In this document: piece by piece, positions 1-64,000 of the stretch
How the letters are laid out: each line of letters opens with the position of its first letter
Position numbering within the stretch: position 1 is the stretch's first letter
NCBI GenBank assembly: GCA_002070275.1
Contig: MWCY01000002.1
Coordinates: 11,820 to 75,819, forward strand
DNA: 64,000 bases
Reading direction: 5' to 3'
Source: Candidatus Hydrogenedentes bacterium ADurb.Bin170
Lineage (GTDB): Bacteria; Hydrogenedentota; Hydrogenedentia; Hydrogenedentales; CAITNO01
The notes under the pieces: generated by a model
Seen by the model: the letters and a program-made list of their open reading frames with translations, nothing else
Told to the model about the DNA's origin: nothing
Databases searched by the model: none
Translations under genes and position numbers: made by a program

Positions 1-212
1 AAAGTATGAGCAAGCCCTCTATTGCGCCTGTTTCTGACAATGCAGTGAACCCCCTTGCGAATGGCAAGATCAACGGTACCGTCCGTGGAACCGTCGTCTA
101 TAACAAGCCATTCAACCGAGTCAACGCCTTCCAGCGTACGAGGCAGCGCATCAAGGGTAATACCCAGCGTCTTTTCTTCGTTGTAACAGGGTATTTGAAT
201 AATGACCTTCAT
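1..212 (-). CDS. GT2 family glycosyltransferase, N-terminal fragment (gene runs off window start)
   Basis: Reverse-complement of 1-212 translates [54 protein letters not shown].., the classic GT2 N-terminal signature (IPxYNEE...DDGSTDGT). Start is ATG (cat at 210-212). The listed + ORF 6-233 has no recognisable domain. Confidence 0.6.
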
Positions 213-337
213 GGCAGCAAACCTCAGGGTTGAAATGCACAAGATGGCGGTGATGCCATCATCTCAAAACCGCCGGGCTTTTAAGCAGACAATCCTTTAA
301 TCGGGTACCTTCGTTCATCAGTCTGAAACAAAAGAGA

Positions 338-2902
338 TCAGGGAAGGGGCACCTTGATCTCTTTTCCAAGGACAATTAGGTTGGCGTCCTGGATGCCGTT
401 GATTGCCATTAAGTTTTGCACTGTTGTGTTGTAGCGCTTTGCGATGGAATGCAGCGTATCGCCCACTTGAATCACATAAGAGCCGAATTCCGGTGTCGCT
501 GTATCTTCAGTCTGCGATGAAGCCTCTTTATTTTCATCCGCACTGTTCTCCGCCTGCACGGGAGCGTCATCCGGTGCCTGAGTATACTCTACAGGAGGAC
601 TCACGGGAGGGATCATACTTTCCGGACGCTCGTCCTGTTTTTCATCGGAGGGCTCCAGCAGGTCTGAAGCAGGCTGAAAGTCGGTCTGTGAATCCAGATC
701 GCTGATTACATCCGTCGCTTCTTCAGGAAGCACTTCATCAGCCGAATTCTTTTCGGTTTCTCTGGAAGGTGTCAGCGGAGGGGGTATTTCTTCAGCTTCA
801 GGTACCGAACTGGTATCCTCGGCCGTTACGGGTTCAGTTTCCACCTGCTCTGTCGTAACCGCTTCAAGCGCTGCTGCTGTTTCGGGGGAATTACCCGCCG
901 TCTCCTGCACCGGAGCAGCCTCCGCAATACCTTCTGATTCTGTTTCGGCTGCAGCAGCATGATCCGGGCTGATAATTTCTGTCACCACATCTTCAACCGT
1001 TTTTTCCACAGAAACTTCTGCACCGGACGGTTGACTCTGCTCCGGCGCATTTCCTGCCTCGGGCACATAGATGGTTAATTTTTTTCCGAATTTGATGTCT
1101 CCATTTGTCAGCCCGTTCCATTTCATCAGATCTGAGGAAGAAACCTGATGGGTTGTGGCGATTTTACTTAAAGTATCACCGGGCTGTATGGTGTAGGAAA
1201 GCATTTTGGTGCCTTGCGGCTGGGGACTGGGGGTATCCTTTTTCGTCTCCTGTACAACGGCTTTCTCTTGAGGTGCGGCGGGTTTCTCCTCCTGCGGCGG
1301 TGCGGTTTCTTCGATCACAGGCACCGCTTCCTGCACCGCAGCCGGAGTTGCTTCGACCTCTTCGGGCGATTTCGCTTGGGGCTGCTTTTCTTCCACCAGT
1401 TCGGGGACTGCCTCCTGATCAATAATGGTTGAACGAGGCGGAGCCGTCTCTGAAGAGGGCGCAGGCGTTTCCTCTGCACTTTCTGCGGCTTCTTTTTCCG
1501 CCGGAGCGGTTTTTACCGTTTCAGGCACAACATCCGCTTCCGGCACTGCAGGGGCGCTTTCCGGAATCGTTTCTGTCACATCGTGAGGCTCCCCCTCCAC
1601 CTCCACCATGACTGCAGAACGCTGGCGGGCAATTTGTTGACGCCAGCTGTCCAGACGTCGCGCCGAAGCATCAAGTTCACTCTTATTCAAAATGCCCCGA
1701 TCCGCCGCCCGCATAACTTCCTGAGCAATACGCCCGAGTTGCTCTGTATTTGCAGATGAAATCAGGACAGCATCACAGCCCGCTTTCAGCGCATCGACAA
1801 GATCAGTTTCCGGCTCGTTACCGGACCAGACGCCTGCCTCGATAATGTCGGAGGCAAGCACTACACCGGTATAGCCGAACTGACGTCGCAACACTTCACG
1901 AACCAGCCGGGGTGATAAGGAAGCGGGACGGTCGGGGCGTTCCTTATCCAGAGCCGGCACAGAAACATTTCCTACGAGTATCCCGGAAATATCATAGGCG
2001 GCAGCCTCGGCGAAAGGCAGCATGGCCTCCGCCAGTTTTTCAATATCCGTTTCTTCCACAACCGGAAGCCTTCGCGGTTGATGCACGACGCTGCCCATGC
2101 CCGGATAACTGCTTACGACTGACAGTGCGCCCGCCTCCATGAGCCCTCCGGCATAGGCAAGCCCCGCCTGAATCACCGATTCCTTATTGTCGCCGAAATA
2201 ATGCGGGCGGTCTTCTTCACGGCTTCGGCCGGGGAAAAAAAGATCCAGGCGCGGGGCAAGCAATACACCCACGCCGGCACTCAAAGCCGTTTCCGCCACC
2301 TGGCGCCCCGCCTTTTTGATGGCGTCCAGGCTGTCCAGCGCCGCAAGTTCCTGGCAGGTCAGTGCGCCGTCTATCTGAAGCAGGTTTCCGGTCTGACCGC
2401 CTTCCTGCGCCATGCAGATAAGCGGATTTTTCTCGCGGGAACCGTCGAGCGACGCATAGAGATTGATGAGCGAAATCATCTCTTCGATCTGACGGGGGTT
2501 TTCCGTATTGTTTTCACGCAGCCAGACCCCGGCGGGCTTCCAGGCATTCAGCATTTCGATGGTTTTGCGGGAGAGATGGGTGCCTTCCACACCGACAATC
2601 ACATGACGCAAAGGCCACATGCTGTCCATGTCTGCAGGGATCGGCTCAATGGCATACTCCGGCTGTACGGGGGGGACAACTTCAGGGACGACGGCTTGAG
2701 CAGGGATCACCGGTTCAGGAGAAGTATCAACTTGTGCCGTCGGCTGCTGTTCCTGCACTTTTTCAGAATAGATTTCGGAATAGGCATAATACAGACAGGC
2801 ACCCACAATTGCGCCAAGCGTGAACGTGACAAGTTGACTGAAAAGGGAAGAACGAAACCAGGATTTTCTACGGGTGGCGCGCCTGCCATATTGACTAATC
2901 AT
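338..2902 (-). CDS. Membrane-anchored glycoside hydrolase family 3 (NagZ-like beta-N-acetylhexosaminidase) with two C-terminal LysM domains and Pro/Glu/Ala-rich linkers
   Basis: N-terminal TM helix (LVTFTLGAIVGACLYYAY). GH3 N-domain motifs (HVIVGVEG...LICMAQEGGQ...LLAPRLDLFFPGRS...GDNKES..SSYPGMGSV). Two LysM repeats (YTIQPGDTLSKIATTHQVSSSDLMKWNGL..; YVIQVGDTLHSIAKRYNTTVQNLMAINGI..). Long PE/PA/PV-rich low-complexity spacers. Confidence 0.75.
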   Translation of the reverse strand: MISQYGRRATRRKSWFRSSLFSQLVTFTLGAIVGACLYYAYSEIYSEKVQEQQPTAQVDTSPEPVIPAQAVVPEVVPPVQPEYAIEPIPADMDSMWPLRHVIVGVEGTHLSRKTIEMLNAWKPAGVWLRENNTENPRQIEEMISLINLYASLDGSREKNPLICMAQEGGQTGNLLQIDGALTCQELAALDSLDAIKKAGRQVAETALSAGVGVLLAPRLDLFFPGRSREEDRPHYFGDNKESVIQAGLAYAGGLMEAGALSVVSSYPGMGSVVHQPRRLPVVEETDIEKLAEAMLPFAEAAAYDISGILVGNVSVPALDKERPDRPASLSPRLVREVLRRQFGYTGVVLASDIIEAGVWSGNEPETDLVDALKAGCDAVLISSANTEQLGRIAQEVMRAADRGILNKSELDASARRLDSWRQQIARQRSAVMVEVEGEPHDVTETIPESAPAVPEADVVPETVKTAPAEKEAAESAEETPAPSSETAPPRSTIIDQEAVPELVEEKQPQAKSPEEVEATPAAVQEAVPVIEETAPPQEEKPAAPQEKAVVQETKKDTPSPQPQGTKMLSYTIQPGDTLSKIATTHQVSSSDLMKWNGLTNGDIKFGKKLTIYVPEAGNAPEQSQPSGAEVSVEKTVEDVVTEIISPDHAAAAETESEGIAEAAPVQETAGNSPETAAALEAVTTEQVETEPVTAEDTSSVPEAEEIPPPLTPSRETEKNSADEVLPEEATDVISDLDSQTDFQPASDLLEPSDEKQDERPESMIPPVSPPVEYTQAPDDAPVQAENSADENKEASSQTEDTATPEFGSYVIQVGDTLHSIAKRYNTTVQNLMAINGIQDANLIVLGKEIKVPLP

Positions 2903-2967
2903 AATTTAATAGAAACCTTACGACAGAAAAATGTGTATTTTCAGCAGAAAAAGTTGTCCAACAAATC

Positions 2968-4167
2968 TTATTGTATACCAAGGGATGGCTCCGGTGCATA
3001 TCTGCGGCTCACAATGTCTTCAATCAGTGCCTGGTACTGCTGCCTCAGAATGCGGTTTCCTTTTTCATTGAGATGACAGTGGTCGCTGAAAAGAGTTTCT
3101 CCCGGTATGCCGTGCGGCTCTGCCGAGGCAACAGCAGTTTCAACATCAGCCAACGGCACTCCGTATGTCCGGGCCAGATCACGGATGATGCCGTTTTCAA
3201 CTGGAGACGATTGGTGACGCGGAGAGGCCTGGGCAAGGATCTCAGCACCGCGCCGTTTCGCTTCGTCAAAGTCGCCCGCCTCATATAGCTGCACCACTTC
3301 CTCATAAAGCTGCCCTTCTTTTCCCGGCAGATTGGGTCTGATCAGATTGGACGGCACGGTACCGATAATCAGCGGTACTTCCGCTTCTCTGCACTGGGCA
3401 ATAATCATGGTCAGGTTCTGCCGGTATGCCTCCATACGCCCGTCGATTTCTTCCTGAGTGAACACCATTTCCCAGGTTTTTGAGGAGTCAGGGATAGACT
3501 GCGCCAGATCCCGTGCCTGCCTGCTCTCTTCGAGCCGGGCAATAGCTTTTCTTGCGCGCATCTCCCGTATCAGACGGTAGAACGCCGATTTCCCCAGATA
3601 CTGCTGCACTTTTCCATAATTTTTCAACGAGAGATGCAGCTGCTGCAATTCTTCGAATTCGTTGTGACCGCTGTACAGCAGAACAATATCAGGCTGATAA
3701 TGAAGAATTTCCGCCGCAATCAGCACAAGCCTGTGGCTTCCATAGGAGAGCCCGCCGCAATTGATCACCTCAACAGCATCGACAGACGCATGAAAGCGGT
3801 GTTCCAGTTCTTTTTCCAACTCCGAAAACTCGTAATCCAAATAATTAACTGAAGAACCGCCCAAAGCGAAGATACGCAGTACGCCCGGCGGTTTGGGCAT
3901 TTTAAAACGCTGCTGTTTAAAAGACACCGTTTTTTCAGGACGGGTTTCCATCCACCCGCCTGGTACAGGCGCAAAAAGCAGGCTGCTTTCGTCAAATCCC
4001 TGCCCGATATCGACCTGCAGCACCGGATGAGCGGATTCATAAAAACGGGCGATAATTTCCAGACCGCCGAAGAAAAGCAAAAGAGGCAGGCAAATTAAAA
4101 GGAACTGAAACAGACCTGAGAAAGGTCTTCCGGGCAGGGAATTGTTTTCGGATTTTGCTACATTCAC
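2968..4167 (-). CDS. SGNH/GDSL-like hydrolase family protein, N-terminal membrane anchor
   Basis: N-terminal hydrophobic helix. GGSS block (IFALGGSSV) as a GDS(L)-like nucleophile region. C-terminal SDHCHLNEKG (DxxH catalytic dyad motif of SGNH hydrolases). Confidence 0.45.
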   Translation of the reverse strand: MNVAKSENNSLPGRPFSGLFQFLLICLPLLLFFGGLEIIARFYESAHPVLQVDIGQGFDESSLLFAPVPGGWMETRPEKTVSFKQQRFKMPKPPGVLRIFALGGSSVNYLDYEFSELEKELEHRFHASVDAVEVINCGGLSYGSHRLVLIAAEILHYQPDIVLLYSGHNEFEELQQLHLSLKNYGKVQQYLGKSAFYRLIREMRARKAIARLEESRQARDLAQSIPDSSKTWEMVFTQEEIDGRMEAYRQNLTMIIAQCREAEVPLIIGTVPSNLIRPNLPGKEGQLYEEVVQLYEAGDFDEAKRRGAEILAQASPRHQSSPVENGIIRDLARTYGVPLADVETAVASAEPHGIPGETLFSDHCHLNEKGNRILRQQYQALIEDIVSRRYAPEPSLGIQ

Positions 4168-4277
4168 ATCAATTCCGCACCTTTGCTTTTCCCGTCTGAA
4201 AAAACTTTAGGCGTTGCAGGCACCATGATCCAAGAAACTGCGATGTCCTTGTGGTGAAAGTATTTTTAGCGTCGGCT

Positions 4278-5561
4278 TTATTCCAGATGTTTCAACGCTT
4301 TCGCCCCTATATCACGGCGATAAAAAGCGCCCTCAAAATGGATGCAGCTGACGGCCTGATACGCCTTTTCCATGGCGGCACGCTGTGTATTGCCGAGCGC
4401 CGTGACATTTAGCACGCGGCCGCCGCTGCTGAAAAGCTGATCTCCTTTCCGTTTCACGCCGGCAGCGAACACAGCAACGTCTTCCAGCGCCTCCGCTTCA
4501 TCTACGCCGGTGATTTCTTTCGCTTTGGCATAGACGCCGGGATATCCTTCGCTTGCCATGACTACGGAAACGCAAGGGCGGGGGGAATAACGGATTTCGC
4601 AGCTGTCCAGTGTCCCGTTGCAGCATGCCAGCAATGCCGGAACCAGATCCGTTTCCATGCGCGGCAGGATCGCCTGCGTTTCCGGATCGCCAAAACGCAC
4701 GTTATATTCAATGACTTTCGGGCCGTTTTCCGTGATCATCAGACCGGCGTAAAGAATCCCTTTATAGGGCGTGCCTTCTTTCGCCATTCCTGCCGATGTG
4801 GGCACCAGAACATCCCAGACAATCTCTTCCATCAGTGCATCGGTCACGACAGGCGCCGGAGAATAGGCGCCCATGCCGCCTGTATTCGGTCCTTCATCGT
4901 TTTCCCCGACTGGTTTATGATCCTGACTGGAAGCCAGCGGTTTCACTGTTCTACCATCACAAAAGGCAAGAATGGAAGCCTCTTCTCCCGTCAGGTATTC
5001 TTCCACTACCACCCGGGCGCCTGCTTCGCCGAAAGCACCTTCAGCCATGGCGGCATATATTGCGGCTTCCGCCTCTGCCTGAGAAACAGCAACTGTAACA
5101 CCTTTTCCGGCAGCCAGCCCGTCCGCTTTGATTACAATCGGCGCAGGCTGTGAGCGGACATATGCCAGCGCTTCCTGCAGATCGTCAAAGGTGCGGCTTT
5201 CCGCTGTGGGAATTCCGTGACGCGCCATGAACTCTTTGGCAAAGCTCTTACTTCCTTCCAGCTGAGCGGCTTTTTTTGAGGGGCCGAAAACCCGTTTGCC
5301 CCGTTCCTCAAGAAAATCGACTATGCCATGCACCAGAGGCACTTCAGGGCCGACCACAGTCAGGTCAATGCCTTCTGCTTCAATGTAGGTATCCAGCGCC
5401 TCAAAATCATTAACGCCCACATTGATGCACGCCCCTTTTTCGAGCCTGTCAATACCGGGATTGCCCGGTGCACCGTACACTTTTTCCACCAGCGGGCTCT
5501 GAGCAATCTTCCACGCAAGCGCATGCTCGCGTCCACCGCTGCCAATCACCAGCACGTTCAT
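4278..5561 (-). CDS. purD: Phosphoribosylamine--glycine ligase (GAR synthetase)
   Basis: MNVLVIGSGGREHALAWKIAQS.. N-terminus and ATP-grasp body typical of PurD. Start moved to the internal Met (5561), preceded by GAGGAG SD. The longer ORF start at 5591 adds 10 non-conserved residues. Confidence 0.9.
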   Translation of the reverse strand: MNVLVIGSGGREHALAWKIAQSPLVEKVYGAPGNPGIDRLEKGACINVGVNDFEALDTYIEAEGIDLTVVGPEVPLVHGIVDFLEERGKRVFGPSKKAAQLEGSKSFAKEFMARHGIPTAESRTFDDLQEALAYVRSQPAPIVIKADGLAAGKGVTVAVSQAEAEAAIYAAMAEGAFGEAGARVVVEEYLTGEEASILAFCDGRTVKPLASSQDHKPVGENDEGPNTGGMGAYSPAPVVTDALMEEIVWDVLVPTSAGMAKEGTPYKGILYAGLMITENGPKVIEYNVRFGDPETQAILPRMETDLVPALLACCNGTLDSCEIRYSPRPCVSVVMASEGYPGVYAKAKEITGVDEAEALEDVAVFAAGVKRKGDQLFSSGGRVLNVTALGNTQRAAMEKAYQAVSCIHFEGAFYRRDIGAKALKHLE

Positions 5562-5795
5562 GGTATCGCTCCTCAGACAAACCGGAAGCACACCGGTTTC
5601 TGATCAGTTAAGAATTTTTATAATTTCTGATTTAGTTGAACCGACCGGACAGACCGGCCGGACAGAATACAGCCTGTAAAAAGAAATAAATCGTGTATCT
5701 ACCTGAAATCTGCCGGAAACCCAACCGGCACTCCCGTGCATCAGTATACGAAAAACGAGGGGGTCGGAACGAACAGGCAGGGTATCTCCTTCCAA

Positions 5796-6761
5796 TTAAA
5801 GAAGATCGCCGGCAAGCAGCAGCGCCCCCACCACTACCACATCTTCCTCAAGCTCACAGGCTACAAGCTGCACTGTATCGTTAAAAGGCGCAAAAATGCG
5901 GGCAGAGAGCGCCGAACGCAGCGGCTTCAGCAGCACATCGCCCATAAGCGCCACACCACCGCCAAGAGCGATACGTTCCGGATGAAGCAGGGTCACCACA
6001 TTACCGAGAGCCATGGCTGCAGCTTCCGCCACATGCCCGATCTCATCCAAAGCAGCCTGATCCCCTGCCTGTGCCGCCTGTGCCAGCATGGGGCAGCTCA
6101 AAGGAGCGGCATCGCCGTCGCATAATACATGAAGCGGGCTTCCCGGTTCCGGCAGCATCGTGCCGCGTATGCGCCTTTCAATTGCCCAGCCAGAACATAG
6201 ATTTTCAAGCTTATCCGCCGCGCCCGGTTGGGCAGATGTCCAGTCCGGAACCCAGGTATGCCCTATTTCACAGGCACCGAGGCCCTGTCCGTCGTACAGT
6301 TTCCCGTCAACAATCAGTGCACCGCCGATACCGCTGCCTATGTTCATGTACACAAACGTACGGGTTCCCCGTCCAGCACCGCAGCAATATTCAGCCCAGC
6401 CTGCCGCATTGGCATCATTGGCTACAGCCACGGGCAGGTGAAACCATTCTTCAAAACAGTGTTTCAGCGGCGCATTCTGCCAGCCTTCTATCTGGTGCGA
6501 TACAAGCACTCTTCCCGTGCTGCTTTCCACGGGACCGCCGAAACCGACCCCTATTGCCTGCACGGCTTCTTTTGCTGAAGCCAGCGCCAGCAGTTCGCCG
6601 CACTGCTCCCGCATCCATCGGAGAATACCTTCCGCACCGGCTTCCGGATTCACCTGACCGCGCCGACGCTCGAGAATCGTGCCGTCGGACAGCCCCAGAA
6701 CCGCCTGCAGCTTGGTGCCGCCGATTTCAACTGCCATGAGAGATTTCTTTTGGTGATTCAT
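5796..6761 (-). CDS. ROK family sugar kinase (glucokinase-like)
   Basis: MAVEIGGTKLQAV.. N-terminal ATPase motif, GVGFGGPV, ROK-like CxxGHxW region. GGAAGGA SD 7 nt upstream of ATG 6761. ATGA overlap with the upstream gene stop (6758-6761). Confidence 0.7.
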   Translation of the reverse strand: MNHQKKSLMAVEIGGTKLQAVLGLSDGTILERRRGQVNPEAGAEGILRWMREQCGELLALASAKEAVQAIGVGFGGPVESSTGRVLVSHQIEGWQNAPLKHCFEEWFHLPVAVANDANAAGWAEYCCGAGRGTRTFVYMNIGSGIGGALIVDGKLYDGQGLGACEIGHTWVPDWTSAQPGAADKLENLCSGWAIERRIRGTMLPEPGSPLHVLCDGDAAPLSCPMLAQAAQAGDQAALDEIGHVAEAAAMALGNVVTLLHPERIALGGGVALMGDVLLKPLRSALSARIFAPFNDTVQLVACELEEDVVVVGALLLAGDLL

Positions 6762-7945
6762 TTCAGATCCTTCCAGTCCGGCAGGGAAATCAGCAGGATT
6801 TCCCGGGCGCCGAATTTTGACGAGGAAAAAACAATTGCACGACTATCCGGCGTAAAACTGGCATGAGGGTGTGTTTTAAAATCGCCGGAAGTATGTCCCG
6901 CAGTCAGCAGCCTGCGTTCTTTTTCCTCCCCGTTGATCAGCCAGAGAGAACGATCAAAATCATCTCCGAGCAGCCATTTACCATCGGGGCTGCCATGGGT
7001 GTGCCAGGCAGGATAACGCACTATTTCTGTCATTTTTCCCTGCGGTCCGCTTTCAAGATCCGCCATCATGATCCCATGAGGCTTGTTTTTTCGTTCTTCA
7101 TCATAAGGCCAGACAGTGAAAAGAAAACGGTCCTGCCCCCACCAGCATTCGTGCGTGACCCATTCCCAGCCCTCCTCTTGATAGAGCGGTTTCATCGCTG
7201 AGCCGCCATCCTGAATATGCCAGATGCGCTGATTAGCGTCGCCACCTGTTTCCTGGCAGAACATCAGGGAACCCGGGCGATAAGGGTTTGCCTGAAAGTG
7301 TCCGATACGAAAATCAGTTTTGCATAAGAGACGGCTCTGACCGTCTTTCAAGGATAAAACATAGATGCCCCACTCCCCTTCCGAAACCAGAGAAGCGCCG
7401 AAATAGAGCGCTTCACCCGAAGCATCCACGGTAAGTGCCCCGGCAAGCCGGGCACATTCCGGCGGCAAAGCACCTAATACACGGGGCTCTCCTCTGCCCT
7501 GAAAGGAATCAACGACGTCCGCTTCGTGAAAATAACCATCTGCAAAATAATAAAGGCTGCGGCTGCGCCACGCCATGGCGGCAAAGTGCACATTGCCGTC
7601 CAGAAGCAGCCGGCTCTCTCCTGTTCTGATTTCCAAAAGATGAGGATGTAGGCCGCCCTGTTCCGGTCGTGCCATGAAGAGAAAATAATCCATCTCCGGA
7701 GTCCACATGGGATGGGTCTGATAGACCACTTCACTCTCCGGAACCCCGCGTACAAGTACAATGCCTTCCACACCGGTCACTTCGTCCTGCCACCGGGGAT
7801 ATATGCCGTCGGGCAGCCAGTGCAGTTTTTCAGCGGCACACAGTTTTTTTGCAGTATTACGGGGCATGAACATAGTCGCTCCGGCTGCTACGGTACCGAC
7901 CAAAAAAGAACGGCGGCTGACGGTATGTTTTTCAAACGCTCTCAT
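6758..7945 (-). CDS. Tat-signal PD40/TolB-like beta-propeller protein (oligogalacturonate-lyase-like fold)
   Basis: Twin-arginine motif SRRSFLVGTVAAGA at the N-terminus. Repeated PD40-like blocks (WHTHGSPDGKWLLGDD, HASFTPDSRAIVFSS). Translationally coupled (ATGA) to the ROK kinase. Confidence 0.45.
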   Translation of the reverse strand: MRAFEKHTVSRRSFLVGTVAAGATMFMPRNTAKKLCAAEKLHWLPDGIYPRWQDEVTGVEGIVLVRGVPESEVVYQTHPMWTPEMDYFLFMARPEQGGLHPHLLEIRTGESRLLLDGNVHFAAMAWRSRSLYYFADGYFHEADVVDSFQGRGEPRVLGALPPECARLAGALTVDASGEALYFGASLVSEGEWGIYVLSLKDGQSRLLCKTDFRIGHFQANPYRPGSLMFCQETGGDANQRIWHIQDGGSAMKPLYQEEGWEWVTHECWWGQDRFLFTVWPYDEERKNKPHGIMMADLESGPQGKMTEIVRYPAWHTHGSPDGKWLLGDDFDRSLWLINGEEKERRLLTAGHTSGDFKTHPHASFTPDSRAIVFSSSKFGAREILLISLPDWKDLK

Positions 7946-8007
7946 GCGAGCCTTTCACAGTACAAAAACAGTTTCGGAGGGTATTCTGTTCAAATCCGGG
8001 TTAAAAG

Positions 8008-9378
8008 TCAATCTGAGCGATGCAGGCATTCAAGGGTGCGCAGAAAAGCCCGTTCGGCGGAGAGCACACAATCATTCAGGCCGATGCCTCTGTAGGCATT
8101 TCCGGCAAAAGACAGTCCGGGGTGTCTGCTTTCTGCAGCCTCAATGGCTTCCAGCCGCTGCTCATGTCCGATTGTATATTGAGGAATTCCTTTTTCGTGG
8201 CGTTTAATCCGGATGAATTCGGCTTTTCCCCCTATATCCAGCACAGGCGTCAGTTCTTTAAGTACAAGGTCTGCCAATTCTTCATCGCTGAGATCCAGCA
8301 CTTCCGGATCGGTAGAGCCACCTGCCATGACTCGTAAAAGCGCCATATTTTCCGGCGCCTGACGGGGAAATAAGGTCGATGTCCAGAGGCAGCCGAGGGT
8401 GCGAATGCCTTCGCCACGGGGCACAAGAAAGCCGAAGCCGTCCAGATCCCTGCCGATAGCCGCTTTGGGAAACGCCAGTGTCACCACAGCAAGCCCCGCA
8501 TAAGGAATGGCGCCGAGCGCCCCGGAGAGGGCGGCATCAAAATCCGACGTAAAGGCGGCAGCGGCATAGGCAGGCACGGCGGATACAACTGCACGACAAC
8601 GAATAACGGAGCCATCCGGGAGGATCACTTCATAACCATTGTCCCCGCGGGCAAGCGCCGAAACAGGGGTGTTAAATCGAATGCGATCCTGAAGCTGTGC
8701 GGAAGCGCCTTCAATGAGGGTGCCTGTGCCGCCCTGAAAGGAGGTCAGCGTTCCGGGCGGGCCCATAGGGCTTGCTTTTCTTTTTCGGCGGATAGCGAGC
8801 AGGGCCTTCATCAGTCCGCCATAATCCCGCTCCATGGCGACCATTCTCGGAAAACAATGCGTCATACTCAGTTTTTCCGCATCGCCCCCGTATATGCCGA
8901 GCACCATGGCACCCACCATTATCCGTGCCGCTTCCCTGCCGATTCTTCTGGAAGCAAAGCCGTAGATCGTTTCCGGACTATTGTCCTTTTTGGGGGGGAT
9001 AAACGGCTCCAGGCACAGGCGCAAGCGTCCCATGACGGAGAGAAGGGGCGAAAAGAAAAATCCGGGCGGCGCTTTAATTTCATGAAGAACACCGTTCCGG
9101 CAAATAAAGCGTTTGGCTGCCGCCGTATTTGCCCGCACCAGCTGATTCGTGAGCCCCAGTTGCTCGATCCATTCCAGGGTACGCGGCTCCCGATCCAGAA
9201 AGCCATTGCCTCCCCAGTCCATCACAAAACGCCCGTCTCTGTCGCTGCCTGTCGTTCCGCCCGGATGCGGTGCTTTTTCCAGACAGAGCACAGCTTCTCT
9301 GCCAAGTTTTTGCGCCAATAAAGTAGCGGTGCACAAACCGGTTACTCCGGCACCAATGACAACAACCTCTGTATCCAT
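8008..9378 (-). CDS. hemY: Protoporphyrinogen/coproporphyrinogen oxidase (HemY/PPOX family, FAD-dependent)
   Basis: MDTEVVVIGAGVTGL Rossmann FAD motif and C-terminal PPOX signature (..IPQYTIGHEQRLEAIE..GLSFAGNAYRGIGLNDCV). Start set at the internal Met (9378). The longer ORF to 9540 adds a non-conserved 54-aa leader. Confidence 0.75.
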   Translation of the reverse strand: MDTEVVVIGAGVTGLCTATLLAQKLGREAVLCLEKAPHPGGTTGSDRDGRFVMDWGGNGFLDREPRTLEWIEQLGLTNQLVRANTAAAKRFICRNGVLHEIKAPPGFFFSPLLSVMGRLRLCLEPFIPPKKDNSPETIYGFASRRIGREAARIMVGAMVLGIYGGDAEKLSMTHCFPRMVAMERDYGGLMKALLAIRRKRKASPMGPPGTLTSFQGGTGTLIEGASAQLQDRIRFNTPVSALARGDNGYEVILPDGSVIRCRAVVSAVPAYAAAAFTSDFDAALSGALGAIPYAGLAVVTLAFPKAAIGRDLDGFGFLVPRGEGIRTLGCLWTSTLFPRQAPENMALLRVMAGGSTDPEVLDLSDEELADLVLKELTPVLDIGGKAEFIRIKRHEKGIPQYTIGHEQRLEAIEAAESRHPGLSFAGNAYRGIGLNDCVLSAERAFLRTLECLHRSD

Positions 9379-9573
9379 AAAAACTTTCCATGTCATGCAC
9401 AAGAAGGGAAATACATCCGGCGTTGAATACGTCATTTCCGGACAGAACAAGCATACTACTGCAGCCCGCCTTCTTCCAAGCGCGACACGCCCGAGCCGGA
9501 ATTTTTCTCTGCTAAATATTGCATCCTCTCCGTTTTTCAAGGATAATACCGTTTTATCCTAATCCCTCCGGTT

Positions 9574-12216
9574 GTGTCCGTTCAGGGACTTCCGGAAGTC
9601 ATGTCTACTGCTTCCACAGGATGCTTCATGTTTTTCACTTCTTTGTTTCTACTTTTCGGGAACAGCCTCATGTTTGCCACTACTCAGGATCTCATGTTCA
9701 GTCCCGCTTTTTACGAAACAGGTACTGGATGCATCTGGACACGTCCGCATTCCGAACTTCTTTCCATGGATGAATGGTTCCTCGCCGGACCTGCTCCCGG
9801 AATATACCGTGACGAATGGCTGGAAGCCGCTGCGGACTACCGCGACCAGGTCAGCCAGGGCGGCAAACGATTTTTACTGCTGGACACTGCCCGCGGAGTC
9901 GCCCGTGTACAGCCTTCTTCAGCACTGACCCGGCTGCTGAAACTCCAGCCGGGGGACGAACTTTTTTACTCTTTCCGTGCACGGAGCGGAAAAGAATCTG
10001 TATTTTCTCTAACCCTGGAAGAAATCACCCACGAGCAGGGGTCGCCGGACAACTGGCAGAAGACATTGCAGACACTGCACCTTCCCGGAGACGGGGAATG
10101 GCATGAGCTTTCCTGGTCTGTAAACATCCCTGAAGACGTTCCGGAAACCTGTATCGCAGCCCCTGTCCTGACTCTGATGCCCGGCTCTGACATGTCCGCT
10201 TCCGCGGAAATCGCCGGCATTCTCTTCGGCATCGGTGACACGGAGCGGATGTCCCTGCTGGGGAATCACTTGCGTTTCATGAACAGCACCCATATGTGCC
10301 GGTGCATTTACAACCGTGACGATCTGGAATGGGCAGGCAGTGCCTTTTCCGGTTATTTTCTTTTCGCCTATGACCGCCGGTTCTACACCCCGGAAGAGGG
10401 ATACAAAACCCAGGCACTGATTGAGGATTTTCAGGAACGGCTGGGCGGGGTGGATACTGTAGTCTTCTGGCCTTCTTATCCGCAGCTGGGTGTGGATGAC
10501 CGCAGTCAGTTTGATTTCTTCGACGATATGCCCGGCGGTTTGACGGGGCTGCGGGAGCAGTTCCGTCTGATGCAGGAAAAGGGCATCCGCATTCTCCTGC
10601 CTTTCCTGCCCTGGGACACGGGCACCCGTCGCGAAAATGATGAAGCGGAAAAGCAGCTGATCGCACTCGTTGCGGCTCTGGAAGCGGACGGAATCTTCAT
10701 GGACAGCCTGTCCGGTGCAGAAGACCGGCTCCGGATGGCGACCGACTCGGAAAAACTGGGCGTGGTTTTTGTTCCCGGCGCATGCCCCCCTGTGGAGCAG
10801 GTGAGTGTATGCAATCTGTCCTGGGCGCAAAATGCGGAGTATCCCATTCCTCCGGGAATCCCTTTGCTGAAATGGGTGGAACCACGGCACATGCAGCATT
10901 TCGTGCGCCCTTTCAGCCTGGATCGGCGTGAAGAAATCGAGCAGGCTTTTTTCAACGGATCCGGTCTGATGATCTGGGAAAATGTTTTCGGCTTTGCCAA
11001 TCCTCTGTCCGAAGAGGATGCCGCACTATGGAAACGCTGTGTATCCATTTTGCGAAGCATGCATAAGCCTTTCACATCCTCCCTTTGGGATCCTTTTTTC
11101 CCGTCCCTTCAGGAAGACCTCTATATTCACCGCTGGCCGGGTGCGCCGGGCACTGTCTTCACGCTGATCAATAAAGGGGAGCCTCTGGAATATGTGCCTC
11201 TTATCCGATGGAAACTTCCTGAATCTCTGCGTGCCGATCAGATGGTCGTCTATGATCTGTGGAATGGCGGTACTCTCCGCTGGGATATGAACGAATTCGG
11301 TGCCGTTCAGGTATGGGGCGACGTGGAGCGTCTGGGCTGTATCGCCATCAGTTTTTCGCCTGACGAAAATCTTGAAAATCTGGCGGCACAGCGGAAAAAA
11401 GAACAGCTTCCGGAGGCATCATCCCGCCATCAATACCTCGCACTTCCGCAGCGTCTCGCAGCGCCGGCAGCGAATGCATCTTCAAACACGGGCGGAACAG
11501 ACGGAATGCGGTTTATCTCCGGTGGCGGCATTACGCTGGCAGCGGCAAATCCGGGCAATCCGGCAGATGAGCGTCTGCTTCCTTTACAGAAACAGGCAGA
11601 GGCAGAAACGCATCAGGTCAATCCTTTTTATATGGACGAAGCACAGGTCAGCAACGGAGCGTTCCAAGTGTTTCTTCAGGAAACGGGATATCATCCTGAA
11701 AATGATCAGAATTTCCTGAAACATTGGGGCGGCCGTTCCATGCCGGATGCGCTGGCGGATCTTCCTGTCGTCTATGTTTCCCTCGAAGATGCCCGGGCAT
11801 ATGCAGCCTGGGCGGGCAAACGCCTTCCGACGGAAGAAGAATGGCAGGCAGCCGCTCAGGGAGAGGACGGACGCTGCTGGCCGTGGGGCAACGATTTCAG
11901 CAGTCAGCACTGCGCTCCGGCGGGTACAGCACCTGCATCGGTTCGCAGTTGTGCGTCAGGCAGAAGCCCTTACGGCATGTACCATATGACCGGCAATGTG
12001 CGCGAATGGACGGAAAGCGAATACAGCGACGGAATCACCCGTTTCTGTATACTCCGGGGCGGCTCCTGCTATGAGGCAAAAGGCAGCCGGCGTTATGTTC
12101 CGGGCGGACCGCAGCCGGTAACAGCCCGCACAAAATATCTGCTGATGCATCCCGGCCTCGACCGGTCGTCGCTGATCGGGTTCCGCTGTGCGAAAGATGC
12201 GGTCAGCGCCGGCTGA
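9574..12216 (+). CDS. Large two-domain protein: glycoside-hydrolase-like TIM-barrel region plus C-terminal FGE-sulfatase (SUMF1-like) domain
   Basis: Hydrophobic N-terminus. Middle region with GH-like blocks (VVFWPSYPQLGVDDRSQFDFFDD...GIRILLPFLPWDTG...ADGIFMDS). C-terminal approximately 280 aa with the FGE/SUMF1 pattern (PVVYVSLEDARAYAAWAGKRLPTEEEW...GNVREWTES...RGGS...GFRCAKD). Confidence 0.6.
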   Translation: MSVQGLPEVMSTASTGCFMFFTSLFLLFGNSLMFATTQDLMFSPAFYETGTGCIWTRPHSELLSMDEWFLAGPAPGIYRDEWLEAAADYRDQVSQGGKRFLLLDTARGVARVQPSSALTRLLKLQPGDELFYSFRARSGKESVFSLTLEEITHEQGSPDNWQKTLQTLHLPGDGEWHELSWSVNIPEDVPETCIAAPVLTLMPGSDMSASAEIAGILFGIGDTERMSLLGNHLRFMNSTHMCRCIYNRDDLEWAGSAFSGYFLFAYDRRFYTPEEGYKTQALIEDFQERLGGVDTVVFWPSYPQLGVDDRSQFDFFDDMPGGLTGLREQFRLMQEKGIRILLPFLPWDTGTRRENDEAEKQLIALVAALEADGIFMDSLSGAEDRLRMATDSEKLGVVFVPGACPPVEQVSVCNLSWAQNAEYPIPPGIPLLKWVEPRHMQHFVRPFSLDRREEIEQAFFNGSGLMIWENVFGFANPLSEEDAALWKRCVSILRSMHKPFTSSLWDPFFPSLQEDLYIHRWPGAPGTVFTLINKGEPLEYVPLIRWKLPESLRADQMVVYDLWNGGTLRWDMNEFGAVQVWGDVERLGCIAISFSPDENLENLAAQRKKEQLPEASSRHQYLALPQRLAAPAANASSNTGGTDGMRFISGGGITLAAANPGNPADERLLPLQKQAEAETHQVNPFYMDEAQVSNGAFQVFLQETGYHPENDQNFLKHWGGRSMPDALADLPVVYVSLEDARAYAAWAGKRLPTEEEWQAAAQGEDGRCWPWGNDFSSQHCAPAGTAPASVRSCASGRSPYGMYHMTGNVREWTESEYSDGITRFCILRGGSCYEAKGSRRYVPGGPQPVTARTKYLLMHPGLDRSSLIGFRCAKDAVSAG

Positions 12217-12306
12217 AGAAGGAAAATTTTCCGAGCGCAACGCTCTCCGACGGCTTGTAATTTTTACAATTTGACTGCTACACTCTTCAACAATGGAGGA
12301 CACACC

Positions 12307-13284
12307 GTGAACGTGCAGAAAGCTGTAATTACCGCCGCCGGTCGTGGAGTCCGGCTGTTTCCCGTAGCAGATACCGTGCAGAAAGGCATGCTGCCGCTGC
12401 AGGACAGAGACGGTCTGGTCAAACCTGTGATTCAGATCATCATCGAGGAAGCGCTGGAAAGCGGCATAGAAGAACTGTGTATTGTCTGTGCTCCAGGGGA
12501 CGAAAGCCGCTATAGGCAACAAATGCAGCAGATCCGCGACAATCTCCTGGAAGGCTACTCAGGGGAGCAGTGGGCGCAGCAGCAGGCGGCAAGGCTGGAA
12601 GTTATCCTGAACAAACTGTCTTTTGCCGTTCAGGAAGAGGCGCTGGGCTACGGTCATGCGGTTTACTGCGCCAAAGACTTTGCAGGGGATGCTCCTTTTC
12701 TGCTGCTGCTCGGCGATCACCTTTATGTCTCTCATCTTGAAGGGAAACGCTGTGCTCAGCAGCTGCTGGCGCTGGCTGCACAGGAACAATGTGCCGTTGC
12801 GGCAGTTAACCCCACGAGAGAACATCTCGTCGGCAATTACGGTACAGTCAGCGGTAAGCGCGTCCCTGCCATGCCCGGCGTGTACACCCTTGAAAAGATC
12901 ATCGAAAAACCCTCAGTCAGCCTGGCGGAATCAGTTCTGCAAACCCCCGGTCTCCGGGCAGGTCATTATCTGTGCTTTTTCGGGATGCATGTACTCACAC
13001 CGGGGATTTTCCCCCTTATTGAAGAAGAAATGGCGCAGTCGAAACGCAGCAACAGCAGCTGCCAGCTGACTCCGGCTCTTCAGGCGCTGGCATTGCGGGA
13101 GAAGTATCTGGCTACAGAGGTTCAGGGAAGTCGCTATGATATCGGCGCCCGCTACGGACTGCTTCTGGCTCAAATGGCGCTGGGACTCGCCGGACAGGAT
13201 CGGGACGTCATGCTCTCCGATGTTGTGTCTCTTCTGGCGGAATGTCGCTGCAACAGCAGCCCTTCGATGGAAAGACAGGTATGA
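12307..13284 (+). CDS. Sugar-1-phosphate nucleotidyltransferase (GalU/UTP-glucose-1-phosphate uridylyltransferase-like)
   Basis: KAVITAAGRGVRLFPVADTVQKGMLPL matches the GalU-type (A)VIPAAGLGTRFLP..K.MLP motif. Probable GTG start at 12307 with GGAGGA SD 7 nt upstream. The longer ATG ORF begins at 12271. Confidence 0.65.
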   Translation: MNVQKAVITAAGRGVRLFPVADTVQKGMLPLQDRDGLVKPVIQIIIEEALESGIEELCIVCAPGDESRYRQQMQQIRDNLLEGYSGEQWAQQQAARLEVILNKLSFAVQEEALGYGHAVYCAKDFAGDAPFLLLLGDHLYVSHLEGKRCAQQLLALAAQEQCAVAAVNPTREHLVGNYGTVSGKRVPAMPGVYTLEKIIEKPSVSLAESVLQTPGLRAGHYLCFFGMHVLTPGIFPLIEEEMAQSKRSNSSCQLTPALQALALREKYLATEVQGSRYDIGARYGLLLAQMALGLAGQDRDVMLSDVVSLLAECRCNSSPSMERQV

Positions 13285-16200
13285 ACGCTTTTATCGAGAC
13301 CATCACCAGCCGTGACGAAGTTCTGCGCAACCGCCCCTTTCGCACCCTGTGCGCCGGCAGAAATTCTGCTGAACTTCTGGCGGCGGCACGGGAACTGGAA
13401 GCCTTCCGGCAGTCTTCAGAAAATCTTTACGAGCGGGTGCGGGCATCTCTTTTTCTCTACGCCCTTCACCGTTTTTACCTGAGTGAATCGGCAGACTTCC
13501 CCGCTTCGGGCACACTCCCGCCTTCCGGTTTCTATGATCTCATGGAGCGACGTTTTGAAGAAGCACTTGCCTGCTTCTGGAAAGAGGTGAATGAGCAGGG
13601 CGCTACAGGAGCACTTTGCAGTGCGCTGGCGGAAAGCTATCACCATCTCTCTTTTGACACGCTGAGCGATCAGGTGCGGCGCAGCGTGCGCTCGAGCCGT
13701 GGCAATCAGTGGATGTTCCGGGTCGGTCACCCTGCAGAACATCCCCTCCGCTGTCGCCCTGAGCTGCAGCGCCGAGCCTCAGGAGAAAGCCTCTACCCTG
13801 TCCTTGTTGAGCGGACACCAGTCCGGCTGGATCTAAGCCACAGCGGATGGTCCGACATTTTCTTTCTCGGCATGGACTACCCTGAAGGGGCACGCGTGCT
13901 CAATATCAGCGTGGATCTGGGCGTATACGGTCGCGACAGCAGCACCCGCCCTCCGGTACAGGCCTATGTCCGGGTCATCACCGAACCGGTTCTTCGCATC
14001 ACCAGTCTTGATCTGGGAACAAGCAAAGACATCCGGGATCTGGGTGATCTCTTCAATTTCGGTAATGACTATCTGAGCCTTTTAAAAGCCGGGATCATCG
14101 CCTCCGGCTTTATCCCGCCTTCTTTTGAAGGCACGGACATACCTCTGGCCGGGATTCTGGGTGAGGTTATCCGCCCCGGCATGGGAATGGAACTTGTCAC
14201 TCAGGTGAACGATATCCCCAAAGGATCCCGCCTCGCTGTTTCCACAAACCTGCTCGCCTGTGTCATTGCGCTGCTCATGCGCGCCACCGGCCAAACACAG
14301 TCCCTCACAGGTTCACTTACAGAAGAGGAACGGCGCCTTGCCGCATCCCGAGCCATTCTGGGCGAATGGCTGGGCGCTTCAGGCGGAGGCTGGCAGGATT
14401 CAGGCGGCATATGGCCGGGCATCAAAGTGATCCGCGGCGCCCTTGCGGGAGAATCCGATCCTGAACACGGTATAAGCAAGGGGCGGCTCCTGCCTGAGCA
14501 TCAGATTCTGGGCGATCAGGATCTGCATCCGGACATTACCGAACGGCTGGCGGCATCGCTCGTGTTAATTCACGGCGGCATGGCGCAGAACGTAGGACCC
14601 ATTCTTGAAATGGTTACCGAAAAATATCTGCTCCGCTCCCAGCCCGAATGGGACGCCCGCCTGCGGATGGACAAGATTTTCAACGGCATCCGCAGTGCCC
14701 TGAAAACAGGAGACATTAAAGCGCTGGGCGCCTGCACCACACAAAACTGGAATGATCCGCTCAAAACCATTATCCCCTGGGTCAGCAATCATTTCACGGA
14801 AAGCATCATCAGCCGCGCACGGGCGGCACTTGGGGACGATTTCTGGGGCTTTCTCATGCTGGGCGGCATGTCCGGCGGCGGTATGTGCATGATGGTGGCG
14901 CCTGAACGGCGGGAAGCCTTCCGTGACATTATTCTTGACATCATGCAGTCAACAAAAGAGGAGCTGGAAGAAGCCCTGCCCTTTGCCATGAATCCTGTCG
15001 TCTATGATTTTACGATCAACAATCAGGGAACACAGGCGGCGCTGCTGACCGGAGAAGAAGCACTGCTTCCCATGTCCTATCACATACTGCTCACCCCGGA
15101 TCTTGCCCGAAACTGCCCGGAGAATCTCCCGTTGCAGCGGCGGATAGAACTGGATTGCGCCATCGCCGCCTGCCCAGAACCGGATAAACGGGATCAATTG
15201 CTTCGAACACTTGTGGGCAGCCTGTTCCGTGTAGGAGATGCGCTGTCACGAAGCGAGAAGAACCAATGGGACGAAGAAGCGGAAGCGATCAAGGCACAGA
15301 ACGGCTTTGACAGCATTCAGCATGAAATGATCCGGGATGATCTGCGGGGGGGCCGCATCGGGCTTTCCCGGAACCGCCTGCCCGCCGATACGCTCATCGA
15401 AGATGTTCAGGATCAGGATATCCTATTTCTTAAAGCCGATGCCCGAAGCAGACAGTCGGGCGAAGAAGCGCTCAGAGCGGGCACCGTTGCTGTGCTGTCC
15501 CTGGCTGCCGGCGTAGGCAGCCGCTGGACAACAGGTGCTGGCGTAATCAAAGCAATCAACCCCTTTATTTTTATGGCAGGCAGGCATCGCAGCTTTCTGG
15601 AACTCCATCTGGCAAAAACACGGGAAAGCATGCAGCGGTACAGCTGCGTAATCCCTCATATAGTGTCCACCAGTTTTCTCACCCATGGGCCTGTCGTAAA
15701 GCATCTGGAGCAACAGAAACGCTATCAGCATCCAGGCCCCCTTTACCTGTCGCCGGGCAGATCCATCGGACAGCGTTTTGTGCCTATGGTGCGGGATCTT
15801 CTTTTTCTCTGGGAAGAAACGACTCAGGAAAGCCTGGATGAACAGAAACAGAAGGTGCGCGATGCCGTCCGGGCAGCACTGATCGACTGGGCGAAAGCCA
15901 AAGGGGAAGGAACGGACTATACGGACAACCTGCCTATCCAGCGGTTTAATCCGCCCGGCCACTGGTACGAGGTCCCCAATCTGCTGCTGAACGGCGTACT
16001 GGCGCAGTTGCTGCAGGATCAGCCTCAGATCAAAACCCTCCTGCTGCACAATATCGACACGCTCGGTGCCGATCTGGATGCAACTGCTCTGGGCATGCAT
16101 CTTCTGTCGGGCAATGCGCTCAGCTTTGAGGTTACACCCCGGCGTATTGCGGATCGGGGCGGCGGTCTTGCGCGGGTAAACGGAAGACTCAGGCTGCTGG

Positions 16201-16616
16201 AAGGGCTGGCACAGCCCCGGGAAGAAGATGAACTCCGGCTGCGCTTCTACAATACGATGACCACCTGGATCGATGTCGATGCGCTATTGCAGCAGTTCGG
16301 GCTGGTGCGCGAAGATTTATGCCGGTCACGGGATAAAGTCGCTCAGGCTGTACGCATGATGGCAAGGCGCATGCCCAGTTATGTCACGATTAAAGATGTG
16401 AAACGACGCTGGGGCCGCGGGCAGGAAGATGTTTACCCGGTTGCTCAGGTGGAAAAACTCTGGAGCGACATGAGCGCACTCCCCGACCTGTCCTGCGGTT
16501 ATATGGTTGTGCCCCGCTTCAGAGGCCAGCAGCTGAAAGATCTGAACCAGCTCGACGCCTGGGCAAATGACGGAAGCAAGGACTGGATCGCCCGCCTTTG
16601 CGGACTTCAGGGCTGA
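13281..16616 (+). CDS. Bifunctional fucokinase-type GHMP sugar kinase / UDPGP-family (UGPase-like) nucleotide-sugar pyrophosphorylase fusion (1112 aa)
   Basis: GGWSD-like fucokinase motif (LDLSHSGWSDIFF). GHMP motif-II-like PKGSRLAVSTNLLACVIAL. GHMP C-terminal-like region (..GGMSGGGMCMMV..). C-terminal domain with the UDPGP blocks (LSLAAGVGSRW..; LLHNIDTLGADLD, cf. NIDNLGA of UGPases). ATG 13281 overlaps the upstream stop (ATGA). Confidence 0.55.
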   Translation: MNAFIETITSRDEVLRNRPFRTLCAGRNSAELLAAARELEAFRQSSENLYERVRASLFLYALHRFYLSESADFPASGTLPPSGFYDLMERRFEEALACFWKEVNEQGATGALCSALAESYHHLSFDTLSDQVRRSVRSSRGNQWMFRVGHPAEHPLRCRPELQRRASGESLYPVLVERTPVRLDLSHSGWSDIFFLGMDYPEGARVLNISVDLGVYGRDSSTRPPVQAYVRVITEPVLRITSLDLGTSKDIRDLGDLFNFGNDYLSLLKAGIIASGFIPPSFEGTDIPLAGILGEVIRPGMGMELVTQVNDIPKGSRLAVSTNLLACVIALLMRATGQTQSLTGSLTEEERRLAASRAILGEWLGASGGGWQDSGGIWPGIKVIRGALAGESDPEHGISKGRLLPEHQILGDQDLHPDITERLAASLVLIHGGMAQNVGPILEMVTEKYLLRSQPEWDARLRMDKIFNGIRSALKTGDIKALGACTTQNWNDPLKTIIPWVSNHFTESIISRARAALGDDFWGFLMLGGMSGGGMCMMVAPERREAFRDIILDIMQSTKEELEEALPFAMNPVVYDFTINNQGTQAALLTGEEALLPMSYHILLTPDLARNCPENLPLQRRIELDCAIAACPEPDKRDQLLRTLVGSLFRVGDALSRSEKNQWDEEAEAIKAQNGFDSIQHEMIRDDLRGGRIGLSRNRLPADTLIEDVQDQDILFLKADARSRQSGEEALRAGTVAVLSLAAGVGSRWTTGAGVIKAINPFIFMAGRHRSFLELHLAKTRESMQRYSCVIPHIVSTSFLTHGPVVKHLEQQKRYQHPGPLYLSPGRSIGQRFVPMVRDLLFLWEETTQESLDEQKQKVRDAVRAALIDWAKAKGEGTDYTDNLPIQRFNPPGHWYEVPNLLLNGVLAQLLQDQPQIKTLLLHNIDTLGADLDATALGMHLLSGNALSFEVTPRRIADRGGGLARVNGRLRLLEGLAQPREEDELRLRFYNTMTTWIDVDALLQQFGLVREDLCRSRDKVAQAVRMMARRMPSYVTIKDVKRRWGRGQEDVYPVAQVEKLWSDMSALPDLSCGYMVVPRFRGQQLKDLNQLDAWANDGSKDWIARLCGLQG

Positions 16617-16699
16617 CTTTTCCGGTCACGCACCTTGCGGTTGTCCAGAATTTTTCCTACAAGGAGACGCTGAAAACTGAAACAGCTCCACCGGAGACT

Positions 16700-19177
16700 A
16701 TGCTACCTGCCTTTATGAATCCATCTTTCAAAGAAAAATACGCCCGAGTGCCCGCCTCGCCTCTGCTGTGGTTTTTTCTTCTCTGCGCCTTCCATTTTTC
16801 CTTTAATATATGGTGGCTCCATGCCGACCGCCACGCCATCAGCACAGACGAAGAAACTCATATGATTATGGCGCGGGACTACTACACCGCACTGTTTCTT
16901 CCGCCCGGCAATGAAAGTATCAGCGCCCGTTTTGAAGCACTGCGACATATCCGCGCTGATGTGGGCAATCCGGTACACCCGCCGCTGCTTCATCTTGCCG
17001 GTGCCTTTCTGGCAAAAATCCTGGGCTACGGAATAGACCGCATCGCTTTTGCCAACACCTTGGCATTTCTTCTGTCACTGGCAGGCTTTTATCTGCTGAT
17101 GGGCTCGTTTCTCTCGCAAAAAAACACGCTTTTTGCCGTCACTGTCTTCAGCATGACGCCCATGGTTTACATGGCATCCCGTTATTTCATGACAGACTTT
17201 CTTTCCATGGCGCTTGTGATCTGGGTGCTTTACACGCTGTGGAAATCAGACGGCTACGCCCGTATCGGCTGGACTGTGCTTTTCGGCATCTGCAACGGAC
17301 TCGCCCTGCTGACACGGACAACGGCAGTACTTTATTATGCGTTGCCCTGTTTTCTTGTCGGATGCTTCGGCGTGTACCGTATTTTTCAGGAAAGCTCCGG
17401 TTTCGCCAGTCGCTGGAAGGAGCTGATGAAAATGAGTGCCCGCATGGCACTGGCGGCAGGCATCACGCTGCTTCTTGCGGCACCCTGGTACATCATGCAC
17501 GGGGAACAGTTCTACCAGCACTGGATGAAGCCGCAGGCTGTCCACGAGGAAACGCCGCTATCTATCCTCCGGAAAACAGCACCGCCTCCGCAGCAGACAG
17601 CCGCTGCATCGAAAACAGAAGCGACGGCATCCGCAGCGGATGGTCAGAAAGAAAACAGCAGCCCGAAAGGGGAAACTGGAAAAGCCGGATGGCGCCTGCG
17701 TCTGCACAGACGTATCCCCTGGACACGCTACCCGGTTTTTGTCATCAACAACGCTGTTTTTTTGCCCATGTTTCTTTTAAGCCTAGCCGGCATGATCTGT
17801 GCCTGCTGCAGCGGTGCTTTCATAAAACGAAAAGAAATCTGGCTGCTCCTGAGCTGGCTGTGGGGTTCCTATGTTCTCCTCACACTGCTGCTCAGTTTTT
17901 CCACACCGCGTTACGCTTTGCAGGCACTGCCCGCCCTTGCGTTTTTTTCCGCCCTCCCCTTCTTCCTGATTCAGGGAGGCAAACTTCGGCGGACACTGCA
18001 GGGGGTATATCTGGCACTGCTTCTCTTTCAATTTGTCACCCTGTCTGTTCACGCCTTTTCGCCGCTTCCCGAACTCAAACTGCCCCTTCAGCCGGATCCG
18101 GAATTTCAGGCTGTCTATGATGATCCGGGTCTGTACATCTATAAATCCGTGCTCCATGCGTCAAGCGCCTACGGCCGCATGCAGGCACCTATGCAGGACA
18201 ATTTCAAAGACCGGATTTTTGAAGCCATGCTGCAGAACGAGCAGAAACAACCCTATTTCGGGGTGGAAGCTCCTTATGCCCGCCTCAACATGAGAGGCAT
18301 GCTCTTTGAGGAGCAGCATTACTGGCTTGACAGCTCCCGCCCCAATCCTTTCCGGCGTACCGACATTCCGGCTGATCTGGAACCCTATCGCAACTTCCGA
18401 CATTACGGCTGGGGAAGAGACATGGAGGAAATACAACCCATACTTCCCATGGTGGACTATGTTGTCTACACGACGGAAGATATCAGCGAGGCAAAGGAGC
18501 AGGAATGGCTTCACATTCTCGACAGCCACGACTTTGATCTCATTGAACGCTTTTTCGAAGCGCGTTTCGGACAGGTTGGCGCACGTTATTATGCAGTGGC
18601 GGCACGCCGGGAAATCCGTCCCCTGCCGGAAATTAAAACACAGGCAGACATTGCCGCTCTGCCTCTGGAAGCTCTGTACCGTTTCCGCCATTCGGGCAAG
18701 TGGCGGCTCCTTTCGCCCCCTCTTCAGAATATGCTGGAGCAGCGCATACAAGCACTCTTTGAAGCCCGTGGAAAAGGCGTTACTCTCAATGACACCGTCA
18801 CGTTTCTTGGGGCCACTGCATCCCGGGCATCTGAGGATCGCTACATCCTGAACCTGATGTTTAAATCAAATGATCCGCCTCCGCTCAGCTGCCGGCTGCT
18901 GCTGCAGGGCGTCGTGTCGCCTGAGGATATGGCAGTTCATTTTGGAACGCCGGGTGAAAAGTACGGTCAATTCCGGTGGTCTTTCGAACCCAGCCCGTCA
19001 CTTGTCTTCTGGCCCGAACAGGGGCATGTGCTGGTACGCTTCCCCTTTTCCGCCAGGCCCATACCTTACGAGCTGAGCCTTGCCTTTTTTCTGCCAGGAA
19101 AAGGACTGTGGGATCGGGCGGTCAATCTCGGATCAGTGGACTTCAGTAAAGTACCCGATGAAAATGCAACCCGGTAA
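16700..19177 (+). CDS. GT-C fold glycosyltransferase, ArnT/PMT-like (GT83/GT39-type) with large C-terminal extracytoplasmic domain
   Basis: Multi-TM N-terminal half with an acidic first-loop motif (HADRHAISTDEETHMIMARDYY) and ArnT/PMT-like helices. Approximately 380-aa soluble C-terminal region. No STT3 WWDYG motif seen. Start set at ATG 16700 (GGAG upstream). The long ORF from 16598 overlaps the upstream gene. Confidence 0.6.
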   Translation: MLPAFMNPSFKEKYARVPASPLLWFFLLCAFHFSFNIWWLHADRHAISTDEETHMIMARDYYTALFLPPGNESISARFEALRHIRADVGNPVHPPLLHLAGAFLAKILGYGIDRIAFANTLAFLLSLAGFYLLMGSFLSQKNTLFAVTVFSMTPMVYMASRYFMTDFLSMALVIWVLYTLWKSDGYARIGWTVLFGICNGLALLTRTTAVLYYALPCFLVGCFGVYRIFQESSGFASRWKELMKMSARMALAAGITLLLAAPWYIMHGEQFYQHWMKPQAVHEETPLSILRKTAPPPQQTAAASKTEATASAADGQKENSSPKGETGKAGWRLRLHRRIPWTRYPVFVINNAVFLPMFLLSLAGMICACCSGAFIKRKEIWLLLSWLWGSYVLLTLLLSFSTPRYALQALPALAFFSALPFFLIQGGKLRRTLQGVYLALLLFQFVTLSVHAFSPLPELKLPLQPDPEFQAVYDDPGLYIYKSVLHASSAYGRMQAPMQDNFKDRIFEAMLQNEQKQPYFGVEAPYARLNMRGMLFEEQHYWLDSSRPNPFRRTDIPADLEPYRNFRHYGWGRDMEEIQPILPMVDYVVYTTEDISEAKEQEWLHILDSHDFDLIERFFEARFGQVGARYYAVAARREIRPLPEIKTQADIAALPLEALYRFRHSGKWRLLSPPLQNMLEQRIQALFEARGKGVTLNDTVTFLGATASRASEDRYILNLMFKSNDPPPLSCRLLLQGVVSPEDMAVHFGTPGEKYGQFRWSFEPSPSLVFWPEQGHVLVRFPFSARPIPYELSLAFFLPGKGLWDRAVNLGSVDFSKVPDENATR

Positions 19178-19195
19178 TTGCGAAAGGCACCCTGC

Positions 19196-20698
19196 ATGAC
19201 AGTATCTGCCCGTCGACAGCCTGCCTCCGACAACGATCCGGATTTTCGCCGCCTTGTTCGCGGTGCATTTCTGTCAGCGATCAGCATTCTGATTTCCATG
19301 GCGGCTTTGCTGATTACAGGCAAACTGTTCACCAATGCCCTCGATCAGGAACAGGTGGGCATCTTCGCACTGCTGCTGGTCTGTTCGGATTTCATCATTT
19401 ATGCCGCCGGGCTGGGCTTTGCCGCATCCATGCCCAAACTGATAGCGGCAGCCGGACAGGAAGACCGGAAAAAGATCATTGCCTCCGCACTTGCCGGTCA
19501 ACTGATGCTGCTTTGTGCTGTCAGTGCAGCGGTGTTGCTCCTTCAGGCAGGAATCACGCATCCTGAACGCATATCCACGCATCGGGGGTGGCTGGCTGTT
19601 CACGGCGGGCTGCATCTGCTGCCGCTGCTGTTTGTGACAGGCTGCCTGCGCGATCTGATCCTCGCCATGCTTGCCGGACTCAACCGCTATGGCTGGAGAG
19701 CAGGAGGCATCACGCTGGCTTCCCTGACACAGGTGGCGGCTGTATGGGTATTCATATGGCAGGGAGGCGGCGGGCTCACAGCTCTGGTGATCGCACTGGC
19801 AGCCTCTTATGCATTGGCGCTGGCGCTTCTCTGGATCGGACTGGGATCTGCCGCCGTGCCCCGTTTCTCACAGCGCCATTACAGAGAAGCCGTCTTGTTC
19901 AGTGCTCCCTTGTATCTGAATCAGGTCATGAATTTCTTCCACCAGCGCTTCGATACGGTTCTTGTTTCTCTTCTGGCAGGCGTAGGCTATGGTGCTGTTT
20001 ATGAAATGCTGAAACGCATCCCTCTTATTGTAAACCGCACCCTGAATGCGCTGCTAGTGCCCTATCTCCCCCACATCTCCCGGCTGATTGCCCGGGAAGA
20101 CCGCACGCAGGCAGCAAAGGTACTCAATGAAGCGGCAGCGCTTTCCGCCTTCATCGGCTATGGTGCGGCACTTTTCTTTACTGCACTGCAGACAACGCTA
20201 ATCCCCTTTCTGTTTAATAAGGAATATCTTACCGGCAGCACAACACTCTTTCTGCTGCTGCTTGCCGCCAGTCTGGCACTTCAATCCGGCGTGATGGCGC
20301 AAATGCTTATCGCCCTGGGACGCAATCTTTCCGTTCCGATCGTAAACATGAGTACAATGGCACTCTGCCTTTTTCTGGATCTGCTGCTGATCCCCCGGTG
20401 GGGTCTGGCGGGAGCGGCGGGTGCTGCCGCTTTTTCTTCCGGCTGCAGTTATGCGCTGATGGTCTTTTGGGCACGGTACAATGGCATCCGCATCTCCCTG
20501 CGCAGCTGTGCACTGCCTCTGCTCTTGCTTTCCATCAGCGCTTTGTCGTTATATTATGAGATGCAGAACGCACTGTTCCGGCTGCTGCCGCCTGTACTTT
20601 TTACCGTGCTGTGTCTGATGACCGGTGTTACATCTCCCGGTCGCCTCCACGCCATTACAAAGGCACTGCTTCCGGGCAGCTTCTCTGCATCAGACTGA
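19196..20698 (+). CDS. Polysaccharide/oligosaccharide flippase, Wzx-like (MOP superfamily)
   Basis: Approximately 12-14 predicted TM helices, basic N-terminus, overall pattern of RfbX/Wzx polysaccharide biosynthesis proteins. The listed ORF start 19178 is a TTG. The first ATG is at 19196. Confidence 0.55.
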   Translation: MTVSARRQPASDNDPDFRRLVRGAFLSAISILISMAALLITGKLFTNALDQEQVGIFALLLVCSDFIIYAAGLGFAASMPKLIAAAGQEDRKKIIASALAGQLMLLCAVSAAVLLLQAGITHPERISTHRGWLAVHGGLHLLPLLFVTGCLRDLILAMLAGLNRYGWRAGGITLASLTQVAAVWVFIWQGGGGLTALVIALAASYALALALLWIGLGSAAVPRFSQRHYREAVLFSAPLYLNQVMNFFHQRFDTVLVSLLAGVGYGAVYEMLKRIPLIVNRTLNALLVPYLPHISRLIAREDRTQAAKVLNEAAALSAFIGYGAALFFTALQTTLIPFLFNKEYLTGSTTLFLLLLAASLALQSGVMAQMLIALGRNLSVPIVNMSTMALCLFLDLLLIPRWGLAGAAGAAAFSSGCSYALMVFWARYNGIRISLRSCALPLLLLSISALSLYYEMQNALFRLLPPVLFTVLCLMTGVTSPGRLHAITKALLPGSFSASD

Positions 20699-20737
20699 TA
20701 CCCTTTATCTACTGTCAGGAAAAGAGGAGTAGCCGGT

Positions 20738-21814
20738 ATGACACAATCACCCTGTCGCATCATTAACGCCACGGCACCCATCCGCATCTGTGATCTGGGC
20801 GGATGGACAGACACGTGGTTTTCAGGGCACGGAAGTATCCTGAACATAGGCGTCTATCCCTATGCGGAAGCCCAGCTCTTTGTCCGTCCCGGAGACCGGC
20901 CGGGCAAACGGGAAGTAATGATTCATGCCGAGAATTTCGGCGAGCGCTATGCCTTGCCCACGCCAATCGAATACGACAAGCATCCTCTTCTGGAGGCATG
21001 TCTGGATATCATGGAACTTCCCGACAACCTGGATTTTGAGGTCAATCTCTTTTCCATCGCTCCGCCGGGCTGTTCCACAGGCACTTCCGCCGCCATCAGC
21101 GTCGCTTTGCTGGGTGCGCTGGATCTGCTTACACCGGGACGCATGACACCGCATGAAATCGCTTTGCTTGCCCAGCGTGTGGAAACAGAAAAACTCGGAC
21201 TCCAGTGCGGTATACAGGATCAGCTCTGTTCCGCCTATGGCGGCATCTGCTACATTGACATGTACGAATACCCCAACGCCTCTGTATCCCAGTTGTGGGT
21301 ACCCAACCGGATCTGGTGGGAGCTGGAAAGGCGGCTGGTACTTGTTTATCTGGGCAGATCCCATTCGTCAAGTGAAGTGCACGGGAAAGTCATTGCAGGT
21401 TTTGAAGCGGCGAACTCCGATAAAAGCGCTCTGGAACCGCTTCGGCGTGCGGCAACAGCAGCAAAAGATGCGCTGTATCAGGGCGATTTTCTTGCATTCG
21501 GCAAGGCGATGAAGGACAACACGGAAGCACAGCGCAACCTGCATCCAGCTCTGATCTCGGCTGAAGCCGAAGCGGTTATCGATCTTGCCCGGAAGCATGG
21601 AGCACTGGGCTGGAAGATCAACGGTGCAGGCGGTCAGGGCGGCTCAGTCACTATTTTGTGCGGCCCGGAAAACACAGGCAAGCGGAATTTTATTAAAGAA
21701 CTTTCATCAATCAATCCTGCCTTTGAAGCACTTCCTATTTATCTGTCACGTTTCGGACTTCGCCAATGGAAAAGCCCCATGCAGGATCAGTCTTCTTTTT
21801 CAGGATCATCATGA
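20738..21814 (+). CDS. GHMP family sugar kinase (fucokinase/HddA-like)
   Basis: N-terminal ..APIRICDLGGWTDTWF.. (GGWSDTP-type motif of fucokinase/heptose kinase subfamily). GHMP motif II PPGCSTGTSAAISVALLGAL. AGAGGAG SD upstream. Confidence 0.65.
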   Translation: MTQSPCRIINATAPIRICDLGGWTDTWFSGHGSILNIGVYPYAEAQLFVRPGDRPGKREVMIHAENFGERYALPTPIEYDKHPLLEACLDIMELPDNLDFEVNLFSIAPPGCSTGTSAAISVALLGALDLLTPGRMTPHEIALLAQRVETEKLGLQCGIQDQLCSAYGGICYIDMYEYPNASVSQLWVPNRIWWELERRLVLVYLGRSHSSSEVHGKVIAGFEAANSDKSALEPLRRAATAAKDALYQGDFLAFGKAMKDNTEAQRNLHPALISAEAEAVIDLARKHGALGWKINGAGGQGGSVTILCGPENTGKRNFIKELSSINPAFEALPIYLSRFGLRQWKSPMQDQSSFSGSS

Positions 21815-22470
21815 TTCCCATACACTTTATTTCCATTGCAACGCCTGTTCCCTACGATGCCATGCTGCAGCGGCAGGAGCAGATGCGTGATTCCGTACAT
21901 GCAGGCGACGACGACGCATCCGTTTTTCTGCTGGAGCATGAGCCGGTAATTACCTTGGGCAGGCGTGCTCAGGCGGAACACGTCCGCGCCACCCCGGAAC
22001 AGCTTCACGCATTGGGAATTATCGTGCACAAGAGCGACCGTGGCGGCGACGTCACCTACCACGGTCCGGGTCAGCTGGTCGTGTACCCTGTTCTCGACCT
22101 GAAACGATGGCATCTTTCTGTTGACTGGTACCTGCGAAGTCTGGAAGAGGTGGTGATTCGATTTCTTTCCTGTTACGGATTGCAGGGCAGGCGCATTGAC
22201 GGACTCACGGGCATCTGGATCGGCGAGCAGAAAGTGGCTGCTATCGGCATCAGCATCCGTCACTGGATCTGCTGGCACGGGATTGCGCTGAATGTTGCGC
22301 CGAAGGAAGAGCACTGGCAAACCATAATTCCATGCGGTATACGGGATCGGGGTATTACCAGCCTTCGCGCCCACCTTGCACAGGTACCGCCCATGCAGGA
22401 AGTCAAAAACACCATGATCACCTGTTTTAAAGAAGTTTTTCCATGTGCGGCACGAATCAGTCAGGAATAA
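21811..22470 (+). CDS. lipB: Lipoyl(octanoyl) transferase
   Basis: LLEHEPVITLGRRA..HKSDRGGDVTYHGPGQLVVYPVLDL..GLTGIWIGEQKVAAIGI..PCGI conserved LipB blocks. ATG 21811 overlaps the upstream stop (ATGA). Confidence 0.85.
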   Translation: MIPIHFISIATPVPYDAMLQRQEQMRDSVHAGDDDASVFLLEHEPVITLGRRAQAEHVRATPEQLHALGIIVHKSDRGGDVTYHGPGQLVVYPVLDLKRWHLSVDWYLRSLEEVVIRFLSCYGLQGRRIDGLTGIWIGEQKVAAIGISIRHWICWHGIALNVAPKEEHWQTIIPCGIRDRGITSLRAHLAQVPPMQEVKNTMITCFKEVFPCAARISQE

Positions 22471-22471
22471 C

Positions 22472-23773
22472 ATGAAAATCGGACCCCGATTGAGAAGCAG
22501 TATCATTTTTCTGGCGGCAGCCCTCCTGCTGGGCATCGCTTTCAGAACCGGAAGCACACATCTGGCTTTCAGCATTTACGCTTTTCTCCTGCTTCTCGCA
22601 ACTTCCTGGATGAGCACTGCGCTGTGGTTTCCGGGGCTGACCAGCGAACGGACGATCGACCGGCTTATGGTTCAGCAGGGGGAAAACATTCAGGTCACTG
22701 TCAAAGTGCTGAACAAGCGGGGGCTGCCCGTGCCGTGGCTTTTCGTGGAAGACCCCTGTTCGCTGCCTTTTCCGGTACGAGGCGAATCAAAGCGGCTCTG
22801 CATGCTGATGCCGGGACAATCCGTGACCCTGAGCTACACGCTTACATGCACCAGACGCGGATACCACCGCATCGGTCCGACCGTTTTCGAGTCGGGCGAC
22901 CTGTTCGGGCTCCATAAACGCTTTCGTACGGCGTCCAAACGGGACTATGTCACTGTGCTCCCGACCATTGCCTATATTGACACCTATGCTGTTTCTTCCA
23001 GACGTCCTCAGGGGCCGGTCCGCATTACGAACCGGATTTATGACGATCCGTCGCGTATTAACAACCTGCGGGAATACCAGCCGGGCGATCCGCTCAGCAA
23101 AATCCACTGGAAGGCAACGGCTAAAACAGGCGAACTGATCGTGAAGACTTTTGAAGCGACCAGTGTCACCGGCGGTACACTGGTGCTGGATCTGCATGAA
23201 GACAGCTATCTGGAAGAAACGCGGGAATCCCGCATGGAACTGGCAATCACCACCACCGCTTCTATTGCCTACCTCCTTCAAATGTCGGGCGAACAGACTG
23301 GTCTGCTCACCAACGGGCGGGATGCGGCAGAAGTCGCTCTTTACGAGGGCAAGACACTGGATGCACGAAGCCGCTTCGAGCTGGAGGAACTCCGCCGCCT
23401 GGAGATGGACAGCACGCGCATCAGTCCGCTTACCGTACAGACGCAACGCAGTCCGAATCAGGCCATAAAAATCGCAGAAAATCTGGCGCGCATTCTTCCC
23501 GGACAGGCGCTCGATCTTCCCGCACTGCTGACAGCGCAATGCACCGGACTCCCCCGTGATGCCACGCTCCTTCCCGTGACAGGACAGATCACAGACCGTC
23601 TGGCATTGACTCTGGGCATGCTGAAGCAGGCGGGCTTTCAGATCGCCGTCTTTCTGATCGATGCCGGAACTGCCCGGGAGGAAGCGGAAAAATTACTGGC
23701 ACAGCATTCCATTTACATGTTTCATATCGCAAGCGAGCGGGATCTGCACAATATCTCTCTGTCGAAAATCTGA
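22472..23773 (+). CDS. DUF58 domain protein (two N-terminal TM helices)
   Basis: Two N-terminal TM helices followed by the DUF58 core (..NNLREYQPGDPLSKIHWKATAKTGELIVKTFE..). AGGAA SD. Start 2 nt after lipB stop. Confidence 0.6.
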   Translation: MKIGPRLRSSIIFLAAALLLGIAFRTGSTHLAFSIYAFLLLLATSWMSTALWFPGLTSERTIDRLMVQQGENIQVTVKVLNKRGLPVPWLFVEDPCSLPFPVRGESKRLCMLMPGQSVTLSYTLTCTRRGYHRIGPTVFESGDLFGLHKRFRTASKRDYVTVLPTIAYIDTYAVSSRRPQGPVRITNRIYDDPSRINNLREYQPGDPLSKIHWKATAKTGELIVKTFEATSVTGGTLVLDLHEDSYLEETRESRMELAITTTASIAYLLQMSGEQTGLLTNGRDAAEVALYEGKTLDARSRFELEELRRLEMDSTRISPLTVQTQRSPNQAIKIAENLARILPGQALDLPALLTAQCTGLPRDATLLPVTGQITDRLALTLGMLKQAGFQIAVFLIDAGTAREEAEKLLAQHSIYMFHIASERDLHNISLSKI

Positions 23774-23800
23774 GAAAGGGGCAGCAACACCGCAGGTTGT

Positions 23801-26800
23801 CTATTGCAGGTGCGGCAGCACGACCTGACCTTCAGCCTGTGCCACCAGATCGTGATAGGCACCATAAAAAACGCTGTTCCCGTCTATCCACAGAGTAATA
23901 CGGCGCAGCTCTTCGGGTGAAAGTGCCACACCGTAATGCCCCGCTTCCAGGAGAGCCAGCAGAGGCGAAGCGTGGGCACCTACTTGACCCGGAATATTAT
24001 AGGATGTTTTATTGCGCTTCAGTCCGATCCCATTTCCACCGTGACGTACCCAGACGAAAGGCCGAAGCGACTCGAAGGCCTGAGACCATCCGTAGGCACC
24101 TCCCGCCTCCCTTCCGAATTTCGGCGCCTCTTTTTCCCGGGCATGGCAGTCAGCACAGTGCCTGTCCAGTACAGGCTGCACCAGACGGGAAAATTGGAGC
24201 GGCCAGGAACCGTCCGCTTCCGCTTTCAGTTTATCCGGTGCCCGTCGCAGGGCAAGAGGCAGCCGCTTGGGCACTGCCGGAGACTGTCGGACCGGCTCAT
24301 GGCAGCCGGCACAGGACAGATGTTCGCCCGGATGCAGATAGGTTGCGGAACTCATGGTCTGCACTGCCATACCCCGTTCATCCAGTGCCTGAAAATAGAA
24401 AGGTACCCCCGCCGGTGCCATGAAATGAGCGCTTCCGTCTTCCTCTACAGGCACGGTACCCAGCACGCCCCGCGCCACCGATTCATCACCGGCACCGATA
24501 TTCGGTTTTTCCGGAGCCGGCGTTGATTTCGGAAACATCTGTATGAGGCGGAGCTCTTTAATTCTGGTGTTTTCCGGCCACTCCCGGCGGGTCTCGTATA
24601 TATTCATCACTGAAATCACACCTGTCGGCGGCTCAGCCTGCGCAACTGTTTCATAATGTGTCTGCACGGGAATAATCGGCGGCCTCGGCCGTGCACGGAA
24701 AGGAATGGGAGTGGAACAGCCTATGCTGTCATCCCGGTACAGAATTTCCCGGTTGCCGAAGGAGTCGACAAGATATAAATCATGCTTGCTCTGGTCAGGA
24801 TCATACACAGCGAGATAAAAGTCTTCGCTCAGAGGCCAGGGCGTCCCGTACACCTGCCCGTCACCGCCGCCGCCCTGAGGACTTCGGGGTACCCCCGGCG
24901 CCGACTCCGCTTCCGGAAATTTAGCTTCCGGCGTTACACGTCTGATCTGTCCTGTGGATTGATCATCTTCAAGGTGAAGATCAATAGTAATGATGGAGCC
25001 GAAGAACTGGCCGTGATGCGTGGCGGCAGTTGCAGCGTATTTGTGCGAGCCGGGAATGGCACGAAGAGACATTTCCATCCACGGACGTGATTCCCGGACA
25101 GCCGGGTAATTGCCGTGGGGGCCGCGCGGGTCTCTGCCGTCCGGATAGACAAGCCACAGATGATGGGCAATGTCGCTGTCCCGATCCACGTAATCCCAGC
25201 GGGTATACACGACCATGCCGTTATTATCCACACTGGGCAGCCATTCATGGGTCTCGTGATAGCTGAAGGGCAGAATTTCTTTCAGGGCACTGTCCATCTG
25301 AAAAAGCGTATAGGTGGGGCACACGCGTCCGCAGCGCAGAAATCCGCCTCTCCGCTCAGAAGTAAACACAATGCGGCCGTCGGGAAGCCAGCAGGGATGC
25401 ATGTCATTCCAGGGCCCGTCAGTCAGCTGGGTCAGCCCTGTGCCGTCCGCATTCACACTGAATAAATGATAGGCCCTGCCTGGATCCCAGGGCTCTTTCC
25501 AGTAATTTGCCTGATCTTCTCTGTGGTACTTGTGGCGCTTGTCGCCGCGGCATTCCACATAGGCAAAAAGAATCCGGGTGCCGTCAAAAGAAAGATCCGG
25601 AGATAGGAAGGCACCGCCTCCCGCATCGGCTCCCTCCGTCAGCAGCCCTTCACCGTCATAATAAAGATCCGGTGCCGCCGTGCCACCGTGCAGCTTTTCA
25701 CCTGCCAGCCTTCCCGATTCAACAACGGAATCGGCAAGCAGATCTTTTGTGACAGGAGCATCGGTAAACGCATTTTCCAGAACAAATAGTCCGCCGCCGG
25801 GCCGGGCGGCTATGCCGTAGAACTGATCGCACATATGCTCATAAATAGCACGGTGTCTTTTCAGAAACAGGATGCGATCAAAATTCAGCAGCGGATTGGA
25901 AAAAGCAATCTCCCGGCGCAGTGCACACAGACGGTGAAAACAGAGCCGCTCCTCCTGCAGCCCGACAGCCCCCTGCCCTTCTTCAATCTTCGCAACAAGG
26001 GGCGCCAATTCGGAAAGAGCAGCTTCCATGCCGCTGTAATCTCTGTCCGGATAGCGTGCGGACAAATAGTCAAGAAGTGCCCGGGTGCGCCGCCAGACAA
26101 TGCCTGTCGGAGAGCGGTCCGTGTCATGAATCAGCGAATCAGGACGCAGCGCTTCCCGGGCAAGCCGCTCATTATTCCATTCCGGACGGGCAGCAATCTG
26201 CCGCCTCAGTTCTCTGTATTCGGCATCCCGAACCGCACTGAGCGGAAGCGTCTCTCTCGCACCGGGAAATTCCGCAATGATCACGACATTATCATCAAAC
26301 TGCGGAATATAGATCCGGTTCTCGTGCCACGCCGTCCCGATATCAGCAGGCGATTGAAGCGTATGCAGTGTGCGGACACTCTTCCGGTCTGCTGTAATGA
26401 TACAAATTTTGTTGCCGACAAAATCCGAGACGATAAAGTCACCGGAAGGGGTGACTTCTATGCCGTCCAGGTTGGTGAAATGTTCGGCAAGGCCGAAAGG
26501 CACCGGAGCATTCTGTCCGGCAGGATCCACCTCATAGATTTCATGAAGTGTCCAGGAAACGGCGTACAGTTTTTCCCCGTGAACAGTAACACCATTCACG
26601 CCCTCAATTTCTCCCACAAGGGCATGATTGCCCGCCCCACTGATATCCACCCGCCAGATGTGCCCCTTTTCGACATCAGACACATAAACAGCACCATCGC
26701 CCGCAGCCATGTCGTTCAGCCTGCCCGCCCCTGCCGGTGCATAACTTTTTCTGAAGGATCCGTCGGCGAGAGAATAAGCAACAACACGACGGTTGTCTGC

Positions 26801-27130
26801 TGCATAAAGAACTCCGTTGAGGATTGCCATGCCTTTGGGCTGATGCAACGGAAATGCCTCAGTGCTTTCCACCCATTTCAACTGATCAAGTTTTCCGTCA
26901 GGGCTGATTCGGGAAATGAAGCCGGCCCCCGTATCTGTCCAGTATCCTTCAGGTGCCGACGCAATATTCGATACATAGGCGAAGCCTGTTTCGGGATCTG
27001 CAACAACACATTCCGGTGTGGAAAATCCGTGAATAGCGTGCAAAGGCTGCAGTTCCTGTGCCGGAAGCCCGGCGGACAACAGAAGGAAACAAAGGGAAAA
27101 GGACAAAGACAGGAACGCTGAAGAACGCAT
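23801..27130 (-). CDS. Large secreted multi-domain protein: N-terminal NHL/SMP-30-like beta-propeller, central PD40-like repeats, C-terminal putative di-heme c-type cytochrome region
   Basis: Signal peptide MRSSAFLSLSFSLCFLLLSAGLPAQE (start 27130). PD40-like blocks (WLPDGRIVFTSERRG..; VYPDGRDPRG). Two CxxCH motifs near the C-terminus (LSCAGCHEP; DRHCADCHAREKE). Confidence 0.5.
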   Translation of the reverse strand: MRSSAFLSLSFSLCFLLLSAGLPAQELQPLHAIHGFSTPECVVADPETGFAYVSNIASAPEGYWTDTGAGFISRISPDGKLDQLKWVESTEAFPLHQPKGMAILNGVLYAADNRRVVAYSLADGSFRKSYAPAGAGRLNDMAAGDGAVYVSDVEKGHIWRVDISGAGNHALVGEIEGVNGVTVHGEKLYAVSWTLHEIYEVDPAGQNAPVPFGLAEHFTNLDGIEVTPSGDFIVSDFVGNKICIITADRKSVRTLHTLQSPADIGTAWHENRIYIPQFDDNVVIIAEFPGARETLPLSAVRDAEYRELRRQIAARPEWNNERLAREALRPDSLIHDTDRSPTGIVWRRTRALLDYLSARYPDRDYSGMEAALSELAPLVAKIEEGQGAVGLQEERLCFHRLCALRREIAFSNPLLNFDRILFLKRHRAIYEHMCDQFYGIAARPGGGLFVLENAFTDAPVTKDLLADSVVESGRLAGEKLHGGTAAPDLYYDGEGLLTEGADAGGGAFLSPDLSFDGTRILFAYVECRGDKRHKYHREDQANYWKEPWDPGRAYHLFSVNADGTGLTQLTDGPWNDMHPCWLPDGRIVFTSERRGGFLRCGRVCPTYTLFQMDSALKEILPFSYHETHEWLPSVDNNGMVVYTRWDYVDRDSDIAHHLWLVYPDGRDPRGPHGNYPAVRESRPWMEMSLRAIPGSHKYAATAATHHGQFFGSIITIDLHLEDDQSTGQIRRVTPEAKFPEAESAPGVPRSPQGGGGDGQVYGTPWPLSEDFYLAVYDPDQSKHDLYLVDSFGNREILYRDDSIGCSTPIPFRARPRPPIIPVQTHYETVAQAEPPTGVISVMNIYETRREWPENTRIKELRLIQMFPKSTPAPEKPNIGAGDESVARGVLGTVPVEEDGSAHFMAPAGVPFYFQALDERGMAVQTMSSATYLHPGEHLSCAGCHEPVRQSPAVPKRLPLALRRAPDKLKAEADGSWPLQFSRLVQPVLDRHCADCHAREKEAPKFGREAGGAYGWSQAFESLRPFVWVRHGGNGIGLKRNKTSYNIPGQVGAHASPLLALLEAGHYGVALSPEELRRITLWIDGNSVFYGAYHDLVAQAEGQVVLPHLQ

Positions 27131-27280
27131 GGCCGACTCTCCTGAACTTGAATATTTCCGGATCTGAAAAATGAAACGATCCGGTATTTTGGTGCTCATA
27201 TCACTGCTGTGGTATTGTGTAGCTTCTTCCTTTTTTTACGCTGCCATTTTAACAGGAACCTCACGCTGAAAGGAAAAAGC

Positions 27281-27697
27281 ATGTTAAAACAGTTTCAGTT
27301 TTTTGCGATTTTTCTCTGCCTGTCTCTTCTGGCAATTGCGCTGCTGTCGAGGCTTCCTGAAACAGCTGAGGAAAATCGGGAAGCACCCGCACAGGTGCTG
27401 CGGCATGTGGTTCTGTTTCAATTCAAGGACAGTGCCACGGCTGCACAGATCCGTGAAATTGAGACCGCTTTTTGTCGCCTGCCCTCCTCTACCGGACTGA
27501 TCCGTGATTTTGAATGGGGGACAAATGTCAGTCCCGAAGGGTTGGATCATGGTCACACACACTGCTTTATCCTGACTTTTAACAGTGAAGCGGACCGCGA
27601 CAGTTATCTGCCCCATCCCGATCACAAAGCTTTTGGTGAACTGCTCGGCCCCTGCCTTGAACAAGTGACCGTAGTGGATTACTGGACAAAACCCTGA
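27281..27697 (+). CDS. Dabb (stress-responsive dimeric alpha+beta barrel) domain protein with signal peptide
   Basis: Signal peptide MLKQFQFFAIFLCLSLLAIALLS. HVVLFQFKD..TAAQIREIETAF..DFEWGTNVSPEG..HTHCFILTFNSEADRDSYLPHPDHKAF is the Dabb pattern. AGGAAA SD before ATG 27281. Confidence 0.6.
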   Translation: MLKQFQFFAIFLCLSLLAIALLSRLPETAEENREAPAQVLRHVVLFQFKDSATAAQIREIETAFCRLPSSTGLIRDFEWGTNVSPEGLDHGHTHCFILTFNSEADRDSYLPHPDHKAFGELLGPCLEQVTVVDYWTKP

Positions 27698-27717
27698 CCT
27701 GAGGAAGGGACTCCGTC

Positions 27718-29061
27718 ATGGCAAAGCATCCCGAATCGGATAAAGCACAAAAAGAACTGATGCAGACAACCGCCGGTGACTGGGAACGGGAGCGATGCTC
27801 ACGCCATTGGAATCTTGCGGAAGGGATGGGCGTCATGTGCTTCATCCTTTTCGCCTTATGGGGTGTTGCCTATCCTTTCGGCGTGATGGCAGGCAGCGCC
27901 ACAGCAAAAATACTTTCAGAAGTGATGCTGGGGCTGGGTGCCGCGTTTATCTTGCTAGCGGCTCCCTGGCTCCATAAGGATACAGCCTCTTCCTGGGGGC
28001 TGGGAAGTCCGGGAGCATTACGCCGCCTTCTGTCTGAGAGCAGCCCTGTAAAACGGGCACTTTTTGTGCTGCTGATACTGCTGCTTTTCATCGGGCTCAA
28101 CTACATCAATTACCAGCAATGGCCGCGGGTCGTAAAATTTTTCAATCTGCATAAAACTGCCATGGCAGGCTGGAACACCTCCTTTCCCGGAATCATCGGA
28201 CTGTTCCTTTTCGGCGGGCTGCTCTCTTCTGTCATCGTCATCGTGTGCATCCGTTATGACAATTTCCTTTCCGCTTTCAGAACCGCCATGAAAATTGCCC
28301 TGCCTCTCTTTGCCCTCATTGTGCTGGGCGCGCTGGTACAGCGGGGGCGACATGCCTTTGACCATTTCACCTGGAATGCGTTTTTTACCGGCGTTTTCGG
28401 CTATGTTTTCTGGGGTTTTGTACAGCAGCTTCTCTTTTCCGCCTATCTGGGCACCCGATTGAGAAAAGCCTTTGCGCCGACAAAAAACGAAGGTTCCGCA
28501 ACTGCATCCGGGACAAAGATCGTGGCGGGAGCATTGATTGCCTCGCTGAGTTTCAGCCTGCTTTTATATATCGTGATTACGAACTCAAATGGTACTGTCC
28601 TGCCGTGGCAGGTAATTCCCGGGCTCACTCTTTTTCTTTTTCCGCTGTCCACCCTTTATCTCCGGTTTTACTTTAAAGACAAAAAACGGATGCTGGTTGC
28701 GACACTCACCGGATCCTGTTTCGGCATGATTCACATTAATTCATACGGTCTGGTTGCGGTTACTTTTCTTCTGGGCATTTTTCTTAGCTATGTATTCATG
28801 GAAGAACGCAACCGGAATCTTGTGGCACTGGGTTTCATCCATGGACTGCTGGGCTCTTCTTTCAGTCAGTTTTTTTCCAAAGGCCGAGCCGGGGCACTGA
28901 ATGTGGATTACGGCGTTGGTCCCTGGAATGTGGACAATCCTGGCTGGGAAACACTGATCTTCCCTGCCCTTTGCCTGCTTTTCTACGGAGGAATCATTGT
29001 GTGGTACTTCCGGTCAGCCTCTTTTCATGAAACAGAAACACCCCGGAATCTGTTATCGTAA
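27718..29061 (+). CDS. Polytopic membrane protein, degenerate CPBP (CAAX protease/Abi)-like
   Basis: Approximately 10 TM helices. CPBP-like motif 1 with Glu replaced (GFVQQLLFSAYLG vs EELLFRG). Motif-2-like FGMIH. HGLLG at the motif-3 position. Confidence 0.35.
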   Translation: MAKHPESDKAQKELMQTTAGDWERERCSRHWNLAEGMGVMCFILFALWGVAYPFGVMAGSATAKILSEVMLGLGAAFILLAAPWLHKDTASSWGLGSPGALRRLLSESSPVKRALFVLLILLLFIGLNYINYQQWPRVVKFFNLHKTAMAGWNTSFPGIIGLFLFGGLLSSVIVIVCIRYDNFLSAFRTAMKIALPLFALIVLGALVQRGRHAFDHFTWNAFFTGVFGYVFWGFVQQLLFSAYLGTRLRKAFAPTKNEGSATASGTKIVAGALIASLSFSLLLYIVITNSNGTVLPWQVIPGLTLFLFPLSTLYLRFYFKDKKRMLVATLTGSCFGMIHINSYGLVAVTFLLGIFLSYVFMEERNRNLVALGFIHGLLGSSFSQFFSKGRAGALNVDYGVGPWNVDNPGWETLIFPALCLLFYGGIIVWYFRSASFHETETPRNLLS

Positions 29062-29218
29062 AAAGCCGCCAATTGGCAAGTTTTTTTCTTCCTGTGTTTT
29101 CAGAATTCTGAAGCACTTGACGTGTCGTCCTGTTTGCAAACAATCTCCGGTGCGGATACAATGACTCCGGAATTTTTAGCGCCCGCCGCACACCGGAATC
29201 TACTTTTTGAGAGTGTTT

Positions 29219-32200
29219 ATGAATAAAAAGAACCTTGCAATCGCTGTGAAATTGTGTGTTGTCGCCGCCCTGTTCCTGCTTATTTTTCAGCCGGAGCTTT
29301 TCGGACTGAAAGGACTCTTCGGAGACGTTGCGCCACTGGATGTCTGGAACGCCCTGAAAGAGGCCAGCAGTACGGGTCCCGCTACTTTTCTTTTTTTTAT
29401 GAGCTGTGCAGTGATCGTAAAACTGGCAGGCATCTTCTCAGGCATTATTCGATGGCGGCTGCTGCTGGCAGGACAGGGACTCAAAATCCCGTTCACCTAT
29501 CTGACCTATCAGTGGTTCATGGGGCGGGCGATCGGGCTGTTTCTTCCCGGCACGCTCGGGCTCGACGGCTTCCGGCTGATTGAATCATCCCGATACACCC
29601 GGGAAGTAGTCAAATGCACGACAGTGATCGCTGTTGAAAAACTGACGGGCATCATTGCGCTGGCGCTCCTGGTCTTTCTGACTTTTCCCCTTGGCTTCAA
29701 ATATTTGAACATCAATGTGGCAATGCTTGCGATCATTATGCTCTGCCTTCTCGGCGGTGTCATTTGCAGCCTTCTGCTGCTGCTCAATCCCCGGGTCATT
29801 CAGGTGATCGCAGCGGTGATGCCTGTGCCAAACGTTGCCAGAGGACTGATCAATAAGCTGGGCAGGGCGGCAACAGCATACAGCAACTCCAGAAGAACCC
29901 TGCTCACAGCACTCTTTTTCGGCGTACTGGTGCATCTGGGCTCCTGCTCCAAATATTTTTTCACATTCATGGCAATCCGTGCCGCCCATGTGTCCCCGGC
30001 AGATATCTTTTTTGTGAGCCCTCTTATGATCACCGCATCTGTGCTTGCCTTCACTATTTCAGGGCTGGGAGTGCGTGAAATGGCATTCGGTCTTGTGCTT
30101 GGCGGCAGCGCCGGGCATGCCGTCGCCATTCTGGGCGGTCATCTGGGGTTGTGGGCGGGTGAAATTCTTCCCTTCATTCTCAGCGTACCGCTGCTGCTTT
30201 TCAGCGGGCGACCCAGCAGAGATAAGTTGGAGGAAGACCGCGCCTATGTGGAGCAGAACCTTGCCGACCGCCAGCAGGCACTGCAGCCTCTTCTGAGCGA
30301 AGAAGAAAAAACGAAATACAGAAAACGACTTCTGGAAATGCTTTTCTGCGGCACGGCGGCGGGACTGCTGGCAGGCGCCGTCATTGCGCTTCTGGAAGGC
30401 GCCTGGATTCTTTTTCATCTGCAGGGACTGCAGGAGTGGTATTTTCTCGGATGGGGCACTGCCGCCTACAGCCTGCTCTTTGCCGGGCTGGGCTGCGGAA
30501 TTGCCGGTGGACTCATGTTCATCTGCCTTCTTTTTGACCGTTTCATGCCCTGGCCTGTCACAACAGCACTAATCTATACAGGGACAGCGGCACTTGGCGG
30601 TCTGGTAATCGGTATGTTCCGCTATCAGCGGGATATTCTTGCGGGGCATGCAATGACACCTCGCGATCTTATCATGGTTGCCGCTTTTGTTCTGGGAACG
30701 GCACTGATTCTGGGAATTCTTGCGTTTCTGAAGTCGGAATTCTGCCGCCGTTTTCTGAGTCTGCAGGTGCCCGGGTTCATGGCTGTATGTTTTCTTTCCT
30801 GGCTGCTGCTGATCACCTGCGCTTTCGCTGCCGGAGCATTTGCGGCACCTCAAAAGGAAAGTGCCCCGATGCTGACCGGAACCCCCGCAAAGGGACCGAA
30901 TATCATCCTTTGTGCCGCCGATGCGATGCGCGCTGATTGCCTGCCTTTTTACAACCCGTCAATAACCACGGAAACGCCCAATCTCACAGCGCTGACGAAG
31001 GATGCCATCCTTTTTAAACGCGCTTATGCACAGGCGCCCTGGACCAAGCCGTCCTTTGCGACCATGTTTACAGGCCTGTATCCCGGCGCTCATGGTGCCG
31101 CCAGCAAAACAGCGTCCCTCTCTGCCGATGCACCTGTTGTGGCAGGTCTTCTGCAGGCGGGCGGCTATTTCACCCGGGGCTTCTCCAACAATCCGAACAC
31201 CACCGCTCTCTTCGGCTTTGACCGCGGCTTTTCCCAGTTTACAGACCTCAAACCTGACCCTCTTTTTGGTGCACCTCAGTCCGCCATGCATCTGTCTCTT
31301 TACGGGTTGATGCGCAAAGTTTTTCTTACTGCTGAAGGCAAACTGCGGGGGGGCAGACTGCGCATCACCGACTTTTATCAGCCCGCCGAAGTCGTTACTG
31401 ACACTGCTCTTGGCTGGATAGACAGCCGGAAAGAAGAAGGAGACCGCCCCTTCTATTTATATCTGCATTACATGGATACCCACGACCCGTTCATGGATCA
31501 TGCCGATCCGGGGAAAGGCTATGCCCGTGCACGTATGGAACACCCGGACCCCGACAGATATCTGGAACCCATGCGCCAGGCCTATCTGTCGGAAATCGAA
31601 TATATGGATAAACACCTCGGACGCTTCTTCGACGGTCTGAAAGTGCGGAATCTCTACGACAACACGCTTATCATCTTTGTTTCCGATCACGGCGAGGAGT
31701 TTTTTGATCATCAGGGCTGGTGGCATGGACAGACCCTGTATGAAGAACTGCTGCATGTTCCCCTGATCATGAAATTCCCCGGAAATACTCAGGGCGGTAC
31801 TGTTACTGATGATCTGGCACGGCTTGTGGATCTTGCGCCTACTATCCTGCAGACGGCCGGGCTTCCTCTCTGTCCCGATATGTCCGGACTACCGCTCACC
31901 GATAAGACCGGTACCCCCGCCAACAGCAGTATCCGGTATAGTTATGCGGAAAATGATTTTGAAGGAAACAGACTTCAGGCACTGCGTACCGGAGAACGGG
32001 CAGTCATTCAGGCAAATGAAAACAACACGCGCGGGCTTGCTCCTGTGGAATTTTATAATATGGTTCAGGATCCGCTGCAGCAGCATAATCTGGCAGAACG
32101 GTCTGATGCGGCAGAAGAAGTGAATAGCCTGCTCGAAGTGATCGTCCAGTTCATGAAGGCTATAGCCGACAAGGCACCGCTGCCTTCAGGCGAAACAGCC

Positions 32201-32248
32201 ATTGACCCCCAATTGCAGCAGCAGCTCGAAGCACTCGGTTACATGTAA
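29219..32248 (+). CDS. Fusion of lysyl-PG-synthase-type TM (flippase-like, UPF0104) domain with C-terminal sulfatase-family / alkaline-phosphatase-superfamily phosphotransferase-like domain (Thr at nucleophile position)
   Basis: N-terminal approximately 330 aa polytopic region resembling the MprF/LPG_synthase_TM flippase-like domain. Further TM helices follow. C-terminal approximately 450 aa sulfatase fold (PNIILCAADAMRADCLPFYN..TPNLTALTKDAILFKRAYAQAPWTKPSFATMFTGLYPGAHG..FVSDHGEEF..). Thr occupies the Cys(FGly) position of CxPxR, as in LtaS/EptA/OpgB-type transferases. ATG 29219; the ORF TTG is at 29207. Confidence 0.6.
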   Translation: MNKKNLAIAVKLCVVAALFLLIFQPELFGLKGLFGDVAPLDVWNALKEASSTGPATFLFFMSCAVIVKLAGIFSGIIRWRLLLAGQGLKIPFTYLTYQWFMGRAIGLFLPGTLGLDGFRLIESSRYTREVVKCTTVIAVEKLTGIIALALLVFLTFPLGFKYLNINVAMLAIIMLCLLGGVICSLLLLLNPRVIQVIAAVMPVPNVARGLINKLGRAATAYSNSRRTLLTALFFGVLVHLGSCSKYFFTFMAIRAAHVSPADIFFVSPLMITASVLAFTISGLGVREMAFGLVLGGSAGHAVAILGGHLGLWAGEILPFILSVPLLLFSGRPSRDKLEEDRAYVEQNLADRQQALQPLLSEEEKTKYRKRLLEMLFCGTAAGLLAGAVIALLEGAWILFHLQGLQEWYFLGWGTAAYSLLFAGLGCGIAGGLMFICLLFDRFMPWPVTTALIYTGTAALGGLVIGMFRYQRDILAGHAMTPRDLIMVAAFVLGTALILGILAFLKSEFCRRFLSLQVPGFMAVCFLSWLLLITCAFAAGAFAAPQKESAPMLTGTPAKGPNIILCAADAMRADCLPFYNPSITTETPNLTALTKDAILFKRAYAQAPWTKPSFATMFTGLYPGAHGAASKTASLSADAPVVAGLLQAGGYFTRGFSNNPNTTALFGFDRGFSQFTDLKPDPLFGAPQSAMHLSLYGLMRKVFLTAEGKLRGGRLRITDFYQPAEVVTDTALGWIDSRKEEGDRPFYLYLHYMDTHDPFMDHADPGKGYARARMEHPDPDRYLEPMRQAYLSEIEYMDKHLGRFFDGLKVRNLYDNTLIIFVSDHGEEFFDHQGWWHGQTLYEELLHVPLIMKFPGNTQGGTVTDDLARLVDLAPTILQTAGLPLCPDMSGLPLTDKTGTPANSSIRYSYAENDFEGNRLQALRTGERAVIQANENNTRGLAPVEFYNMVQDPLQQHNLAERSDAAEEVNSLLEVIVQFMKAIADKAPLPSGETAIDPQLQQQLEALGYM

Positions 32249-32280
32249 GCCGACGCTTCTGCCTAACAAGGATACATGCC

Positions 32281-33033
32281 ATGGTGTTTTTTCTTCTTCT
32301 GTCTCTTCTTGGCGCCGATGAAGCCCTTTCTCCGGCTGAGAATGAGCCTGCCGAAAAAATCTATACCCGCGAAGAATGGCGCCCTTCCATAGAAGCCACT
32401 CAGGAACAGCTGGAACTGCTGGATCTTTTTGCTGCAGCCACCAAATTCGGCGGCATGAAAATCAAAGTGCCGAAAGAGCTGCAGTCGCTGCCCATGCGCA
32501 TGATAGAAGGCGCCGACGAACTGAAAGACAAAGGGATTGAACTGCGGGTGACGGAATTGGAATTCCGTAATCTGAAAATTGTCCGGGATGCAACGCCCCA
32601 GTGGCAGGAAAACCGCCCCCGTATGCCTGTCCGTCTGGAATTCGACAAACTCGGTGTTTCGGCAGATGCAAAAACTAAACTGGGTGTTATCCCTGTCGGC
32701 GCGATTTTTGAACAGGGCACTATGCCTGCCGACTTTCTGCCGATCATTCAAAAAGGATTCAATCTGGAAGTACTTCCCGAAAAAAGGCTGCAAGAGACCA
32801 ATCTTGATAAGGTAAAGCTGAAAGTCGGCGGCGCTTTAACCACCGGCATAGCCAATCATTTTTTCAGCAAAAAAGTTGCCCGCATGATTCTTGAATACGG
32901 CGTGGGACAGACGCTGCAGATGGGCCAGGAAAGCCTTATGGGCGGCGGTATTGCGGGCAAACTCATTGACGGAGGCAAAGACACTCCTGCCAGCCGTGCG
33001 GCAGGTTCACTCATTGATCAGCTGCTGAATTGA
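32281..33033 (+). CDS. Hypothetical secreted protein
   Basis: Hydrophobic N-terminus (MVFFLLLSLLGA) and coding-like composition. No recognisable domain. Confidence 0.4.
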   Translation: MVFFLLLSLLGADEALSPAENEPAEKIYTREEWRPSIEATQEQLELLDLFAAATKFGGMKIKVPKELQSLPMRMIEGADELKDKGIELRVTELEFRNLKIVRDATPQWQENRPRMPVRLEFDKLGVSADAKTKLGVIPVGAIFEQGTMPADFLPIIQKGFNLEVLPEKRLQETNLDKVKLKVGGALTTGIANHFFSKKVARMILEYGVGQTLQMGQESLMGGGIAGKLIDGGKDTPASRAAGSLIDQLLN

Positions 33034-33044
33034 GTGCCTGAATA

Positions 33045-33500
33045 TCAGGAAGTGCCAGTGGGGGCAGGCGCTTTACCGGAATCCTGTGCCGGGCGACCTC
33101 CGCGACCTCCCCGGGGTGCGCCGTCCGGCCGATTGCCTCTTCCCTGCCCGCCCCGTCTGCCACCCCAGCCTGGCAAATTCCATTCTTCGCGTTCACCCGG
33201 AGTTTTGTACCATTGTATGCGCGGTTTCGCCGTGGCAAAGCCCTCCACCCGTTCCGATCTCAGCCTGCCCAGCGGCACGCCGTTGGCATCCACAATCTCC
33301 GCTTCAATTGAAAAAGTACGGTCATCCCGTTTTTCAAATTTTTCCAGACTTTTAATATAGCCGCCCCGCTGGATCAGCTCATCCATGGCATTGAACTGCG
33401 CCATGACCTGCTTTTCTTCGGATGAAGGGCCACACCCGCTCAGGAGCAGGAGCGGAGGCAGCACAAACAATAATGCGATCCCTAAAGCATAGTGCTTCAT
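33045..33500 (-). CDS. Lipoprotein with C-terminal Arg/Gly-rich (RGG) tail
   Basis: Signal peptide plus lipobox (LLLLSGCGP), small globular region, C-terminal GWGGRRGGQGRGNRPDGAPRGGRGGRP low-complexity tail. Confidence 0.5.
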   Translation of the reverse strand: MKHYALGIALLFVLPPLLLLSGCGPSSEEKQVMAQFNAMDELIQRGGYIKSLEKFEKRDDRTFSIEAEIVDANGVPLGRLRSERVEGFATAKPRIQWYKTPGEREEWNLPGWGGRRGGQGRGNRPDGAPRGGRGGRPAQDSGKAPAPTGTS

Positions 33501-33527
33501 ATTCAGTTTCCTTCCTGCTTACAGGGT

Positions 33528-34511
33528 TCAGCCCCGGGTACGATCCATCAACGTGCCGAGAAACAGCGCCATGCCTTTATTCGCCGGTGCTTTGGCGGAC
33601 GGATAACGGAGAAACTCCACATGACCATCCATATACAGCACATTGGCACCGCCGGGCACATGGTTAAAATATTTTATATTGCTTGAAATCGCATCAAACA
33701 TGACCCATATATCGCTCTGCGCGCGGGCACTTGCTGCCGGGTTGTTGATATCCGTAATGAGAAAACGCTCTATACCTTCCCTCAAACGGTTAATCGTATT
33801 ACTGGAACCGTTGCCCATAGGAATCAGACCCAGACTGTTGGTCTGCACGGGACTGACTTCCTTGTCTTTATCCACCACCTGAAAACTGGCAACTACCGGA
33901 TCTTCTCCCGCACTGCGCCGGGCAATGGCATCACCGGCAGTCGTAAGCACCAGCGTCACAAACTGGTAGGGCCCCGATGCGTTCGGATCATCGAGAATAA
34001 AGCGGTTGGACAACTGGGGAATAATGGAAAAAACACCGCCCAGCGAAATGAAGGCTTCGTCCGGCTGATCATCGCCGCATTTATCCAGAAGAAACCCCAC
34101 ATACCCGTAACTGGTGTCAATAAGGTCGGGATGAAGATGCAGGATAAAATCGCCGGTATCAGGATCTTTCAGATCAGCCAGGCTGCTGGATGCATCGGAG
34201 GGGCACCAGGCAATGGAAGGATCCGTAAGATACTCGGGATAGATTGATTTCACCATGGGACCGATGGCAATATCGGCATTGTGATGGCTCCGGGCTTCAA
34301 ACTGCATGGGAGGGTATTTTTCGCCAGGAGATTCATTGGCGTACATCTTATATACCAGGCCCCATTGTTTCAGATTGTTCTGACAGCTCGAGCGACGGGC
34401 AGCCTCGCGTGCCCGTGCCAGTGCCGGAAGCAGAATAGCGGCAAGAATACCGATGATGGCTATCACAACCAGCAATTCAATCAGGGTAAAGCCTTGCTTG
34501 TTCTTTTTCAT
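33528..34511 (-). CDS. Prepilin-type N-terminal cleavage/methylation domain protein, DUF1559 family
   Basis: Class III signal [31 protein letters not shown] (G-1/F+1/E+5). C-terminal ..[15 protein letters not shown] typical of DUF1559. AGGAGA SD before ATG 34511. Confidence 0.8.
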
Positions 34512-34879
34512 AACTGTCTCCTTGAGAGCGTGAAACCTGTTCCCGAATCTGTACACGCTTTTCACTGCATGTTTTTAAAAATAAATTAACCTTAAATATA
34601 AAACTTTCATTTTTATCAGTCTATTAATAAAGACTTGAACATTTCGGAACGGGTTTCAGGTGCAGCACAGCCGCCCTTGCGTCCTGTAAATACGCTGCAG
34701 GTGCGCCATTTTCCACTTTTCTCCACCCGACTCATCAAAACAGCCTCAGAAGACTGCTTTCTCCTTCCACAAGACCATCTATCTATAGTGGGTGTATTGT
34801 TTCTATCCACAACATACAGTGGCTTTCCCTTTTAGTCAAAAATGATCTTGCAGAAACGGTTTTTTAAGCAAAAAAGGTA

Positions 34880-34909
34880 TTGACTTTTAGCCTGATAGTG
34901 GTTTAAAAT
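34880..34909 (+). promoter_or_regulatory. Sigma70-type promoter of the dcw cluster (P_mra): TTGACT-18 nt-TAAAAT
   Basis: TTGACT at 34880-34885, TAAAAT at 34904-34909, 18-nt spacer, approximately 40 nt upstream of the mraZ ATG. Confidence 0.5.
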
Positions 34910-34941
34910 GGAGTTACTTGGATAATTTTGGAAATTTAGGG
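34899..34941 (+). promoter_or_regulatory. Putative MraZ operator: five TGG/GGG repeats with exact 10-bp phasing
   Basis: TGG at 34899, 34909, 34919, 34929 and GGG at 34939 (TGGtttaaaa/TGGagttact/TGGataattt/TGGaaattta/GGG). The array spans the -10 element and 5'UTR of mraZ. Confidence 0.45.
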
Positions 34942-34950
34942 AAGAAGCGC

Positions 34951-35433
34951 ATGTACTACGGAGAATCTTTTACAATCCTTGACGGTAAGAAGCGGCTGGC
35001 TATCCCGGCGACGTTTCGCCGTGTGATGGAACAGGAAGATCATCGTGTCTGGTACATCACCAGGGGGTATGATCGTGCGCTCTTTATGTTTCGTGAAGAG
35101 ACCTGGGAGCAGCTGCTTAAAAATCTTCCCAATGCGCCACTCGATCCTCAGGTTCTTTCATTCCGTCGTTTTTTTCTGGGTGCCTCTATTCGGGTTGAGC
35201 CGGATGCGCAATGGCGCATTGCTCTGAGCGACGGTCTGAAAGATTTCGCACTGCTTGAGCGGGAATGTGCGATTCTCGGTGTTGAAGATCACCTTGAGAT
35301 TTGGAATAAGTCGCGGTGGACAGAATACAGCTTACAAAATATGGATGACTATAAAGTACGGGCTAGCGAGATTTTTTCGGGTCACAGCGCATCGACAAAC
35401 ATTCAGGAGGAAGCGAAACATGTTAACGATTGA
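34951..35433 (+). CDS. mraZ: Transcriptional regulator MraZ
   Basis: MYYGESFTILDGKKRLAIPATFRRVM.. and second repeat (..RVEPDAQWRIALSDGLKDFA..) match the duplicated MraZ fold. Start at internal ATG 34951. The ORF ATG 34918 would sit at the predicted TSS. Confidence 0.85.
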   Translation: MYYGESFTILDGKKRLAIPATFRRVMEQEDHRVWYITRGYDRALFMFREETWEQLLKNLPNAPLDPQVLSFRRFFLGASIRVEPDAQWRIALSDGLKDFALLERECAILGVEDHLEIWNKSRWTEYSLQNMDDYKVRASEIFSGHSASTNIQEEAKHVND

Positions 35434-35770
35434 TCAACAGACCAAAGATGCAGTGGCAGTGCTGACTGCTTCGGGCGTGCTCGACCAGGCTGAAATTCAC
35501 AAACTCCGTGAGGCCGTTGCCCGCAACATCCGCAAACACCAGTTTCATCTGGTGCTGAATCTGCGGCACGTCGGCATGATTGAATACCCGAGCTTCGGCG
35601 TTTTGCTGGAACTGCTCAGTGAACTCCAGCAGTATGGCGGCGGTCTGAAACTTGCCTGCGCCAATCTCCATACGCAGCGCATGCTGCGTCTCATGGGTCT
35701 CTGCCGGGTTCTCATGTGTTTCGATACGGAAGCGGAGGCAATCCGGCAGTATCAGAAAGAAGCAGCGTAA
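35420..35770 (+). CDS. STAS domain protein (anti-sigma-factor antagonist family)
   Basis: MLTIDQQTKDAVAVLTASGVLDQAEIHKLREAV..HLVLNLRHVGMIEYPSFGVLLEL..GGGLKLACANLHTQRMLRLMGL is SpoIIAA/RsbV-like, with a Ser at the phosphorylation position (EYPSFG). AGGAGG SD 9 nt upstream of ATG 35420. Overlaps the mraZ end by 14 nt. Confidence 0.7.
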   Translation: MLTIDQQTKDAVAVLTASGVLDQAEIHKLREAVARNIRKHQFHLVLNLRHVGMIEYPSFGVLLELLSELQQYGGGLKLACANLHTQRMLRLMGLCRVLMCFDTEAEAIRQYQKEAA

Positions 35771-35816
35771 TCATATGAAGATGCCGGCTGGGCGGCAGCA
35801 GTCGGGAGACAAGCGC

Positions 35817-36761
35817 ATGTCCGATTTCCCCGCTCCTCACGCACCGGTGATGCTTGAAGAGACAATCTCCTTTCTTCAGCTGCGCAGCAGTGGCATTTAT
35901 GTGGATATGACGGCGGGTGCCGGCGGTCATTCGGAACAAATCGCCCGCCATCTGGGTCAAGGACGGCTTATAGCTATTGACCGCGACAAAGAAGCCGTTG
36001 CCCTGACACGCAAGCGGCTGAGCCCCTATCCGGCAGCCACTGTGGTCCGGGCAAATTACAGTGAGTTGAAGACCATTCTGGAGGCGCAGGGATGCCCCGC
36101 TGTTGACGGCATTCTTCTTGATGCCGGTGTTTCGAGCATGCAGATAGACCGGGCGGAACGGGGATTTTCCTATTTGAAAGAGGGCCCGCTGGACATGCGT
36201 ATGGACTCTGATGCGCCTCTTGATGCTGCTGCCTGGCTGCAGTGTGTCAGTCCCCGGGATCTTGAGCAGGTGCTGAAAGAGTTTGGGGATGTCCGGCCTG
36301 TGCGCCGTATTGCACGGCACATCTGCAAGCGCCGTGATCAGGGGCAGCTGAAAAGCACATCAGATCTGGCAGAAGCGATCCGGGATGCATTAAACCATGT
36401 TGTTCCCAATCCTGTAGAGCTTCGCCAGGTGTTTCAGGCCGTCCGCATGGCGGTCAATGACGAGTTGAATCATTTAAAAACCGGACTGGAGCATGGGGCG
36501 GAATCCTTGTCTCCAGGCGGCAGGCTGGTAGTCATTTCTTTTCACAGCGGTGAAGACGGCTTAGTAAAAGAGCTGTTTAAAAGGCTCAGCAGACAGCAGA
36601 CAGAATTGCGTCCGGACGGGCGTATTCTGAAACGTGTTCCAGCCCTGTATAAAACAGTTACTGCCCGTCCTGTCCTGCCAACCCCGGAAGAAATTCAGCG
36701 TAATCCTCGCGCTAAAAGCGCAAAAGTCAGAGTACTGGAGCGGCTTCAATCCGCGGAGTGA
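35817..36761 (+). CDS. rsmH: 16S rRNA (cytosine1402-N4)-methyltransferase
   Basis: HAPVMLEETISFL..GIYVDMTAGAGGHS..IAIDRD..ILLDAGVSSMQID..RGFSY conserved RsmH/MraW blocks. Start chosen at ATG 35817 (GGGAGA upstream). Alternative ATG at 35775. Confidence 0.85.
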   Translation: MSDFPAPHAPVMLEETISFLQLRSSGIYVDMTAGAGGHSEQIARHLGQGRLIAIDRDKEAVALTRKRLSPYPAATVVRANYSELKTILEAQGCPAVDGILLDAGVSSMQIDRAERGFSYLKEGPLDMRMDSDAPLDAAAWLQCVSPRDLEQVLKEFGDVRPVRRIARHICKRRDQGQLKSTSDLAEAIRDALNHVVPNPVELRQVFQAVRMAVNDELNHLKTGLEHGAESLSPGGRLVVISFHSGEDGLVKELFKRLSRQQTELRPDGRILKRVPALYKTVTARPVLPTPEEIQRNPRAKSAKVRVLERLQSAE

Positions 36762-37327
36762 AGGTATTAAGGAGTGAGAAAATGAAGATTTTCTGCAAAG
36801 TCGGTCAAGATCAGAACATTTGGGCATGGATTTTTCGGCTCTTCTGCCTCGCAGGTCTGTTTTCTCTTCTCTTCATTGACGCCTACTTCAATATTCAACG
36901 ACGTAATAATGATTATGAAATCGGGCGGCTGGGCGCCAGGCGGCGCGCACTGGAAGACGAGCTGACACAACAGAACTCGTTGCTGTCACAGGTAAAGCCC
37001 AAAGAATTTATGGAAAAAAAAGCCGAGGAACTGGGATTGCAGAATCCGGACGTGTACCAGTTTCAGGTGGTTCAATATCGTGAAGTCCCCCGAAAAGCGC
37101 CCATTCTCCGGTTGGATAATCTGCAGAGGCCTCTTGAAGGACTGAATCCTCCCGTTAAACGGATAGAGATGGCGAATCGTCCTGAACTGGAAGCAGCACC
37201 TGCTATCCCCGTGCAGACCGTACCGGCTGTTGAAGCCGTTGAACTTAAGACCGTTCCAGCGCCGGCTGAGGTAGAGGATCCGGAGTTGTCTTTCATGTCG
37301 GTCGGTGACATGCTGGCATCATTATAA
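36758..37327 (+). CDS. ftsL: Cell division protein FtsL-like (septum formation initiator family)
   Basis: Position between rsmH and ftsI. Short cytoplasmic N-terminus, single TM (WAWIFRLFCLAGLFSLLFI), coiled-coil-like region (ALEDELTQQNSLLSQV). ATGA overlap with rsmH stop. Confidence 0.5.
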   Translation: MKVLRSEKMKIFCKVGQDQNIWAWIFRLFCLAGLFSLLFIDAYFNIQRRNNDYEIGRLGARRRALEDELTQQNSLLSQVKPKEFMEKKAEELGLQNPDVYQFQVVQYREVPRKAPILRLDNLQRPLEGLNPPVKRIEMANRPELEAAPAIPVQTVPAVEAVELKTVPAPAEVEDPELSFMSVGDMLASL

Positions 37328-37391
37328 ACGGCGGCGGAACGGAGAGAATTGCAGGCTCTGCCGTTCCTGAAAAAAAGGGAGGTACCATCTC

Positions 37392-39605
37392 ATGGCATTT
37401 CTGCGGCGGTTTCCACTGCACCCTGATCCTGATTTAAAACGGAAGGCCATGCAGCAGCATCAGCTACGCGCCTGTTTCGCCGGTGCCGGACTTCTCGTTC
37501 TCGGTACTTTCATTATCGGTATGCTGGTATATTCCAACTTTCATCCTCAGGAAAACCTGGCTTCAGAGGATGAAACACATATCGGGCGTTTTTTCATTAA
37601 AAATCAGCGCGGCGAGATTTTCGACCGCAACGGAACAGTGCTTGCGGTAAACAAGTCAGCACCGACACTGCAGGTCGATCCGCGGAAGGTGGAAGATGCG
37701 GATGCACTTGCAACCTTTCTCAGCAAGCACATTGATATGTCCTGGGAAGATATTTTTGCACGCCTTGCCAAACTGGACGAATCCGGCCAGGTGCGCAAAA
37801 TGAACACCATCAAGCGCTGGATAGAAAAACCTTCCAGAGAAGAACTTGAAAAGATTATTGCTTCCGAACCTTCTCTCTCGCTTCGAGACGAACCCCTGCG
37901 GCACTATCGCTACGGCGACAGCGCAGCGCATCTTTTAGGCTTTGTAAATCGCGCCGGGGAAGCCAGCGAAGGGCTGGAACTGGCCTTTGACAAATATCTG
38001 CACCCGCGCGCCGGAGAAATCCGCGCCAGAACAGACAACGGCAGACAGCTGCTGCCTTCGGGGCTTTTGTCTTATCAGGAGCCTGAAGGGGGAGACAAGG
38101 TACAGATTACTGTAGACATCAACATGCAGCAGACGCTTGAGCGCTGTCTGGACAAACGCATGGAAGAAGTGGGCGCAAAGGCAGCGATGGGCATCCTGAT
38201 GGATCCTCATACGGGCGCCATCTTTGCCCTTGCCAACCGCCCCGCTTTTGATCCGAACCATTACGATCTGTATGACCCTGCACTGCGGAAAAATCGTGTC
38301 GCTCTGGATCGTTTTGAACCGGGCTCTGCTTTCAAAATCGTCGTTTCCTCCGCGGCGCTTGAAAATCATCTCGTCTATCCGGAAGAAATGATTGACTGCG
38401 AGAACGGCGGATTCAATCCTTACGGGCATTATATAAAAGATTTCTACAGGCTGGGCGTAATCCCCTTCTCTTATGCCTTTGCCAAATCCAGCAATGTCGC
38501 CATGATCAAACTGGGCAAACGGCTCGGTCCGGAACGCATGGACGAATGGATTCGCCTTTACGGATTCGGCGAAAAAACGTCCCGTGATTTTAAGCATGAA
38601 AGCACTGGGATTTACCACGCCCGTGAGAAATGGTCTCGTCTGTCCATGGGCTCCCTGCCCATGGGCCAGGAAATTGCCGTAACCTCATTACAACTGGCGC
38701 GTGCCTTTGCGGTGATTGCCAGTGGCGGCCTTCTGGTGGAACCCTATTTTGTTGAACAGGCGGTGAACCGGTACGGGGAGGTGACCTATAAGCATGATCC
38801 CCTTCCACCGAAACGCGTTCTGTCTCCGGACACAGCAAAGACCATGGTGGAACTCTGCCACCAGGTCGTGCTGCATGGCACAGGTACGACCGCAAATATC
38901 CCTGAATTCCGCGTGGGCGGCAAGACCGGCACAGCACAAATGGCAAAAAGCAACGGACGCGGATATGATCCTGATCGTTACACCGCTGTCTTTGCAGGTT
39001 TTGCACCTGTAGCGTCTCCCAGTATTGTGGGTGTCATCGTGGTTCAGGAACCGGCAATCCGTCAGCGCTGGGGCGGCTTTGTCTGCGGGCCTGTTTTCCA
39101 GGAAGTGGTAAAAGATGCGCTAATCCGTCTGGGAACGCCGGAAGATCCCGTCGTTAACCCGGACAACCCCCGTATGGAACCCGTCAAAAAGACAGCACCG
39201 AAAGAGCAGGCACCTGCGCAGAGCAAAGACAAAGAGAGAACACTTATTGCCGATCTTATCGCCGAAGAAGATGCCGACACCGTCTCTCCTCCGCCTGCAC
39301 CGGAAGACATCGATGAAAACTTTCAGGCATTGATCACACCGCTTGACGGCATTTCTCTGGTTGCGCGGCCCATGGCTGCCAAAGGTGATGAGAAAGCAAT
39401 GCCTGATCTGACGGGAAAAACAAAGTCTCAGGTCAGAATGGAACTGCAGCGGATGGGTATTGTTCTTGATGCACAGGGTGTCGGCTGGGCCGTGGAACAG
39501 GAATTTGCTCCGGGATTATCGGTAGGCGATGTGAAGGTCTGCAGTATCCGCTTTTCCGACAAAATGCCGCCCATGGAAAAAGGGAACCCCGATGACGCAG
39601 GATGA
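37392..39605 (+). CDS. ftsI: Peptidoglycan D,D-transpeptidase FtsI (class B PBP) with C-terminal PASTA domain
   Basis: TM anchor, dimerisation domain, transpeptidase motifs SAFK (GSAFKIV), SSN (KSSNVAM), KTGT (GGKTGTAQ). C-terminal PASTA-like segment (MPDLTGKTKSQVRMELQRMGIVLD). Confidence 0.85.
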   Translation: MAFLRRFPLHPDPDLKRKAMQQHQLRACFAGAGLLVLGTFIIGMLVYSNFHPQENLASEDETHIGRFFIKNQRGEIFDRNGTVLAVNKSAPTLQVDPRKVEDADALATFLSKHIDMSWEDIFARLAKLDESGQVRKMNTIKRWIEKPSREELEKIIASEPSLSLRDEPLRHYRYGDSAAHLLGFVNRAGEASEGLELAFDKYLHPRAGEIRARTDNGRQLLPSGLLSYQEPEGGDKVQITVDINMQQTLERCLDKRMEEVGAKAAMGILMDPHTGAIFALANRPAFDPNHYDLYDPALRKNRVALDRFEPGSAFKIVVSSAALENHLVYPEEMIDCENGGFNPYGHYIKDFYRLGVIPFSYAFAKSSNVAMIKLGKRLGPERMDEWIRLYGFGEKTSRDFKHESTGIYHAREKWSRLSMGSLPMGQEIAVTSLQLARAFAVIASGGLLVEPYFVEQAVNRYGEVTYKHDPLPPKRVLSPDTAKTMVELCHQVVLHGTGTTANIPEFRVGGKTGTAQMAKSNGRGYDPDRYTAVFAGFAPVASPSIVGVIVVQEPAIRQRWGGFVCGPVFQEVVKDALIRLGTPEDPVVNPDNPRMEPVKKTAPKEQAPAQSKDKERTLIADLIAEEDADTVSPPPAPEDIDENFQALITPLDGISLVARPMAAKGDEKAMPDLTGKTKSQVRMELQRMGIVLDAQGVGWAVEQEFAPGLSVGDVKVCSIRFSDKMPPMEKGNPDDAG

Positions 39606-41082
39606 ACTGAGCACACTGCTGGATATTCCGCCGATTCACCGGGAATTGGAAATCAATTCTGTTACGGAAGATTCTAGAAAAGTGCATCCCTGCTCGTTGT
39701 TTATTGCAAGAGCGGGGCAGAAATCTGACGGACATTCCTATATGGAACAGGCTGTTGCCAACGGTGCAGCAGCCGTTCTGGGTAATCGTAAAGACATCGC
39801 TGACGCTTTCGGGAAACCCTACATTTTTTATGAGCATCCCCGACGGGCAGCAGGACTCATTGCGCATGCTCTGGAAGGCAACCCTTCCGAAAATCTGTGT
39901 GTGATCGGCGTTACGGGCACTAACGGAAAAACAAGCACCTGCTGCCTGATACAGCAGATCCTGAATCATTCCGGATTTTTGTGCGCCAACTTCGGCACAC
40001 TCGGATACAGCCTGCCGGAAGAAGAAGTGCCCGCAGCACATACGACCCCTTTTGGCGAAGACCTGGCTCAACTTTTTTCCCGGGCAAAACAGCAGGGCTG
40101 CACACATGTCGTCATGGAAGTCAGCTCTCACGCCCTGGAGCAGGAACGTGTCGCAGGCATTCATTTCAATATAGGCGCCTTTACGAACCTCACACAGGAC
40201 CATCTGGACTACCATCAGTCCATGGACGCTTATCTTGAAGCCAAATTGCTGCTGTTTCACAAACTGCATGCTGTTTTTCAGGATCCGCAGGGCGCCCGTC
40301 CCTGCTTTTCAGCCGTCAACCGGGAAGACCCTTCGGCAGCGCGTTTTATTGAGGCTTTTCCTGAAGCCTGCATCTCCTATGGAAAAGGCGGAACCATTCA
40401 TGCAAAAGAGGTGGTTCTCGATATTCACGGCGCACAATTTACACTGGTCACCCCCGAAGGCTCTGCAGCGGTCACGCTTTCTCTCGTCGGCAGGCATAAT
40501 GTGCAGAATGCACTGTGCGCTGCAGCGATCTGTCACGGAGCAGGCATACCGCTGAAAGCAATAGCCGCCGGACTTGCTTCCCTGACATCGATCCCGGGGC
40601 GCATGGAAGCTGTCGGCGAAGGTTTTCCTTTTCAGGTTGTCGTCGATTACGCTCACACCGATGACGGATTGCGCAACGCACTCAACGCCGCCCGGGCTGT
40701 CTGCAAGAGAAAAGTCATTGTCGTATTCGGCTGCGGAGGCGACAGGGATAAAAGCAAACGTCCGAAAATGGGTGCTGTTGCGGCGGAGCTCGCCGACTTG
40801 GCCATTATCACCTCGGACAACCCCCGAACAGAAGATCCTTTCCTGATCCTGCTGGATGTGGAGATTGGACTGCAGAAACGGCAGAAATATAAAGGCGATG
40901 ACTATCTGGTCATTGAATCCCGTCAGGAAGCAATAGAAAAAGCTGTATCAATGGCAGCACCGGGCGATCTTATACTGATCGCCGGCAAGGGTCATGAAGA
41001 TTACCAGATTATCGGAACCGAGCGGCGACATTTTGACGACCGGGAAGCAGCGCGCGCCGCTCTGAAAGCTCTTTCATTATGA
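39592..41082 (+). CDS. murE: UDP-N-acetylmuramoyl-L-alanyl-D-glutamate--2,6-diaminopimelate ligase
   Basis: GVTGTNGKTST P-loop, DNPRTEDP motif, Mur ligase three-domain pattern. Position in dcw order. Confidence 0.9.
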   Translation: MTQDELSTLLDIPPIHRELEINSVTEDSRKVHPCSLFIARAGQKSDGHSYMEQAVANGAAAVLGNRKDIADAFGKPYIFYEHPRRAAGLIAHALEGNPSENLCVIGVTGTNGKTSTCCLIQQILNHSGFLCANFGTLGYSLPEEEVPAAHTTPFGEDLAQLFSRAKQQGCTHVVMEVSSHALEQERVAGIHFNIGAFTNLTQDHLDYHQSMDAYLEAKLLLFHKLHAVFQDPQGARPCFSAVNREDPSAARFIEAFPEACISYGKGGTIHAKEVVLDIHGAQFTLVTPEGSAAVTLSLVGRHNVQNALCAAAICHGAGIPLKAIAAGLASLTSIPGRMEAVGEGFPFQVVVDYAHTDDGLRNALNAARAVCKRKVIVVFGCGGDRDKSKRPKMGAVAAELADLAIITSDNPRTEDPFLILLDVEIGLQKRQKYKGDDYLVIESRQEAIEKAVSMAAPGDLILIAGKGHEDYQIIGTERRHFDDREAARAALKALSL

Positions 41083-42437
41083 GCATGCATTATACACTGC
41101 AGGAAGCCGGTGCCATGATGGGGCTTTCTTTATCGGGAAGCATGCAGGACGCTCCGGTGATCACAGGCGTGTCCACAGATACCCGGACACTGCAGAAAGG
41201 CGACCTCTTTTTCGCACTGAATGGAGAAAACTTCCGCGGGGATGATTTCGTGGCGGCTGCTTTTCAAAAAGGCGCTGTTGCGGCTGTAACAGACGGATCG
41301 GGCTATAAAGATCCTTTTTTTCAGACATCCAACGCACTGGAAGCACTGCAGCGGCTTGCAGGCGCACATAGAGACCGCTGCCCCGCACGCATTATCGGCA
41401 TCACAGGCTCCTGCGGAAAAACTACGGCAAAAGACATGCTCGCCTCTGTACTCTCTTCTGAATATGTGGTGGAAAAAACACAAGGCAACCTTAACAACGA
41501 TATCGGATGCCCTCTTTCGCTGCTGCGCCTGTCTCAGGCAACTCACTTCGGCATTATAGAAATGGGCGCCAACCATATCGGCGAAATCCGGGCGCTCTGC
41601 GGGCTTGCAAAGCCTGATGAGGGCGTAGTTACACTTGTGGCGCCTGCCCATCTTGAAGGCTTCGGATCACTGGAAGGCGTGGCAGCAGCCAAAGCGGAGC
41701 TGATGGAAGCACTTCCTGAAAAGGGATGTTTTTATGTGAATATGGATGACCCGCTCTGCAGAGCGATGGGCGAACGTTTTCGGGGAGAAACGGTACGTTT
41801 CGGTACGGGCGGGGATGTGTATCTGAAAGAACTTCGGTTTGATGATGAGGGTGAAATGGTTCTGAAGGTGCACCCTGTGGGAACACTGCGTCTTCCGCTC
41901 CGCATTCGTGCCCATGTCTCTCATGTGCTGCTGGCGGTAGCTGCGGGGCTGCGCCATGGCATCATTTCTCTTGAAGCTCCTCTCCGTGACGCCTGTAAAA
42001 AAGCAGCGAGATTCAAAGAAGCCCTTTTTCAGGGCGTGCATGTGCTGGATGACAGTTACAACGCCAACCCGGCAAGCATGAAAGCATCTTTGGAAGCGCT
42101 CCGGGACTATCCCGGGCAGCGCCGCATAGCAGTGCTGGGAGACATGTTTGAACTGGGAAAATCAGCGGAAGCCCTGCATGCGGATATCGGTCGTTTTGCG
42201 GCGTCCCTGTCTATTGACTTCCTTTTATCGCTTGGCGGGTATGGCGGTATCATGGCGGAGGCGGCACATCGGGCAGGGCTGGATCAGGCATTTGCCTGTG
42301 CCAGCCACCAGGAGGCTGCAGCCTGGCTGCAGAATAACACGGCGGCGGGAGATGCGGTTCTGCTCAAAGGCTCCCGGGGCATGAAAATGGAAACAGTATT
42401 TGAGCAGTGGAAAAGTATTGCCCCGGCCGGGCAATAA
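41079..42437 (+). CDS. murF: UDP-N-acetylmuramoyl-tripeptide--D-alanyl-D-alanine ligase
   Basis: GITGSCGKTTAKDM P-loop, Mur ligase family. ATGA overlap with murE. dcw order. Confidence 0.85.
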   Translation: MSMHYTLQEAGAMMGLSLSGSMQDAPVITGVSTDTRTLQKGDLFFALNGENFRGDDFVAAAFQKGAVAAVTDGSGYKDPFFQTSNALEALQRLAGAHRDRCPARIIGITGSCGKTTAKDMLASVLSSEYVVEKTQGNLNNDIGCPLSLLRLSQATHFGIIEMGANHIGEIRALCGLAKPDEGVVTLVAPAHLEGFGSLEGVAAAKAELMEALPEKGCFYVNMDDPLCRAMGERFRGETVRFGTGGDVYLKELRFDDEGEMVLKVHPVGTLRLPLRIRAHVSHVLLAVAAGLRHGIISLEAPLRDACKKAARFKEALFQGVHVLDDSYNANPASMKASLEALRDYPGQRRIAVLGDMFELGKSAEALHADIGRFAASLSIDFLLSLGGYGGIMAEAAHRAGLDQAFACASHQEAAAWLQNNTAAGDAVLLKGSRGMKMETVFEQWKSIAPAGQ

Positions 42438-42440
42438 CGG

Positions 42441-43934
42441 GTGGATTTCATGGCATATTGGCTGTCTGTTCTTCTGAAAGATGAGGTGGGCTTCACCAAC
42501 GTATTAAGCTACCACAGCGTCCGTGCGGGCGGTGCCGCTTTCACCGCTTTTTTTCTTTCCATCCTTTTAGGTCCGGCAATTATCCGGAGGCTGCGCCAGC
42601 TGAAAATCGGACAGTATATCAGAGAAGAGCATGTCGAAAGCCTGCACGAACTTCATAAAGGAAAAGCAGGAACACCCACCATGGGTGGCCTGATGATCAT
42701 CGTTTCCACCCTTGCCGCTCTGCTTCTGTGGGGCAGACTGTCGAACCGCCTTCTATGGGTTTCCATGATTATCCTCCTGGTCATGGGCGCTTTGGGGTTT
42801 ATGGATGATTTCATCAAACTGAAACGCAAACATAATGCAGGCTTGAGCGCCCGGGCAAAATTCGCCGGTCAGATTCTGACGGGTCTGCTTCTGGGTATTT
42901 ATCTGGTCAATAACCCCATTACTGTCAGCGAATCCTATGTGCTGCATCGGGACGTCATCAACTGGCCTCTTCTGGAATCGATGCTGGCAGGCGCACACGA
43001 GCGAAGCCAGACCCCGGATGTAAAAAAAATCTGCAGTATGTTGTCCCCGGAGTGCAGGAGCATCATCAGAGGAAATGTAAATGAAGCACAGATCACCGAT
43101 GAAGAACAGCAGACAGTGCTGAAAGAACTCAATCTGGCACTTCGCAGCACAGAGCTCTACGAGGAAGCACTCTGGCACGACATTGTAAAGAACCCGGAAG
43201 CAAGACGGCTCCTCCAGTCTTCCCCTGAGAAGATGAGTGAACGGGATCTGATCCGCTTTAACCGGCTGTTACTGGAGCAGAGTTTCTCCGGAATGATTGC
43301 GGAAAGCGTTCCGAACCTTCATACCAAGCTGGGGATTCCGGGATTCAAAGAACTATTTATCCCCCTGGGCTTCTTTTACATCTTCTTCGTCACACTTGTC
43401 ATGGTCAGCATAACCAACGCCGTCAATCTTACCGACGGGCTGGACGGGCTTGCCGCCGGCGTTTCCATCATTTCCATTCTTGCCTATGCAGCCATCGCCT
43501 ATATCATCAGCCGGGCAGACTGGTCACGCTATCTTTTCCTAACCTATGTTCCCGAGGCAAGCGAACTCTTCGTCTTCGGGGCGGCACTTCTTGGCTCCGG
43601 CCTGGGTTTTCTCTGGTTTAACGGACATCCCGCAGAAGTCTTCATGGGCGACACCGGCTCTCTGGCATTGGGCGGAGCCATCGGTGCGCTGGCGCTGCTG
43701 ACCAAACAGGAACTGCTGCTTCCCGTTGTTGCCGGTCTTTTTGTTCTGGAAGCAGCAAGCGTCGTCATTCAGGTATTTTCATTTAAACTGACAGGGAAAC
43801 GTGTTTTCCGCATGTCGCCGCTGCATCATCATTTTGAATTGTGCGGCTGGAAGGAAACCAAAGTAACCCTGCGTTTCTGGATTCTTGCGTTTCTGTTTGC
43901 GCTTCTCAGTCTGGGCGCATTAAAGCTTCGTTGA
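42441..43934 (+). CDS. mraY: Phospho-N-acetylmuramoyl-pentapeptide transferase with approximately 135-aa loop insertion
   Basis: Conserved MraY blocks (GTPTMGG, MDDFIKL, NAVNLTDGLDGLA, GDTGSLALGGA, MSPLHHHFE). Protein is 497 aa versus approximately 360 typical, with the extra segment between the TM4-like and TM5-like helices. Confidence 0.9.
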   Translation: MDFMAYWLSVLLKDEVGFTNVLSYHSVRAGGAAFTAFFLSILLGPAIIRRLRQLKIGQYIREEHVESLHELHKGKAGTPTMGGLMIIVSTLAALLLWGRLSNRLLWVSMIILLVMGALGFMDDFIKLKRKHNAGLSARAKFAGQILTGLLLGIYLVNNPITVSESYVLHRDVINWPLLESMLAGAHERSQTPDVKKICSMLSPECRSIIRGNVNEAQITDEEQQTVLKELNLALRSTELYEEALWHDIVKNPEARRLLQSSPEKMSERDLIRFNRLLLEQSFSGMIAESVPNLHTKLGIPGFKELFIPLGFFYIFFVTLVMVSITNAVNLTDGLDGLAAGVSIISILAYAAIAYIISRADWSRYLFLTYVPEASELFVFGAALLGSGLGFLWFNGHPAEVFMGDTGSLALGGAIGALALLTKQELLLPVVAGLFVLEAASVVIQVFSFKLTGKRVFRMSPLHHHFELCGWKETKVTLRFWILAFLFALLSLGALKLR

Positions 43935-43950
43935 CAAACACCGGGAAAAT

Positions 43951-45324
43951 ATGGATCTGACAGGTAAACATATCCTTCTAGTGGGGCTGGGCCGCTCTTC
44001 GGTGGCAGCGGCGCAGCTCATTATGGAAAAGGGAGGGATGCCTTTTATCAGCGAGCGGAACGACGGACAATCGCTGGAAAACTGGCTGGAGATCTGTCGC
44101 ACCCGGGGAATTCCTGTGGAAACGGCCGGGCATACATCTCCCCTCTTTCAAACCGCCGATCTCGTTGTAATCAATCCGGGTGTCCCCTATAGCGCCCCCT
44201 GCCTGGACATACCGAAAGAAAAAGGCATACCCGTCGTCGGAGAATTGGAATTCGCCTCCTGGTTCAATCACTCCACCGTTATTGCCGTCACCGGAACCAA
44301 TGGAAAAACCACCGCTACCAGTCTCCTTTACACCATGATCCGCACCTGTGGGTATAGTGTCGCTTTGGCAGGCAACACACATACCGCATGGTCGGAAGTT
44401 ACTGCAAAAGAAGAACAACCTGAATATACCGTGCTGGAAGTAAGCAGTTATCAGATGGAAACGGCAGATACATTTCACCCGAAAGTTGCCGTCATTCTCA
44501 ATCTTACCCCGGATCATCTGGGCAGGCATGGAACCATGGAATGCTATGGCGCAACAAAAGCACGTATATTTCAACGCATGCAGTCAGGTGACACAGTCAT
44601 TCTAAATAAAGATTACGCCGCTTTACGCGCCTTGCCTCTTCCTTTTCAGGCAGAAACAGTCTGGTTCGGAAAAGCAAGGGATGGCGATAAAACGGGTTGG
44701 AGCTATGATACCGCCCACTTCTATCAGGACGGCGAAATTGCCGCCGATGCAAAAGACAGTCCACTGCCGGGACTGCATAATAAAGAAAATATTACTGCCG
44801 TGCTTGCTGCCGCTCATGCACTGGGACTGGACTGGGGCGGAGTTTTACAGGGACTGCGGCAGTTTGCAGGTGTTGAGCACCGCATTGAATATGTCGCTTC
44901 CATCAACGGGATCGCATTTTTCAACGATTCAAAAGCCACCAATATAGACAGCCTCCGGGTGGCGCTGGAAAGCTTTGTGCAGCCGGTGGTTCTGATTGCG
45001 GGAGGAGAAGGAAAAGGCAGCAGTTATGAACCGCTCCGTTCTCTTATCCGTGACCATGTCAGTACCCTGATAACTATTGGCGAGGAAGCGCCGGCTCTTG
45101 AAGCATGCTTTCAAAAAGACGTTTTCATTTGCCGGGGAACAACCATGAAAGACGCCGTTTACAAGGCATATACGGCGGCTTCACCCGGCAGTGTTGTCCT
45201 CCTCTCCCCTGCCTGCGCCAGTTTTGACTGGTACAGCAATTATGAGGAGCGGGGCGGTGATTTCAAAAACTGCGTTCATGCGCTTAAAGAAGATCTGCAT
45301 ACAGGCGAGGAGAAAGGAAAATGA
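43951..45324 (+). CDS. murD: UDP-N-acetylmuramoylalanine--D-glutamate ligase
   Basis: N-terminal Rossmann (ILLVGLGRS), VIAVTGTNGKTTATSLL P-loop, Mur ligase C-domain. dcw order. Confidence 0.9.
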   Translation: MDLTGKHILLVGLGRSSVAAAQLIMEKGGMPFISERNDGQSLENWLEICRTRGIPVETAGHTSPLFQTADLVVINPGVPYSAPCLDIPKEKGIPVVGELEFASWFNHSTVIAVTGTNGKTTATSLLYTMIRTCGYSVALAGNTHTAWSEVTAKEEQPEYTVLEVSSYQMETADTFHPKVAVILNLTPDHLGRHGTMECYGATKARIFQRMQSGDTVILNKDYAALRALPLPFQAETVWFGKARDGDKTGWSYDTAHFYQDGEIAADAKDSPLPGLHNKENITAVLAAAHALGLDWGGVLQGLRQFAGVEHRIEYVASINGIAFFNDSKATNIDSLRVALESFVQPVVLIAGGEGKGSSYEPLRSLIRDHVSTLITIGEEAPALEACFQKDVFICRGTTMKDAVYKAYTAASPGSVVLLSPACASFDWYSNYEERGGDFKNCVHALKEDLHTGEEKGK

Positions 45325-46496
45325 AAAAAGAAACCAATACACTGATCATGGCTGTACTGGCGCTGGTTCTGCTGGGCACACTGATGATGTACAGTATTGA
45401 TGCCGTGCGCGGGCCCAAATCCATGATTCTCTATAAACATCTGGCGTTTCTCGGCTTAGGGCTGATCGGTTTTTTCTTCACAATGATACTTGATTACCAC
45501 GTGCTCGGAAGTCCGGCGGTTCGGAAAGCATTTCTGATTGGCACGCTGATTCTCCTTGCGTGCACTTTTATTCCCGGTCTTCGGCTGAGCATGGGCGGCG
45601 CTTATCGGTGGATCGGATGGAAACAGCTGAGTTTTCAGCCTGCTGAACTGGCACGTTTCACCCTTGTACTCATGCTCGCTGTCCGATTATCTAAACAGCA
45701 GGATAATATGAGCTATTGGACAACCAGCCTTGTAAAGCCGGGATTTTATCTCGGGCTTTTCGCCGGGATAGTTGTGCTGCAAAAGGATCTCGGAATTCCT
45801 GTCGTCATGTCCGTTGCCACGTTCATCATTATATGGACTGCCGGCGCCCGCATTGCCCACCTGGGTCTTGCAGGTGCGGTAGGTATCACCGCAATTATCC
45901 CGCTTATTGCCATGGAAGGGTACAGAGCGACCCGAATTAAATCATTTATGGATCCCTGGGCAGCACGGGATAGTCACGGCTATCAATTAATTCAATCGCT
46001 CTCTTCTTTCTATCAGGGAGGTGTCTGGGGGCGCGGTGTAGGTTTCGGAGAGCAGAAACTCGGTTATCTCCCGGCTGCACATACAGATTTTATCTTTGCC
46101 ATGATCGGTGAAGAACTGGGGCTGGTGGGAACCATTGTGGTAGTGCTGCTATTTACAGCCATTCTCATTGCGGGCATTCGGACTGTGGTGCGGGCGCCTG
46201 ATCTGTTCGGGTCTCTTCTGGCTGTCGGAATTACGACGCTCATTGTCTTTCAGGCCTTCTTCGTCATGTTGGTTAACCTTGGGTGGCTGCCGACCAAAGG
46301 GCTTCCTCTCCCCTTCGTAAGCTATGGCGGCAGCGCCCTGATGACCAATCTGTGGATGGCAGGCGTGCTGATCAACATTGCTTCTCAGGCAAGTGAAAAG
46401 GAAAAAACGGCGAGAAGCAGTGTTTTTACTCATTCACGACTGAAATACCTGTTCCGCATTTTCCTTCCTAAAAAACCGGCGACAGTACGTATCTGA
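45321..46496 (+). CDS. ftsW: SEDS family peptidoglycan glycosyltransferase / lipid II flippase FtsW
   Basis: 10-TM SEDS pattern (..TDFIFAMIGEELG..LPTKGLPLPFVSYGGSA). ATGA overlap with murD. Position after murD. Confidence 0.85.
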   Translation: MKKETNTLIMAVLALVLLGTLMMYSIDAVRGPKSMILYKHLAFLGLGLIGFFFTMILDYHVLGSPAVRKAFLIGTLILLACTFIPGLRLSMGGAYRWIGWKQLSFQPAELARFTLVLMLAVRLSKQQDNMSYWTTSLVKPGFYLGLFAGIVVLQKDLGIPVVMSVATFIIIWTAGARIAHLGLAGAVGITAIIPLIAMEGYRATRIKSFMDPWAARDSHGYQLIQSLSSFYQGGVWGRGVGFGEQKLGYLPAAHTDFIFAMIGEELGLVGTIVVVLLFTAILIAGIRTVVRAPDLFGSLLAVGITTLIVFQAFFVMLVNLGWLPTKGLPLPFVSYGGSALMTNLWMAGVLINIASQASEKEKTARSSVFTHSRLKYLFRIFLPKKPATVRI

Positions 46497-46529
46497 CTTT
46501 CGGTGTAAGGCGATACAGACAGGCTGGAA

Positions 46530-47864
46530 TCAGACATGCGACTCAGCAAAGCATGCTGCGTCCCTCATTCGGTTCAGCGCCTCCACGATCGCATCCGCCT
46601 CTTCAAAACCATAGGAAAGGCGCAGCTGCCGCATTCCGGCATCCTTGAGGCTTCCCCCGGGATGTACACAGAATTCTCCCGGGATATAAACGACCCGCGG
46701 ATAAGGATCTCCGGAAGGACCGTCATATTTTTCAATGCCTGTGGTTCGGGCAAGATAGCGGAAAAAAGGGGACGTACTGTCGGTGCGGATGTTTTTAAAA
46801 GTCAGATAATAGTAGAAACCGGCTGTACCGCCGCAAACTTCTTCCAGCCAGGGGTGAAGCTTCTCCCGGATTGCCTGTCCGACAATCTCGCTTTTTGCTC
46901 TGTAGCCTGCCTTCACACGGGCCACTTGATCGTGCATATAACGACACAGCATCACCGCTGCTATTTCCTGATTGAGCAGTGGCGCGCTGAATCCCACATC
47001 GCTGGTTTTTTGTACAAGCGCCTGCATCAGAACGCCGGGAGCGCCAAGCATAAACCCGATGCGCATGGCAGGAGCCAGCACTTTCGATAAAGTGCCGATT
47101 TCATACACAGGTGCATCCGGAGTATCGACCAACGCTGAGCGGGGCGGCTCCGCCTCCGGGTCGTGGATCAGCCATTCATAGGCCTGATCAAAAAAGACCG
47201 GACAGAGACGACCCAGCCGCGCTGACCACTCTTTTGCCAGCTGTGCAAGCCCCCGGCGATAGGCATTGCACAACACGTTCCCGCTCGGATTATTCACAGT
47301 CACCACGTAGAAAAAAGAAAGCCTTTGTGCCTGATCACCCAGCGATTCCAGTTTTCGCCGGACTGATGCCGGGTTAAGCCCCTCTTTCTCTTCCGGCACT
47401 GTAATCACCTGAAACCCCTTGCGCTCCAGATGATTGCAGTAGATGTAATACATGGGATCAGCAGTGATGACAATGCCCGGCTCAAAAATATCTGCCAGCG
47501 CTTCCAGAATGCTCGTGGCACCGCTCGGGCCGATGACCACCTCCTGTGCTGACATCACTTCTTCAGTCATCCCGCCAATGGCTTCCTCCACGTAATAATC
47601 ACGCAACGCCTGAATCAGACCGGGAGCACCCTGTGGCCCGCCGTAATTAAAGGCCTGTCGGAAGTCCTGCGGGCAGGAAGCAATCTCTTTCACCACCTCA
47701 GCCAGCAGCTCTGTCGGAATGGTCTTTTCATTCACATAACCCACCCCGAGGTTGATGTCTTTTGCATCCCGAAAATCTGTGGCAAAAGCTGCCATCATGC
47801 GGTTCACCGGCGACGGCTCCACCGATCCTCTGCCATAACTGGAAAAAGAATAGTTCATAATCAT
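46530..47864 (-). CDS. PLP-dependent aminotransferase, class I/II (fold type I)
   Basis: Aminotransferase I/II blocks with the Lys-containing motif TLSKVLAPAMRIGFMLG and ..GPSGATSILEA... Convergent with ftsW. Confidence 0.7.
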   Translation of the reverse strand: MIMNYSFSSYGRGSVEPSPVNRMMAAFATDFRDAKDINLGVGYVNEKTIPTELLAEVVKEIASCPQDFRQAFNYGGPQGAPGLIQALRDYYVEEAIGGMTEEVMSAQEVVIGPSGATSILEALADIFEPGIVITADPMYYIYCNHLERKGFQVITVPEEKEGLNPASVRRKLESLGDQAQRLSFFYVVTVNNPSGNVLCNAYRRGLAQLAKEWSARLGRLCPVFFDQAYEWLIHDPEAEPPRSALVDTPDAPVYEIGTLSKVLAPAMRIGFMLGAPGVLMQALVQKTSDVGFSAPLLNQEIAAVMLCRYMHDQVARVKAGYRAKSEIVGQAIREKLHPWLEEVCGGTAGFYYYLTFKNIRTDSTSPFFRYLARTTGIEKYDGPSGDPYPRVVYIPGEFCVHPGGSLKDAGMRQLRLSYGFEEADAIVEALNRMRDAACFAESHV

Positions 47865-48008
47865 GCTGCTTTGTTTATTGAACGATAAATAAAGAAAACG
47901 AACCTTCCGCTTTCTCCCTAAAGATTATGGCAAAGAATCTCCACCGACGCAAGAGAGAAACAACCATCTGGGCGTCTTGAATTACCGGCCTGCATCGCCT
48001 GCGCCCAC

Positions 48009-48051
48009 AAAAAAAATCCCTACCCGTTCTGCTTGGCAGAGCGGGCAGGGA
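48009..48051 (-). terminator. Rho-independent terminator downstream of rplS (minus strand)
   Basis: Imperfect 16-bp stem (TCCCTACCCGTTCTGC/GCAGAGCGGGCAGGGA, loop TTG). On the minus-strand transcript it is followed by eight U (A-run 48009-48016 on the + strand). Confidence 0.6.
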
Positions 48052-48076
48052 TGAATGATTAAATTCAGGGGGAAGC

Positions 48077-48442
48077 TCAGGCCTGGACGTTGCGGCGGCG
48101 GGCTTTCACGCGGGCAGCCTTGCCGGAGCGGTCACGGAGGTAGTAGAGTTTGGCACGGCGGACACGACCTTCGCGGGTCACTTCCACTTTTTCAATGCGG
48201 GGCGAATGCAGCGGGAACACACGCTCCACACCCTCGTTGAAGGCAACACGCCGGACGGTAAAGGTAGCGGTGGGGCTATCTTTGCCTTTATGGCTGATAA
48301 CAACGCCTTCATAGACCTGGACACGCTCTTTTTCGCCTTCGACAATGCGAAAATGCACGCGTACATTGTCCCCAACTTTGAATTTGGGGAGTGCCTGGCT
48401 TTCTTTGCAATACTGGCTTGCGTATTCCTCGACTAAATTCAC
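48077..48442 (-). CDS. rplS: 50S ribosomal protein L19
   Basis: ..[56 protein letters not shown].. is the canonical L19 sequence. Confidence 0.9.
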
Positions 48443-49191
48443 GGTAAGTTCTCCTTATTGGACGGCGGCAGATGCACGCCAATCTCGGCAAGTAATTCCA
48501 AGTCTTCTTTGCTTAAGTTAGTCAATAATTCAGGGCGTCGGATCCAGGTTGCCCGGAGCGCTTCCCTGCGTCTGTATTTTCTGATAGCCTCATGGTTGCC
48601 TTCGAGCAGCACCCGAGGTACTTCTTTTCCTCTGAACACGGGCGGGCGCGTGTACTGGGGATATCCCAGAATGCCATGGTAAAAAGAATCGGTATCCACA
48701 GATTCCCAGTTACCCACTACGCCGGGAGCCATGCGACTGACGGCTTCGACCAACACCAGTGCGGCCGCTTCGCCTCCGCTCAGCACATAATCACCAATGG
48801 AGATTTCTTCGGTCACCAGTGTTTCAGCAATGCGTTCATCCATGCCTTCATATCGGGCGCAGAGGAGCACCATGTCTTTCCACCCTGCCATTTCCCGAAC
48901 CAGATTCTGATCCAGTTTCCGGCCTCGGGGTGAAAGAAGCACCACATGTTCCAGAGAGTTTTTACTGATTAAACTTTCGACTGCCTCAAAAACGGGCGGA
49001 CAGGTCATCACCATGCCTGCTCCGCCGCCATAAGGCGCATCATCCACAGTCCGATGCCGGTCATGGGCGAAATCTCTCGGATTCACCAGATTGACCGTCA
49101 GTATATCTTTGGCAATCGCCCTGCCCAAAATGCCGATACGAAGTGCCGGCTCAAGCATTTCCGGAAAGAGCGTGAGGATGTCTATCCGCAT
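48439..49191 (-). CDS. trmD: tRNA (guanine37-N1)-methyltransferase
   Basis: [35 protein letters not shown].. conserved TrmD (SPOUT knot). ATGA overlap with rplS. Confidence 0.9.
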
Positions 49192-49218
49192 GACACTGTC
49201 CAGTTCTGTACCCGAAGG

Positions 49219-49761
49219 CTATTCGTTTCCCAGGGCATCGTCCATCACCAGAAAAGGCTCCGGATCGACAACAGCGATTCTTTTTTTATTTATATCCACA
49301 GAGGCAATGACTTCCGCAATCACGGGCAGTGCAGCGGTGCGCCCCTCACCGGTGAGGAGACGAATTACCCCGCCTGCCGGAGTATCGATAGTTTCGAAAA
49401 CCACGCCAAGAAGACGACCGCCGGGAGCAATGACTTTAAAGCCTTCGAGCTCTTCCAGATCGGGCATGTCTGCCGAGACTTTTTTGCAGTCTCTGCTGTC
49501 CACCGCAACTTCCGCCCGGTGCAAGGCCTGCATTTCATCACGGCAGATACCGGCGGTTAAAGCCACACGGGCAGATGTGCCGTTGCGTTCGCAAGTTTCT
49601 ATTTTCGCCCGAAGCGGGACTCCGTCGACCGTGGTAAGCCAGATGCGGTCGCAGTCATCCAGCGACTGAAGATACTTATGTTTCAACTGTATGCGCAGGC
49701 TGCGTCTGGCAGCCTCCACAGCAAGTACCTGACCGATCACAATCCGTTCAGGCTGATTCAC
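49219..49761 (-). CDS. rimM: Ribosome maturation factor RimM
   Basis: Position between KH-domain gene and trmD. N-terminal RimM-type beta-barrel (ERIVIGQVLAV..) and PRC-like C-terminus. Confidence 0.7.
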   Translation of the reverse strand: MNQPERIVIGQVLAVEAARRSLRIQLKHKYLQSLDDCDRIWLTTVDGVPLRAKIETCERNGTSARVALTAGICRDEMQALHRAEVAVDSRDCKKVSADMPDLEELEGFKVIAPGGRLLGVVFETIDTPAGGVIRLLTGEGRTAALPVIAEVIASVDINKKRIAVVDPEPFLVMDDALGNE

Positions 49762-50009
49762 TGCGCTTCTGTCTGGTTGGTAATTTCCAACCCGAGATTT
49801 TTTTCGCTTTTCGTACCGGCAGCGTAAAGGAGTGTACGCAGGGCTTTAATGGTTCGTCCATTCTTTCCGATGATACGACCCATATCCGCTTCGTCCACTG
49901 TCAGCTGCACGGTTTCGCCGGTATCGCTCTCAATAAGCCGCACGCTGACTGAATCAGGACAGGTAACCAGTTTTTTGGCTACAAATTCGACAAGATCTTT
50001 TGCTGACAT
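49758..50009 (-). CDS. KH domain RNA-binding protein (YlqC/UPF0109 type)
   Basis: ..VDEADMGRIIGKNGRTIKALRTLL.. GxxG KH motif. 83 aa. Conserved position between rpsP and rimM. Confidence 0.75.
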   Translation of the reverse strand: MSAKDLVEFVAKKLVTCPDSVSVRLIESDTGETVQLTVDEADMGRIIGKNGRTIKALRTLLYAAGTKSEKNLGLEITNQTEAQ

Positions 50010-50446
50010 TATGCCTCTTCCGCAGGGGTCTCTTCAGCCACCGCTTCAACGGATTCTTCGACGGCTGCTTCTTCTGCTTTTTCTTCTACGGGCGCTTTGG
50101 CAGCCTTGGGCGGCGGCGGGGCATTGTAACCTTTGTCCACAACAGCCTCACCCTTCCGGGTTGCGACAGCCTCTTCGGGCCGTGTTCCGTCATGGAAGTG
50201 CTTCAGCACACCGAGTTTGCTCATGACAGAACGGGCGGTATCGGACATTTGAGCCCCATGTCCCAGCCAGTCGAGCGCACGGTGTATATTGATTTCGCTT
50301 ATCGGCTCCGGGCGTGCCGTCGGGTGATAAAACCCGAGAATGTCCAGTTCCCGCCCGCGGGTGCGTGTACGCGAGTCCTGAACCACAATACGGTAGTAGG
50401 GCTGTCCCTTGGAACCGCCGCGTTTCATACGAATCACTGTCGCCAT
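50009..50446 (-). CDS. rpsP: 30S ribosomal protein S16 with Ala/Glu/Pro-rich C-terminal extension
   Basis: MATVIRMKRGGSKGQPYYRIVVQDSRTRTRGRELDILGFYHPTA canonical S16. GAGAGGA SD before ATG 50446. C-terminal approximately 60-aa acidic/Ala-rich tail. Confidence 0.9.
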   Translation of the reverse strand: MATVIRMKRGGSKGQPYYRIVVQDSRTRTRGRELDILGFYHPTARPEPISEINIHRALDWLGHGAQMSDTARSVMSKLGVLKHFHDGTRPEEAVATRKGEAVVDKGYNAPPPPKAAKAPVEEKAEEAAVEESVEAVAEETPAEEA

Positions 50447-50571
50447 GATGATCCTCTCTGTAGCCTGGCTTATGCTACGCATTCTTTAAACGTACGTCAG
50501 AAAACTAAAAACAAGTACCTGTATATATGAACCTGCCTTGAAGGTCAGACAGGCTGTTGCACTGAATTGAT

Positions 50572-51924
50572 TCAGAGCCCTGGCATGGGAGGCATGGGAC
50601 CGCCGGGCATTCTGCCCATTTTCCGGCCTTTGCCGCCTTTCATCGCCTGTTTCATCATCACTTTCATTTTTTGAAATTCTTTTAAAAGGGCATTCACATC
50701 CTGCACGGAAAGACCGCTCCCGTCGGCAATGCGCCTGCGTCTGCTTCCATTGATGATATTGGGATTGCGCCGCTCTTTGAGCGTCATGGACAGAATAATG
50801 GCTTCTGTATGCTTCATCTCGTCTTCAGCGAAATCCATCCCCTGGGGCATCATCTTACTGATGCCGGGGATTTTCTGCAGCAGTTCGGTCATGCTGCCCA
50901 TCTTCTTCAACTGTCGCATATGATCCAGAAAATCTTCCAGATCCCAATCGCCTTTGCGCACTTTTTTCTGGAAGTGCAGCGCCTTTTCCTGGTCGACGAC
51001 CTGCTGCGCCTTTTCCACCAGAGAAACGATATCGCCCATTCCCAGAATCTGGTCAGCCATGCGCTGGGGATGGAAGGGCTCAAGGGCTTCCAGTTTTTCA
51101 CCGGTACCCACAAATTTTATGGGGCAGCCTGTGACATCGATGAGACTGATGGCAGCACCGCCTCTGGCGTCACCGTCCATCTGCGTCAGAATAACCCCTG
51201 TGAGCGGCAATGCATCATGGAACTGCCGGGCGGAATTCACCGCATCCTGACCGGTCATGGCATTTGCCACAAACAGAATTTCATGCGGATTCAACTGTTC
51301 AGCGATTTGACGTGCTTCAAGCATCATCTCTTCGTCAACGTGAAGGCGTCCGGCAGTATCCAGAATAATCGTGTCGCAACCGCGAAGACTCGCTTCGCCC
51401 CGCGCCATGAGACAGGTTTCCACCGGATCGGCATGCTCGCCCAGACTGAACATTTCCGCCTGAGCCTGCTTCGCCACAATTTCAAGCTGTTTTATTGCGG
51501 CGGGACGATATACGTCCGCGCCGACAAGCAGGGTCTTATGCCCTGATTTTTTCAGATGCACCGCCAGTTTCCCGGCGCTGGTTGTTTTACCCTGCCCCTG
51601 CAAACCGCAGAGCATGATAACAGTCGGCCCTTTGGAAGCACGGTTCAGCGGCTCGTTCTTCTCGCCCATGGTCCGCACGAGGGTGTCATGAACGATCTTC
51701 ACGATCTGATGACCCGGGTGAATGCTCGCCAGCACTTCCTGGCCCAGCGCCGCTTCCTGCACTTCTGCGATAAACTTTTTGACTACCTGGTAATTGACAT
51801 CAGCTTCGAGCAATGCGGTGCGGATCTGCTGCATCGCATCGCGCATATTGGCTTCTGTCAACCGCCCCTGGCCACGTATTGTTTTGAATACGGAGTCAAG
51901 ACGTTTTGCCAGATTCTCAAACAT
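50572..51924 (-). CDS. ffh: Signal recognition particle protein Ffh (SRP54)
   Basis: MFENLAKRLDSVFKTIRGQGRLTE.. N domain, SRP GTPase G domain (GLQGQGKTTSAGKLA, DTAGR), Met-rich M domain (..MKQAMKGGKGRKMGRMPGGPMPPMPGL). Confidence 0.9.
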   Translation of the reverse strand: MFENLAKRLDSVFKTIRGQGRLTEANMRDAMQQIRTALLEADVNYQVVKKFIAEVQEAALGQEVLASIHPGHQIVKIVHDTLVRTMGEKNEPLNRASKGPTVIMLCGLQGQGKTTSAGKLAVHLKKSGHKTLLVGADVYRPAAIKQLEIVAKQAQAEMFSLGEHADPVETCLMARGEASLRGCDTIILDTAGRLHVDEEMMLEARQIAEQLNPHEILFVANAMTGQDAVNSARQFHDALPLTGVILTQMDGDARGGAAISLIDVTGCPIKFVGTGEKLEALEPFHPQRMADQILGMGDIVSLVEKAQQVVDQEKALHFQKKVRKGDWDLEDFLDHMRQLKKMGSMTELLQKIPGISKMMPQGMDFAEDEMKHTEAIILSMTLKERRNPNIINGSRRRRIADGSGLSVQDVNALLKEFQKMKVMMKQAMKGGKGRKMGRMPGGPMPPMPGL

Positions 51925-52090
51925 ATTTACGAATACCTATGGATCTGCCGGAAAAGACTTGAGACCCTCTGTCCTCCTGAAAAACACAGACCAGCCGTTC
52001 AGATAAATCTGAGGGAAGGTGCTGCGGAGTACACTCCAAATGCAGGGAGCGACAGCCGTTTCTTACAGACACGACTACGCACAGAGACAC

Positions 52091-52120
52091 ATTGTAGCAA
52101 AAGCCAGATTAAAATAGCAA
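52091..52120 (-). promoter_or_regulatory. Candidate sigma70 promoter for the ffh-rpsP operon (minus strand): TTGCTA-18 nt-TACAAT
   Basis: Reverse complement reads TTGCTATTTTAATCTGGCTTTTGCTACAAT. -35 at 52115-52120 and -10 at 52091-52096 on + coordinates. Confidence 0.4.
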
Positions 52121-52282
52121 ATTAGCACAACACACCCGGCAGACAGCAACGGCAAAAAAAGCAATGGAGCGCAGACCGGAAGCATACCTTATATAATGCA
52201 ACCCGGCAGGAAAAATGAAAGTAAAGAAACGCTTCCGCTATGAGCACTGCATCTGACGTGAATCTTCTTCCTTTCAACCTCT

Positions 52283-52310
52283 TGCCAAACTGCCACGGCT
52301 ATGTTATAAT
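52283..52310 (+). promoter_or_regulatory. Strong sigma70-type promoter TTGCCA-16 nt-TATAAT driving the 52366 gene
   Basis: TTGCCA 52283-52288, consensus TATAAT 52305-52310. AGGAGA SD at approximately 52354-52359 before ATG 52366. Confidence 0.5.
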
Positions 52311-52365
52311 TACCACGATATAGATCAATCAACATCTACGCAAAACAATAAAAAGGAGATAAGTC

Positions 52366-53679
52366 ATGAAAACCTTTATGAGACAACGAAAATATACTGT
52401 TGCTGCGTTGGCTGTACTGTGTTTTCTTATCGCCCCGGCAGTCAGGGCTCTGGATGAGGAAGCGATCCTGGCTGCTTTTCGTGACTCCTACGGATGGCTG
52501 GGCAGCGCAGCCATGCACATCAGTTCCGTAGGCGAAAAGATTGTTCCGGAAGGAAAAAACGACACAGAAACCAGGCAAAAACTCCGTGGCTATGAGGATG
52601 TCAATTTTTTCATTGATGATGCAAAGGGGTGGCACGCCTCCTGGGATAGCCGAACCATCGACGTGGCTACGGGTAAAGTAGCAAGATCCGAAAGCGGTTC
52701 CCTTCGCCAATTCTCCCGGGAATCCGGCCTGTTTAAGGAAGCGGGAAATTGGGCGGTGGAATACGGCTACGATAAGGAAGGCGGCCGCTATCTTAATCTG
52801 GATCCGAAACTCGACGGCAGGGCGTCCTTGGATGCTTCTTTCGGATGTACCGCCGTAGTAACAGGTCACAGTCTTTCCTTAAGTCATCTGCGAATACCTG
52901 AACTGCTGGAGTCCTATGCCTTTCAGGTAAGCGACGGGGAACTCGACGGTGCGGCGAGCTGCATCGTGGAAAGCGATACTGAATATGGACAGATAAAGCT
53001 GTGGCTGTCGCCGACAGAAAATTACAGCCTGCAAAAGGCTGCCTTCAGCAAAGAATACGGCAAAGACCTCGGCTGGCGCGGTGATAAAGTCTTTGCCAAA
53101 GACTATCAGGGAACGATTCCCTCTCACTACGTGCAGGAAATCCGTGTACTGAAAAAAGAAGCCCGGGGCGCTTATTATATCCCTGCAGAAGTGGAAGTGC
53201 TGACCTATTCGGAAACAGGCGGTACAATGCGTGATGGCTGGAAGGAACGGATCACGGTGTCGGATGTCATCCTGAATCCGGACTTTGCCGCCTTGAAGGG
53301 ATTTGTGCTCCAGGTTCCGCAGGAGAGTTGCATCGGCATTACGAATCGCTCCGACATGCTCTTTCACACTGCTTCCTGGAAAGAAGGCAAGCCGGCGTTT
53401 CATCTTGAAGACGAAGACCTTCAGACACGAGGCCAGCTTTTCCTGAGTACCATAGAAATAACAAAAACATCCTTTGTCGATAAAGCACTGCGCTGGCTGA
53501 ACAACAAACTCAGGAAACAAGATACAGGCATGTACTACCTAAAAAATTCCTTCGTCTTTAATATTCAGACCGTGCTTCTGCTGGTACTTACCGTTCTTGC
53601 CTCCTGCTGGCTCCTGTGGCGGTTTATAACACGTTTAAGGAAAGGCTTCGGTAAAGAAAGCTGCTCTGCAGGGATCTGA
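52366..53679 (+). CDS. Hypothetical secreted protein with C-terminal TM anchor and basic tail
   Basis: Signal peptide (TVAALAVLCFLIAPAVRA), approximately 380-aa soluble region with no domain I can name, C-terminal TM (VLLLVLTVLASCWLLW) plus RLRKGFGK. Consensus promoter, SD and terminator flank it. Confidence 0.5.
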   Translation: MKTFMRQRKYTVAALAVLCFLIAPAVRALDEEAILAAFRDSYGWLGSAAMHISSVGEKIVPEGKNDTETRQKLRGYEDVNFFIDDAKGWHASWDSRTIDVATGKVARSESGSLRQFSRESGLFKEAGNWAVEYGYDKEGGRYLNLDPKLDGRASLDASFGCTAVVTGHSLSLSHLRIPELLESYAFQVSDGELDGAASCIVESDTEYGQIKLWLSPTENYSLQKAAFSKEYGKDLGWRGDKVFAKDYQGTIPSHYVQEIRVLKKEARGAYYIPAEVEVLTYSETGGTMRDGWKERITVSDVILNPDFAALKGFVLQVPQESCIGITNRSDMLFHTASWKEGKPAFHLEDEDLQTRGQLFLSTIEITKTSFVDKALRWLNNKLRKQDTGMYYLKNSFVFNIQTVLLLVLTVLASCWLLWRFITRLRKGFGKESCSAGI

Positions 53680-53729
53680 AATGACTCTTTTTCATGCATG
53701 AAAACAATAGCACCGCTGCCGCCGATTCA

Positions 53730-53770
53730 GAGCAGATAGATCACACCGGTTTATCTGCTCTTTTCTTTTT
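53730..53770 (+). terminator. Rho-independent terminator
   Basis: GAGCAGATA-(13-nt loop)-TATCTGCTC perfect 9-bp stem followed by TTTTCTTTTT. Confidence 0.6.
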
Positions 53771-53859
53771 ATGTTTAAAGCGATCGGTGCTTCCTTTGAA
53801 AAGTCCCCTGCTCTGCCCTGTCTCTGGTAAAATAACAGACCGGGACTATAAGAACCAGT

Positions 53860-55722
53860 ATGAAAGATAAACCAGAGAACCGTAACGCACCAGAAAAAAA
53901 AGAAAAGCCACCGGCGATCAGTGCAGCAGATGCGCCTACAGAGCCCGGCTGCTATCTTATGCGCGATGAAGACGGGGTGGTGCTTTACGTGGGGAAAGCC
54001 ATCAACCTCCGAAACCGGATTCGCAGCTACATTCAGCTGACAGACAGCCGGTACAGCGTCAAGTTTCTGATGCGTCGCGTGGCTTCAGTGGAATATCTGA
54101 CCGTCTCCAGTGAAAAAGAAGCGCTGCTTCTTGAGAATACCCTGATCAAGCTGCACAAGCCCCGCTATAATGTGCGGCTCCGGGACGATAAAACTTTCAT
54201 CAGCCTTCGCATCCATCCGGGAGAACGTTTCCCGCGCCTGACCGTGGTGCGCCGGAGGAAGAAAGACGGCGCCCGCTATTTCGGTCCCTATCACGATACG
54301 AAGGCAGCAAGAAAAACCCTGAAACAGCTGCAGAAACTTGTGCCGCTGCGTACCTGCTCCGACAGTGTTCTGAACAACCGCAGCCGGCCCTGCATTTATT
54401 ACCAGATCAAGCAGTGCAAAGCCCCGTGTGTCGGTTTTATTAACGAAGAAGAATATGCGGGGCTCGTGGAACAGGTACTTATGATTCTGGAAGGTAAAAG
54501 CCGGAGCCTGGAAAAACAGCTGCGCGAAGAAATAACGGCACTGGCGGAGCAACTGCGTTTTGAAGAAGCTGCCGTACTGCGCGATCGCCTGGTTGATCTG
54601 CAAACCACTCTGCAGCCGCAGCACACTGTCGCACTGGAGGGCACGGAAGAACAGGATGTCTTCGGCATGTATGCGGAAGGGCGCTTTGTTGAATTTCAGG
54701 TGCTGTATTACCGGAACAATGCCATGACCGGCGGCGACACATTTTCTTTTGACCATGTGGAAGTGCCGCTGAACGAATTGTTCAGCTCTTTTATTCTGCA
54801 ATTTTATGAAGCGACTCCAGTGGTGCCAAAAACAGTTGTACTTCCCGTAGAACTGGAAGATCAGGAAACGCTCACGGAAATTCTTTCCGAGAAAAGGGAG
54901 CGGGCTGTCACATTAACGGTGCCGAAGCGGGGGCGCCTGAAAGAACTGGTCAAACTGGCGGAGCACAATGCGGAAGCGTCTTTTATCAGCCGTCGCGGCC
55001 GAGAAAAAGCACTGCAGGACGGGCTGGAGCAGATTGCAGCGCTGTTCAAACTGCCCGCTGCTCCGACAAGAATTGAATGCTTTGACATTTCAACCCATCA
55101 GGGCGACAAAACTGTTGCCGCCATGTCCGTCCTGACCCATGGCGAGCCGGACAAGTCCCGGTACCGGCGCTATCAGATTAAGAGCCAGGTCACGCAGGAT
55201 GATTTCAATGCCATGCGTGAAGTACTGACACGGCGATTCAGCCGCGCCATCCGGGAAGCGGACCTTCCGGATCTTGTTTTGATTGACGGCGGGAAAGGGC
55301 ATCTGAATATTGCCTTGTCTGTTTTGAGAGAACTGGGGCTTTCTTCACTGCCCTGTGTCAGCATCGCTGAAGGGCGCACCGAAAAAGGCGCCGTTCTGCC
55401 CGAACGTTTTTTCCTGCCGGGCAGAAGCAATCCGCTGGTGCCGCCTCAGGGAAGCCAGGTTGTCCGGATGCTTGCCGGTCTGCGCAATGAGGCGCACCGC
55501 TTCGCGATTACCTATCATCGCAAAAAACGAAGCGGTGCTGTCCTGAAATCTGCCTTAAATGACATCCCCGGCGTCGGCACCGCACGCGCCCGGGCACTTC
55601 TCGAAACATTCGGGTCTGTGAAAAATATTATGGAGGCGACTTCTGATCAACTTGCCCGTGTCCCGGGTATTAGTGCTAAACTAGCAGAAGTTGTTCACAG
55701 GCATCTGCATGCGGAAGGCTGA
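53860..55722 (+). CDS. uvrC: Excinuclease ABC subunit C
   Basis: GIY-YIG nuclease N-terminus (GCYLMRDEDGVVLYVGKAINLRNRIRSY), UvrBC-interaction region, RNase H-like endonuclease domain and C-terminal (HhH)2 (..IPGVGTARARALLETFGS..). Confidence 0.9.
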   Translation: MKDKPENRNAPEKKEKPPAISAADAPTEPGCYLMRDEDGVVLYVGKAINLRNRIRSYIQLTDSRYSVKFLMRRVASVEYLTVSSEKEALLLENTLIKLHKPRYNVRLRDDKTFISLRIHPGERFPRLTVVRRRKKDGARYFGPYHDTKAARKTLKQLQKLVPLRTCSDSVLNNRSRPCIYYQIKQCKAPCVGFINEEEYAGLVEQVLMILEGKSRSLEKQLREEITALAEQLRFEEAAVLRDRLVDLQTTLQPQHTVALEGTEEQDVFGMYAEGRFVEFQVLYYRNNAMTGGDTFSFDHVEVPLNELFSSFILQFYEATPVVPKTVVLPVELEDQETLTEILSEKRERAVTLTVPKRGRLKELVKLAEHNAEASFISRRGREKALQDGLEQIAALFKLPAAPTRIECFDISTHQGDKTVAAMSVLTHGEPDKSRYRRYQIKSQVTQDDFNAMREVLTRRFSRAIREADLPDLVLIDGGKGHLNIALSVLRELGLSSLPCVSIAEGRTEKGAVLPERFFLPGRSNPLVPPQGSQVVRMLAGLRNEAHRFAITYHRKKRSGAVLKSALNDIPGVGTARARALLETFGSVKNIMEATSDQLARVPGISAKLAEVVHRHLHAEG

Positions 55723-55824
55723 GCCACGGCAGCTGCCAATGATCCGGCAAAAATCGGAGCACATGGTTTTTATCCGGTTCCGTTATGCATCGGGCTCTGT
55801 CCGCCCCGGCGTGGAGGAAAAAAG

Positions 55825-57525
55825 ATGATCAGTGTATTGATTGCGGTGGTGATCGTTTCCGGCATAGTCCTGCTCCTTTCTCTTTACATGACATTGTTGG
55901 ATTCACTCTATCCTGAGCAGCTGCGCACCAATGAAGTACTCCACCTCCGCACACACGATCTGTGGATGCTGCGTCTTTGCCGTTACCGGAAAAGCCGCGC
56001 CTCAGGAGAGCCCGTTCTATTTGTCCACGGTCTGGGCGCCAATCAGCATAACTTCACCAATCCTGAAAACGGATGCCTCGTCGATTACCTCAGCAGTAAA
56101 GGCTACGATTGCTGGACTGTGGATCTGCGGGGCACTGCTTCCTCCCGTCCGCCTTTTGAACGCTCGCGCAACGAGGTGCTTCTGGAAGATTTTTTCACGG
56201 AGGATCTTCCCGCTGTTATCGGGCATATCCTGAAGACGACCAATTACAGCAAACTGCACTGGGTAGGGCATTCCATGGGCGGCATGCTCCTCTACGCATA
56301 TGTGCAGACCCATGGAAGTGATCAGATTGCCTCCGCTGTGGCCCTGGGCGCACCACTGGACTTCAGTGACGCAGGGAAAGCCGTTCCGGCCTGGCTCGTC
56401 AAATTCGGCATCCGATTTCCATCCGTCGCTGGGCAACTGGTACGCGGCAGCATCCCGCTCCTGAGACTGCTCAGACTCTCTCCCCCGGCTTTCCCGTTGA
56501 ACCGACGGAATATCCCCAAACGAATGCATGCAGGGCATTTCATCAGCATGATAGAAGACCCCCTGCCCGGTTTGCTCCGTCAGGTACTGCGGTGGATGCA
56601 TGGCGAAAAATATGTGCTCTGCGACGGCACACTTGATATTGTGAAAAATCTTCCCTCTTTTCCGATCCCGCTGCTTGCTTTTTACGGATATAAAGATCCG
56701 TTTGTAGGATATGACAGAGCCAAAAAAGTTTTCGACTCCATTCTGCTGGAAGACAAGAAAGCCATTCTCTGCGCCAAAGCGCAGGGCTTTGCGGAAGATT
56801 ACAGTCATTGCGACCTGGCTTTTTCCAGGGAGGCGGAAAGCGAAATCTTTGAACCTGTCGCCCGGTGGCTGGCAGAACACTCCTGCGTGAAGCAGCAGGA
56901 AAATGGTGCTGATCCGCACGGCGTTGCCGCCGCCGTGGTCAGCCCCGAAAAGAGAGCACACATGCTTTCAGGAGCTGCCTATTCTCATTTGCATGCCGCC
57001 CCGGCGATGCAGGAAGGGGCATCGGTGAAAAAGAGTCCGCAAGAGGAAGATGCGGCATCTGAATCCACAAAAACTGACTTTTTGAAAAGCGGGGATACAC
57101 CAAATCAGTACCCCTCTGATGATTTAAAACGTCGGGTTTCCCGTGTCGTTGTGACCCGATCCGCCAGCTCAAAAGAGCCGGATGCTCCCCCGAAGGCCTC
57201 TGCTCCGAAAACCGCGCCACCGGCGGGAAAAAAGGCGGCAGCAGAGCAGCGGGAAGGTTCAGAAAAAAAAGACAAAAGCCCGGTAAAAGGAAAAAAGAAA
57301 TCTGCACCGCAGAAAAAAGTGGACATGCGCCCGGCAACCGCCAAAGCACGCAAGGCAGGCGCTGCACCGCCAAAATCGGTATCGTCCGTCGCAGCAACCA
57401 TCGGCGGCATAGAAATCAGCCCGGAAGCGCTCGCGCGTGCGGAGTCAATCCGCGCTGCCCGCAACGAAAGCCTGTCACAATTATTATCCGATCTGGATAA
57501 GGATCCGGGTTCCGGGAAATCCTGA
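55825..57525 (+). CDS. Alpha/beta-hydrolase with N-terminal TM helix and C-terminal Lys/Ala/Pro-rich histone-H1-like tail
   Basis: N-terminal TM. Alpha/beta-hydrolase core with GHSMGG nucleophile elbow (HWVGHSMGGMLLYAY) and HGLGANQH oxyanion region. C-terminal approximately 150 aa of KKAAAE/PKxSAPK/KGKKKSAPQKK low-complexity basic sequence. Confidence 0.65.
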   Translation: MISVLIAVVIVSGIVLLLSLYMTLLDSLYPEQLRTNEVLHLRTHDLWMLRLCRYRKSRASGEPVLFVHGLGANQHNFTNPENGCLVDYLSSKGYDCWTVDLRGTASSRPPFERSRNEVLLEDFFTEDLPAVIGHILKTTNYSKLHWVGHSMGGMLLYAYVQTHGSDQIASAVALGAPLDFSDAGKAVPAWLVKFGIRFPSVAGQLVRGSIPLLRLLRLSPPAFPLNRRNIPKRMHAGHFISMIEDPLPGLLRQVLRWMHGEKYVLCDGTLDIVKNLPSFPIPLLAFYGYKDPFVGYDRAKKVFDSILLEDKKAILCAKAQGFAEDYSHCDLAFSREAESEIFEPVARWLAEHSCVKQQENGADPHGVAAAVVSPEKRAHMLSGAAYSHLHAAPAMQEGASVKKSPQEEDAASESTKTDFLKSGDTPNQYPSDDLKRRVSRVVVTRSASSKEPDAPPKASAPKTAPPAGKKAAAEQREGSEKKDKSPVKGKKKSAPQKKVDMRPATAKARKAGAAPPKSVSSVAATIGGIEISPEALARAESIRAARNESLSQLLSDLDKDPGSGKS

Positions 57526-57605
57526 GTGCCCGGGCAAAGGCAGTGCTCAAAATTGACACACGCCTGCTGTTTTTGCTATGCTACACGAACCGACGAGGCA
57601 CGTAT

Positions 57606-57626
57606 CGCCGGGGCGGCGGTTTTTTC
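57606..57626 (+). terminator. Weak candidate intrinsic terminator (CGCCG-GGG-CGGCG then TTTTTTCT)
   Basis: 5-bp GC stem plus T-run, 80 nt after the hydrolase stop. Short stem, so low confidence. Confidence 0.3.
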
Positions 57627-57709
57627 TCTACAAAATCTTCGCATACCTGATTTTTCCCCATTACCCTTGCGCTTTCGGACAAGGTGTGCATAAGGCATAA
57701 TAAAGCCCC

Positions 57710-58522
57710 ATGGGCATGATGAAGATTGGTCTTGTCGGGTGCGGCAATATCGCCTCGGATATCTGTCGTGCAGTCACTGAAAAAGAACTTGCCGCCACTG
57801 TAGTAGCGGTTAATGATATTGATGCGACGCAAGCGGAAACCCTGCTGCGCCGATATAAGTTGAATGCTTCGATTTTGGATCTGGAAAAGCTGGCGGACAC
57901 GGCGGACTTTATCGTGGAGTGTGCGGTGGGTGCTGTGGTACCGGCAGTCATAAAGGCTGCGATCCGATTCGGCAAAGACTGCCTGATTATGAGCCTGGGC
58001 GGATTGCTTGGCAATCCTGCACTGATTGATCAGGCACGCGGTGCCGGAATCCGGCTGCGCCTTCCGTCCGGCGCTGTATGCGGATTGGACGGAATACGGG
58101 CTGCACTGCAGGGGGGGCTCAGTGAAGTAACATTGACCACCCGAAAACCGCCACAGGGATTAAAGGGAGCGCCCTATCTTCTCGAACACGGCATCTCCGT
58201 AGAGAATTTAGAGGAGGCCCTGGTTGTCTTTGAAGGCAGCGCCCGTGATGCGGTGAAAGCTTTTCCGGCAAATGTGAATGTTGCGGCTGCACTGAGTCTG
58301 GCAGGCATAGGCGCCGACAAAACGCAGGTTCGTCTGATTGCAGATCCGGCGGCAACAGTAAACAGCCATGAAATCCGTGCGACAGGCGCCTTTGGCGAAA
58401 TGGTCACCATCATGCGCAATCAACCGTCCCCGCGCAATCCAAAATCGAGTTATATGGCTTCTTTATCCGCAATCGCTGAAGTGGCAGCGGCAGCGGCAGA
58501 ATTTGTGTCCGGGGCAGAATAA
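57710..58522 (+). CDS. nadX: L-aspartate dehydrogenase
   Basis: MKIGLVGCGNIASDI Rossmann start. NadX-type C-terminal blocks (..FEGSARDAVKAFPANVNVAAALSLAG..NSHEI..GAFGEM..NQPSPRNPKSSYMASLSAIAE). Confidence 0.75.
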   Translation: MGMMKIGLVGCGNIASDICRAVTEKELAATVVAVNDIDATQAETLLRRYKLNASILDLEKLADTADFIVECAVGAVVPAVIKAAIRFGKDCLIMSLGGLLGNPALIDQARGAGIRLRLPSGAVCGLDGIRAALQGGLSEVTLTTRKPPQGLKGAPYLLEHGISVENLEEALVVFEGSARDAVKAFPANVNVAAALSLAGIGADKTQVRLIADPAATVNSHEIRATGAFGEMVTIMRNQPSPRNPKSSYMASLSAIAEVAAAAAEFVSGAE

Positions 58523-58568
58523 CCCCCGGGTTTCGCAGCGAAGCGAAGTTTACTTTGGAGAGATAGAT

Positions 58569-58880
58569 ATGTACGCAGTGGTAAAAACAGGCGGTAAGCA
58601 GTACAAAGTGGCTGCCAATTCCCGCATCCGCGTGGAAAAGCTGGACTACGCTGTCAATGACATCGTAGAGCTTGATTCTGTGCAGATGATCATCACCGAA
58701 GACAAAATTATTTTTGAGCCCGATGCACTGAAGTCCGCCCGGGTGCTTGCCCGTGTGGAAGAGCAGGGTCGCGGCAAAAAGATTCGTGTTTATAAGAAGA
58801 AACGGCGGAAAGGCTATGAGCGGGTGCAAGGTCACCGGCAAAGTTATACCCTTCTCCATATTCAAGAGATCAAGGCATAA
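58569..58880 (+). CDS. rplU: 50S ribosomal protein L21
   Basis: MYAVVKTGGKQYKVAANSRIRVEKL.. canonical L21. GGAGAG SD before ATG 58569. The listed ORF from 58368 is an upstream extension. Confidence 0.9.
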   Translation: MYAVVKTGGKQYKVAANSRIRVEKLDYAVNDIVELDSVQMIITEDKIIFEPDALKSARVLARVEEQGRGKKIRVYKKKRRKGYERVQGHRQSYTLLHIQEIKA

Positions 58881-58892
58881 GGAGAAACTACA

Positions 58893-59156
58893 ATGGCATC
58901 GAAGAAAGCCGGCGGCAGTTCGCGAAACGGTCGAGACAGTCATTCACAGCGTCTGGGTGTAAAGCGCTACGGCGGTCAGAGCGTCCGGGCAGGAAATATC
59001 ATTGTGCGTCAGCGGGGCACCCGTCTGCATCCCGGCGTCAATTGCGGCGTGGGCAATGATCACACTCTTTTTGCTCTTGTGGACGGCGTTGTATCTTTCC
59101 GCTACTTCAAGCGCAATCGCAAATGCGTGGACATCATCCCCGCCACAGCGGAATAA
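58893..59156 (+). CDS. rpmA: 50S ribosomal protein L27
   Basis: [57 protein letters not shown] canonical L27. Confidence 0.9.
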
Positions 59157-59186
59157 AATCCGCAGCATCGTTGCATCCGAGAAATC

Positions 59187-59221
59187 CAGACACCCCTGAA
59201 ACTTTGGGGGTGTCTGTTTTT
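59187..59221 (+). terminator. Rho-independent terminator/attenuator between rpmA and obgE
   Basis: CAGACACCCC-(10-nt loop)-GGGGTGTCTG perfect 10-bp stem followed by TTTTT. Confidence 0.65.
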
Positions 59222-59254
59222 ATATGAAGTCCGACTGAAAAAAAGGTGATCTCC

Positions 59255-60520
59255 ATGTTCGTCGATCGTGTCAGGGTAAAAGTAAAAAGCGGCAACGGCG
59301 GCAATGGCTGCTGCAGTTTCCGCCGGGAAGCCTTTGTGCCCCGGGGCGGGCCCAACGGCGGCGATGGCGGCAACGGCGGCAATATTTATTTCCGCGCCTC
59401 CGCCCGACTGACTACGCTTGTTGACATGCGGTATCATCCGAACTGGGCGGGAAAGCGGGGCATGCACGGGCAGGGAAAGAATTGCACCGGTCGCAACGGC
59501 GAAGATCTTTATCTTGAAGTGCCGGTCGGTACTGTTGTCCAGGACTATGAAACAGGCGAAGTGTGTGCAGATCTGACGGAGGACGGACAGGAGTTTCTGG
59601 CGGCACGGGGCGGACAGGGCGGCAGGGGGAATGCGCGCTTTGTCACTTCCACCAATCGTATACCCCGTTTTGCGGAAAAAGGAGAGCCCGGCGAGGAAAA
59701 AGAATACATCCTTGAATTGAAACTGATTGCCGAGGCAGGTCTGGTCGGGCTTCCCAATGCCGGCAAGTCCACTTTTCTGACAGTGGTAAGTGCGGCACGT
59801 CCAAAAATTGGGGATTACCCCTTTACCACCCTTTCTCCCAACCTCGGTGTAGCGCTTCTCTCCGATCACCGAATGCTGACTATTGCGGATATTCCGGGCA
59901 TAATCGAAGGGGCAGCGGAAGGCAAAGGGCTAGGCCATGATTTTCTCCGGCACATTGAGCGCACTCTGGCACTCGTGTTCCTTATTGATCTGGGCGACGC
60001 CGATCCATTGGACACTGTGAATATTCTGGAATCAGAACTGATACAGTATAATCCGGAGCTGGGAGAGCGCCCCCGCCTTTATGCATTCAATAAATCTGAT
60101 GTTCCTGAAAACAGCGAAACTTTTCGCAAACTGCAGGAAACCCTGCCGCCGGACTCTTTTCTGATCTCCGCCGCCACGGGAGAGGGTGTGCCGCCCCTGC
60201 TCAACCGACTGTGGCATGTAGTGGAGCAAGCCAGGGAAGCCGAGCGTGAAGAAGCAGAAAGAGAAGAGCGGGAGGCACCCGAGCGCGCATATATGTTTGA
60301 GGCACCCTTCGAAGTGGAACGCATCGAGGCCGGTTTCCAGATTAGCGGAGAAAAAATACTGCGCATCGTTGCCATGACCGATTTTGACAATCCGGAGGCC
60401 ATCGCCCATTTTCAGCGACGCCTGGATAAACTGGGTGTTTTTAAAGCACTTAAACGAATGAAAGCACAGCCGGGCGATACAGTTGTTATCGGTGACTTTG
60501 AAATGGAGTATGAGGAATGA
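59255..60520 (+). CDS. obgE: GTPase ObgE/CgtA
   Basis: MFVDRVRVKVKSGNGGNGCCSFRREAFVPRGGPNGGDGGNGGNIYF Gly-rich Obg fold. G domain (GLPNAGKST, DIPG). C-terminal OCT-like domain. Start at ATG 59255. Confidence 0.9.
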   Translation: MFVDRVRVKVKSGNGGNGCCSFRREAFVPRGGPNGGDGGNGGNIYFRASARLTTLVDMRYHPNWAGKRGMHGQGKNCTGRNGEDLYLEVPVGTVVQDYETGEVCADLTEDGQEFLAARGGQGGRGNARFVTSTNRIPRFAEKGEPGEEKEYILELKLIAEAGLVGLPNAGKSTFLTVVSAARPKIGDYPFTTLSPNLGVALLSDHRMLTIADIPGIIEGAAEGKGLGHDFLRHIERTLALVFLIDLGDADPLDTVNILESELIQYNPELGERPRLYAFNKSDVPENSETFRKLQETLPPDSFLISAATGEGVPPLLNRLWHVVEQAREAEREEAEREEREAPERAYMFEAPFEVERIEAGFQISGEKILRIVAMTDFDNPEAIAHFQRRLDKLGVFKALKRMKAQPGDTVVIGDFEMEYEE

Positions 60521-60620
60521 GCACAGTATAGCTGTAGAGTTCCGCTGCACACGGCACTTTGCTTTTACCCGGCAGTTATGATACAACCGGAACACAGCAC
60601 CTCCGGAGAGGAAGCAAATC

Positions 60621-61403
60621 ATGTCTAGTAAAAAGCGTTATCAGCCCGGCGATCCGCGTCTGATTGTTCTGTGGGCACGCCGCTATGCCCAAAGCCGAAC
60701 CATTTCTTTTCTGGTGCAATGGGTCTTTATTGTGATCATGGTTCTTGTAATCGGCCTTGCCGCCGGTCTCACACAGATAGCCCATGAACAGCACCGGATG
60801 GGACTGTTCACCCTCTCCATCGGAGCCATGGTTCTGTCCGCCCTGATTATGCTCTGGTTTTCCATGTCCCGCTGGAGCAGCGATCTTATTTTCAGCATCA
60901 CCAACTGGCTGTACGGACGGGAAGGATACGCTTCCTGGACAGGCAGCAGCGGAAAAGAGGGGTCGCTTCCTCTCTGGACAACCGGACTGAGCGGCGGTCT
61001 GCTTGCCTACCATCTGCTGGGAGCCCTCCTTATCAGTTTCAATTATATGCCTATCGGTTTGCTCCAGCCCTGGTCTGCATTGTATATGACTCCTTATCTC
61101 ATCATCATGGTGCTGTATCAGCAGTTAGGCTTCTGGGCATGGATCTGGCCGATACTTTACGGGATACACGGTGTGCTCCTCTATTTCGGTGTTCCCCTTC
61201 GTTTCGGAAGGGAATATGAACTGCTGAATATTGTTGTTCCTATTTTCGGATACGGACTTATCGCTATTCTCACCGGGCATATTTACAGTCGCTATGCGCT
61301 TTTAAAGTTGAAAACACTGACCCGTAATGCCATTCCCGACCGGGAGGAAACACAGGACGAAGAGGCAGAAGAAGTGCAGGCGGGAGACCAGGGGCATGGA
61401 TGA
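60621..61403 (+). CDS. Hypothetical polytopic membrane protein
   Basis: Approximately 6-7 hydrophobic helices, basic N-terminus. No motif I can name. Overlaps downstream regulator start by 8 nt. Confidence 0.45.
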   Translation: MSSKKRYQPGDPRLIVLWARRYAQSRTISFLVQWVFIVIMVLVIGLAAGLTQIAHEQHRMGLFTLSIGAMVLSALIMLWFSMSRWSSDLIFSITNWLYGREGYASWTGSSGKEGSLPLWTTGLSGGLLAYHLLGALLISFNYMPIGLLQPWSALYMTPYLIIMVLYQQLGFWAWIWPILYGIHGVLLYFGVPLRFGREYELLNIVVPIFGYGLIAILTGHIYSRYALLKLKTLTRNAIPDREETQDEEAEEVQAGDQGHG

Positions 61404-61701
61404 TCTGGATCGTACCATTCATGAACCTGCCCGGCTCCGTATTCTTACCATTCTGTCCGGAGTGGATGCGGCGGATTTTAACTTTCTGCTGAATACGGCC
61501 AGTCTGACCAAAGGAAACCTGTCTTCTCATATGGATCGTCTGGAAAAAGCAGGCTACGTTTCTGTGGAAAAAAGCTTCAAAGGACGCATGCCTCACACCA
61601 AATTCTCCATTACAGAAGAAGGTGCTTCGGCATTGAAAAAATATTGGGAAGGACTGGATGCCATCCGTGCCATGCAGGATCAGGGAGACAATTCAGCATG
61701 A
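61396..61701 (+). CDS. Small winged-helix transcriptional regulator
   Basis: MDDLDRTIHEPARLRILTILSGVDAADFNFLLNTASLTKGNLSSHMDRLEKAGYVSVEK.. is wHTH (ArsR/PadR-like recognition helix followed by wing). GGGAGA SD. Confidence 0.55.
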   Translation: MDDLDRTIHEPARLRILTILSGVDAADFNFLLNTASLTKGNLSSHMDRLEKAGYVSVEKSFKGRMPHTKFSITEEGASALKKYWEGLDAIRAMQDQGDNSA

Positions 61702-61814
61702 TCCTCCGTGCAGAAGCACAGCCTGTTTTCCTGTCCGGCCGCCTATTCGTTAGTTGCCGCGCAAGTTCAAACCCGGGGCATTATGCAAAGCCCCGAAAGA
61801 AAGAGGAGACCCTT

Positions 61815-62741
61815 ATGCAGACTGCTCATTTGCCTGTTCCTTTCCTTTTCCATGTATGCCTGACGCTTCTGATTATCGGCGTTGCGAGCCTCGGGGCAGA
61901 AGCAGCCACCCTCACGGAAATCTATCCGGAAATGACTTCCAGCCTCCTTGCCGACGCACTTCTGGAAAAACTGCCGGAAGGCACGCTTCTGCAGGCCGAT
62001 TCCGTCATTATTCAGCAGACGGATCTGGATCAGATGAAATCAGACATGAAAGAAAAAATCAAAGAGGATACTTTTGTGTCTGAACTGGGCATCCTTCAGA
62101 ATCTTGCTCTGGACAAAATTCTTGAAGCTGAAGTGCTGCGGGACAAGAACAAATCCGATTATGACGAAAATGAACTGAAAGCCCTTTTTCAGGAATTTGC
62201 GCAAAGCAAGGTTGCCCATGCTATTGTAACGGATGAAGAGGCAGATGCTTTTTATGCGGCAAATCAGGAACTTTTCGGGGGACGCTCTTTAGCAGACCTG
62301 AAGCCCGCCATCAAGCAGACGCTCCAGCGGGAAAAATCGCAGGCAGCCTGGATAGATTATCTGAAATCTTTGGGCTCGTCCATTCCCATTCGTCTTCAGG
62401 CGGATTGGGTCAAAGCGGACGTTGAGCGTTTCAGCAGTTCACCTGTCGAAACTGCAAGAAAGACCGGCAAGCCCGTCTTTGTCGATTTCAGCGCCTCCTG
62501 GTGCGGTCCCTGCAAACGCCTCAAGCCAATCGTCGAATCACTGCAGAAAAAATATGCGGATAAGATGGTGTTTGTCATTCTGGACATTGACGAACAGCCT
62601 TTCCTGGCACAGCATTATGGTGCTTCCTCCGTGCCTCATCTGTTTTTTTATGATGCTGAAGGACGTGCAGCCGGGGATATTCTCGGATTCGTACCTGAAG
62701 AGACGCTTGTGAAAAAATTTGCTGAACTCGGTGTTCAATGA
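61815..62741 (+). CDS. Secreted thioredoxin-domain protein
   Basis: Signal peptide (LTLLIIGVASLGAEAAT). C-terminal thioredoxin fold with WCGPC active site (FVDFSASWCGPCKRLKPIV). AGAGGAGA SD before ATG 61815. The listed ORF from 61644 is an upstream extension. Confidence 0.7.
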   Translation: MQTAHLPVPFLFHVCLTLLIIGVASLGAEAATLTEIYPEMTSSLLADALLEKLPEGTLLQADSVIIQQTDLDQMKSDMKEKIKEDTFVSELGILQNLALDKILEAEVLRDKNKSDYDENELKALFQEFAQSKVAHAIVTDEEADAFYAANQELFGGRSLADLKPAIKQTLQREKSQAAWIDYLKSLGSSIPIRLQADWVKADVERFSSSPVETARKTGKPVFVDFSASWCGPCKRLKPIVESLQKKYADKMVFVILDIDEQPFLAQHYGASSVPHLFFYDAEGRAAGDILGFVPEETLVKKFAELGVQ

Positions 62742-63040
62742 CCTGTTTCTGTTTTCAGGTATGCTATGCAGCCCGTAGCAAGTGCGACCCCGAGCTGATA
62801 AATTAATTGTTTTTATTGTTTTACAGCTCTTTTTTCCTGAACAAGCCCGACTAAGGGGATTTATAGAGATTTTAAAATGAATATTTCCAGAAGAAGCCCG
62901 TCAATATTGATAGCAGGGACTGTGCCCTGCAATTCAGTAATGAAAAATCTGGAGTTGCTTTCCGGATGGAAAACAGCGTGCTTCTCAAAAAATCTGTCGC
63001 ACTTGTCGCTTTTTCCCGGCAGTCTCTGTTTGGAGCGCCT

Positions 63041-63631
63041 ATGATCGAAACAGGCGACAACAGAAGCGCACTGGATGCGGGCCTTATCGCAAGAGCACAG
63101 GCAGGCGACATCAGCGCCTTTGAGGATCTGGTGCGGCGTTATAGAAACGAAGTGTATGCTTTGTGTTTTTATTTTACCCGTAACCGTGAAGACGCCTGGG
63201 ATCTTTCGCAGGAAGTCTTCATCAAGGCATGGCGGGCGCTGTCCCGATTTCGAGGCGACAGCAGTTTTAAAACCTGGCTGATGCGCATTGCCGCCAATCA
63301 CAGCAAAGACCATTTAAAAAAACGACGGATTCAGCTCACCGAATATGACGACGCCCTGCAGGTGCCCGACAACCGGGACAACCGCACGCCCCGGAGCGAA
63401 GCGGAAGCAAAGGAAATCGGGACAGCGATTGATGCAGCTGTCCGGCAATTACCGCCCAAACTCCAGATGGCATTTATACTCCGCGAATATCAGGGGCTTT
63501 CTTATCAGGAAATGGCCGAAGTGATGGCATGCAATATGGGCACCGTCATGAGCCGCCTTTTTAATGCACGGCGCCGCCTGCAGCAGATTCTTGCCCCTCT
63601 GGGCTTATTGGAGGGTTATTCAAATGATTAA
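63041..63631 (+). CDS. RNA polymerase sigma-70 factor, ECF subfamily
   Basis: Sigma2 region (..DLVRRYRNEVYALCFYFTRNREDAWDLSQEVFIKAWRAL..) and sigma4 HTH (..LSYQEMAEVMACNMGTVMSRLFNARRRL). GGAG SD before ATG 63041. Confidence 0.85.
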   Translation: MIETGDNRSALDAGLIARAQAGDISAFEDLVRRYRNEVYALCFYFTRNREDAWDLSQEVFIKAWRALSRFRGDSSFKTWLMRIAANHSKDHLKKRRIQLTEYDDALQVPDNRDNRTPRSEAEAKEIGTAIDAAVRQLPPKLQMAFILREYQGLSYQEMAEVMACNMGTVMSRLFNARRRLQQILAPLGLLEGYSND

Positions 63632-64000
63632 GCGATGGAAATTTCAGAAAATTGCGGCCCGAATAGATGGAGAACTGCCTCTTTCTTCCATGCCGAGCGA
63701 TCCGGAAAGTCAACGCTATGCGCATTTTGTTGAAACGCTGCATAAACACGCTCAGACACTTCCCGAAGCTCCGGTCATTGCCGACGAAAGCATGACGGCT
63801 TTTCTGTCCGGCATTCATGAAGGGCTGGATGCACCTGTTCTGTCAACCGGCCGCCTGTGGACAATGGGTTCCGCCCTCACCGCAGCATTAATTCTGGTTC
63901 TCTCCCTTCTTGTTATTTTTTCCAGGGGCGACGAGAAAGTCCGTGCAACAGAAGTAGAATCCTGCACGACGGAACTGGATGGTGTCACCATCAAAACCTT
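63624..64000 (+). CDS. Putative anti-sigma factor (single TM), partial at window end
   Basis: ATG 63624 overlaps sigma gene stop with GGAGGG SD. MIKRWKFQKIAARIDGELPLSS.. cytoplasmic N-terminus, then TM (LWTMGSALTAALILVLSLLVIF). Runs off the window. Confidence 0.45.
   Translation, partial: MIKRWKFQKIAARIDGELPLSSMPSDPESQRYAHFVETLHKHAQTLPEAPVIADESMTAFLSGIHEGLDAPVLSTGRLWTMGSALTAALILVLSLLVIFSRGDEKVRATEVESCTTELDGVTIKT

Follow-up and report, generated by a model that had tools for sequence, protein, structure and literature searches.

Several described systems are built on the FGE-sulfatase fold. Copper-dependent FGEs, with structures from human SUMF1 (1Y1E), S. coelicolor (2Q17/6MUJ) and T. curvata (5NXL/6S07), have two catalytic cysteines, C336 and C341 in the human enzyme, which bind Cu(I). 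The inactive paralogue of human FGE, pFGE/SUMF2 (PDB 1Y4J), is a single-domain eukaryotic ER protein that has the fold without the two active-site cysteines. [quoted passage not shown] Among carbohydrate-active enzymes, GH13 members such as neopullulanase (1J0H), TVAII (1JF6), GlgE (5LGW) and TAKA-amylase (2AAA) combine a (β/α)8 barrel with a following Greek-key 'domain C'. Finally, PorK, GldK and GldJ of the T9SS ring and the T6SS immunity protein Tsi3 are FGE-like docking or binding modules from which the catalytic cysteines are absent, and FGE folds without these cysteines have been described as non-enzymatic scaffolds or binders in PorK/GldK (PMC12421860) and Tsi3 (bioRxiv 10.1101/2021.05.21.445229).

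Here, we analysed a 64,000-nucleotide stretch of DNA (the window) from an uncultured Hydrogenedentota bacterium, in which an intact forward-strand ORF (9574..12216; 880 codons from a GTG, stop codon TGA at 12214-12216) encodes a GH13-like barrel unit followed by an FGE-fold domain that lacks the catalytic cysteines. Our preferred reading, held with modest confidence, is that this gene belongs to a carbohydrate-active two-domain family, many members of which are exported, and that the copy in the window is impaired. The motifs quoted in a first-pass annotation of the ORF (EEW, GNVREWTES, RGGSCYEAKGSRRY, GFRCAKD, GIRILLPFLPWDTG and ADGIFMDS) were all present in its translation. Candidate starts are ATG 9602, ATG 9628, ATG 9670 and ATG 9694. 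The NCBI call is ATG 9670 (848 aa), and ATG 9628, which has AGGA 6 nt upstream and is the JGI call (862 aa), is likely the true start. A hydrophobic N-terminal segment (MFFTSLFLLFGNSLMFATT, 9628..9684, +), modelled by AlphaFold2 (AF2) as a helix over residues 2-15 with pLDDT <50, could act as a signal peptide or as a membrane anchor. Similar hydrophobic N-termini occur in sister sequences, and Sec or twin-arginine signals in distant members. Nevertheless, export of the window protein is uncertain because the start codon is ambiguous and the segment has no charged n-region. Identical copies of the protein are found on dozens of Candidatus Hydrogenedentota contigs, and the occurrence of 99-100% identical proteins across many independent assemblies rules out an assembly error.

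The FGE fold that the first-pass annotation had assigned to the C-terminus was supported far beyond chance, with PF03781 located at ORF residues 662-874 (11557..12195, +; E 1.1e-38), that is, in the last ~215 aa. Foldseek matched this C-type-lectin-like domain to 6MUJ, 2Q17, 1Y1E and pFGE structures at E 5e-15 to 1e-12; a linker modelled with low confidence and the first strands of the domain occupy 11365..11598 (+). The family and the copper-dependent FGEs have the same fold (Foldseek E 5e-15, TM about 0.6 on target) and the motifs RLPTE.EW, GNVWEW and GFRC in common, whereas the two Cu(I)-binding cysteines of the FGEs are both missing from the family. The annotation had reported the loss of the second catalytic cysteine only. 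Exactly one Cys indeed follows RGGS in the window protein, directly beside the Ser (Cys814, 12067..12069, +), but 137 of 206 relatives have Tyr/Phe/Trp in its column, which presumably corresponds to Tyr334 of human FGE (GGSYMC336HRSYC341). The family columns three and eight residues after the RGGS Ser, which would match C336 and C341, hold K/Q/R/D/A and I/G/D/V/N, not Cys. Both FGE catalytic cysteines are absent from the window protein and from the whole family. Furthermore, true FGE structures aligned with the family only as far as the GNVWEW motif, HMMER alignments ended before the active-site segment, and the last 81 aa matched only pFGE (4e-4) and PorK, with no FGE at E<=10.

A canonical FGE (SUMF1-type, Cu/O2-dependent) was rejected, the PF03781 fold being present and the two Cu(I) cysteines absent; the earlier suspicion that the module is not a canonical FGE thus withstood alignment of the active sites. 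An EgtB/OvoA/SenA type was rejected as well (no DinB_2 in Pfam; TIGR03440 59.5 bits against a cutoff of 360, SenA 58.8 against 420), as was a PorK/GldK/GldJ type (NCBIfam GldK 48.5 bits against 350, GldJ 23.2 against 458). PorK and GldK gave weak sequence matches to the window protein and the family profile. Compared with PorK and Tsi3, the window protein has no T9SS or T6SS context, lipoprotein signal or PorK insertion domains, and the annotated ORFs of the window included no T9SS genes. In the PDB, pFGE was the best sequence match of both the window protein (E 2.3e-18) and the family profile (E 2.4e-33), and the only solved FGE-type structure that aligned through the C-terminal segment. The bacterial domain is fused here to a barrel unit of ~600 aa and the family has motifs of its own (RExGxY, NFLKHW, GSxWY and GGPQP). 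No orthology is implied.

We regard it as very unlikely that the FGE-like domain is the catalytic redox part, whether as a copper oxidase in the manner of FGE or as an iron enzyme of the EgtB/OvoA kind, with the barrel binding or presenting a glycan or peptide. Such a role could draw on the strong PF03781 match, the NCBI name of relatives ('SUMF1/EgtB/PvdO family nonheme iron enzyme'), the C-G-C that long-form relatives conserve within RRECGCY, and twin-arginine signals in some short forms, which are often used for cofactor-containing proteins. However, the copper-ligand cysteines are missing family-wide, DinB_2, which EgtB and OvoA need, is absent (NCBIfam EgtB 59.5 bits against 360), and the inactive pFGE and PorK are the sole matches of the active-site segment. 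Moreover, short forms have Phe in place of the second Cys of C-G-C, the entire motif is missing from the window protein, and the only sulfatase-domain protein within the window (29207-32248) has no C/S-x-P-x-R motif. Oxygen-poor habitats, from which the MAGs concerned appear to originate, also make an O2-dependent FGE unlikely.

For the N-terminal part, the claim of a GH-like TIM barrel was borne out by structure prediction, but found no support from sequence profiles. The AF2 model of the window protein (pLDDT 87.5, pTM 0.88) was confident in both domains and supported the barrel as well as the FGE fold, and a barrel-only model had a pLDDT of 87. The N-terminal part was laid out as a β-sandwich (9871..10233, +; model residues about 82-202), a (β/α)8 barrel (10300..11073, +) that is GH13-like by fold only, and a C-terminal β-sandwich (11089..11352, +) equivalent to GH13 'domain C'. 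Conserved N-terminal strands and a helix with the motif IAGPAPG..R..WL...YR (9700..9855, +) precede the barrel in long and short forms. The N-terminal β-sandwich is limited to the 'long' family forms (~860-900 aa), which in this respect are like neopullulanases, and is absent from forms of ~700-730 aa. The top 50 Foldseek matches of the barrel model in the PDB were all GH13-type barrel enzymes (E 3.5e-12 to 5e-10), with TM about 0.55-0.63 on the query and ~12% identity. Thus, the GH13 succession of a (β/α)8 barrel and a β-sandwich domain C was present according to both AF2 secondary structure and Foldseek.

None of this was visible to sequence searches. Pfam and NCBIfam scans of the full window protein gave no match for its N-terminal part, phmmer with the N-terminal 624 aa gave no match in the PDB, the family profile matched only a designed protein and a GH13 sucrose hydrolase in the PDB, both insignificantly, and hhalign against E. 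coli MalZ and AmyA returned probabilities of 0.1-0.7%. PF00128 was not matched in the window protein or 20 relatives even at E<=10, and at this threshold Pfam yielded only faint Neopullulanase-like_C (2 of 20 members), GHL6 and Bac_A_amyl_C matches. In terms of strand topology, the Asp after β4 and the Glu after β5 of the family appear to stand where GH13 enzymes have their nucleophile and acid/base. Nevertheless, the family β4 reads G-I-F-(L/M)-D and the segment after β7 reads R-R-W-(D/N/S); of GH13 conserved regions I-IV, profile-detectable Arg-x-Asp at β4, with the hallmark Arg two residues before the nucleophile, and His-Asp after β7 were not found, and no sizeable domain B lies between β3 and α3. 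As modelled, the unit is a GH13-like, clan GH-H-like barrel with flanking β-sandwiches, and a sequence link to any GH family is absent.

The first-pass annotation knew of no description of this arrangement, and literature searches (FGE-sulfatase/PF03781 with glycoside hydrolase, and Planctomycetes) likewise found none for a barrel with an FGE-like domain. However, the arrangement is not peculiar to this locus. The barrel profile found 2,462 clusters at 50% identity, with about 2,460 clusters for the two-domain arrangement, and the family is represented by at least 592 species loci in at least eight phyla (Planctomycetota, Verrucomicrobiota, Armatimonadota, Acidobacteriota, Bacteroidota, Nitrospirota, Chloroflexota and Hydrogenedentota). 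Its domain order is barrel, C β-sandwich and FGE-like domain, and the window protein is homologous over its full length, with 40-51% identity to long-form members over 92-98% of the length (at least 298 matches) and 50% identity to its nearest relatives over 95-98%. Both domains were present in 97 of the 150 best representatives, the remaining ones being cut short or frameshifted. No stand-alone barrel proteins were found, the apparent cases being truncated or frameshift artefacts (e.g., P0136 and P0189). The barrel and the FGE-like domain are an obligate fusion, and their pairing defines a large, unstudied protein family.

Many family members carry Sec or Tat signals. Some are further fused to dockerin, cohesin, FIVAR, CHB_HEX_C/Fn3_assoc (chitobiase-type) or esterase modules, and others to GH28/pectate-lyase-fold domains or a sugar-binding periplasmic domain. 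Based on ORF calls and all-against-all clustering for 86 loci, no conserved operon partner was detected, and the commonest neighbour families occurred in 10 loci or fewer. Occasional neighbours of homologs included sugar ABC transporter, DUF2961/GH172, GFO_IDH_MocA and RGL11-like genes, which, like the export signals and fused modules, speak for a carbohydrate-related, extracellular setting. The position of the window gene immediately upstream of a glycan operon, as noted earlier, is a real adjacency according to the annotation of the neighbouring genes, but it is not conserved, since none of the window's neighbours recurs beside any homolog examined.

Family-conserved residues cluster at β-strand ends. 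Asp359 in ADGIFMD, directly after β4 (10702..10704, +), is Asp in 279 of 281 family sequences and is kept in the window copy, and the position directly after β5 is Glu in 262 of 267 sequences outside the window lineage. From strand topology and conservation, not residue-level superposition, we infer that Asp359 would be the nucleophile and Glu384 the acid/base of a glycosidase or transglycosidase working on the C-terminal face of the barrel, presumably on a carbohydrate substrate. The pair would be ringed by invariant residues, chiefly acidic and aromatic, namely D249, D290, R292, Q294, D296, W329-D330, W399, Q401, R428-W429 and W450-E451-N452. The FGE-like domain may then serve as a non-redox lid or glycan-binding surface through W792, W822-Y823, the NFLKHW motif and the RExGxY loop. 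By analogy with the inter-domain site of EgtB-type enzymes, a composite site is possible in this family, with the (β/α)8 barrel as the partner domain in place of DinB_2.

A wholly non-enzymatic family, in which the amylase-like barrel and the FGE fold were both repurposed for glycan binding or scaffolding, seems unlikely to us. The lack of sequence similarity to any active GH family and of the GH13 Arg and His-Asp hallmarks would agree with it, and 4F2hc/rBAT and PorK provide precedents. FGE folds have also been co-opted repeatedly as docking hubs and binding modules (PMC12421860; bioRxiv 10.1101/2021.05.21.445229). On the other hand, the dense invariant Asp, Glu, Arg and Trp at β-strand ends, including the Asp after β4 and the Glu after β5, make an active-site pattern, and dockerin, esterase and GH28-like modules are fusion partners typical of an enzyme.

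Judged from its sequence, the window copy is a homolog of the family but an atypical, diverged one. It was the only one of 43 aligned sequences to deviate at many positions conserved in at least 85%, and its branch is longer, with a mean identity to outgroups of 38.7% compared with 43-46% for its sisters. At the β5 position, where GH13 enzymes have their Glu, it has Gly384 (10777..10779, +). After β7, Pro428-Phe429 (10909..10914, +) stand in place of the family Arg (257 of 273) and Trp (217 of 273). In the FGE-like domain, Arg792 in GNVREW (12001..12003, +) and Arg822 in GSRRY (12091..12093, +) replace Trp, found in 184 of 207 and 201 of 205 family sequences, respectively, and the family alignment indicated an in-frame loss of the H.RRECGCYPDPG (RExGxY) motif around 11542-11547 (+). 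Because of the Glu384-to-Gly change, the replacement of R428-W429 by Pro-Phe and of W792 and W822 by Arg, and the deleted RExGxY loop, the window copy is probably hydrolytically impaired, although the loss of one carboxylate does not prove inactivity. The 'hydrolase' label given to it earlier is doubtful, since Gly384 takes the place of the putative acid/base Glu and other losses accompany it. Across the family, loss of the RExG motif accompanies loss of W429 (by a count that ignores phylogeny), which is consistent with one site common to both domains. The simultaneous loss of the presumed acid/base and of conserved tryptophans in both domains also hints at one shared functional site.

The many lost near-invariant residues, together with a branch longer than those of the sisters, could point to a decaying pseudogene or an annotation artefact. 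We consider this the least probable explanation, as no stop interrupts the frame of 862-880 codons, its product still matches the nearest relatives at 50% identity over 95-98% of the length, AF2 modelled both domains confidently from end to end, and identical copies came from many independent assemblies. A frameshift as the cause of the missing RRECGCY motif was rejected, as none of the alternative reading frames of the window copy encodes it. The 2.6-kb ORF has stayed open at 50% divergence from the nearest relatives, and therefore the window protein still does something. No second, canonical paralogue was found within the window. Under our preferred reading, the window copy, which keeps Asp359 and most of the pocket, may have been kept as a pseudoenzyme that binds glycans or as an enzyme of altered chemistry.

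The gene is followed by an intergenic gap (12217..12306, +) with the palindrome TTGTAATTTTTACAA and weak promoter-like hexamers, in which no site resembling a terminator was found. GTG 12307, preceded by GGAGG, is the probable start of the next gene. The same-strand neighbours 55-91 bp downstream belong to a set of genes for a nucleotidyltransferase, a UDPGP-like protein, a PMT_2 GT-C glycosyltransferase, a flippase and a GHMP kinase. These genes bear on the idea that the window protein is an active enzyme with changed chemistry, which would use the kept Asp on good-leaving-group donors (sugar-1-phosphates, as in GlgE, or other activated sugars) or act as a transglycosylase with an exogenous or substrate-borne base, possibly tied to the adjacent sugar-1-kinase, nucleotidyltransferase and GT-C genes. 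We hold this to be improbable. Asp359 and most pocket residues are kept, GlgE, whose donor is maltose-1-phosphate, was among the top structural matches of the barrel, the long ORF is maintained, and the sugar-activation and GT-C genes lie 55-91 bp downstream on the same strand with no terminator-like site in between. However, this adjacency is confined to the window genome, the gap has an RBS of its own and weak promoter-like hexamers, and the protein's hydrophobic N-terminus and its exported relatives suggest that it resides where sugar phosphates are absent. In addition, Glu384 was lost together with several conserved residues, which looks like general relaxation and not a single adaptive switch. 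A bolder proposal, to which we give slightly less credence still, is a new carbohydrate-active enzyme family with an EgtB-like composite two-domain active site, in which the window lineage changed the acid/base Glu to Gly and remodelled the inter-domain site, yielding a natural transglycosylase or glycan receptor in partnership with the sugar-activation and GT-C genes next to it.

Database auto-labels for the family are 'formylglycine-generating enzyme family' and 'SUMF1/EgtB/PvdO family nonheme iron enzyme', and thousands of proteins so labelled belong to it. Such labels imply sulfatase maturation or ergothioneine-type chemistry, and both must be wrong for the family. The amylase-fold barrel unit, recognised by no Pfam, NCBIfam or PDB sequence search, makes up about 70% of each protein. 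If enzymatically active, the family would represent a new glycoside hydrolase or transglycosidase family, one whose members invariably carry an unusual accessory domain, and it would inflate the metagenome 'FGE' gene counts that are used to infer sulfated-glycan degradation capacity. The window copy amounts to a natural experiment, with the presumed acid/base lost along with conserved tryptophans of both domains. A comparable case is offered by the SLC3 heavy chains 4F2hc and rBAT, in which a GH13-like barrel has lost its catalytic carboxylates, is inactive and fills a non-hydrolytic role. Although these eukaryotic proteins are subunits of membrane transporters, lack an FGE-like domain and have no demonstrated evolutionary link to the window copy, theirs is the kind of pseudoenzyme fate that we propose for it.

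The window protein belongs to a widespread, undescribed family of bacterial proteins in which an amylase-fold barrel is paired with a cysteine-less FGE fold. What is new is the family, a combination of two known folds, as a cysteine-less FGE domain alone is already common. Its ORF at 9574..12216 (+), 880 codons counted from GTG, is present as the first-pass annotation described it, with all the motifs quoted there found in the translation. The start codon is ambiguous, lying either at ATG 9628 (AGGA 6 nt upstream; JGI call, 862 aa) or at ATG 9670 (NCBI call, 848 aa). Residues of the window protein are numbered here from the Met at 9628, except that the Pfam range is given in ORF residues. Many independent assemblies, with the source label Candidatus Hydrogenedentota/Hydrogenedentes, yield 99-100% identical proteins, indicating that the sequence is real. 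One source names the identical protein P0122 (NCBI OQB34275.1) 'Serine/threonine-protein kinase pkn1', which looks like a mis-annotation inherited from kinases with an FGE-like C-terminal domain. A genuine Pkinase and FGE-sulfatase protein is encoded two genes downstream of the family member at locus L003.

Protein searches recovered at least 298 homologs, all with identical architecture, comprising long forms of ~860-900 aa and short forms of ~700-730 aa that lack the first beta-sandwich. A profile of the barrel unit matched 2,462 clusters at 50% identity (E ≤ 1e-3), 580 of them at E ≤ 1e-30. Scanning one genome per species gave at least 592 loci; the phyla among the loci listed were Hydrogenedentota, Planctomycetota, Armatimonadota, Verrucomicrobiota, Acidobacteriota, Bacteroidota, Nitrospirota, and Chloroflexota. 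The fusion of barrel and FGE-like domain is effectively obligate, because both domains were present in 97 of the best 150 representatives and the others were incomplete or, as P0136 and P0189, visibly frameshifted. Some members carry extra modules, namely dockerin, cohesin, FIVAR, CHB_HEX_C/Fn3_assoc, esterase, a GH28/pectate-lyase-fold region, or a periplasmic sugar-binding domain. Sec-type N-termini were found in many members and twin-arginine signals in 24. The twin-arginine (Tat) start motif RRxFL is frequent among short forms (P0065, P0066, P0068, P0070, P0071, P0074, P0090, and P0095), and long forms of the Hydrogenedentota clade have short, uncharged, hydrophobic N-termini, which suggests that the subfamilies are exported by different routes. 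Our literature search found no publication on the combined architecture, whose relevance lies mainly in annotation correction and with carbohydrate-enzyme specialists.

None of the sequence methods used (Pfam, NCBIfam, and PDB sequence and family-profile searches) gave a name to the N-terminal 600 residues. A confident AlphaFold2 model (mean pLDDT 87.5, pTM 0.88), built from the 43-sequence alignment, comprised a short hydrophobic N-terminus (residues 1-19), conserved strands and a helix (up to ~76), a first beta-sandwich (~82-202), an eight-stranded (beta/alpha) barrel (~225-482), a second beta-sandwich (488-575), a low-confidence linker (~580-657), and an FGE fold (~658-860). The barrel and C-terminal sandwich were also modelled separately (pLDDT 87), and the best 50 Foldseek matches of this model in the PDB were all GH13-type barrel enzymes (E 3.5e-12 to 5e-10, query TM ~0.55-0.63, identity ~12%), including neopullulanase, maltogenic amylase, TVAII, GlgE, TAKA-amylase, and branching enzyme. 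The only sequence echoes of the barrel unit were faint Pfam matches to Neopullulanase-like_C in two relatives and to Bac_A_amyl_C in one. Aligned profile to profile, MalZ and AmyA of E. coli gave a null result, and the family barrel lacks the Arg-x-Asp and His-Asp signatures and the sizeable domain B of GH13, so membership in GH13 by sequence was rejected. The GH-like TIM barrel proposed in the first-pass annotation therefore holds as a fold and fails as a GH13 assignment by sequence.

At the C-terminus, Pfam identified an FGE-sulfatase domain (PF03781, ORF residues 662-874, E 1.1e-38), and Foldseek matched the model to bacterial FGE, human FGE, and pFGE at E 5e-15 to 1e-12. The domain had been described as apparently missing the second catalytic cysteine, which was correct but understated, as neither column for the FGE copper-ligand cysteines holds Cys in the family alignment. 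In ~206 relatives outside the window lineage, these columns hold K/Q/R/D/A and I/G/D/V/N, and 137 of the relatives have Tyr, Phe, or Trp in the column of Cys814 of the window protein. Among 43 homologs, the consensus after RGGS is RGGS[Y/W/F][F/Y]xAxGSxWYVxGGPQP. True FGE structures aligned by HMMER only as far as GNVWEW, short of the active-site segment, and the last 81 residues searched alone gave zero FGE matches even at E ≤ 10, the only matches being the inactive paralogue pFGE (E 4e-4) and PorK. An EgtB/OvoA-type protein was also ruled out, since Pfam found no DinB_2 domain and the score of 59.5 bits fell far below the cutoff of 360; thus, the window protein was rejected both as an FGE and as an EgtB-like iron enzyme. 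FGE folds that lack the cysteine pair have well-established roles as non-enzymatic modules, as in PorK/GldK/GldJ, termed a 'docking hub' (PMC12421860), and in the immunity protein Tsi3, which acts through binding (bioRxiv 10.1101/2021.05.21.445229). The family domain has invariant aromatic and polar motifs of its own (RExGxY, NFLKHW, GNVWEW, GSxWY, and GGPQP), and the high pTM of the model suggests that it would be packed onto the barrel in a fixed orientation.

The window copy is a degenerate family member. It alone among the 43 aligned sequences departs at many positions conserved in ≥85%, with R286Q, N293S, D340A, E384G, R428P, and W429F in the barrel, and W792R, W822R, and in-frame loss of the RRECGCYPDPG loop in the FGE-like domain. 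In the wider set, 201 of 205 sequences carry Trp at position 822, and Gly384 recurs in one other cluster only. Mean identity to outgroups was 38.7% for the window protein versus 43-46% for sister sequences. The missing loop is not encoded in alternative frames, and the window holds no second copy of the gene. Such losses might suggest a pseudogene, but the long frame, still open at 50% divergence, argues against this. Our reading is a diverged member whose hydrolysis would be impaired, and which may have been retained for binding or for a changed chemistry. Family-wide, loss of the RExG motif was associated with loss of barrel W429 (Fisher p 7.5e-12), a test that ignores phylogeny and so does no more than hint at a site shared by the two domains.

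Divergent genes upstream of the ORF encode an FAD amine oxidase, an oligogalacturonate-lyase-like protein, a ROK kinase, purD, a GDSL lipase, and a GH3-LysM protein; those downstream, on the same strand, encode a nucleotidyltransferase, a 1,124-aa UDPGP-like protein, a PMT_2 glycosyltransferase, a flippase, and a GHMP kinase. The 55-91 bp gap downstream of the ORF has no terminator-like site and contains a GGAGG ribosome-binding site, a palindrome, and weak promoter-like hexamers. Within 12217-12306, the perfect palindrome TTGTAATTTTTACAA overlaps the weak -35/-10-like hexamers (TTGTAA, 18 nt, TACACT), which could together form an operator and promoter of the downstream sugar-activation and glycosyltransferase genes. 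None of the window neighbours recurs beside homologs at the other loci examined, so the tie to an adjoining glycan operon is local and unproven. Overall, the first-pass observation was confirmed and its interpretation borne out in part.

Several other genes of the window were recorded. The 1,124-aa protein (13242-16616, +), whose ORF overlaps the 3' end of the upstream nucleotidyltransferase gene, has a partial UDPGP (UTP-glucose-1-phosphate uridylyltransferase) domain at aa 899-1017 as its sole Pfam match, leaving ~900 N-terminal residues without one. A 1,013-aa protein (29207-32248, +) fuses an LPG_synthase_TM membrane domain to a sulfatase/SGSH_C domain and is not an FGE substrate, as it lacks the C/S-x-P-x-R formylglycine motif. 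Another of 1,132 aa (23801-27199, -) combines PD40/NHL beta-propeller repeats with a middle domain of the hydrazine-synthase-alpha type (HZS_alpha, E 1e-21), which is unexpected outside anammox bacteria. The GH3-LysM gene (338-2902, -), joining a NagZ-like N-terminal domain to LysM peptidoglycan-binding repeats, adjoins the GDSL lipase-like gene (2968-4167); at locus L001, too, the family member has a GDSL/GxDLY gene in its vicinity. A DUF1559/N-terminal-methylation (type II pseudopilin-like) protein, a type we associate with the PVC group, is encoded at 33528-34565 (-). The region 35652-46496 (+), with ORFs annotated up to 39605, looks like a cell-division/cell-wall (dcw) cluster beginning with MraW and a PBP3-like transpeptidase.

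Across ~80 loci there was no conserved operon, and the commonest neighbours (a sugar ABC transporter with Peripla_BP_4, DUF2961, GFO_IDH_MocA oxidoreductases, and a URO-D-like protein) each occurred in at most 10. A DUF2961 protein, presumably CAZy family GH172, is encoded no more than 10 kb from a family member in 10 of them (L023, L024, L051, L053, L057, L058, L064, L068, L071, and L083), and the sugar ABC transporter with its Peripla_BP_4 binding protein occurs in overlapping sets of loci; together they are a possible lead to the substrate. RGL11-like/FG-GAP genes occurred in two additional contexts. Taken together, architecture, extra modules, export signals, and neighbour genes point to a probable role in carbohydrate processing outside the cytoplasm, with no substrate indicated.

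In the alignment and model, family-invariant residues gather at or just past the barrel beta-strands: D249 at beta1; D290, R292, Q294, and D296 in the beta2 loop; W329-D330 at beta3; D354 and D359 at beta4; E384 at beta5; S398-W399-x-Q401 at beta6; R428-W429 at beta7; and W450-E451-N452 at beta8. Of 281 sequences, 279 have Asp at position 359, and of the 267 outside the window lineage, 262 have Glu at position 384. From topology and conservation, the family would carry out glycosidase or transglycosidase chemistry, since D359 (presumed nucleophile) and E384 (presumed acid/base) occupy the same topological positions as the nucleophile Asp directly after beta4 and the acid/base Glu after beta5 in clan GH-H, where entry 1J0J, with its E357Q mutation, marks the acid/base of neopullulanase.

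Follow-up and report, generated by a model that had tools for sequence, protein, structure and literature searches.

A string of seven consecutive, co-directional plus-strand genes (12307-23773) in a genome of the Candidatus Hydrogenedentota is a mosaic of four or five independent units, not one system. The window in which it lies is the whole stretch of DNA that was analysed, 64,000 nucleotides in length. We consider it probable that the 11.5-kb string brings together, in this lineage, modules that are otherwise independent, with a sugar-activating cassette (module A, genes g1 and g2) and a sugar kinase (module C, gene g5) supplying sugar to a glycosyl-transfer pair (module B, genes g3 and g4). 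Its likely function is the cytoplasmic supply of UDP-sugar beside a lipid-linked, periplasmic glycosyl-transfer module. An initial annotation, made from the sequence alone, had assigned the DNA to the PVC lineage, which is not its origin, and had described an operon that is not a canonical O-antigen, capsule or Arn locus; both the packing and the non-canonical character hold.

Results

Gene order and junctions

The ORF listing, independent gene calls from four public contigs identical to the window and direct reading of the junctions all agree on the seven genes, and the domain identities originally proposed were reproduced in every case with Pfam and NCBIfam, and by fold comparison too for g2 and g3. 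The first gene starts with GTG at 12307, with a GGAGG Shine-Dalgarno sequence; the start at 12271 that had been given for the string is the TTG of the longest ORF. Spacings from g1 to the DUF58 gene are, in order, -4, 83, 18, 39, -4 and 1 nt. Junctions of 0-40 nt or ATGA overlaps had been described throughout, which is correct for five of them but not for g2-g3 (83 nt), and overlaps, read directly from the sequence, occur only at g1/g2 and g5/lipB. Consensus scans found no terminator-like hairpin in any junction of the string, and no internal terminators or promoters there, with counts close to shuffle expectation; leaders and spacers had no regulatory RNA or riboswitch match in Rfam at E values up to 0.1. 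An anti-phage defence system was considered and rejected, as PADLOC gave no match for g1 to g7.

The g1+g2 cassette

The first gene (12307-13284, plus strand) encodes a GalU-family sugar-1-phosphate nucleotidyltransferase of 325 aa. It belongs to the Pfam NTP_transferase superfamily (71 bits against a cut-off of 21.2) and matches YngB/GalU in the PDB at 7e-31, yet with 142.4 bits it falls well below the curated cut-off of TIGR01099 galU (326.8). Its likeness to GalU, GalF and YngB lies in the full-length alignment and in the LLGD and EKP motifs, which are kept; it differs from them in this sub-equivalog score, in a near-constant partnership with g2, and in its G-loop, which reads GRGVR...QK in the window against the canonical GLGTR, a G-x-G-T-R loop followed by a Lys. 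Homologues in other phyla carry AARGER or GKSQR and are shorter here by an 8-residue deletion. The loop retains its Arg but not its Thr, and the Lys-containing segment is absent in some lineages.

The second gene (13281-16616, plus strand) encodes a fusion protein of 1,111 aa that public records label only 'UTP--glucose-1-phosphate uridylyltransferase'. Pfam, NCBIfam and fold comparison resolve a helical N-domain (residues ~1-170), a fucokinase/heptokinase-like GHMP fold (~175-560), a helical linker and a eukaryote-type UDPGP (UGPase/UAP) fold (~700-1111). The C-terminal half is a member of the UDPGP family (PF01704) by Pfam score, fold, G-loop and NxDxLG motif, the last of these in the form NIDTLG, and the N-terminal domain and linker match no Pfam family even at E = 5. 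The middle domain has a GHMP fold for which the best structural match is fucokinase, with the heptose-7-phosphate kinase WcbL among the nearest structures, and it retains the catalytic Asp of GGGWQD, the Arg of the PVRxD motif (motif I) and GHMP motif III. Motif II, however, is PKGSRLAVST in place of the GHMP consensus PxGSGLGxSS / PxGSGLGSSA; PKGSR[LF]AVST is present in all of 80 loci, more distant relatives keep PxGSGLAVST, and GHMP_kinases_N (PF00288) does not match g2 even when the GHMP-like domain is scanned alone. Since motif II is non-canonical and this Pfam match is absent, ATP-dependent kinase activity is not assured, and the two sugar-1-kinases initially counted in the locus are uncertain on account of this domain.

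Among known fusions, FKP, defined by an N-terminal GFPP domain and a C-terminal fucokinase domain, differs from g2 in several respects. The kinase-like part of g2 is N-terminal to the pyrophosphorylase, reversing the domain order; the pyrophosphorylase is of the eukaryotic UDPGP type where FKP has GFPP; g2 carries a further helical domain of ~170 aa at its N-terminus; its phosphate loop is GSRLAVST against GSGLGTSS; and g2, unlike FKP, has a near-constant GalU-like partner gene. Against NCBIfam FKP (NF009948) it scored 85.2 bits, over the kinase part only, where the cut-off is 721. In the USP salvage of plants and kinetoplastids, kinase and UDP-sugar pyrophosphorylase are separate proteins, whereas in g2 they are fused, and in zebrafish GKUP a short bacterial-type nucleotidyltransferase is fused N-terminal to a glucuronokinase (PMC3938481). 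We found in the literature no described GHMP kinase/UDP-sugar pyrophosphorylase salvage pair with the architecture of g2, no characterised member of its family, and nothing relevant on GHMP+UDPGP fusions or on glycosylation in Hydrogenedentes. Two metagenomic protein clusters contain giant fusions in which a g2-like core is joined to ROK sugar-kinase and inositol-monophosphatase-family domains; no g1-like segment was matched in these by BLAST.

The cassette of g1 and g2 is ancient and widespread, is conserved in at least eight bacterial phyla and is by no means peculiar to this locus. Of 77 assessable loci, 74 have g1 directly upstream of g2 on the same strand. These loci span at least seven phyla (Hydrogenedentota, Bacteroidota, Planctomycetota, Verrucomicrobiota, Chloroflexota, Acidobacteriota and Armatimonadota), across which g2 identity is 54-70%, and g1 identity rises and falls with that of g2 (r = 0.89). 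Carrier genomes number at least 588. Strains in culture that carry the cassette belong to Hymenobacter, Adhaeribacter, Pontibacter, Larkinella and Singulisphaera, Adhaeribacter aquaticus DSM 16391 being one of them, and there is at least one eukaryotic homologue of the g1+g2 route. All-against-all clustering of the ORFs called in 81 distinct loci revealed no third partner and no other recurrent neighbour family, returning only generic or spurious families, namely antisense ORFs, histidine kinases, ABC ATPases, sulfatases and SusC-like proteins. A fusion of LPG_synthase_TM and sulfatase adjoins g1 in one genome only and was dismissed as incidental.

A promoter-like element, TTGTAA-N18-TACACT (12255-12284, plus strand), ends ~22 nt upstream of the g1 start and is followed by the Shine-Dalgarno sequence GGAGGA at 12295-12300. 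TTGTAA and CTGCTACACT are invariant 5' of g1 in the window and in three other loci (L085, L086 and L095), despite differing upstream genes; a generic sigma-70 scan did not report the element.

A GT-C transferase and a Wzx-type flippase

The third gene (16700-19177, plus strand) encodes a GT-C fold membrane glycosyltransferase of 825 aa, of the ArnT/PMT type by Pfam PMT_2 (PF13231; 39.9 bits against 26.1). Its AlphaFold2 model (pLDDT 84.9) was compared using Foldseek, in which ArnT (5f15/5ezm) was the top match (1.2e-07, TM 0.60), followed by AglB, STT3, Pmt4 and PglB. The first periplasmic loop contains a D-E-E motif, and D50, E51, E52 and H54 are nearly invariant in 32 homologues; the C-terminus is a periplasmic region of ~350 aa comprising alpha/beta and beta-sandwich parts. 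The fourth gene (19196-20698, plus strand) encodes a MOP-superfamily (Wzx-type) flippase of 500 aa, matched by Pfam Polysacc_synt (56 bits against 28.2) and Polysacc_synt_3, although it scores only 27.6 bits against the 300 of the NCBIfam WZX_like subfamily. It follows the GT-C gene in L085, L086, L090, L095 and L096, with tblastn identities of 56-69% in the three loci compared (L085, L086 and L090); in L090 the pair occurs without g1, g2 or g5. The pair was detected in Hydrogenedentota only, and all named homologues of g3 come from Hydrogenedentes.

In three-component periplasmic glycosylation a polyprenyl-phosphate sugar synthase is co-encoded with the flippase and the GT-C transferase (PMC11127046). 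The reported absence of such a synthase (GT2) holds throughout the 64-kb window: apart from MraY, there is no GT2 or phosphoglycosyltransferase in the cluster or the window, a search in which Pfam was run on the cluster, on the regions flanking it and on every other ORF of at least 100 aa except one of 121 aa, with the three genes at 4278-7945 covered by precomputed annotation. The locus resembles GtrA/GtrB/Gtr*, ArnC/ArnEF/ArnT, CsbB/GtcA/YfhO and PglB/AglB in pairing a GT-C transferase with a membrane flippase, but it lacks the carrier-charging enzyme of the three-component systems and has a 500-aa MOP/Wzx-type protein in place of a small GtrA/ArnEF-type flippase. The ~350-aa periplasmic C-terminus sets g3 apart from these systems and from the oligosaccharyltransferases (PglB/AglB), and no WWDYG motif was noticed in g3 when its sequence was read by eye. 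A paralogous GT-C locus, L088, does hold GT2 genes, and in L085 and L087 giant surface proteins of Ig-like or beta-helix type adjoin GT-C paralogues.

The downstream genes

The fifth gene (20738-21814, plus strand) encodes a GHMP sugar(-phosphate) kinase of HddA/WcbL type, 358 aa in length, in which both Pfam GHMP_kinases_N and GHMP_kinases_C are matched. Matches to WcbL in the PDB (4usk/4usm, at 1e-24 to 1e-25) and a GIQDQ motif liken it to the HddA/WcbL kinases, from which it differs in scoring 87.5 bits against NCBIfam HddA (NF049969), far below the cut-off of 600, and in a locus that holds none of the pathway partners GmhA, GmhB and HddC. Identity is 66-87% among the best 120 homologues listed, and all the named ones are from Hydrogenedentes. 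Homologues occur in other polysaccharide loci (L091 and L093), the former of which also contains Wzy_C, Wzx-type and GT4 genes.

The sixth gene (21811-22470, plus strand) is lipB, encoding an octanoyl/lipoyl transferase (TIGR00214; 160.9 bits against a cut-off of 83.55), and directly follows g5 only in the window and L086. It is a passenger, outside any glycosylation or sugar-activation unit, though overlap-coupled to g5 here. The gene after g5 in L085 and L095 is on the opposite strand, and L096 has lipB on the far side of that gene. The seventh gene (22472-23773, plus strand), for a protein of 433 aa with a Pfam DUF58 match of 54.3 bits, is likewise a passenger, being co-located only in the nearest relative, L086.

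Conservation of the string

The identical seven-gene order is found in L086, the closest relative, and an unbroken run from g1 to g5 is confined to the closest clade, which comprises the window and three further contigs (L085, L086 and L095) with g3 identities of 49-64%. Among the g1+g2 loci compared, the cassette was never linked to g3+g4 outside this one clade. The dispersal of ORFs in relatives that the initial annotation had named as counting against it is partly observed: only g1 and g2 stay paired outside the nearest clade, g3 and g4 form a pair of their own, g5 occurs in other loci, and lipB and the DUF58 gene come straight after g5 in the closest relative only. The g2-g3 spacer is not conserved, varying from 68 to 198 nt, and for this reason modules A and B may have separate transcripts.

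Discussion

On our preferred reading, module A would be a promoter-led, overlap-coupled and self-contained cytoplasmic cassette. The fucokinase-like domain of g2 most likely adds a phosphate to the anomeric position of a sugar, and from this sugar-1-phosphate and UTP the UGPase/UAP-like domain would then make a UDP-sugar. The g1 protein, which is a divergent paralogue of GalU, could be another pyrophosphorylase or serve g2 as a partner subunit of GalF-like kind. In module B, the predicted periplasmic glycosyl-transfer pair, the Wzx-type protein would flip a polyprenyl-phosphate-linked glycan, which the ArnT/OST-like GT-C protein would move onto an acceptor in the envelope, the lipid carrier presumably being loaded by an enzyme encoded elsewhere in the genome. 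Module C would be a phylum-wide, HddA/WcbL-like sugar(-phosphate) kinase for envelope polysaccharide synthesis. The three modules are probably co-expressed in the Hydrogenedens-level clade, and their presence in one string, together with this probable co-expression, suggests that A and C supply an activated sugar that B consumes; such an arrangement of supply and transfer, from g1 to g5, is plausible for this clade. Gene order, folds, motifs and patterns of synteny are direct results of this analysis; all catalytic activities, the sugar, the acceptor and any functional coupling between A and B are inferred from them.

Other explanations differ chiefly in how much of the string is held to work together. 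That the whole set of seven works as a single salvage-fed system of surface glycosylation, coupled in translation and using an unusual sugar, as first proposed, would account for their common direction, tight packing and junctions without terminator-like sites, and for the same order in L086; we regard it as very unlikely, given that just two junctions are overlaps, that g1+g2, g3+g4 and g5 are each found independently elsewhere, and that lipB and the DUF58 gene, which have unrelated housekeeping or unknown roles, are cut off from g5 in L085, L095 and L096 by a gene on the opposite strand. Nothing indicates the identity of the sugar, and salvage of fucose or arabinose has no specific evidence in its support. 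At the other extreme, g1+g2 could be a housekeeping or catabolic nucleotide-sugar cassette lying next to an envelope module without functional coupling, for example as a Leloir-type bypass in which g2 converts sugar to sugar-1-P and then UDP-sugar, epimerisation takes place elsewhere, and g1 converts UDP-glucose to glucose-1-P and UTP. The cassette does stand alone with variable neighbours in more than 70 loci of polysaccharide-degrading phyla, with a conserved promoter-like motif of its own and a long, variable spacer before g3, and one kinase-like domain with two pyrophosphorylases might suit a UTP-regenerating, PPi-consuming cycle. We think this possible but unlikely, because contiguity of g1 to g5 is kept in three further contigs while the GT-C protein has diverged to ~50% identity, which argues for selection on the arrangement, and because an identity of 54-70% between phyla, over 1,100 aa, is more than would be expected of a peripheral catabolic enzyme.

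Two further proposals concern the chemistry of g2. Its GHMP-like domain might not be a simple sugar-1-kinase, the conserved Arg of the phosphate loop denoting a different chemistry or a regulatory role: either HddA/WcbL-like anomeric phosphorylation of a sugar phosphate, in concert with a ROK kinase and an IMPase-type phosphatase, or regulation of the UDPGP domain and g1 through ligand binding. The occurrence of PKGSR[LF]AVST in all 80 loci, set against PxGSGLAVST in distant relatives, the silence of Pfam GHMP_kinases_N, the structural proximity of WcbL and the giant proteins with ROK and IMPase-family domains all point this way. Against it, the catalytic Asp, the motif I Arg and motif III are kept as in an active kinase, the best structural match, fucokinase, is a simple sugar-1-kinase, and the fusion evidence amounts to two metagenomic protein clusters; we judge it most improbable. 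A wider view, that g1+g2 is an undescribed, ancient nucleotide-sugar route recruited to feed the GT-C and Wzx proteins, strikes us as unlikely. It would combine the non-canonical GHMP step, for instance in a series of ROK kinase, g2 and IMPase phosphatase that parallels the heptose pathway, with an obligatory hetero-complex of g2 and its GalU-like partner g1, and module B would glycosylate an envelope or giant surface-protein acceptor in Hydrogenedens-like bacteria. A juxtaposition of independent modules, with A and C feeding B, remains our preferred explanation.

Seen as an operon for surface glycosylation, the locus is nothing out of the ordinary: a string of envelope genes peculiar to one lineage of an uncultured phylum. 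What is useful is the g1+g2 cassette within it, a fusion of kinase-like and UDP-sugar-pyrophosphorylase domains with a fixed GalU-like partner. Strong conservation of g2 without a known function points to a missing piece in our picture of nucleotide-sugar metabolism, which is directly testable in cultivable organisms. FKP is useful in the chemo-enzymatic synthesis of GDP-fucose; a natural kinase/uridylyltransferase in one polypeptide could likewise serve chemo-enzymatic UDP-sugar synthesis.

Results

Organisation of the gene string

The string is real and compact: an ORF listing, the gene calls of four public contigs whose sequence is the same as the window's (among them DAOSLW010000010.1 of NCBI GCA_035369305.1) and the junctions read directly all confirm seven consecutive + strand genes. 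These are g1 (GalU-family nucleotidyltransferase; 12307-13284), g2 (1,111-aa fusion of GHMP-kinase-like and UDPGP parts; 13281-16616), g3 (ArnT/OST-like GT-C; 16700-19177), g4 (Wzx-type flippase; 19196-20698), g5 (HddA/WcbL-like GHMP kinase; 20738-21814), lipB (21811-22470) and a DUF58 gene (22472-23773), and Pfam and NCBIfam reproduced every domain call of the initial annotation. The g1/g2 and g5/lipB junctions are ATGA overlaps, the only true overlaps; the others span 83 nt (g2-g3), 18 nt (g3-g4), 39 nt (g4-g5) and 1 nt (lipB-DUF58), the g2-g3 gap exceeding the 0-40 nt previously claimed. GC is uniform (0.54-0.57), no junction contains a terminator-like hairpin and no Rfam family matches.

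In the window and in three homologous loci (L086, L085 and L095), g1 is preceded by a TTGTAA-N18-TACACT element and by a GGAGG ribosome-binding site despite differing upstream genes, which would place the transcription start at g1 and the upstream FGE-sulfatase-domain gene outside the unit. The g2-g3 spacer varies from 68 to 198 nt across the compared loci without conservation, so that transcription may continue from g2 into g3.

The FGE-sulfatase-domain gene (9574-12216, +) ends 90 nt 5' of g1 and encodes 880 aa with a C-terminal formylglycine-generating-enzyme-like domain, the N-terminal ~600 aa matching no family; it is kept next to g1 in L086 only (59% identity). The gene convergent with DUF58 (23801-27199, -) encodes 1,132 aa that include NHL/PD40 beta-propeller and HZS_alpha (hydrazine synthase alpha middle) domains as well as a signal peptide; L086 has a 78% identical counterpart at the corresponding place. 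Elsewhere in the window are an 854-aa fusion of GH3 glycoside hydrolase and several LysM domains (338-2902, -) and a division and cell-wall (dcw) cluster (34918-46496, +) in canonical order: mraZ, mraW, small ORF, PBP3-type transpeptidase, murE, murF, mraY, murD, ftsW.

Distribution of the g1-g2 cassette

The best 120 g2 homologues among the matches listed are, the identical cluster apart, 65-83% identical to g2. Scanning one genome per species located at least 588 g2 loci, the 80 best with 54-70% identity across all 1,100 residues. Their labels span Hydrogenedentota, Bacteroidota (Hymenobacter, Spirosoma, Larkinella, Pontibacter, Adhaeribacter, Mucilaginibacter, Chitinophagaceae, Saprospiraceae), Rhodothermaceae, Planctomycetota (Singulisphaera, Tautonia, Paludisphaera, Phycisphaerales), Verrucomicrobiota (Akkermansiaceae, Chthoniobacterales, a MAG labelled Lentisphaerae), Chloroflexota, Acidobacteriota and Armatimonadota. 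When all window proteins were compared with these 80 loci by tblastn, g1 was co-oriented with g2 and stood directly 5' of it in 74 (three of the other six are contig ends), while g3, g4, g5, lipB and DUF58 were absent from every one, other Hydrogenedentota included. The identity of g1 tracks that of g2 (r = 0.89), and clustering of all neighbouring ORFs returned no third recurrent family.

Some taxonomic labels or bins look doubtful: MAGs labelled Nitrospirales/Nitrospiraceae (L005-L007, L012, L014) carry g1-g2 at Hydrogenedentota-level identity (65-70%), and one labelled Williamsia (Actinomycetota; L028) has it beside SusC-like genes. A 1,292-aa homologue with a PKGSRLAVSS loop annotated in a eukaryote, the oxymonad Blattamonas nauphoetae (KAK2962578.1), suggests either contamination or acquisition by a metamonad through lateral transfer. 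Four Verrucomicrobiota loci encode a family of 1,160-1,290-aa proteins, from their sequence putatively akin to PPi-dependent PEP carboxykinase, 3' of g2 on the same strand, adjoining it in L050 (12929-16789), L059 (5276-8887) and L079 (13445-16930) and ~5 kb off in L051 (18390-22034). The window also encodes a 1,013-aa fusion of LPG_synthase_TM (MprF flippase-like) and sulfatase/LtaS-type alkaline-phosphatase domains (29207-32248, +), an orthologue of which (41% identity) lies 18 nt directly 5' of g1-g2 in another Hydrogenedentes genome (L097 5930-9016) and beside g1-g2 in no other locus.

Domains and motifs of g1 and g2

g1 is an NTP_transferase scoring 142 bits against the galU model, below its 327-bit equivalog cut-off; its best solved-structure relatives by sequence search are YngB/GalU (7e-31). 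UDPGP forms the C-terminal half of g2, and residues 187-559 partly match the fucokinase half of FKP, the bifunctional fucokinase/GDP-fucose pyrophosphorylase; g2 scores below the NCBIfam FKP equivalog cut-off, and Pfam GHMP_kinases_N does not match it. Its best solved-structure relatives are FKP fucokinase (1.6e-12) and plant or fungal UGPases (~1e-9). Because g2 retains the GHMP catalytic Asp of GGGWQD, the motif I Arg and motif III, and the UDPGP G-loop (LAAGVGSRWT) and NIDTLGA motif, the simplest reading is that a sugar would be converted to sugar-1-P and then UDP-sugar on a single polypeptide.

The odd GHMP motif II of g2 and the variable G-loop of g1 call for caution. Motif II is PKGSR[LF]AVST in 80/80 of the best loci, against PxGSGLGxSS in kinases; distant relatives (28-43% identity, one Omnitrophota protein among them) keep GSGLAVST, so the phosphate-loop Arg is a derived, fixed change. 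In the window the g1 G-loop reads GRGVR; other phyla have AARGER or GKSQR together with a deletion, variation reminiscent of GalF, the non-catalytic paralogue of GalU.

In two giant metagenomic proteins the g2-like core is fused with a ROK sugar-kinase domain, and in one of them also with an inositol-monophosphatase-family domain, which ties the family to sugar-phosphate metabolism and leaves room for a kinase/phosphatase logic like that of heptose pathways. The giant single-ORF proteins with g2-like cores amid other domains are P0297 (2,939 aa, core plus ROK; L094 8001-16820), P0288 (2,318 aa; ROK, core, inositol monophosphatase) and P0423 (3,096 aa); a 7,976-aa HAD/Glycoamylase-domain protein is encoded next to P0297, on a bacterial-type contig. 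A ROK-family gene in the window (5796-6761, -), 5.5 kb 5' of g1 on the opposite strand and not kept there in L086, is of note only because of these fusions.

The g3-g4 module and the remaining genes

g3 (PMT_2) matched no solved structure by sequence search; its predicted model (pLDDT 84.9) is that of a GT-C enzyme, closest in fold to ArnT, then AglB, STT3, Pmt4, PglB and ALG9. A D-E-E motif in its first periplasmic loop is nearly invariant, and its C-terminus forms a periplasmic region of alpha/beta and beta-sandwich structure. g4 matches Polysacc_synt (Wzx/MOP). Only 32 g3 homologue clusters were detectable, every named one from Hydrogenedentes. L086 (g3 identity 64%) has the full order FGE-g1-g2-g3-g4-g5-lipB-DUF58; L085 and L095 (~50%) have g1-g2-g3-g3'-g4-g5 and then an opposite-strand gene, and L096, with the same GT-C protein as L095, has lipB past that gene; L090 (48%) has GT-C and Wzx only; and in L087, L088 and L089 (33-43%) the GT-C stands by itself or has GT2 and radical-SAM genes around it. 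The GT-C pair between g2 and the Wzx gene is a tandem duplication (L085 7479-12583, L095 6963-12251) of paralogues ~50% identical to g3.

g5 has GHMP_kinases_N and _C domains, scores 87.5 bits on the HddA model, whose cut-off is 600 bits, and is nearest, among solved structures, to the heptokinase WcbL (~1e-25). Its best 120 homologues (66-87% identity), where named, are Hydrogenedentes; elsewhere it belongs to other polysaccharide loci, in L091 alongside Wzy_C, Wzx-type, GT4 and sulfatase genes and in L093 close to epimerases and a GT4. lipB, above its NCBIfam equivalog cut-off, and DUF58, matching Pfam DUF58, are passengers.

Discussion

The string is a nested mosaic of [g1+g2], [g3+g4] and [g5], followed by the passengers. 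The observation is confirmed and its earlier interpretation, a single surface glycosylation system, partly supported: supply plus transfer is plausible in Hydrogenedens-like bacteria, but two genes are passengers and the modules are separable, linked in one clade only, synteny being complete in L086 and absent beyond g2 in the 80 best g2 loci. The organism, moreover, belongs to Hydrogenedentota and not to a PVC lineage; on all three grounds (passengers, separable modules and phylum) the candidate 'undescribed PVC surface glycosylation system' is overstated.

GT-C enzymes draw on lipid-linked donors, and in three-component systems they depend on a flippase and a carrier-charging enzyme (PMC11127046). 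Pfam scans or precomputed annotation of all window ORFs of at least 100 aa except one (121 aa) revealed no carrier-charging enzyme in the cluster or the 64-kb window; g3/g4 are akin to ArnT, Gtr, YfhO and OST modules, except that no synthase accompanies them in their locus. Since g4 is a large Wzx-type flippase, the donor may equally well be an Und-PP-glycan, with OST- or ligase-like transfer by g3, or an Und-P-monosaccharide. Very large secreted Ig-like or beta-helix surface proteins, lying directly 5' of the g1 cluster in L085 (1-2786; 1,857 aa) and of the lone GT-C paralogue in L087 (3878-9532; 1,884 aa), are possible acceptors, a lead rather than evidence.

g5 resembles HddA/WcbL without the remaining heptose pathway, and no string gene matches defence-system models. 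Among known systems g2 comes nearest to FKP and to the kinase-plus-USP salvage pairs of plants or protists, from which it differs in domain order, pyrophosphorylase family, an added N-domain, the phosphate loop and its near-constant g1 partner. Kinase and pyrophosphorylase are also naturally fused in zebrafish GKUP, whose architecture is different again (PMC3938481); that of g2 goes unmentioned in a 2025 survey of how FKP evolved (PMC12732313), and literature searches found no publication on it. The g1-g2 cassette, which is very widely conserved and has an unusual GHMP phosphate loop and no characterised member found, is more notable than the supply-plus-transfer arrangement.

Follow-up and report, generated by a model that had tools for sequence, protein, structure and literature searches.

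A kinase-UDPGP fusion protein encoded next to a GalU-like gene is a candidate single-chain enzyme for UDP-sugar synthesis

Results

A sugar kinase and a UGPase-type nucleotidyltransferase on one chain

An uninterrupted reading frame of 1111 codons plus stop (13281..16616) in Candidatus Hydrogenedentes bacterium ADurb.Bin170 encodes a fucokinase-type GHMP kinase followed by a UGPase-type nucleotidyltransferase, and a GalU-like gene directly precedes it. Our reading, to which we give a probability of roughly 0.6, is that the fusion is a single-chain two-step enzyme that converts a sugar into sugar-1-phosphate and then into UDP-sugar, that it works with an accessory subunit, and that its product feeds glycan synthesis. 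The window analyzed is a 64,000-nt stretch of contig MWCY01000002.1; positions refer to this window, and all the features described lie on the + strand.

The protein consists of four parts: an all-helical TPR-like N-terminal domain (aa 1-172, 13281..13796), a GHMP kinase domain (aa 173-592, 13797..15056), a helical linker (aa 593-690, 15057..15350), which varies and in distant family members is shorter by about 50 aa, and a UDPGP domain (aa 691-1111, 15351..16613). The N-terminal region, which a previous sequence-only reading had described as unassigned and about 200 aa long, thus comprises 172 aa, and every motif quoted in that reading (SHSGWSDIFF, PKGSRLAVSTNLLACVIAL, LAAGVGSRW and LLHNIDTLGADLD) is present in the translation. 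The start is the ATG at 13281, as in the public gene calls and in all homologues (the mechanical ORF start is at 13242), and nearly all of the best 120 homologues are 1100-1128 aa long, with 65-100% identity. The idea that the fusion is an artefact, in which assembly or gene calling has joined two adjacent genes, found no support and is already refuted: some database relatives (P0146, P0185 and P0208) are frameshifted junk, whereas here the frame is intact, the identical protein is present on 22 contigs read, 211 full-length homologues were collected from many phyla, complete genomes included, and the AF2 model of the whole chain is confident (pLDDT 89, pTM 0.88).

The kinase domain retains the catalytic residues of FKP

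The middle domain matched the kinase domain of Bacteroides fragilis FKP by sequence (phmmer E 1.6e-12, 21% identity) and by profile (E 5.6e-24), and in the AF2 model it adopts the GHMP two-domain fold of the fucokinase/HddA branch (COG2605), with Foldseek TM values of 0.83 (FKP kinase domain, 9iip) and 0.80 (heptokinase WcbL, 4usk). The earlier assignment of this domain as a fucokinase-type GHMP kinase is therefore upheld at the level of sequence, profile and structure.

The catalytic and sugar-binding residues of FKP (PMC11982464) served as reference, and conservation was counted in the 211 full-length family members, which are 30-100% identical. In motif I (SHSGWSDIFF, aa 186-195, 13836..13865), W190 and D192 correspond to the sugar-binding W599 and D601 of FKP, and R182, just upstream, to the catalytic R592; none of the 211 sequences lacks R182 or D192. 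The SGGGWQDS block (14379..14402) carries Q372 and D373, the equivalents of FKP Q761 and of the general base D762, and E362, upstream of it, aligns with E751; G370, W371, Q372, D373 and E362 are all invariant. Motif III, LGGMSGGGM (14859..14885), is likewise invariant. The phosphate-binding motif II (PKGSRLAVSTNLLACVIAL, aa 313-331, 14217..14273) is a variant one, PKGSRLAVST, in which two Gly of the canonical PxGSGLGSSA are replaced (A319 and V320), and S321 and T322, which correspond to the metal-site residues S719 and S720 of FKP, are invariant. Its family form, PKGS[R/G]LAVST, is a conserved signature across the 211 members, with G315, S316, A319, V320, S321 and T322 invariant or nearly so. 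Since the odd motif is itself conserved across the family, it reads as a family signature rather than a sign of decay.

The absence of a Pfam GHMP_kinases_N match to the fusion protein and the departure of motif II from the canonical form at two Gly positions do count against a two-step enzyme, and GHMP_kinases_C reached only E 0.089. These same observations would favor a kinase-like domain that is a non-catalytic sensor or scaffold, the protein then being a regulated UDP-glucose pyrophosphorylase; that the kinase could be divergent or non-catalytic, in view of a degenerate motif II, had been the caution of the sequence-only reading. We consider this very unlikely, because all seven FKP-equivalent residues (R182, D192, S321, T322, E362, Q372 and D373, for FKP R592, D601, S719, S720, E751, Q761 and D762) and motif III are invariant over the whole identity range, and an invariant variant motif II is what a working site would be expected to show.

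The likeness to WcbL bears on the substrate. In the GDP-heptose route (HddA/WcbL, GmhB and HddC) the kinase fold is the one found here, and HldE shares with the fusion the order kinase-N, transferase-C and the sequence of anomeric phosphorylation and nucleotidylation, but it is built from PfkB and cytidylyltransferase folds. By analogy, the kinase might act on a sugar phosphate such as hexose-6-P or heptose-7-P; the resulting 1,6- or 1,7-bisphosphate would lose its distal phosphate to a separate phosphatase, and the UDPGP domain would then form the UDP-sugar, so that a phosphomutase is bypassed. Besides the structural similarity, the sugar-phosphate enzymes that are fused to or lie beside distant family members are consistent with such a route: P0136 and P0145 have ROK kinase and IMPase domains, at locus L088 a beta-PGM-family HAD hydrolase overlaps the start of the fusion gene and a GmhA-like isomerase is also found, and at L087 a neighbor carries an FBPase_2 domain. 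The sugar phosphatases and the ROK kinase of these distant branches hint that the substrate may be phosphorylated, which counts against the two-step reading. Nevertheless, the heptose kinases were matched only at about 1e-4, against 5.6e-24 for FKP, no phosphatase is conserved beside the main clade, this window included, and in reading the alignments we noticed no invariant basic residue that the family has and FKP lacks, which makes this route unlikely.

The C-terminal domain is of the UDPGP family

The C-terminal domain passed the gathering threshold of Pfam UDPGP (PF01704; 50.5 bits, cutoff 22), its family profile matched PDB entries of UGPases at E 7e-28, and Foldseek of the AF2 model returned UGPases and UAPs at E of about 1e-14, in agreement with the eukaryote-type UDPGP module proposed earlier. 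Both domain assignments, kinase and UDPGP, are far beyond chance. The nucleotide-binding loop LAAGVGSRW (aa 741-749, 15501..15527) contains G744, G746 and R748; LLHNIDTLGADLD (aa 921-933, 16041..16079), with N924 and D926, is the equivalent of the UGPase NxDNLGA block; and the last conserved block is VPRFRGQQLKD (16509..16541), with R1081 and the invariant K1086, which we take to be the catalytic Lys of UGPases. In the 211-member family G744, R748, G893, H894, N924, D926, D958, G960, G961, E974, R1081 and K1086 are invariant or nearly so.

The top sequence match was UGPase-A (1z90, 2icy, 8c0b and human UGP2, 4r7p), from which the G-rich loop, PPGH, NxD..LGA, EVTP..D.GG, LLE, (F/Y)NT..W and the C-terminal R/K blocks are kept. 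The fusion domain differs in its low identity (about 20%), in a family-specific helical insertion of about 40 aa (approximately aa 837-874), in its position behind a kinase, and at its end: the alignment with UGP2 extends to the VPRFRGQQLKD block and stops about 85 residues short of the UGP2 chain end, and the left-handed beta-helix of eukaryotic UGPases, which in UGPase-A is the oligomerisation domain, is absent from the AF2 model, whose chain ends in two helices about 25 aa past K1086.

One-chain combinations of a sugar-1-kinase and an NDP-sugar pyrophosphorylase are known from B. fragilis FKP (L-fucokinase/GDP-fucose pyrophosphorylase; 9iip, 9iit and 5yys) and plant FKGP. The FKP and fusion kinases are homologous, with the catalytic Arg, Asp, Glu, Gln and Ser and the GGGWQD motif in common, and in both a helical segment precedes the kinase. 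However, the FKP transferase is a GTP-type NTP_transferase with a beta-helix, whereas that of the fusion is of the UTP-type UDPGP family and C-terminal; as had been noticed from the sequence, the domain order is reversed with respect to Fkp/FKGP. Accordingly, the NCBIfam model of Fkp, PRK13412, whose cutoff is 721 bits, gave a score of 85, and solely its kinase positions 609-941 matched. The PKGS[R/G]LAVST motif, the extra TPR-like N-terminal domain and the obligate GalU-like partner gene further distinguish the fusion from FKP. A GHMP anomeric kinase is also joined to a nucleotidyltransferase for sugar salvage in Leishmania AFKP80/FKP40 and in the zebrafish glucuronokinase/putative pyrophosphorylase GKUP (PMC3938481), but the order is reversed with respect to GKUP too, whose N-terminal nucleotidyltransferase is short and of bacterial type, and its activity could not be shown (PMC3938481).

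A GalU-like gene precedes the fusion

The pairing with a GalU-like gene, absent from the sequence-only reading, is a new observation. This NTP_transferase gene (325 aa, 12307..13284) starts at a GTG (12307) that follows a GGAGG, the mechanical ORF start being the TTG at 12271, and its stop overlaps the fusion ATG by 4 bp, as ATGA. Pfam NTP_transferase matched the partner at E 1.5e-19 and PDB YngB/GalU over its full length at E 7e-31, and TIGR01099 (galU) gave 142 bits, below the equivalog cutoff of 327. In 78 of 81 related loci such a partner lies directly upstream of the fusion on the same strand, mostly with a spacing below 50 bp or with a 4-bp overlap.

The GLGTR loop of the partner was compared with that of E. 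coli GalU (T20/R21; PMC4643126). Among the 63 partners tallied, 62 carry Q, E, A, V or L at the Thr position and none carries T or S; only 31 have the second Gly, and in half of the lineages this Gly is missing together with an 8-residue Lys-bearing segment. A change in this loop of GalU causes an approximately 500-fold loss of activity (PMC4643126). E. coli GalF, a homologue of GalU, likewise has a substituted GLGTR loop and retains the sugar-phosphate Lys (PMC4643126), but GalF is an attenuated GalU paralogue that pairs with GalU, whereas the partner is only distantly GalU-like, pairs with a UDPGP-type enzyme, has two insertions and, in one subtype, lacks the second conserved Lys through the 8-residue deletion. 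By analogy with GalF, the partner is most likely an attenuated or accessory subunit and not a second full-activity enzyme, although it may be fully active, because it retains the Arg, D137 and K201.

With the uracil-reading Q109, D137 and K201 (the residues for base, Mg and sugar phosphate) all retained, the partner could instead belong to a catabolic, Isselbacher-type funnel: the kinase and the UDPGP domain would yield UDP-sugar and PPi, an unlinked epimerase would convert the former to UDP-glucose, and the partner, running in reverse (UDP-Glc + PPi to Glc-1-P + UTP), would recycle UTP and PPi locally and replace GalT. This would account for the obligate pairing of two uridine-type pyrophosphorylases with one kinase, and in several Bacteroidota the module adjoins SusC/SusD-type loci, and one of these has an amylase. 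Set against the degraded GLGTR loop, the lack of a linked epimerase in any locus and a kinase that is fucokinase-like and not galactokinase-like, we regard the funnel as improbable.

Distribution and gene neighborhood

At 90% identity the family falls into more than 8000 clusters, and at least 579 species genomes encode it, among them those of cultured Hymenobacter, Spirosoma and Singulisphaera; Pontibacter also carries it. A circularly permuted relative has the UDPGP domain first (P0222). The view that the architecture is unreported holds in that our literature search found no characterised member of the family or paper on it, but its sequences are already deposited in large numbers, solely under the generic name "UTP-glucose-1-phosphate uridylyltransferase".

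Across the 81 related loci no neighbor besides the GalU-like partner is conserved. Downstream of the fusion in this window, and outside the conserved module, are a PMT_2-type GT-C glycosyltransferase (16700-19177), a Wzx-like flippase (19178-20698) and an HddA/mevalonate-kinase-like GHMP kinase (20738-21814), which are missing at all other related loci save those of near-identical genomes. Because a GT-C and a flippase lie downstream, the product most likely feeds envelope-glycan assembly in this genome. Glycan-synthesis contexts in independent branches support this reading: a GT2 processive synthase is found near the fusion at L088, a UDP-glucose-dehydrogenase-domain protein overlaps the fusion gene at L089, and the archaeal locus L006 has a GT2 in the neighborhood. 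That the glycan genes adjoining this copy are not conserved elsewhere counts against it.

Discussion

In the two-step reading that we prefer, the fucokinase-type domain would phosphorylate the anomeric hydroxyl of the sugar with ATP as donor, with D373 as general base and with R182, S321 and the variant P-loop as ligands of the phosphates and Mg2+. The UGPase-type domain would then join sugar-1-phosphate and UTP to give UDP-sugar and PPi, with the G744/G746/R748 loop, D926 and K1086 as the residues involved. The TPR-like domain and the helical linker are predicted to pack both catalytic domains into one compact particle, an assembly that the pTM of the model supports, and the fusion would be co-translated with its GalU-like partner. 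The kinase pocket is fucokinase-like and the transferase closest to UDP-glucose pyrophosphorylase; we know of no sugar/nucleotide pairing that this combination matches, which counts against the two-step reading. More tentatively, partner and fusion could be one heteromeric machine that serves an undescribed UDP-sugar route in hundreds of bacterial species, with the degenerate partner in a regulatory or channelling role. By that route a sugar or sugar-6-phosphate might enter the UDP-hexose pool without a phosphomutase or GalT, or the cell might make a UDP-activated L-galacto-type sugar, of a kind that is not known from bacteria.

The supply of nucleotide sugars sets which glycans cells can build, and FKP, a natural kinase/pyrophosphorylase fusion, is used for making sugar nucleotides. 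The present family is large and has no curated model, no literature that we could find and two apparently intact active sites, and its presence in easily grown bacteria (Hymenobacter, Spirosoma, Pontibacter and Singulisphaera) makes it directly testable. Such work would correct a misleading name that has been propagated over thousands of entries, and may reveal why a GalF-like degenerate pyrophosphorylase stays beside the fusion across phyla; the fusion itself may offer a one-protein route from free sugar to UDP-sugar.

A fused sugar kinase and UDPGP-type nucleotidyltransferase

The ORF listing of the window gave a single unbroken frame at 13242-16616 on the forward strand. The ATG at 13281 was taken as the start, because the homologues and the public gene calls all begin there; the resulting protein of 1111 aa (the fusion, to which residue numbers refer unless stated) is identical to a database protein, P0001. 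This start codon lies within an ATGA shared with the stop codon of the gene before it. The motifs quoted in the sequence-only reading were all found at the expected codons, and its reading of a kinase joined to a UDPGP domain was borne out by Pfam, phmmer, AlphaFold2/Foldseek and family profiles. UDPGP (PF01704) scored 50.5 bits in Pfam (cutoff 22), and the NCBIfam Fkp model PRK13412 matched the kinase part only (positions 609-941), far under its cutoff. When the PDB was searched with phmmer, the kinase domain of FKP, the Bacteroides L-fucokinase/GDP-fucose pyrophosphorylase (9iip, E 1.6e-12), and plant UGPases (E 3e-9) were matched.

The AlphaFold2 model, built with 21 homologues as input, was confident (pLDDT 89.2, pTM 0.88), and divides the chain into a helical N-domain (aa 1-172), an alpha/beta kinase (aa 173-592), a helical linker (aa 593-690) and a nucleotidyltransferase (aa 691-1111). 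The top Foldseek match of this model in the PDB was full-length FKP (E 6e-20), followed by the FKP kinase domain (TM 0.83) and the heptokinase WcbL (TM 0.80), and numerous UGPase and UAP structures were also matched at E about 1e-14. With family profiles, the kinase domain recovered FKP (5.6e-24) far more strongly than heptose kinases (about 1e-4), and the transferase domain recovered UGPases (7e-28), Leishmania UGP (4e-18), UAPs (1e-11 to 1e-5) and one USP (2e-5). As to the sugar, the kinase pocket suggests one of the fucokinase type, and the transferase resembles enzymes of the UDP-glucose type. Little of the chain remains beyond the last conserved Lys block, and the fusion therefore lacks the beta-helix that eukaryotic UGPases carry at the C-terminus.

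As had been proposed from the sequence, the domain order is reversed: FKP and zebrafish GKUP (glucuronokinase/putative pyrophosphorylase) both carry the pyrophosphorylase first, whereas the fusion carries the kinase first. The fusion thus falls outside the Fkp family, from which it departs both in domain order and in transferase family, and it differs from a canonical UGPase in lacking the beta-helix and in being fused to a kinase. A circularly permuted homologue, P0222 of Candidatus Kaelpia imicola (Omnitrophota; locus L087, 6001-9741), has the order UDPGP, N-domain, kinase, which shows that nature uses both orders and that the N-domain stays with the kinase. The fusion appears to work like an Fkp-type kinase and a UGPase in series, and is best described as a putative bifunctional sugar-1-kinase/UDP-sugar pyrophosphorylase of reversed domain order, preceded by a TPR-like N-domain.

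Conservation of the two active sites

In FKP, D762 is the general base and E751 is essential, R592 and Mg2+ stabilize the leaving group, S719 and S720 form the metal site, and W599, D601 and Q761 are sugar ligands (PMC11982464). In a HMMER alignment, D762, R592, S719 and S720 corresponded to D373, R182, S321 and T322 of the fusion, and E751, W599, D601 and Q761 to E362, W190, D192 and Q372. Conservation was then scored by aligning 211 full-length members, 30-100% identical, with MAFFT; W190 was present in 206 and the other seven residues were invariant. Motif II, the phosphate-binding motif of the kinase, had been suspected to be degenerate and the kinase possibly non-catalytic, but its unusual residues A319 and V320 were likewise invariant, which argues for a family signature rather than decay, and together with the retention of the FKP catalytic counterparts this speaks against a dead kinase. 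In the UDPGP blocks, G744, R748, G893, H894, D958, G960, G961, E974, W996, R1081 and K1086 were invariant, and G746, N924, D926 and N991 nearly so. Since the residues of both domains are fixed across the family, both sites look functional.

A GalU-like partner gene

ORFs were called in 87 loci and then clustered, and the sole broadly shared neighbour family was a GalU-like protein of about 316 aa, encoded directly upstream on the same strand (12307-13284, 325 aa, in the window). By tblastn this partner was found in 78 of 81 loci, and contig ends explain two of the three misses. The gaps between the two genes are mostly <50 bp, with a 4-bp overlap in 14 loci. In 8 loci a second cluster seemed to stand in place of the partner; it was rejected as an antisense ORF artefact, and tblastn then located the partner there.

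YngB and GalU align with the partner over its full length (E 7e-31), and its residues Q109, G114, H117, A118, D137 and E200-K201-P202 were kept in all 63 tallied sequences. The GLGTR loop is altered: its Thr position is Q, E, A, V or L in 62/63 and never T or S, its second Gly is kept in only 31/63, and an 8-residue deletion in 33/63 (Verrucomicrobiota, Chloroflexota and others) removes the downstream conserved Lys. Two types could be distinguished in the window and loci L001 and L007-L086: Type A, AA[GA]RGxRLYPVADTVQKAMLP, in Hydrogenedentota, Bacteroidota and Isosphaeraceae, and Type B, with the second Gly lost and the Lys-removing deletion, in Verrucomicrobiota, Chloroflexota, Phycisphaerae, Acidobacteriota and Armatimonadota. 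In E. coli GalU, changes at T20/R21 lower activity about 500-fold, and this pair of positions sets the weakly active GalF apart from GalU (PMC4643126). From the altered loop and this precedent we infer, by analogy, that the partner would be an attenuated or accessory subunit. The genes for the fusion and for this degenerate, GalF-like homologue of GalU are best described as an obligate two-gene module.

Distribution of the family

A word-indexed search scored at least 8000 proteins, the best 120 of which were nearly all 1100-1128 aa long and 65-100% identical to the fusion. An exhaustive search of 50% representatives returned 495 proteins at E up to 1e-30, and when one genome per species was scanned, at least 579 species had the family. 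Among them are cultured Cytophagales (Hymenobacter, Spirosoma, Adhaeribacter, Pontibacter, Fibrivirga, Larkinella), Isosphaeraceae (Singulisphaera, Tautonia, Paludisphaera) and, at 54-70% identity, Verrucomicrobiota, Chloroflexota, Acidobacteriota, Armatimonadota and Myxococcota; distant members occur in Omnitrophota and on one archaeal contig (L006). Three high-GC public relatives carry frameshifts that make them look like novel fusions to the GalU-like gene: P0185 and P0208, candidate triple fusions, proved on reading to be frameshifted junk and give no evidence for a triple fusion, and P0146 is a similar mistranslation.

The architecture had been thought unreported. A literature search for the kinase-then-UDPGP order indeed found no description, but the family is already deposited under the names 'UTP--glucose-1-phosphate uridylyltransferase', 'galactokinase/mevalonate kinase-like predicted kinase' and 'hypothetical'. 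It is abundant and deposited, yet uncharacterised.

Genomic contexts and possible product

In the window, a same-strand run comprises, in order, genes for an FGE-domain protein, the partner, the fusion, a PMT_2-type GT-C, a Wzx-like flippase, an HddA-like GHMP kinase and LipB. Outside near-identical genomes, tblastn over 81 loci detected no recurrence of the other window genes, save one match to the FGE protein in L034. This first gene of the run (9574-12216, +; 880 aa) has a C-terminal FGE-sulfatase (formylglycine-generating-enzyme-like) domain and a large N-terminal region without assignment. The second, stand-alone GHMP kinase (20738-21814, +), just past the flippase and GT-C genes, best matched HddA heptose-7-P kinase (E 1e-24) and mevalonate kinase, all under cutoff. 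On the reverse strand, 23801-27199 encodes 1132 aa with a hydrazine-synthase-alpha middle domain (HZS_alpha, E 1e-21) and PD40 and NHL beta-propeller repeats, and 5796-6761, about 6.5 kb upstream, is a ROK-family glucokinase-like gene. Omnitrophota members have ROK domains within the same protein as the module, but the linkage seen in the window is not conserved in other loci.

Among neighbours elsewhere, clusters with phosphoglycerate kinase, PlsX and others reflected mere synteny among four closely related Akkermansiaceae MAGs, and SusC/SusD or amylase neighbours, seen in four Bacteroidota loci, were too inconsistent to serve as a substrate clue. P0154 (L090, 7001-10909; 667-kb contig of GCA_033064195.1) has a gene range that is not colinear with its protein, so that an intron is possible; a UQ_con (ubiquitin-conjugating) protein and one of 5712 aa are encoded next to it, and the contig may be eukaryotic or Asgard-like.

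In the Omnitrophota giant proteins P0136 (2318 aa), P0145 (2939 aa; L005, 10001-18820), P0133 (in L089) and P0138, the module is fused to ROK and IMPase domains. These four start in a hydrophobic stretch that resembles a signal or an anchor, an unexpected feature for an enzyme that uses ATP and UTP, and next to P0145 lies a protein of 7976 aa that has HAD and glycoamylase domains. Genes near that of the permuted P0222 include one for a NUDIX protein and one for a protein of 1064 aa that contains an FBPase_2 domain. In L088 (4504-12900), a GmhA-like SIS isomerase lies upstream, a beta-PGM-family HAD hydrolase overlaps the start of the fusion gene (P0273, 29% identity), and a 1190-aa protein that joins a GT2 processive synthase to a GH5 cellulase domain follows downstream. 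It is this recurrence of phosphatases in distant branches that keeps alive a bisphosphate, heptose-pathway-like mechanism, which we regard as unlikely, the main clade being without a linked phosphatase.

For the putative bifunctional sugar-1-kinase/UDP-sugar pyrophosphorylase, UDP-Glc supply to GT3 glycogen synthases, whose phyletic range resembles that of the family (PMC11046441), was considered as a role. A UDP-glucose/GDP-mannose-dehydrogenase-domain protein overlaps the fusion homologue's gene in L089, and a GT2 lies nearby in the archaeal L006. The contexts of the module in the window, L088, L089, L006 and others fit a UDP-sugar feeding glycan synthesis.
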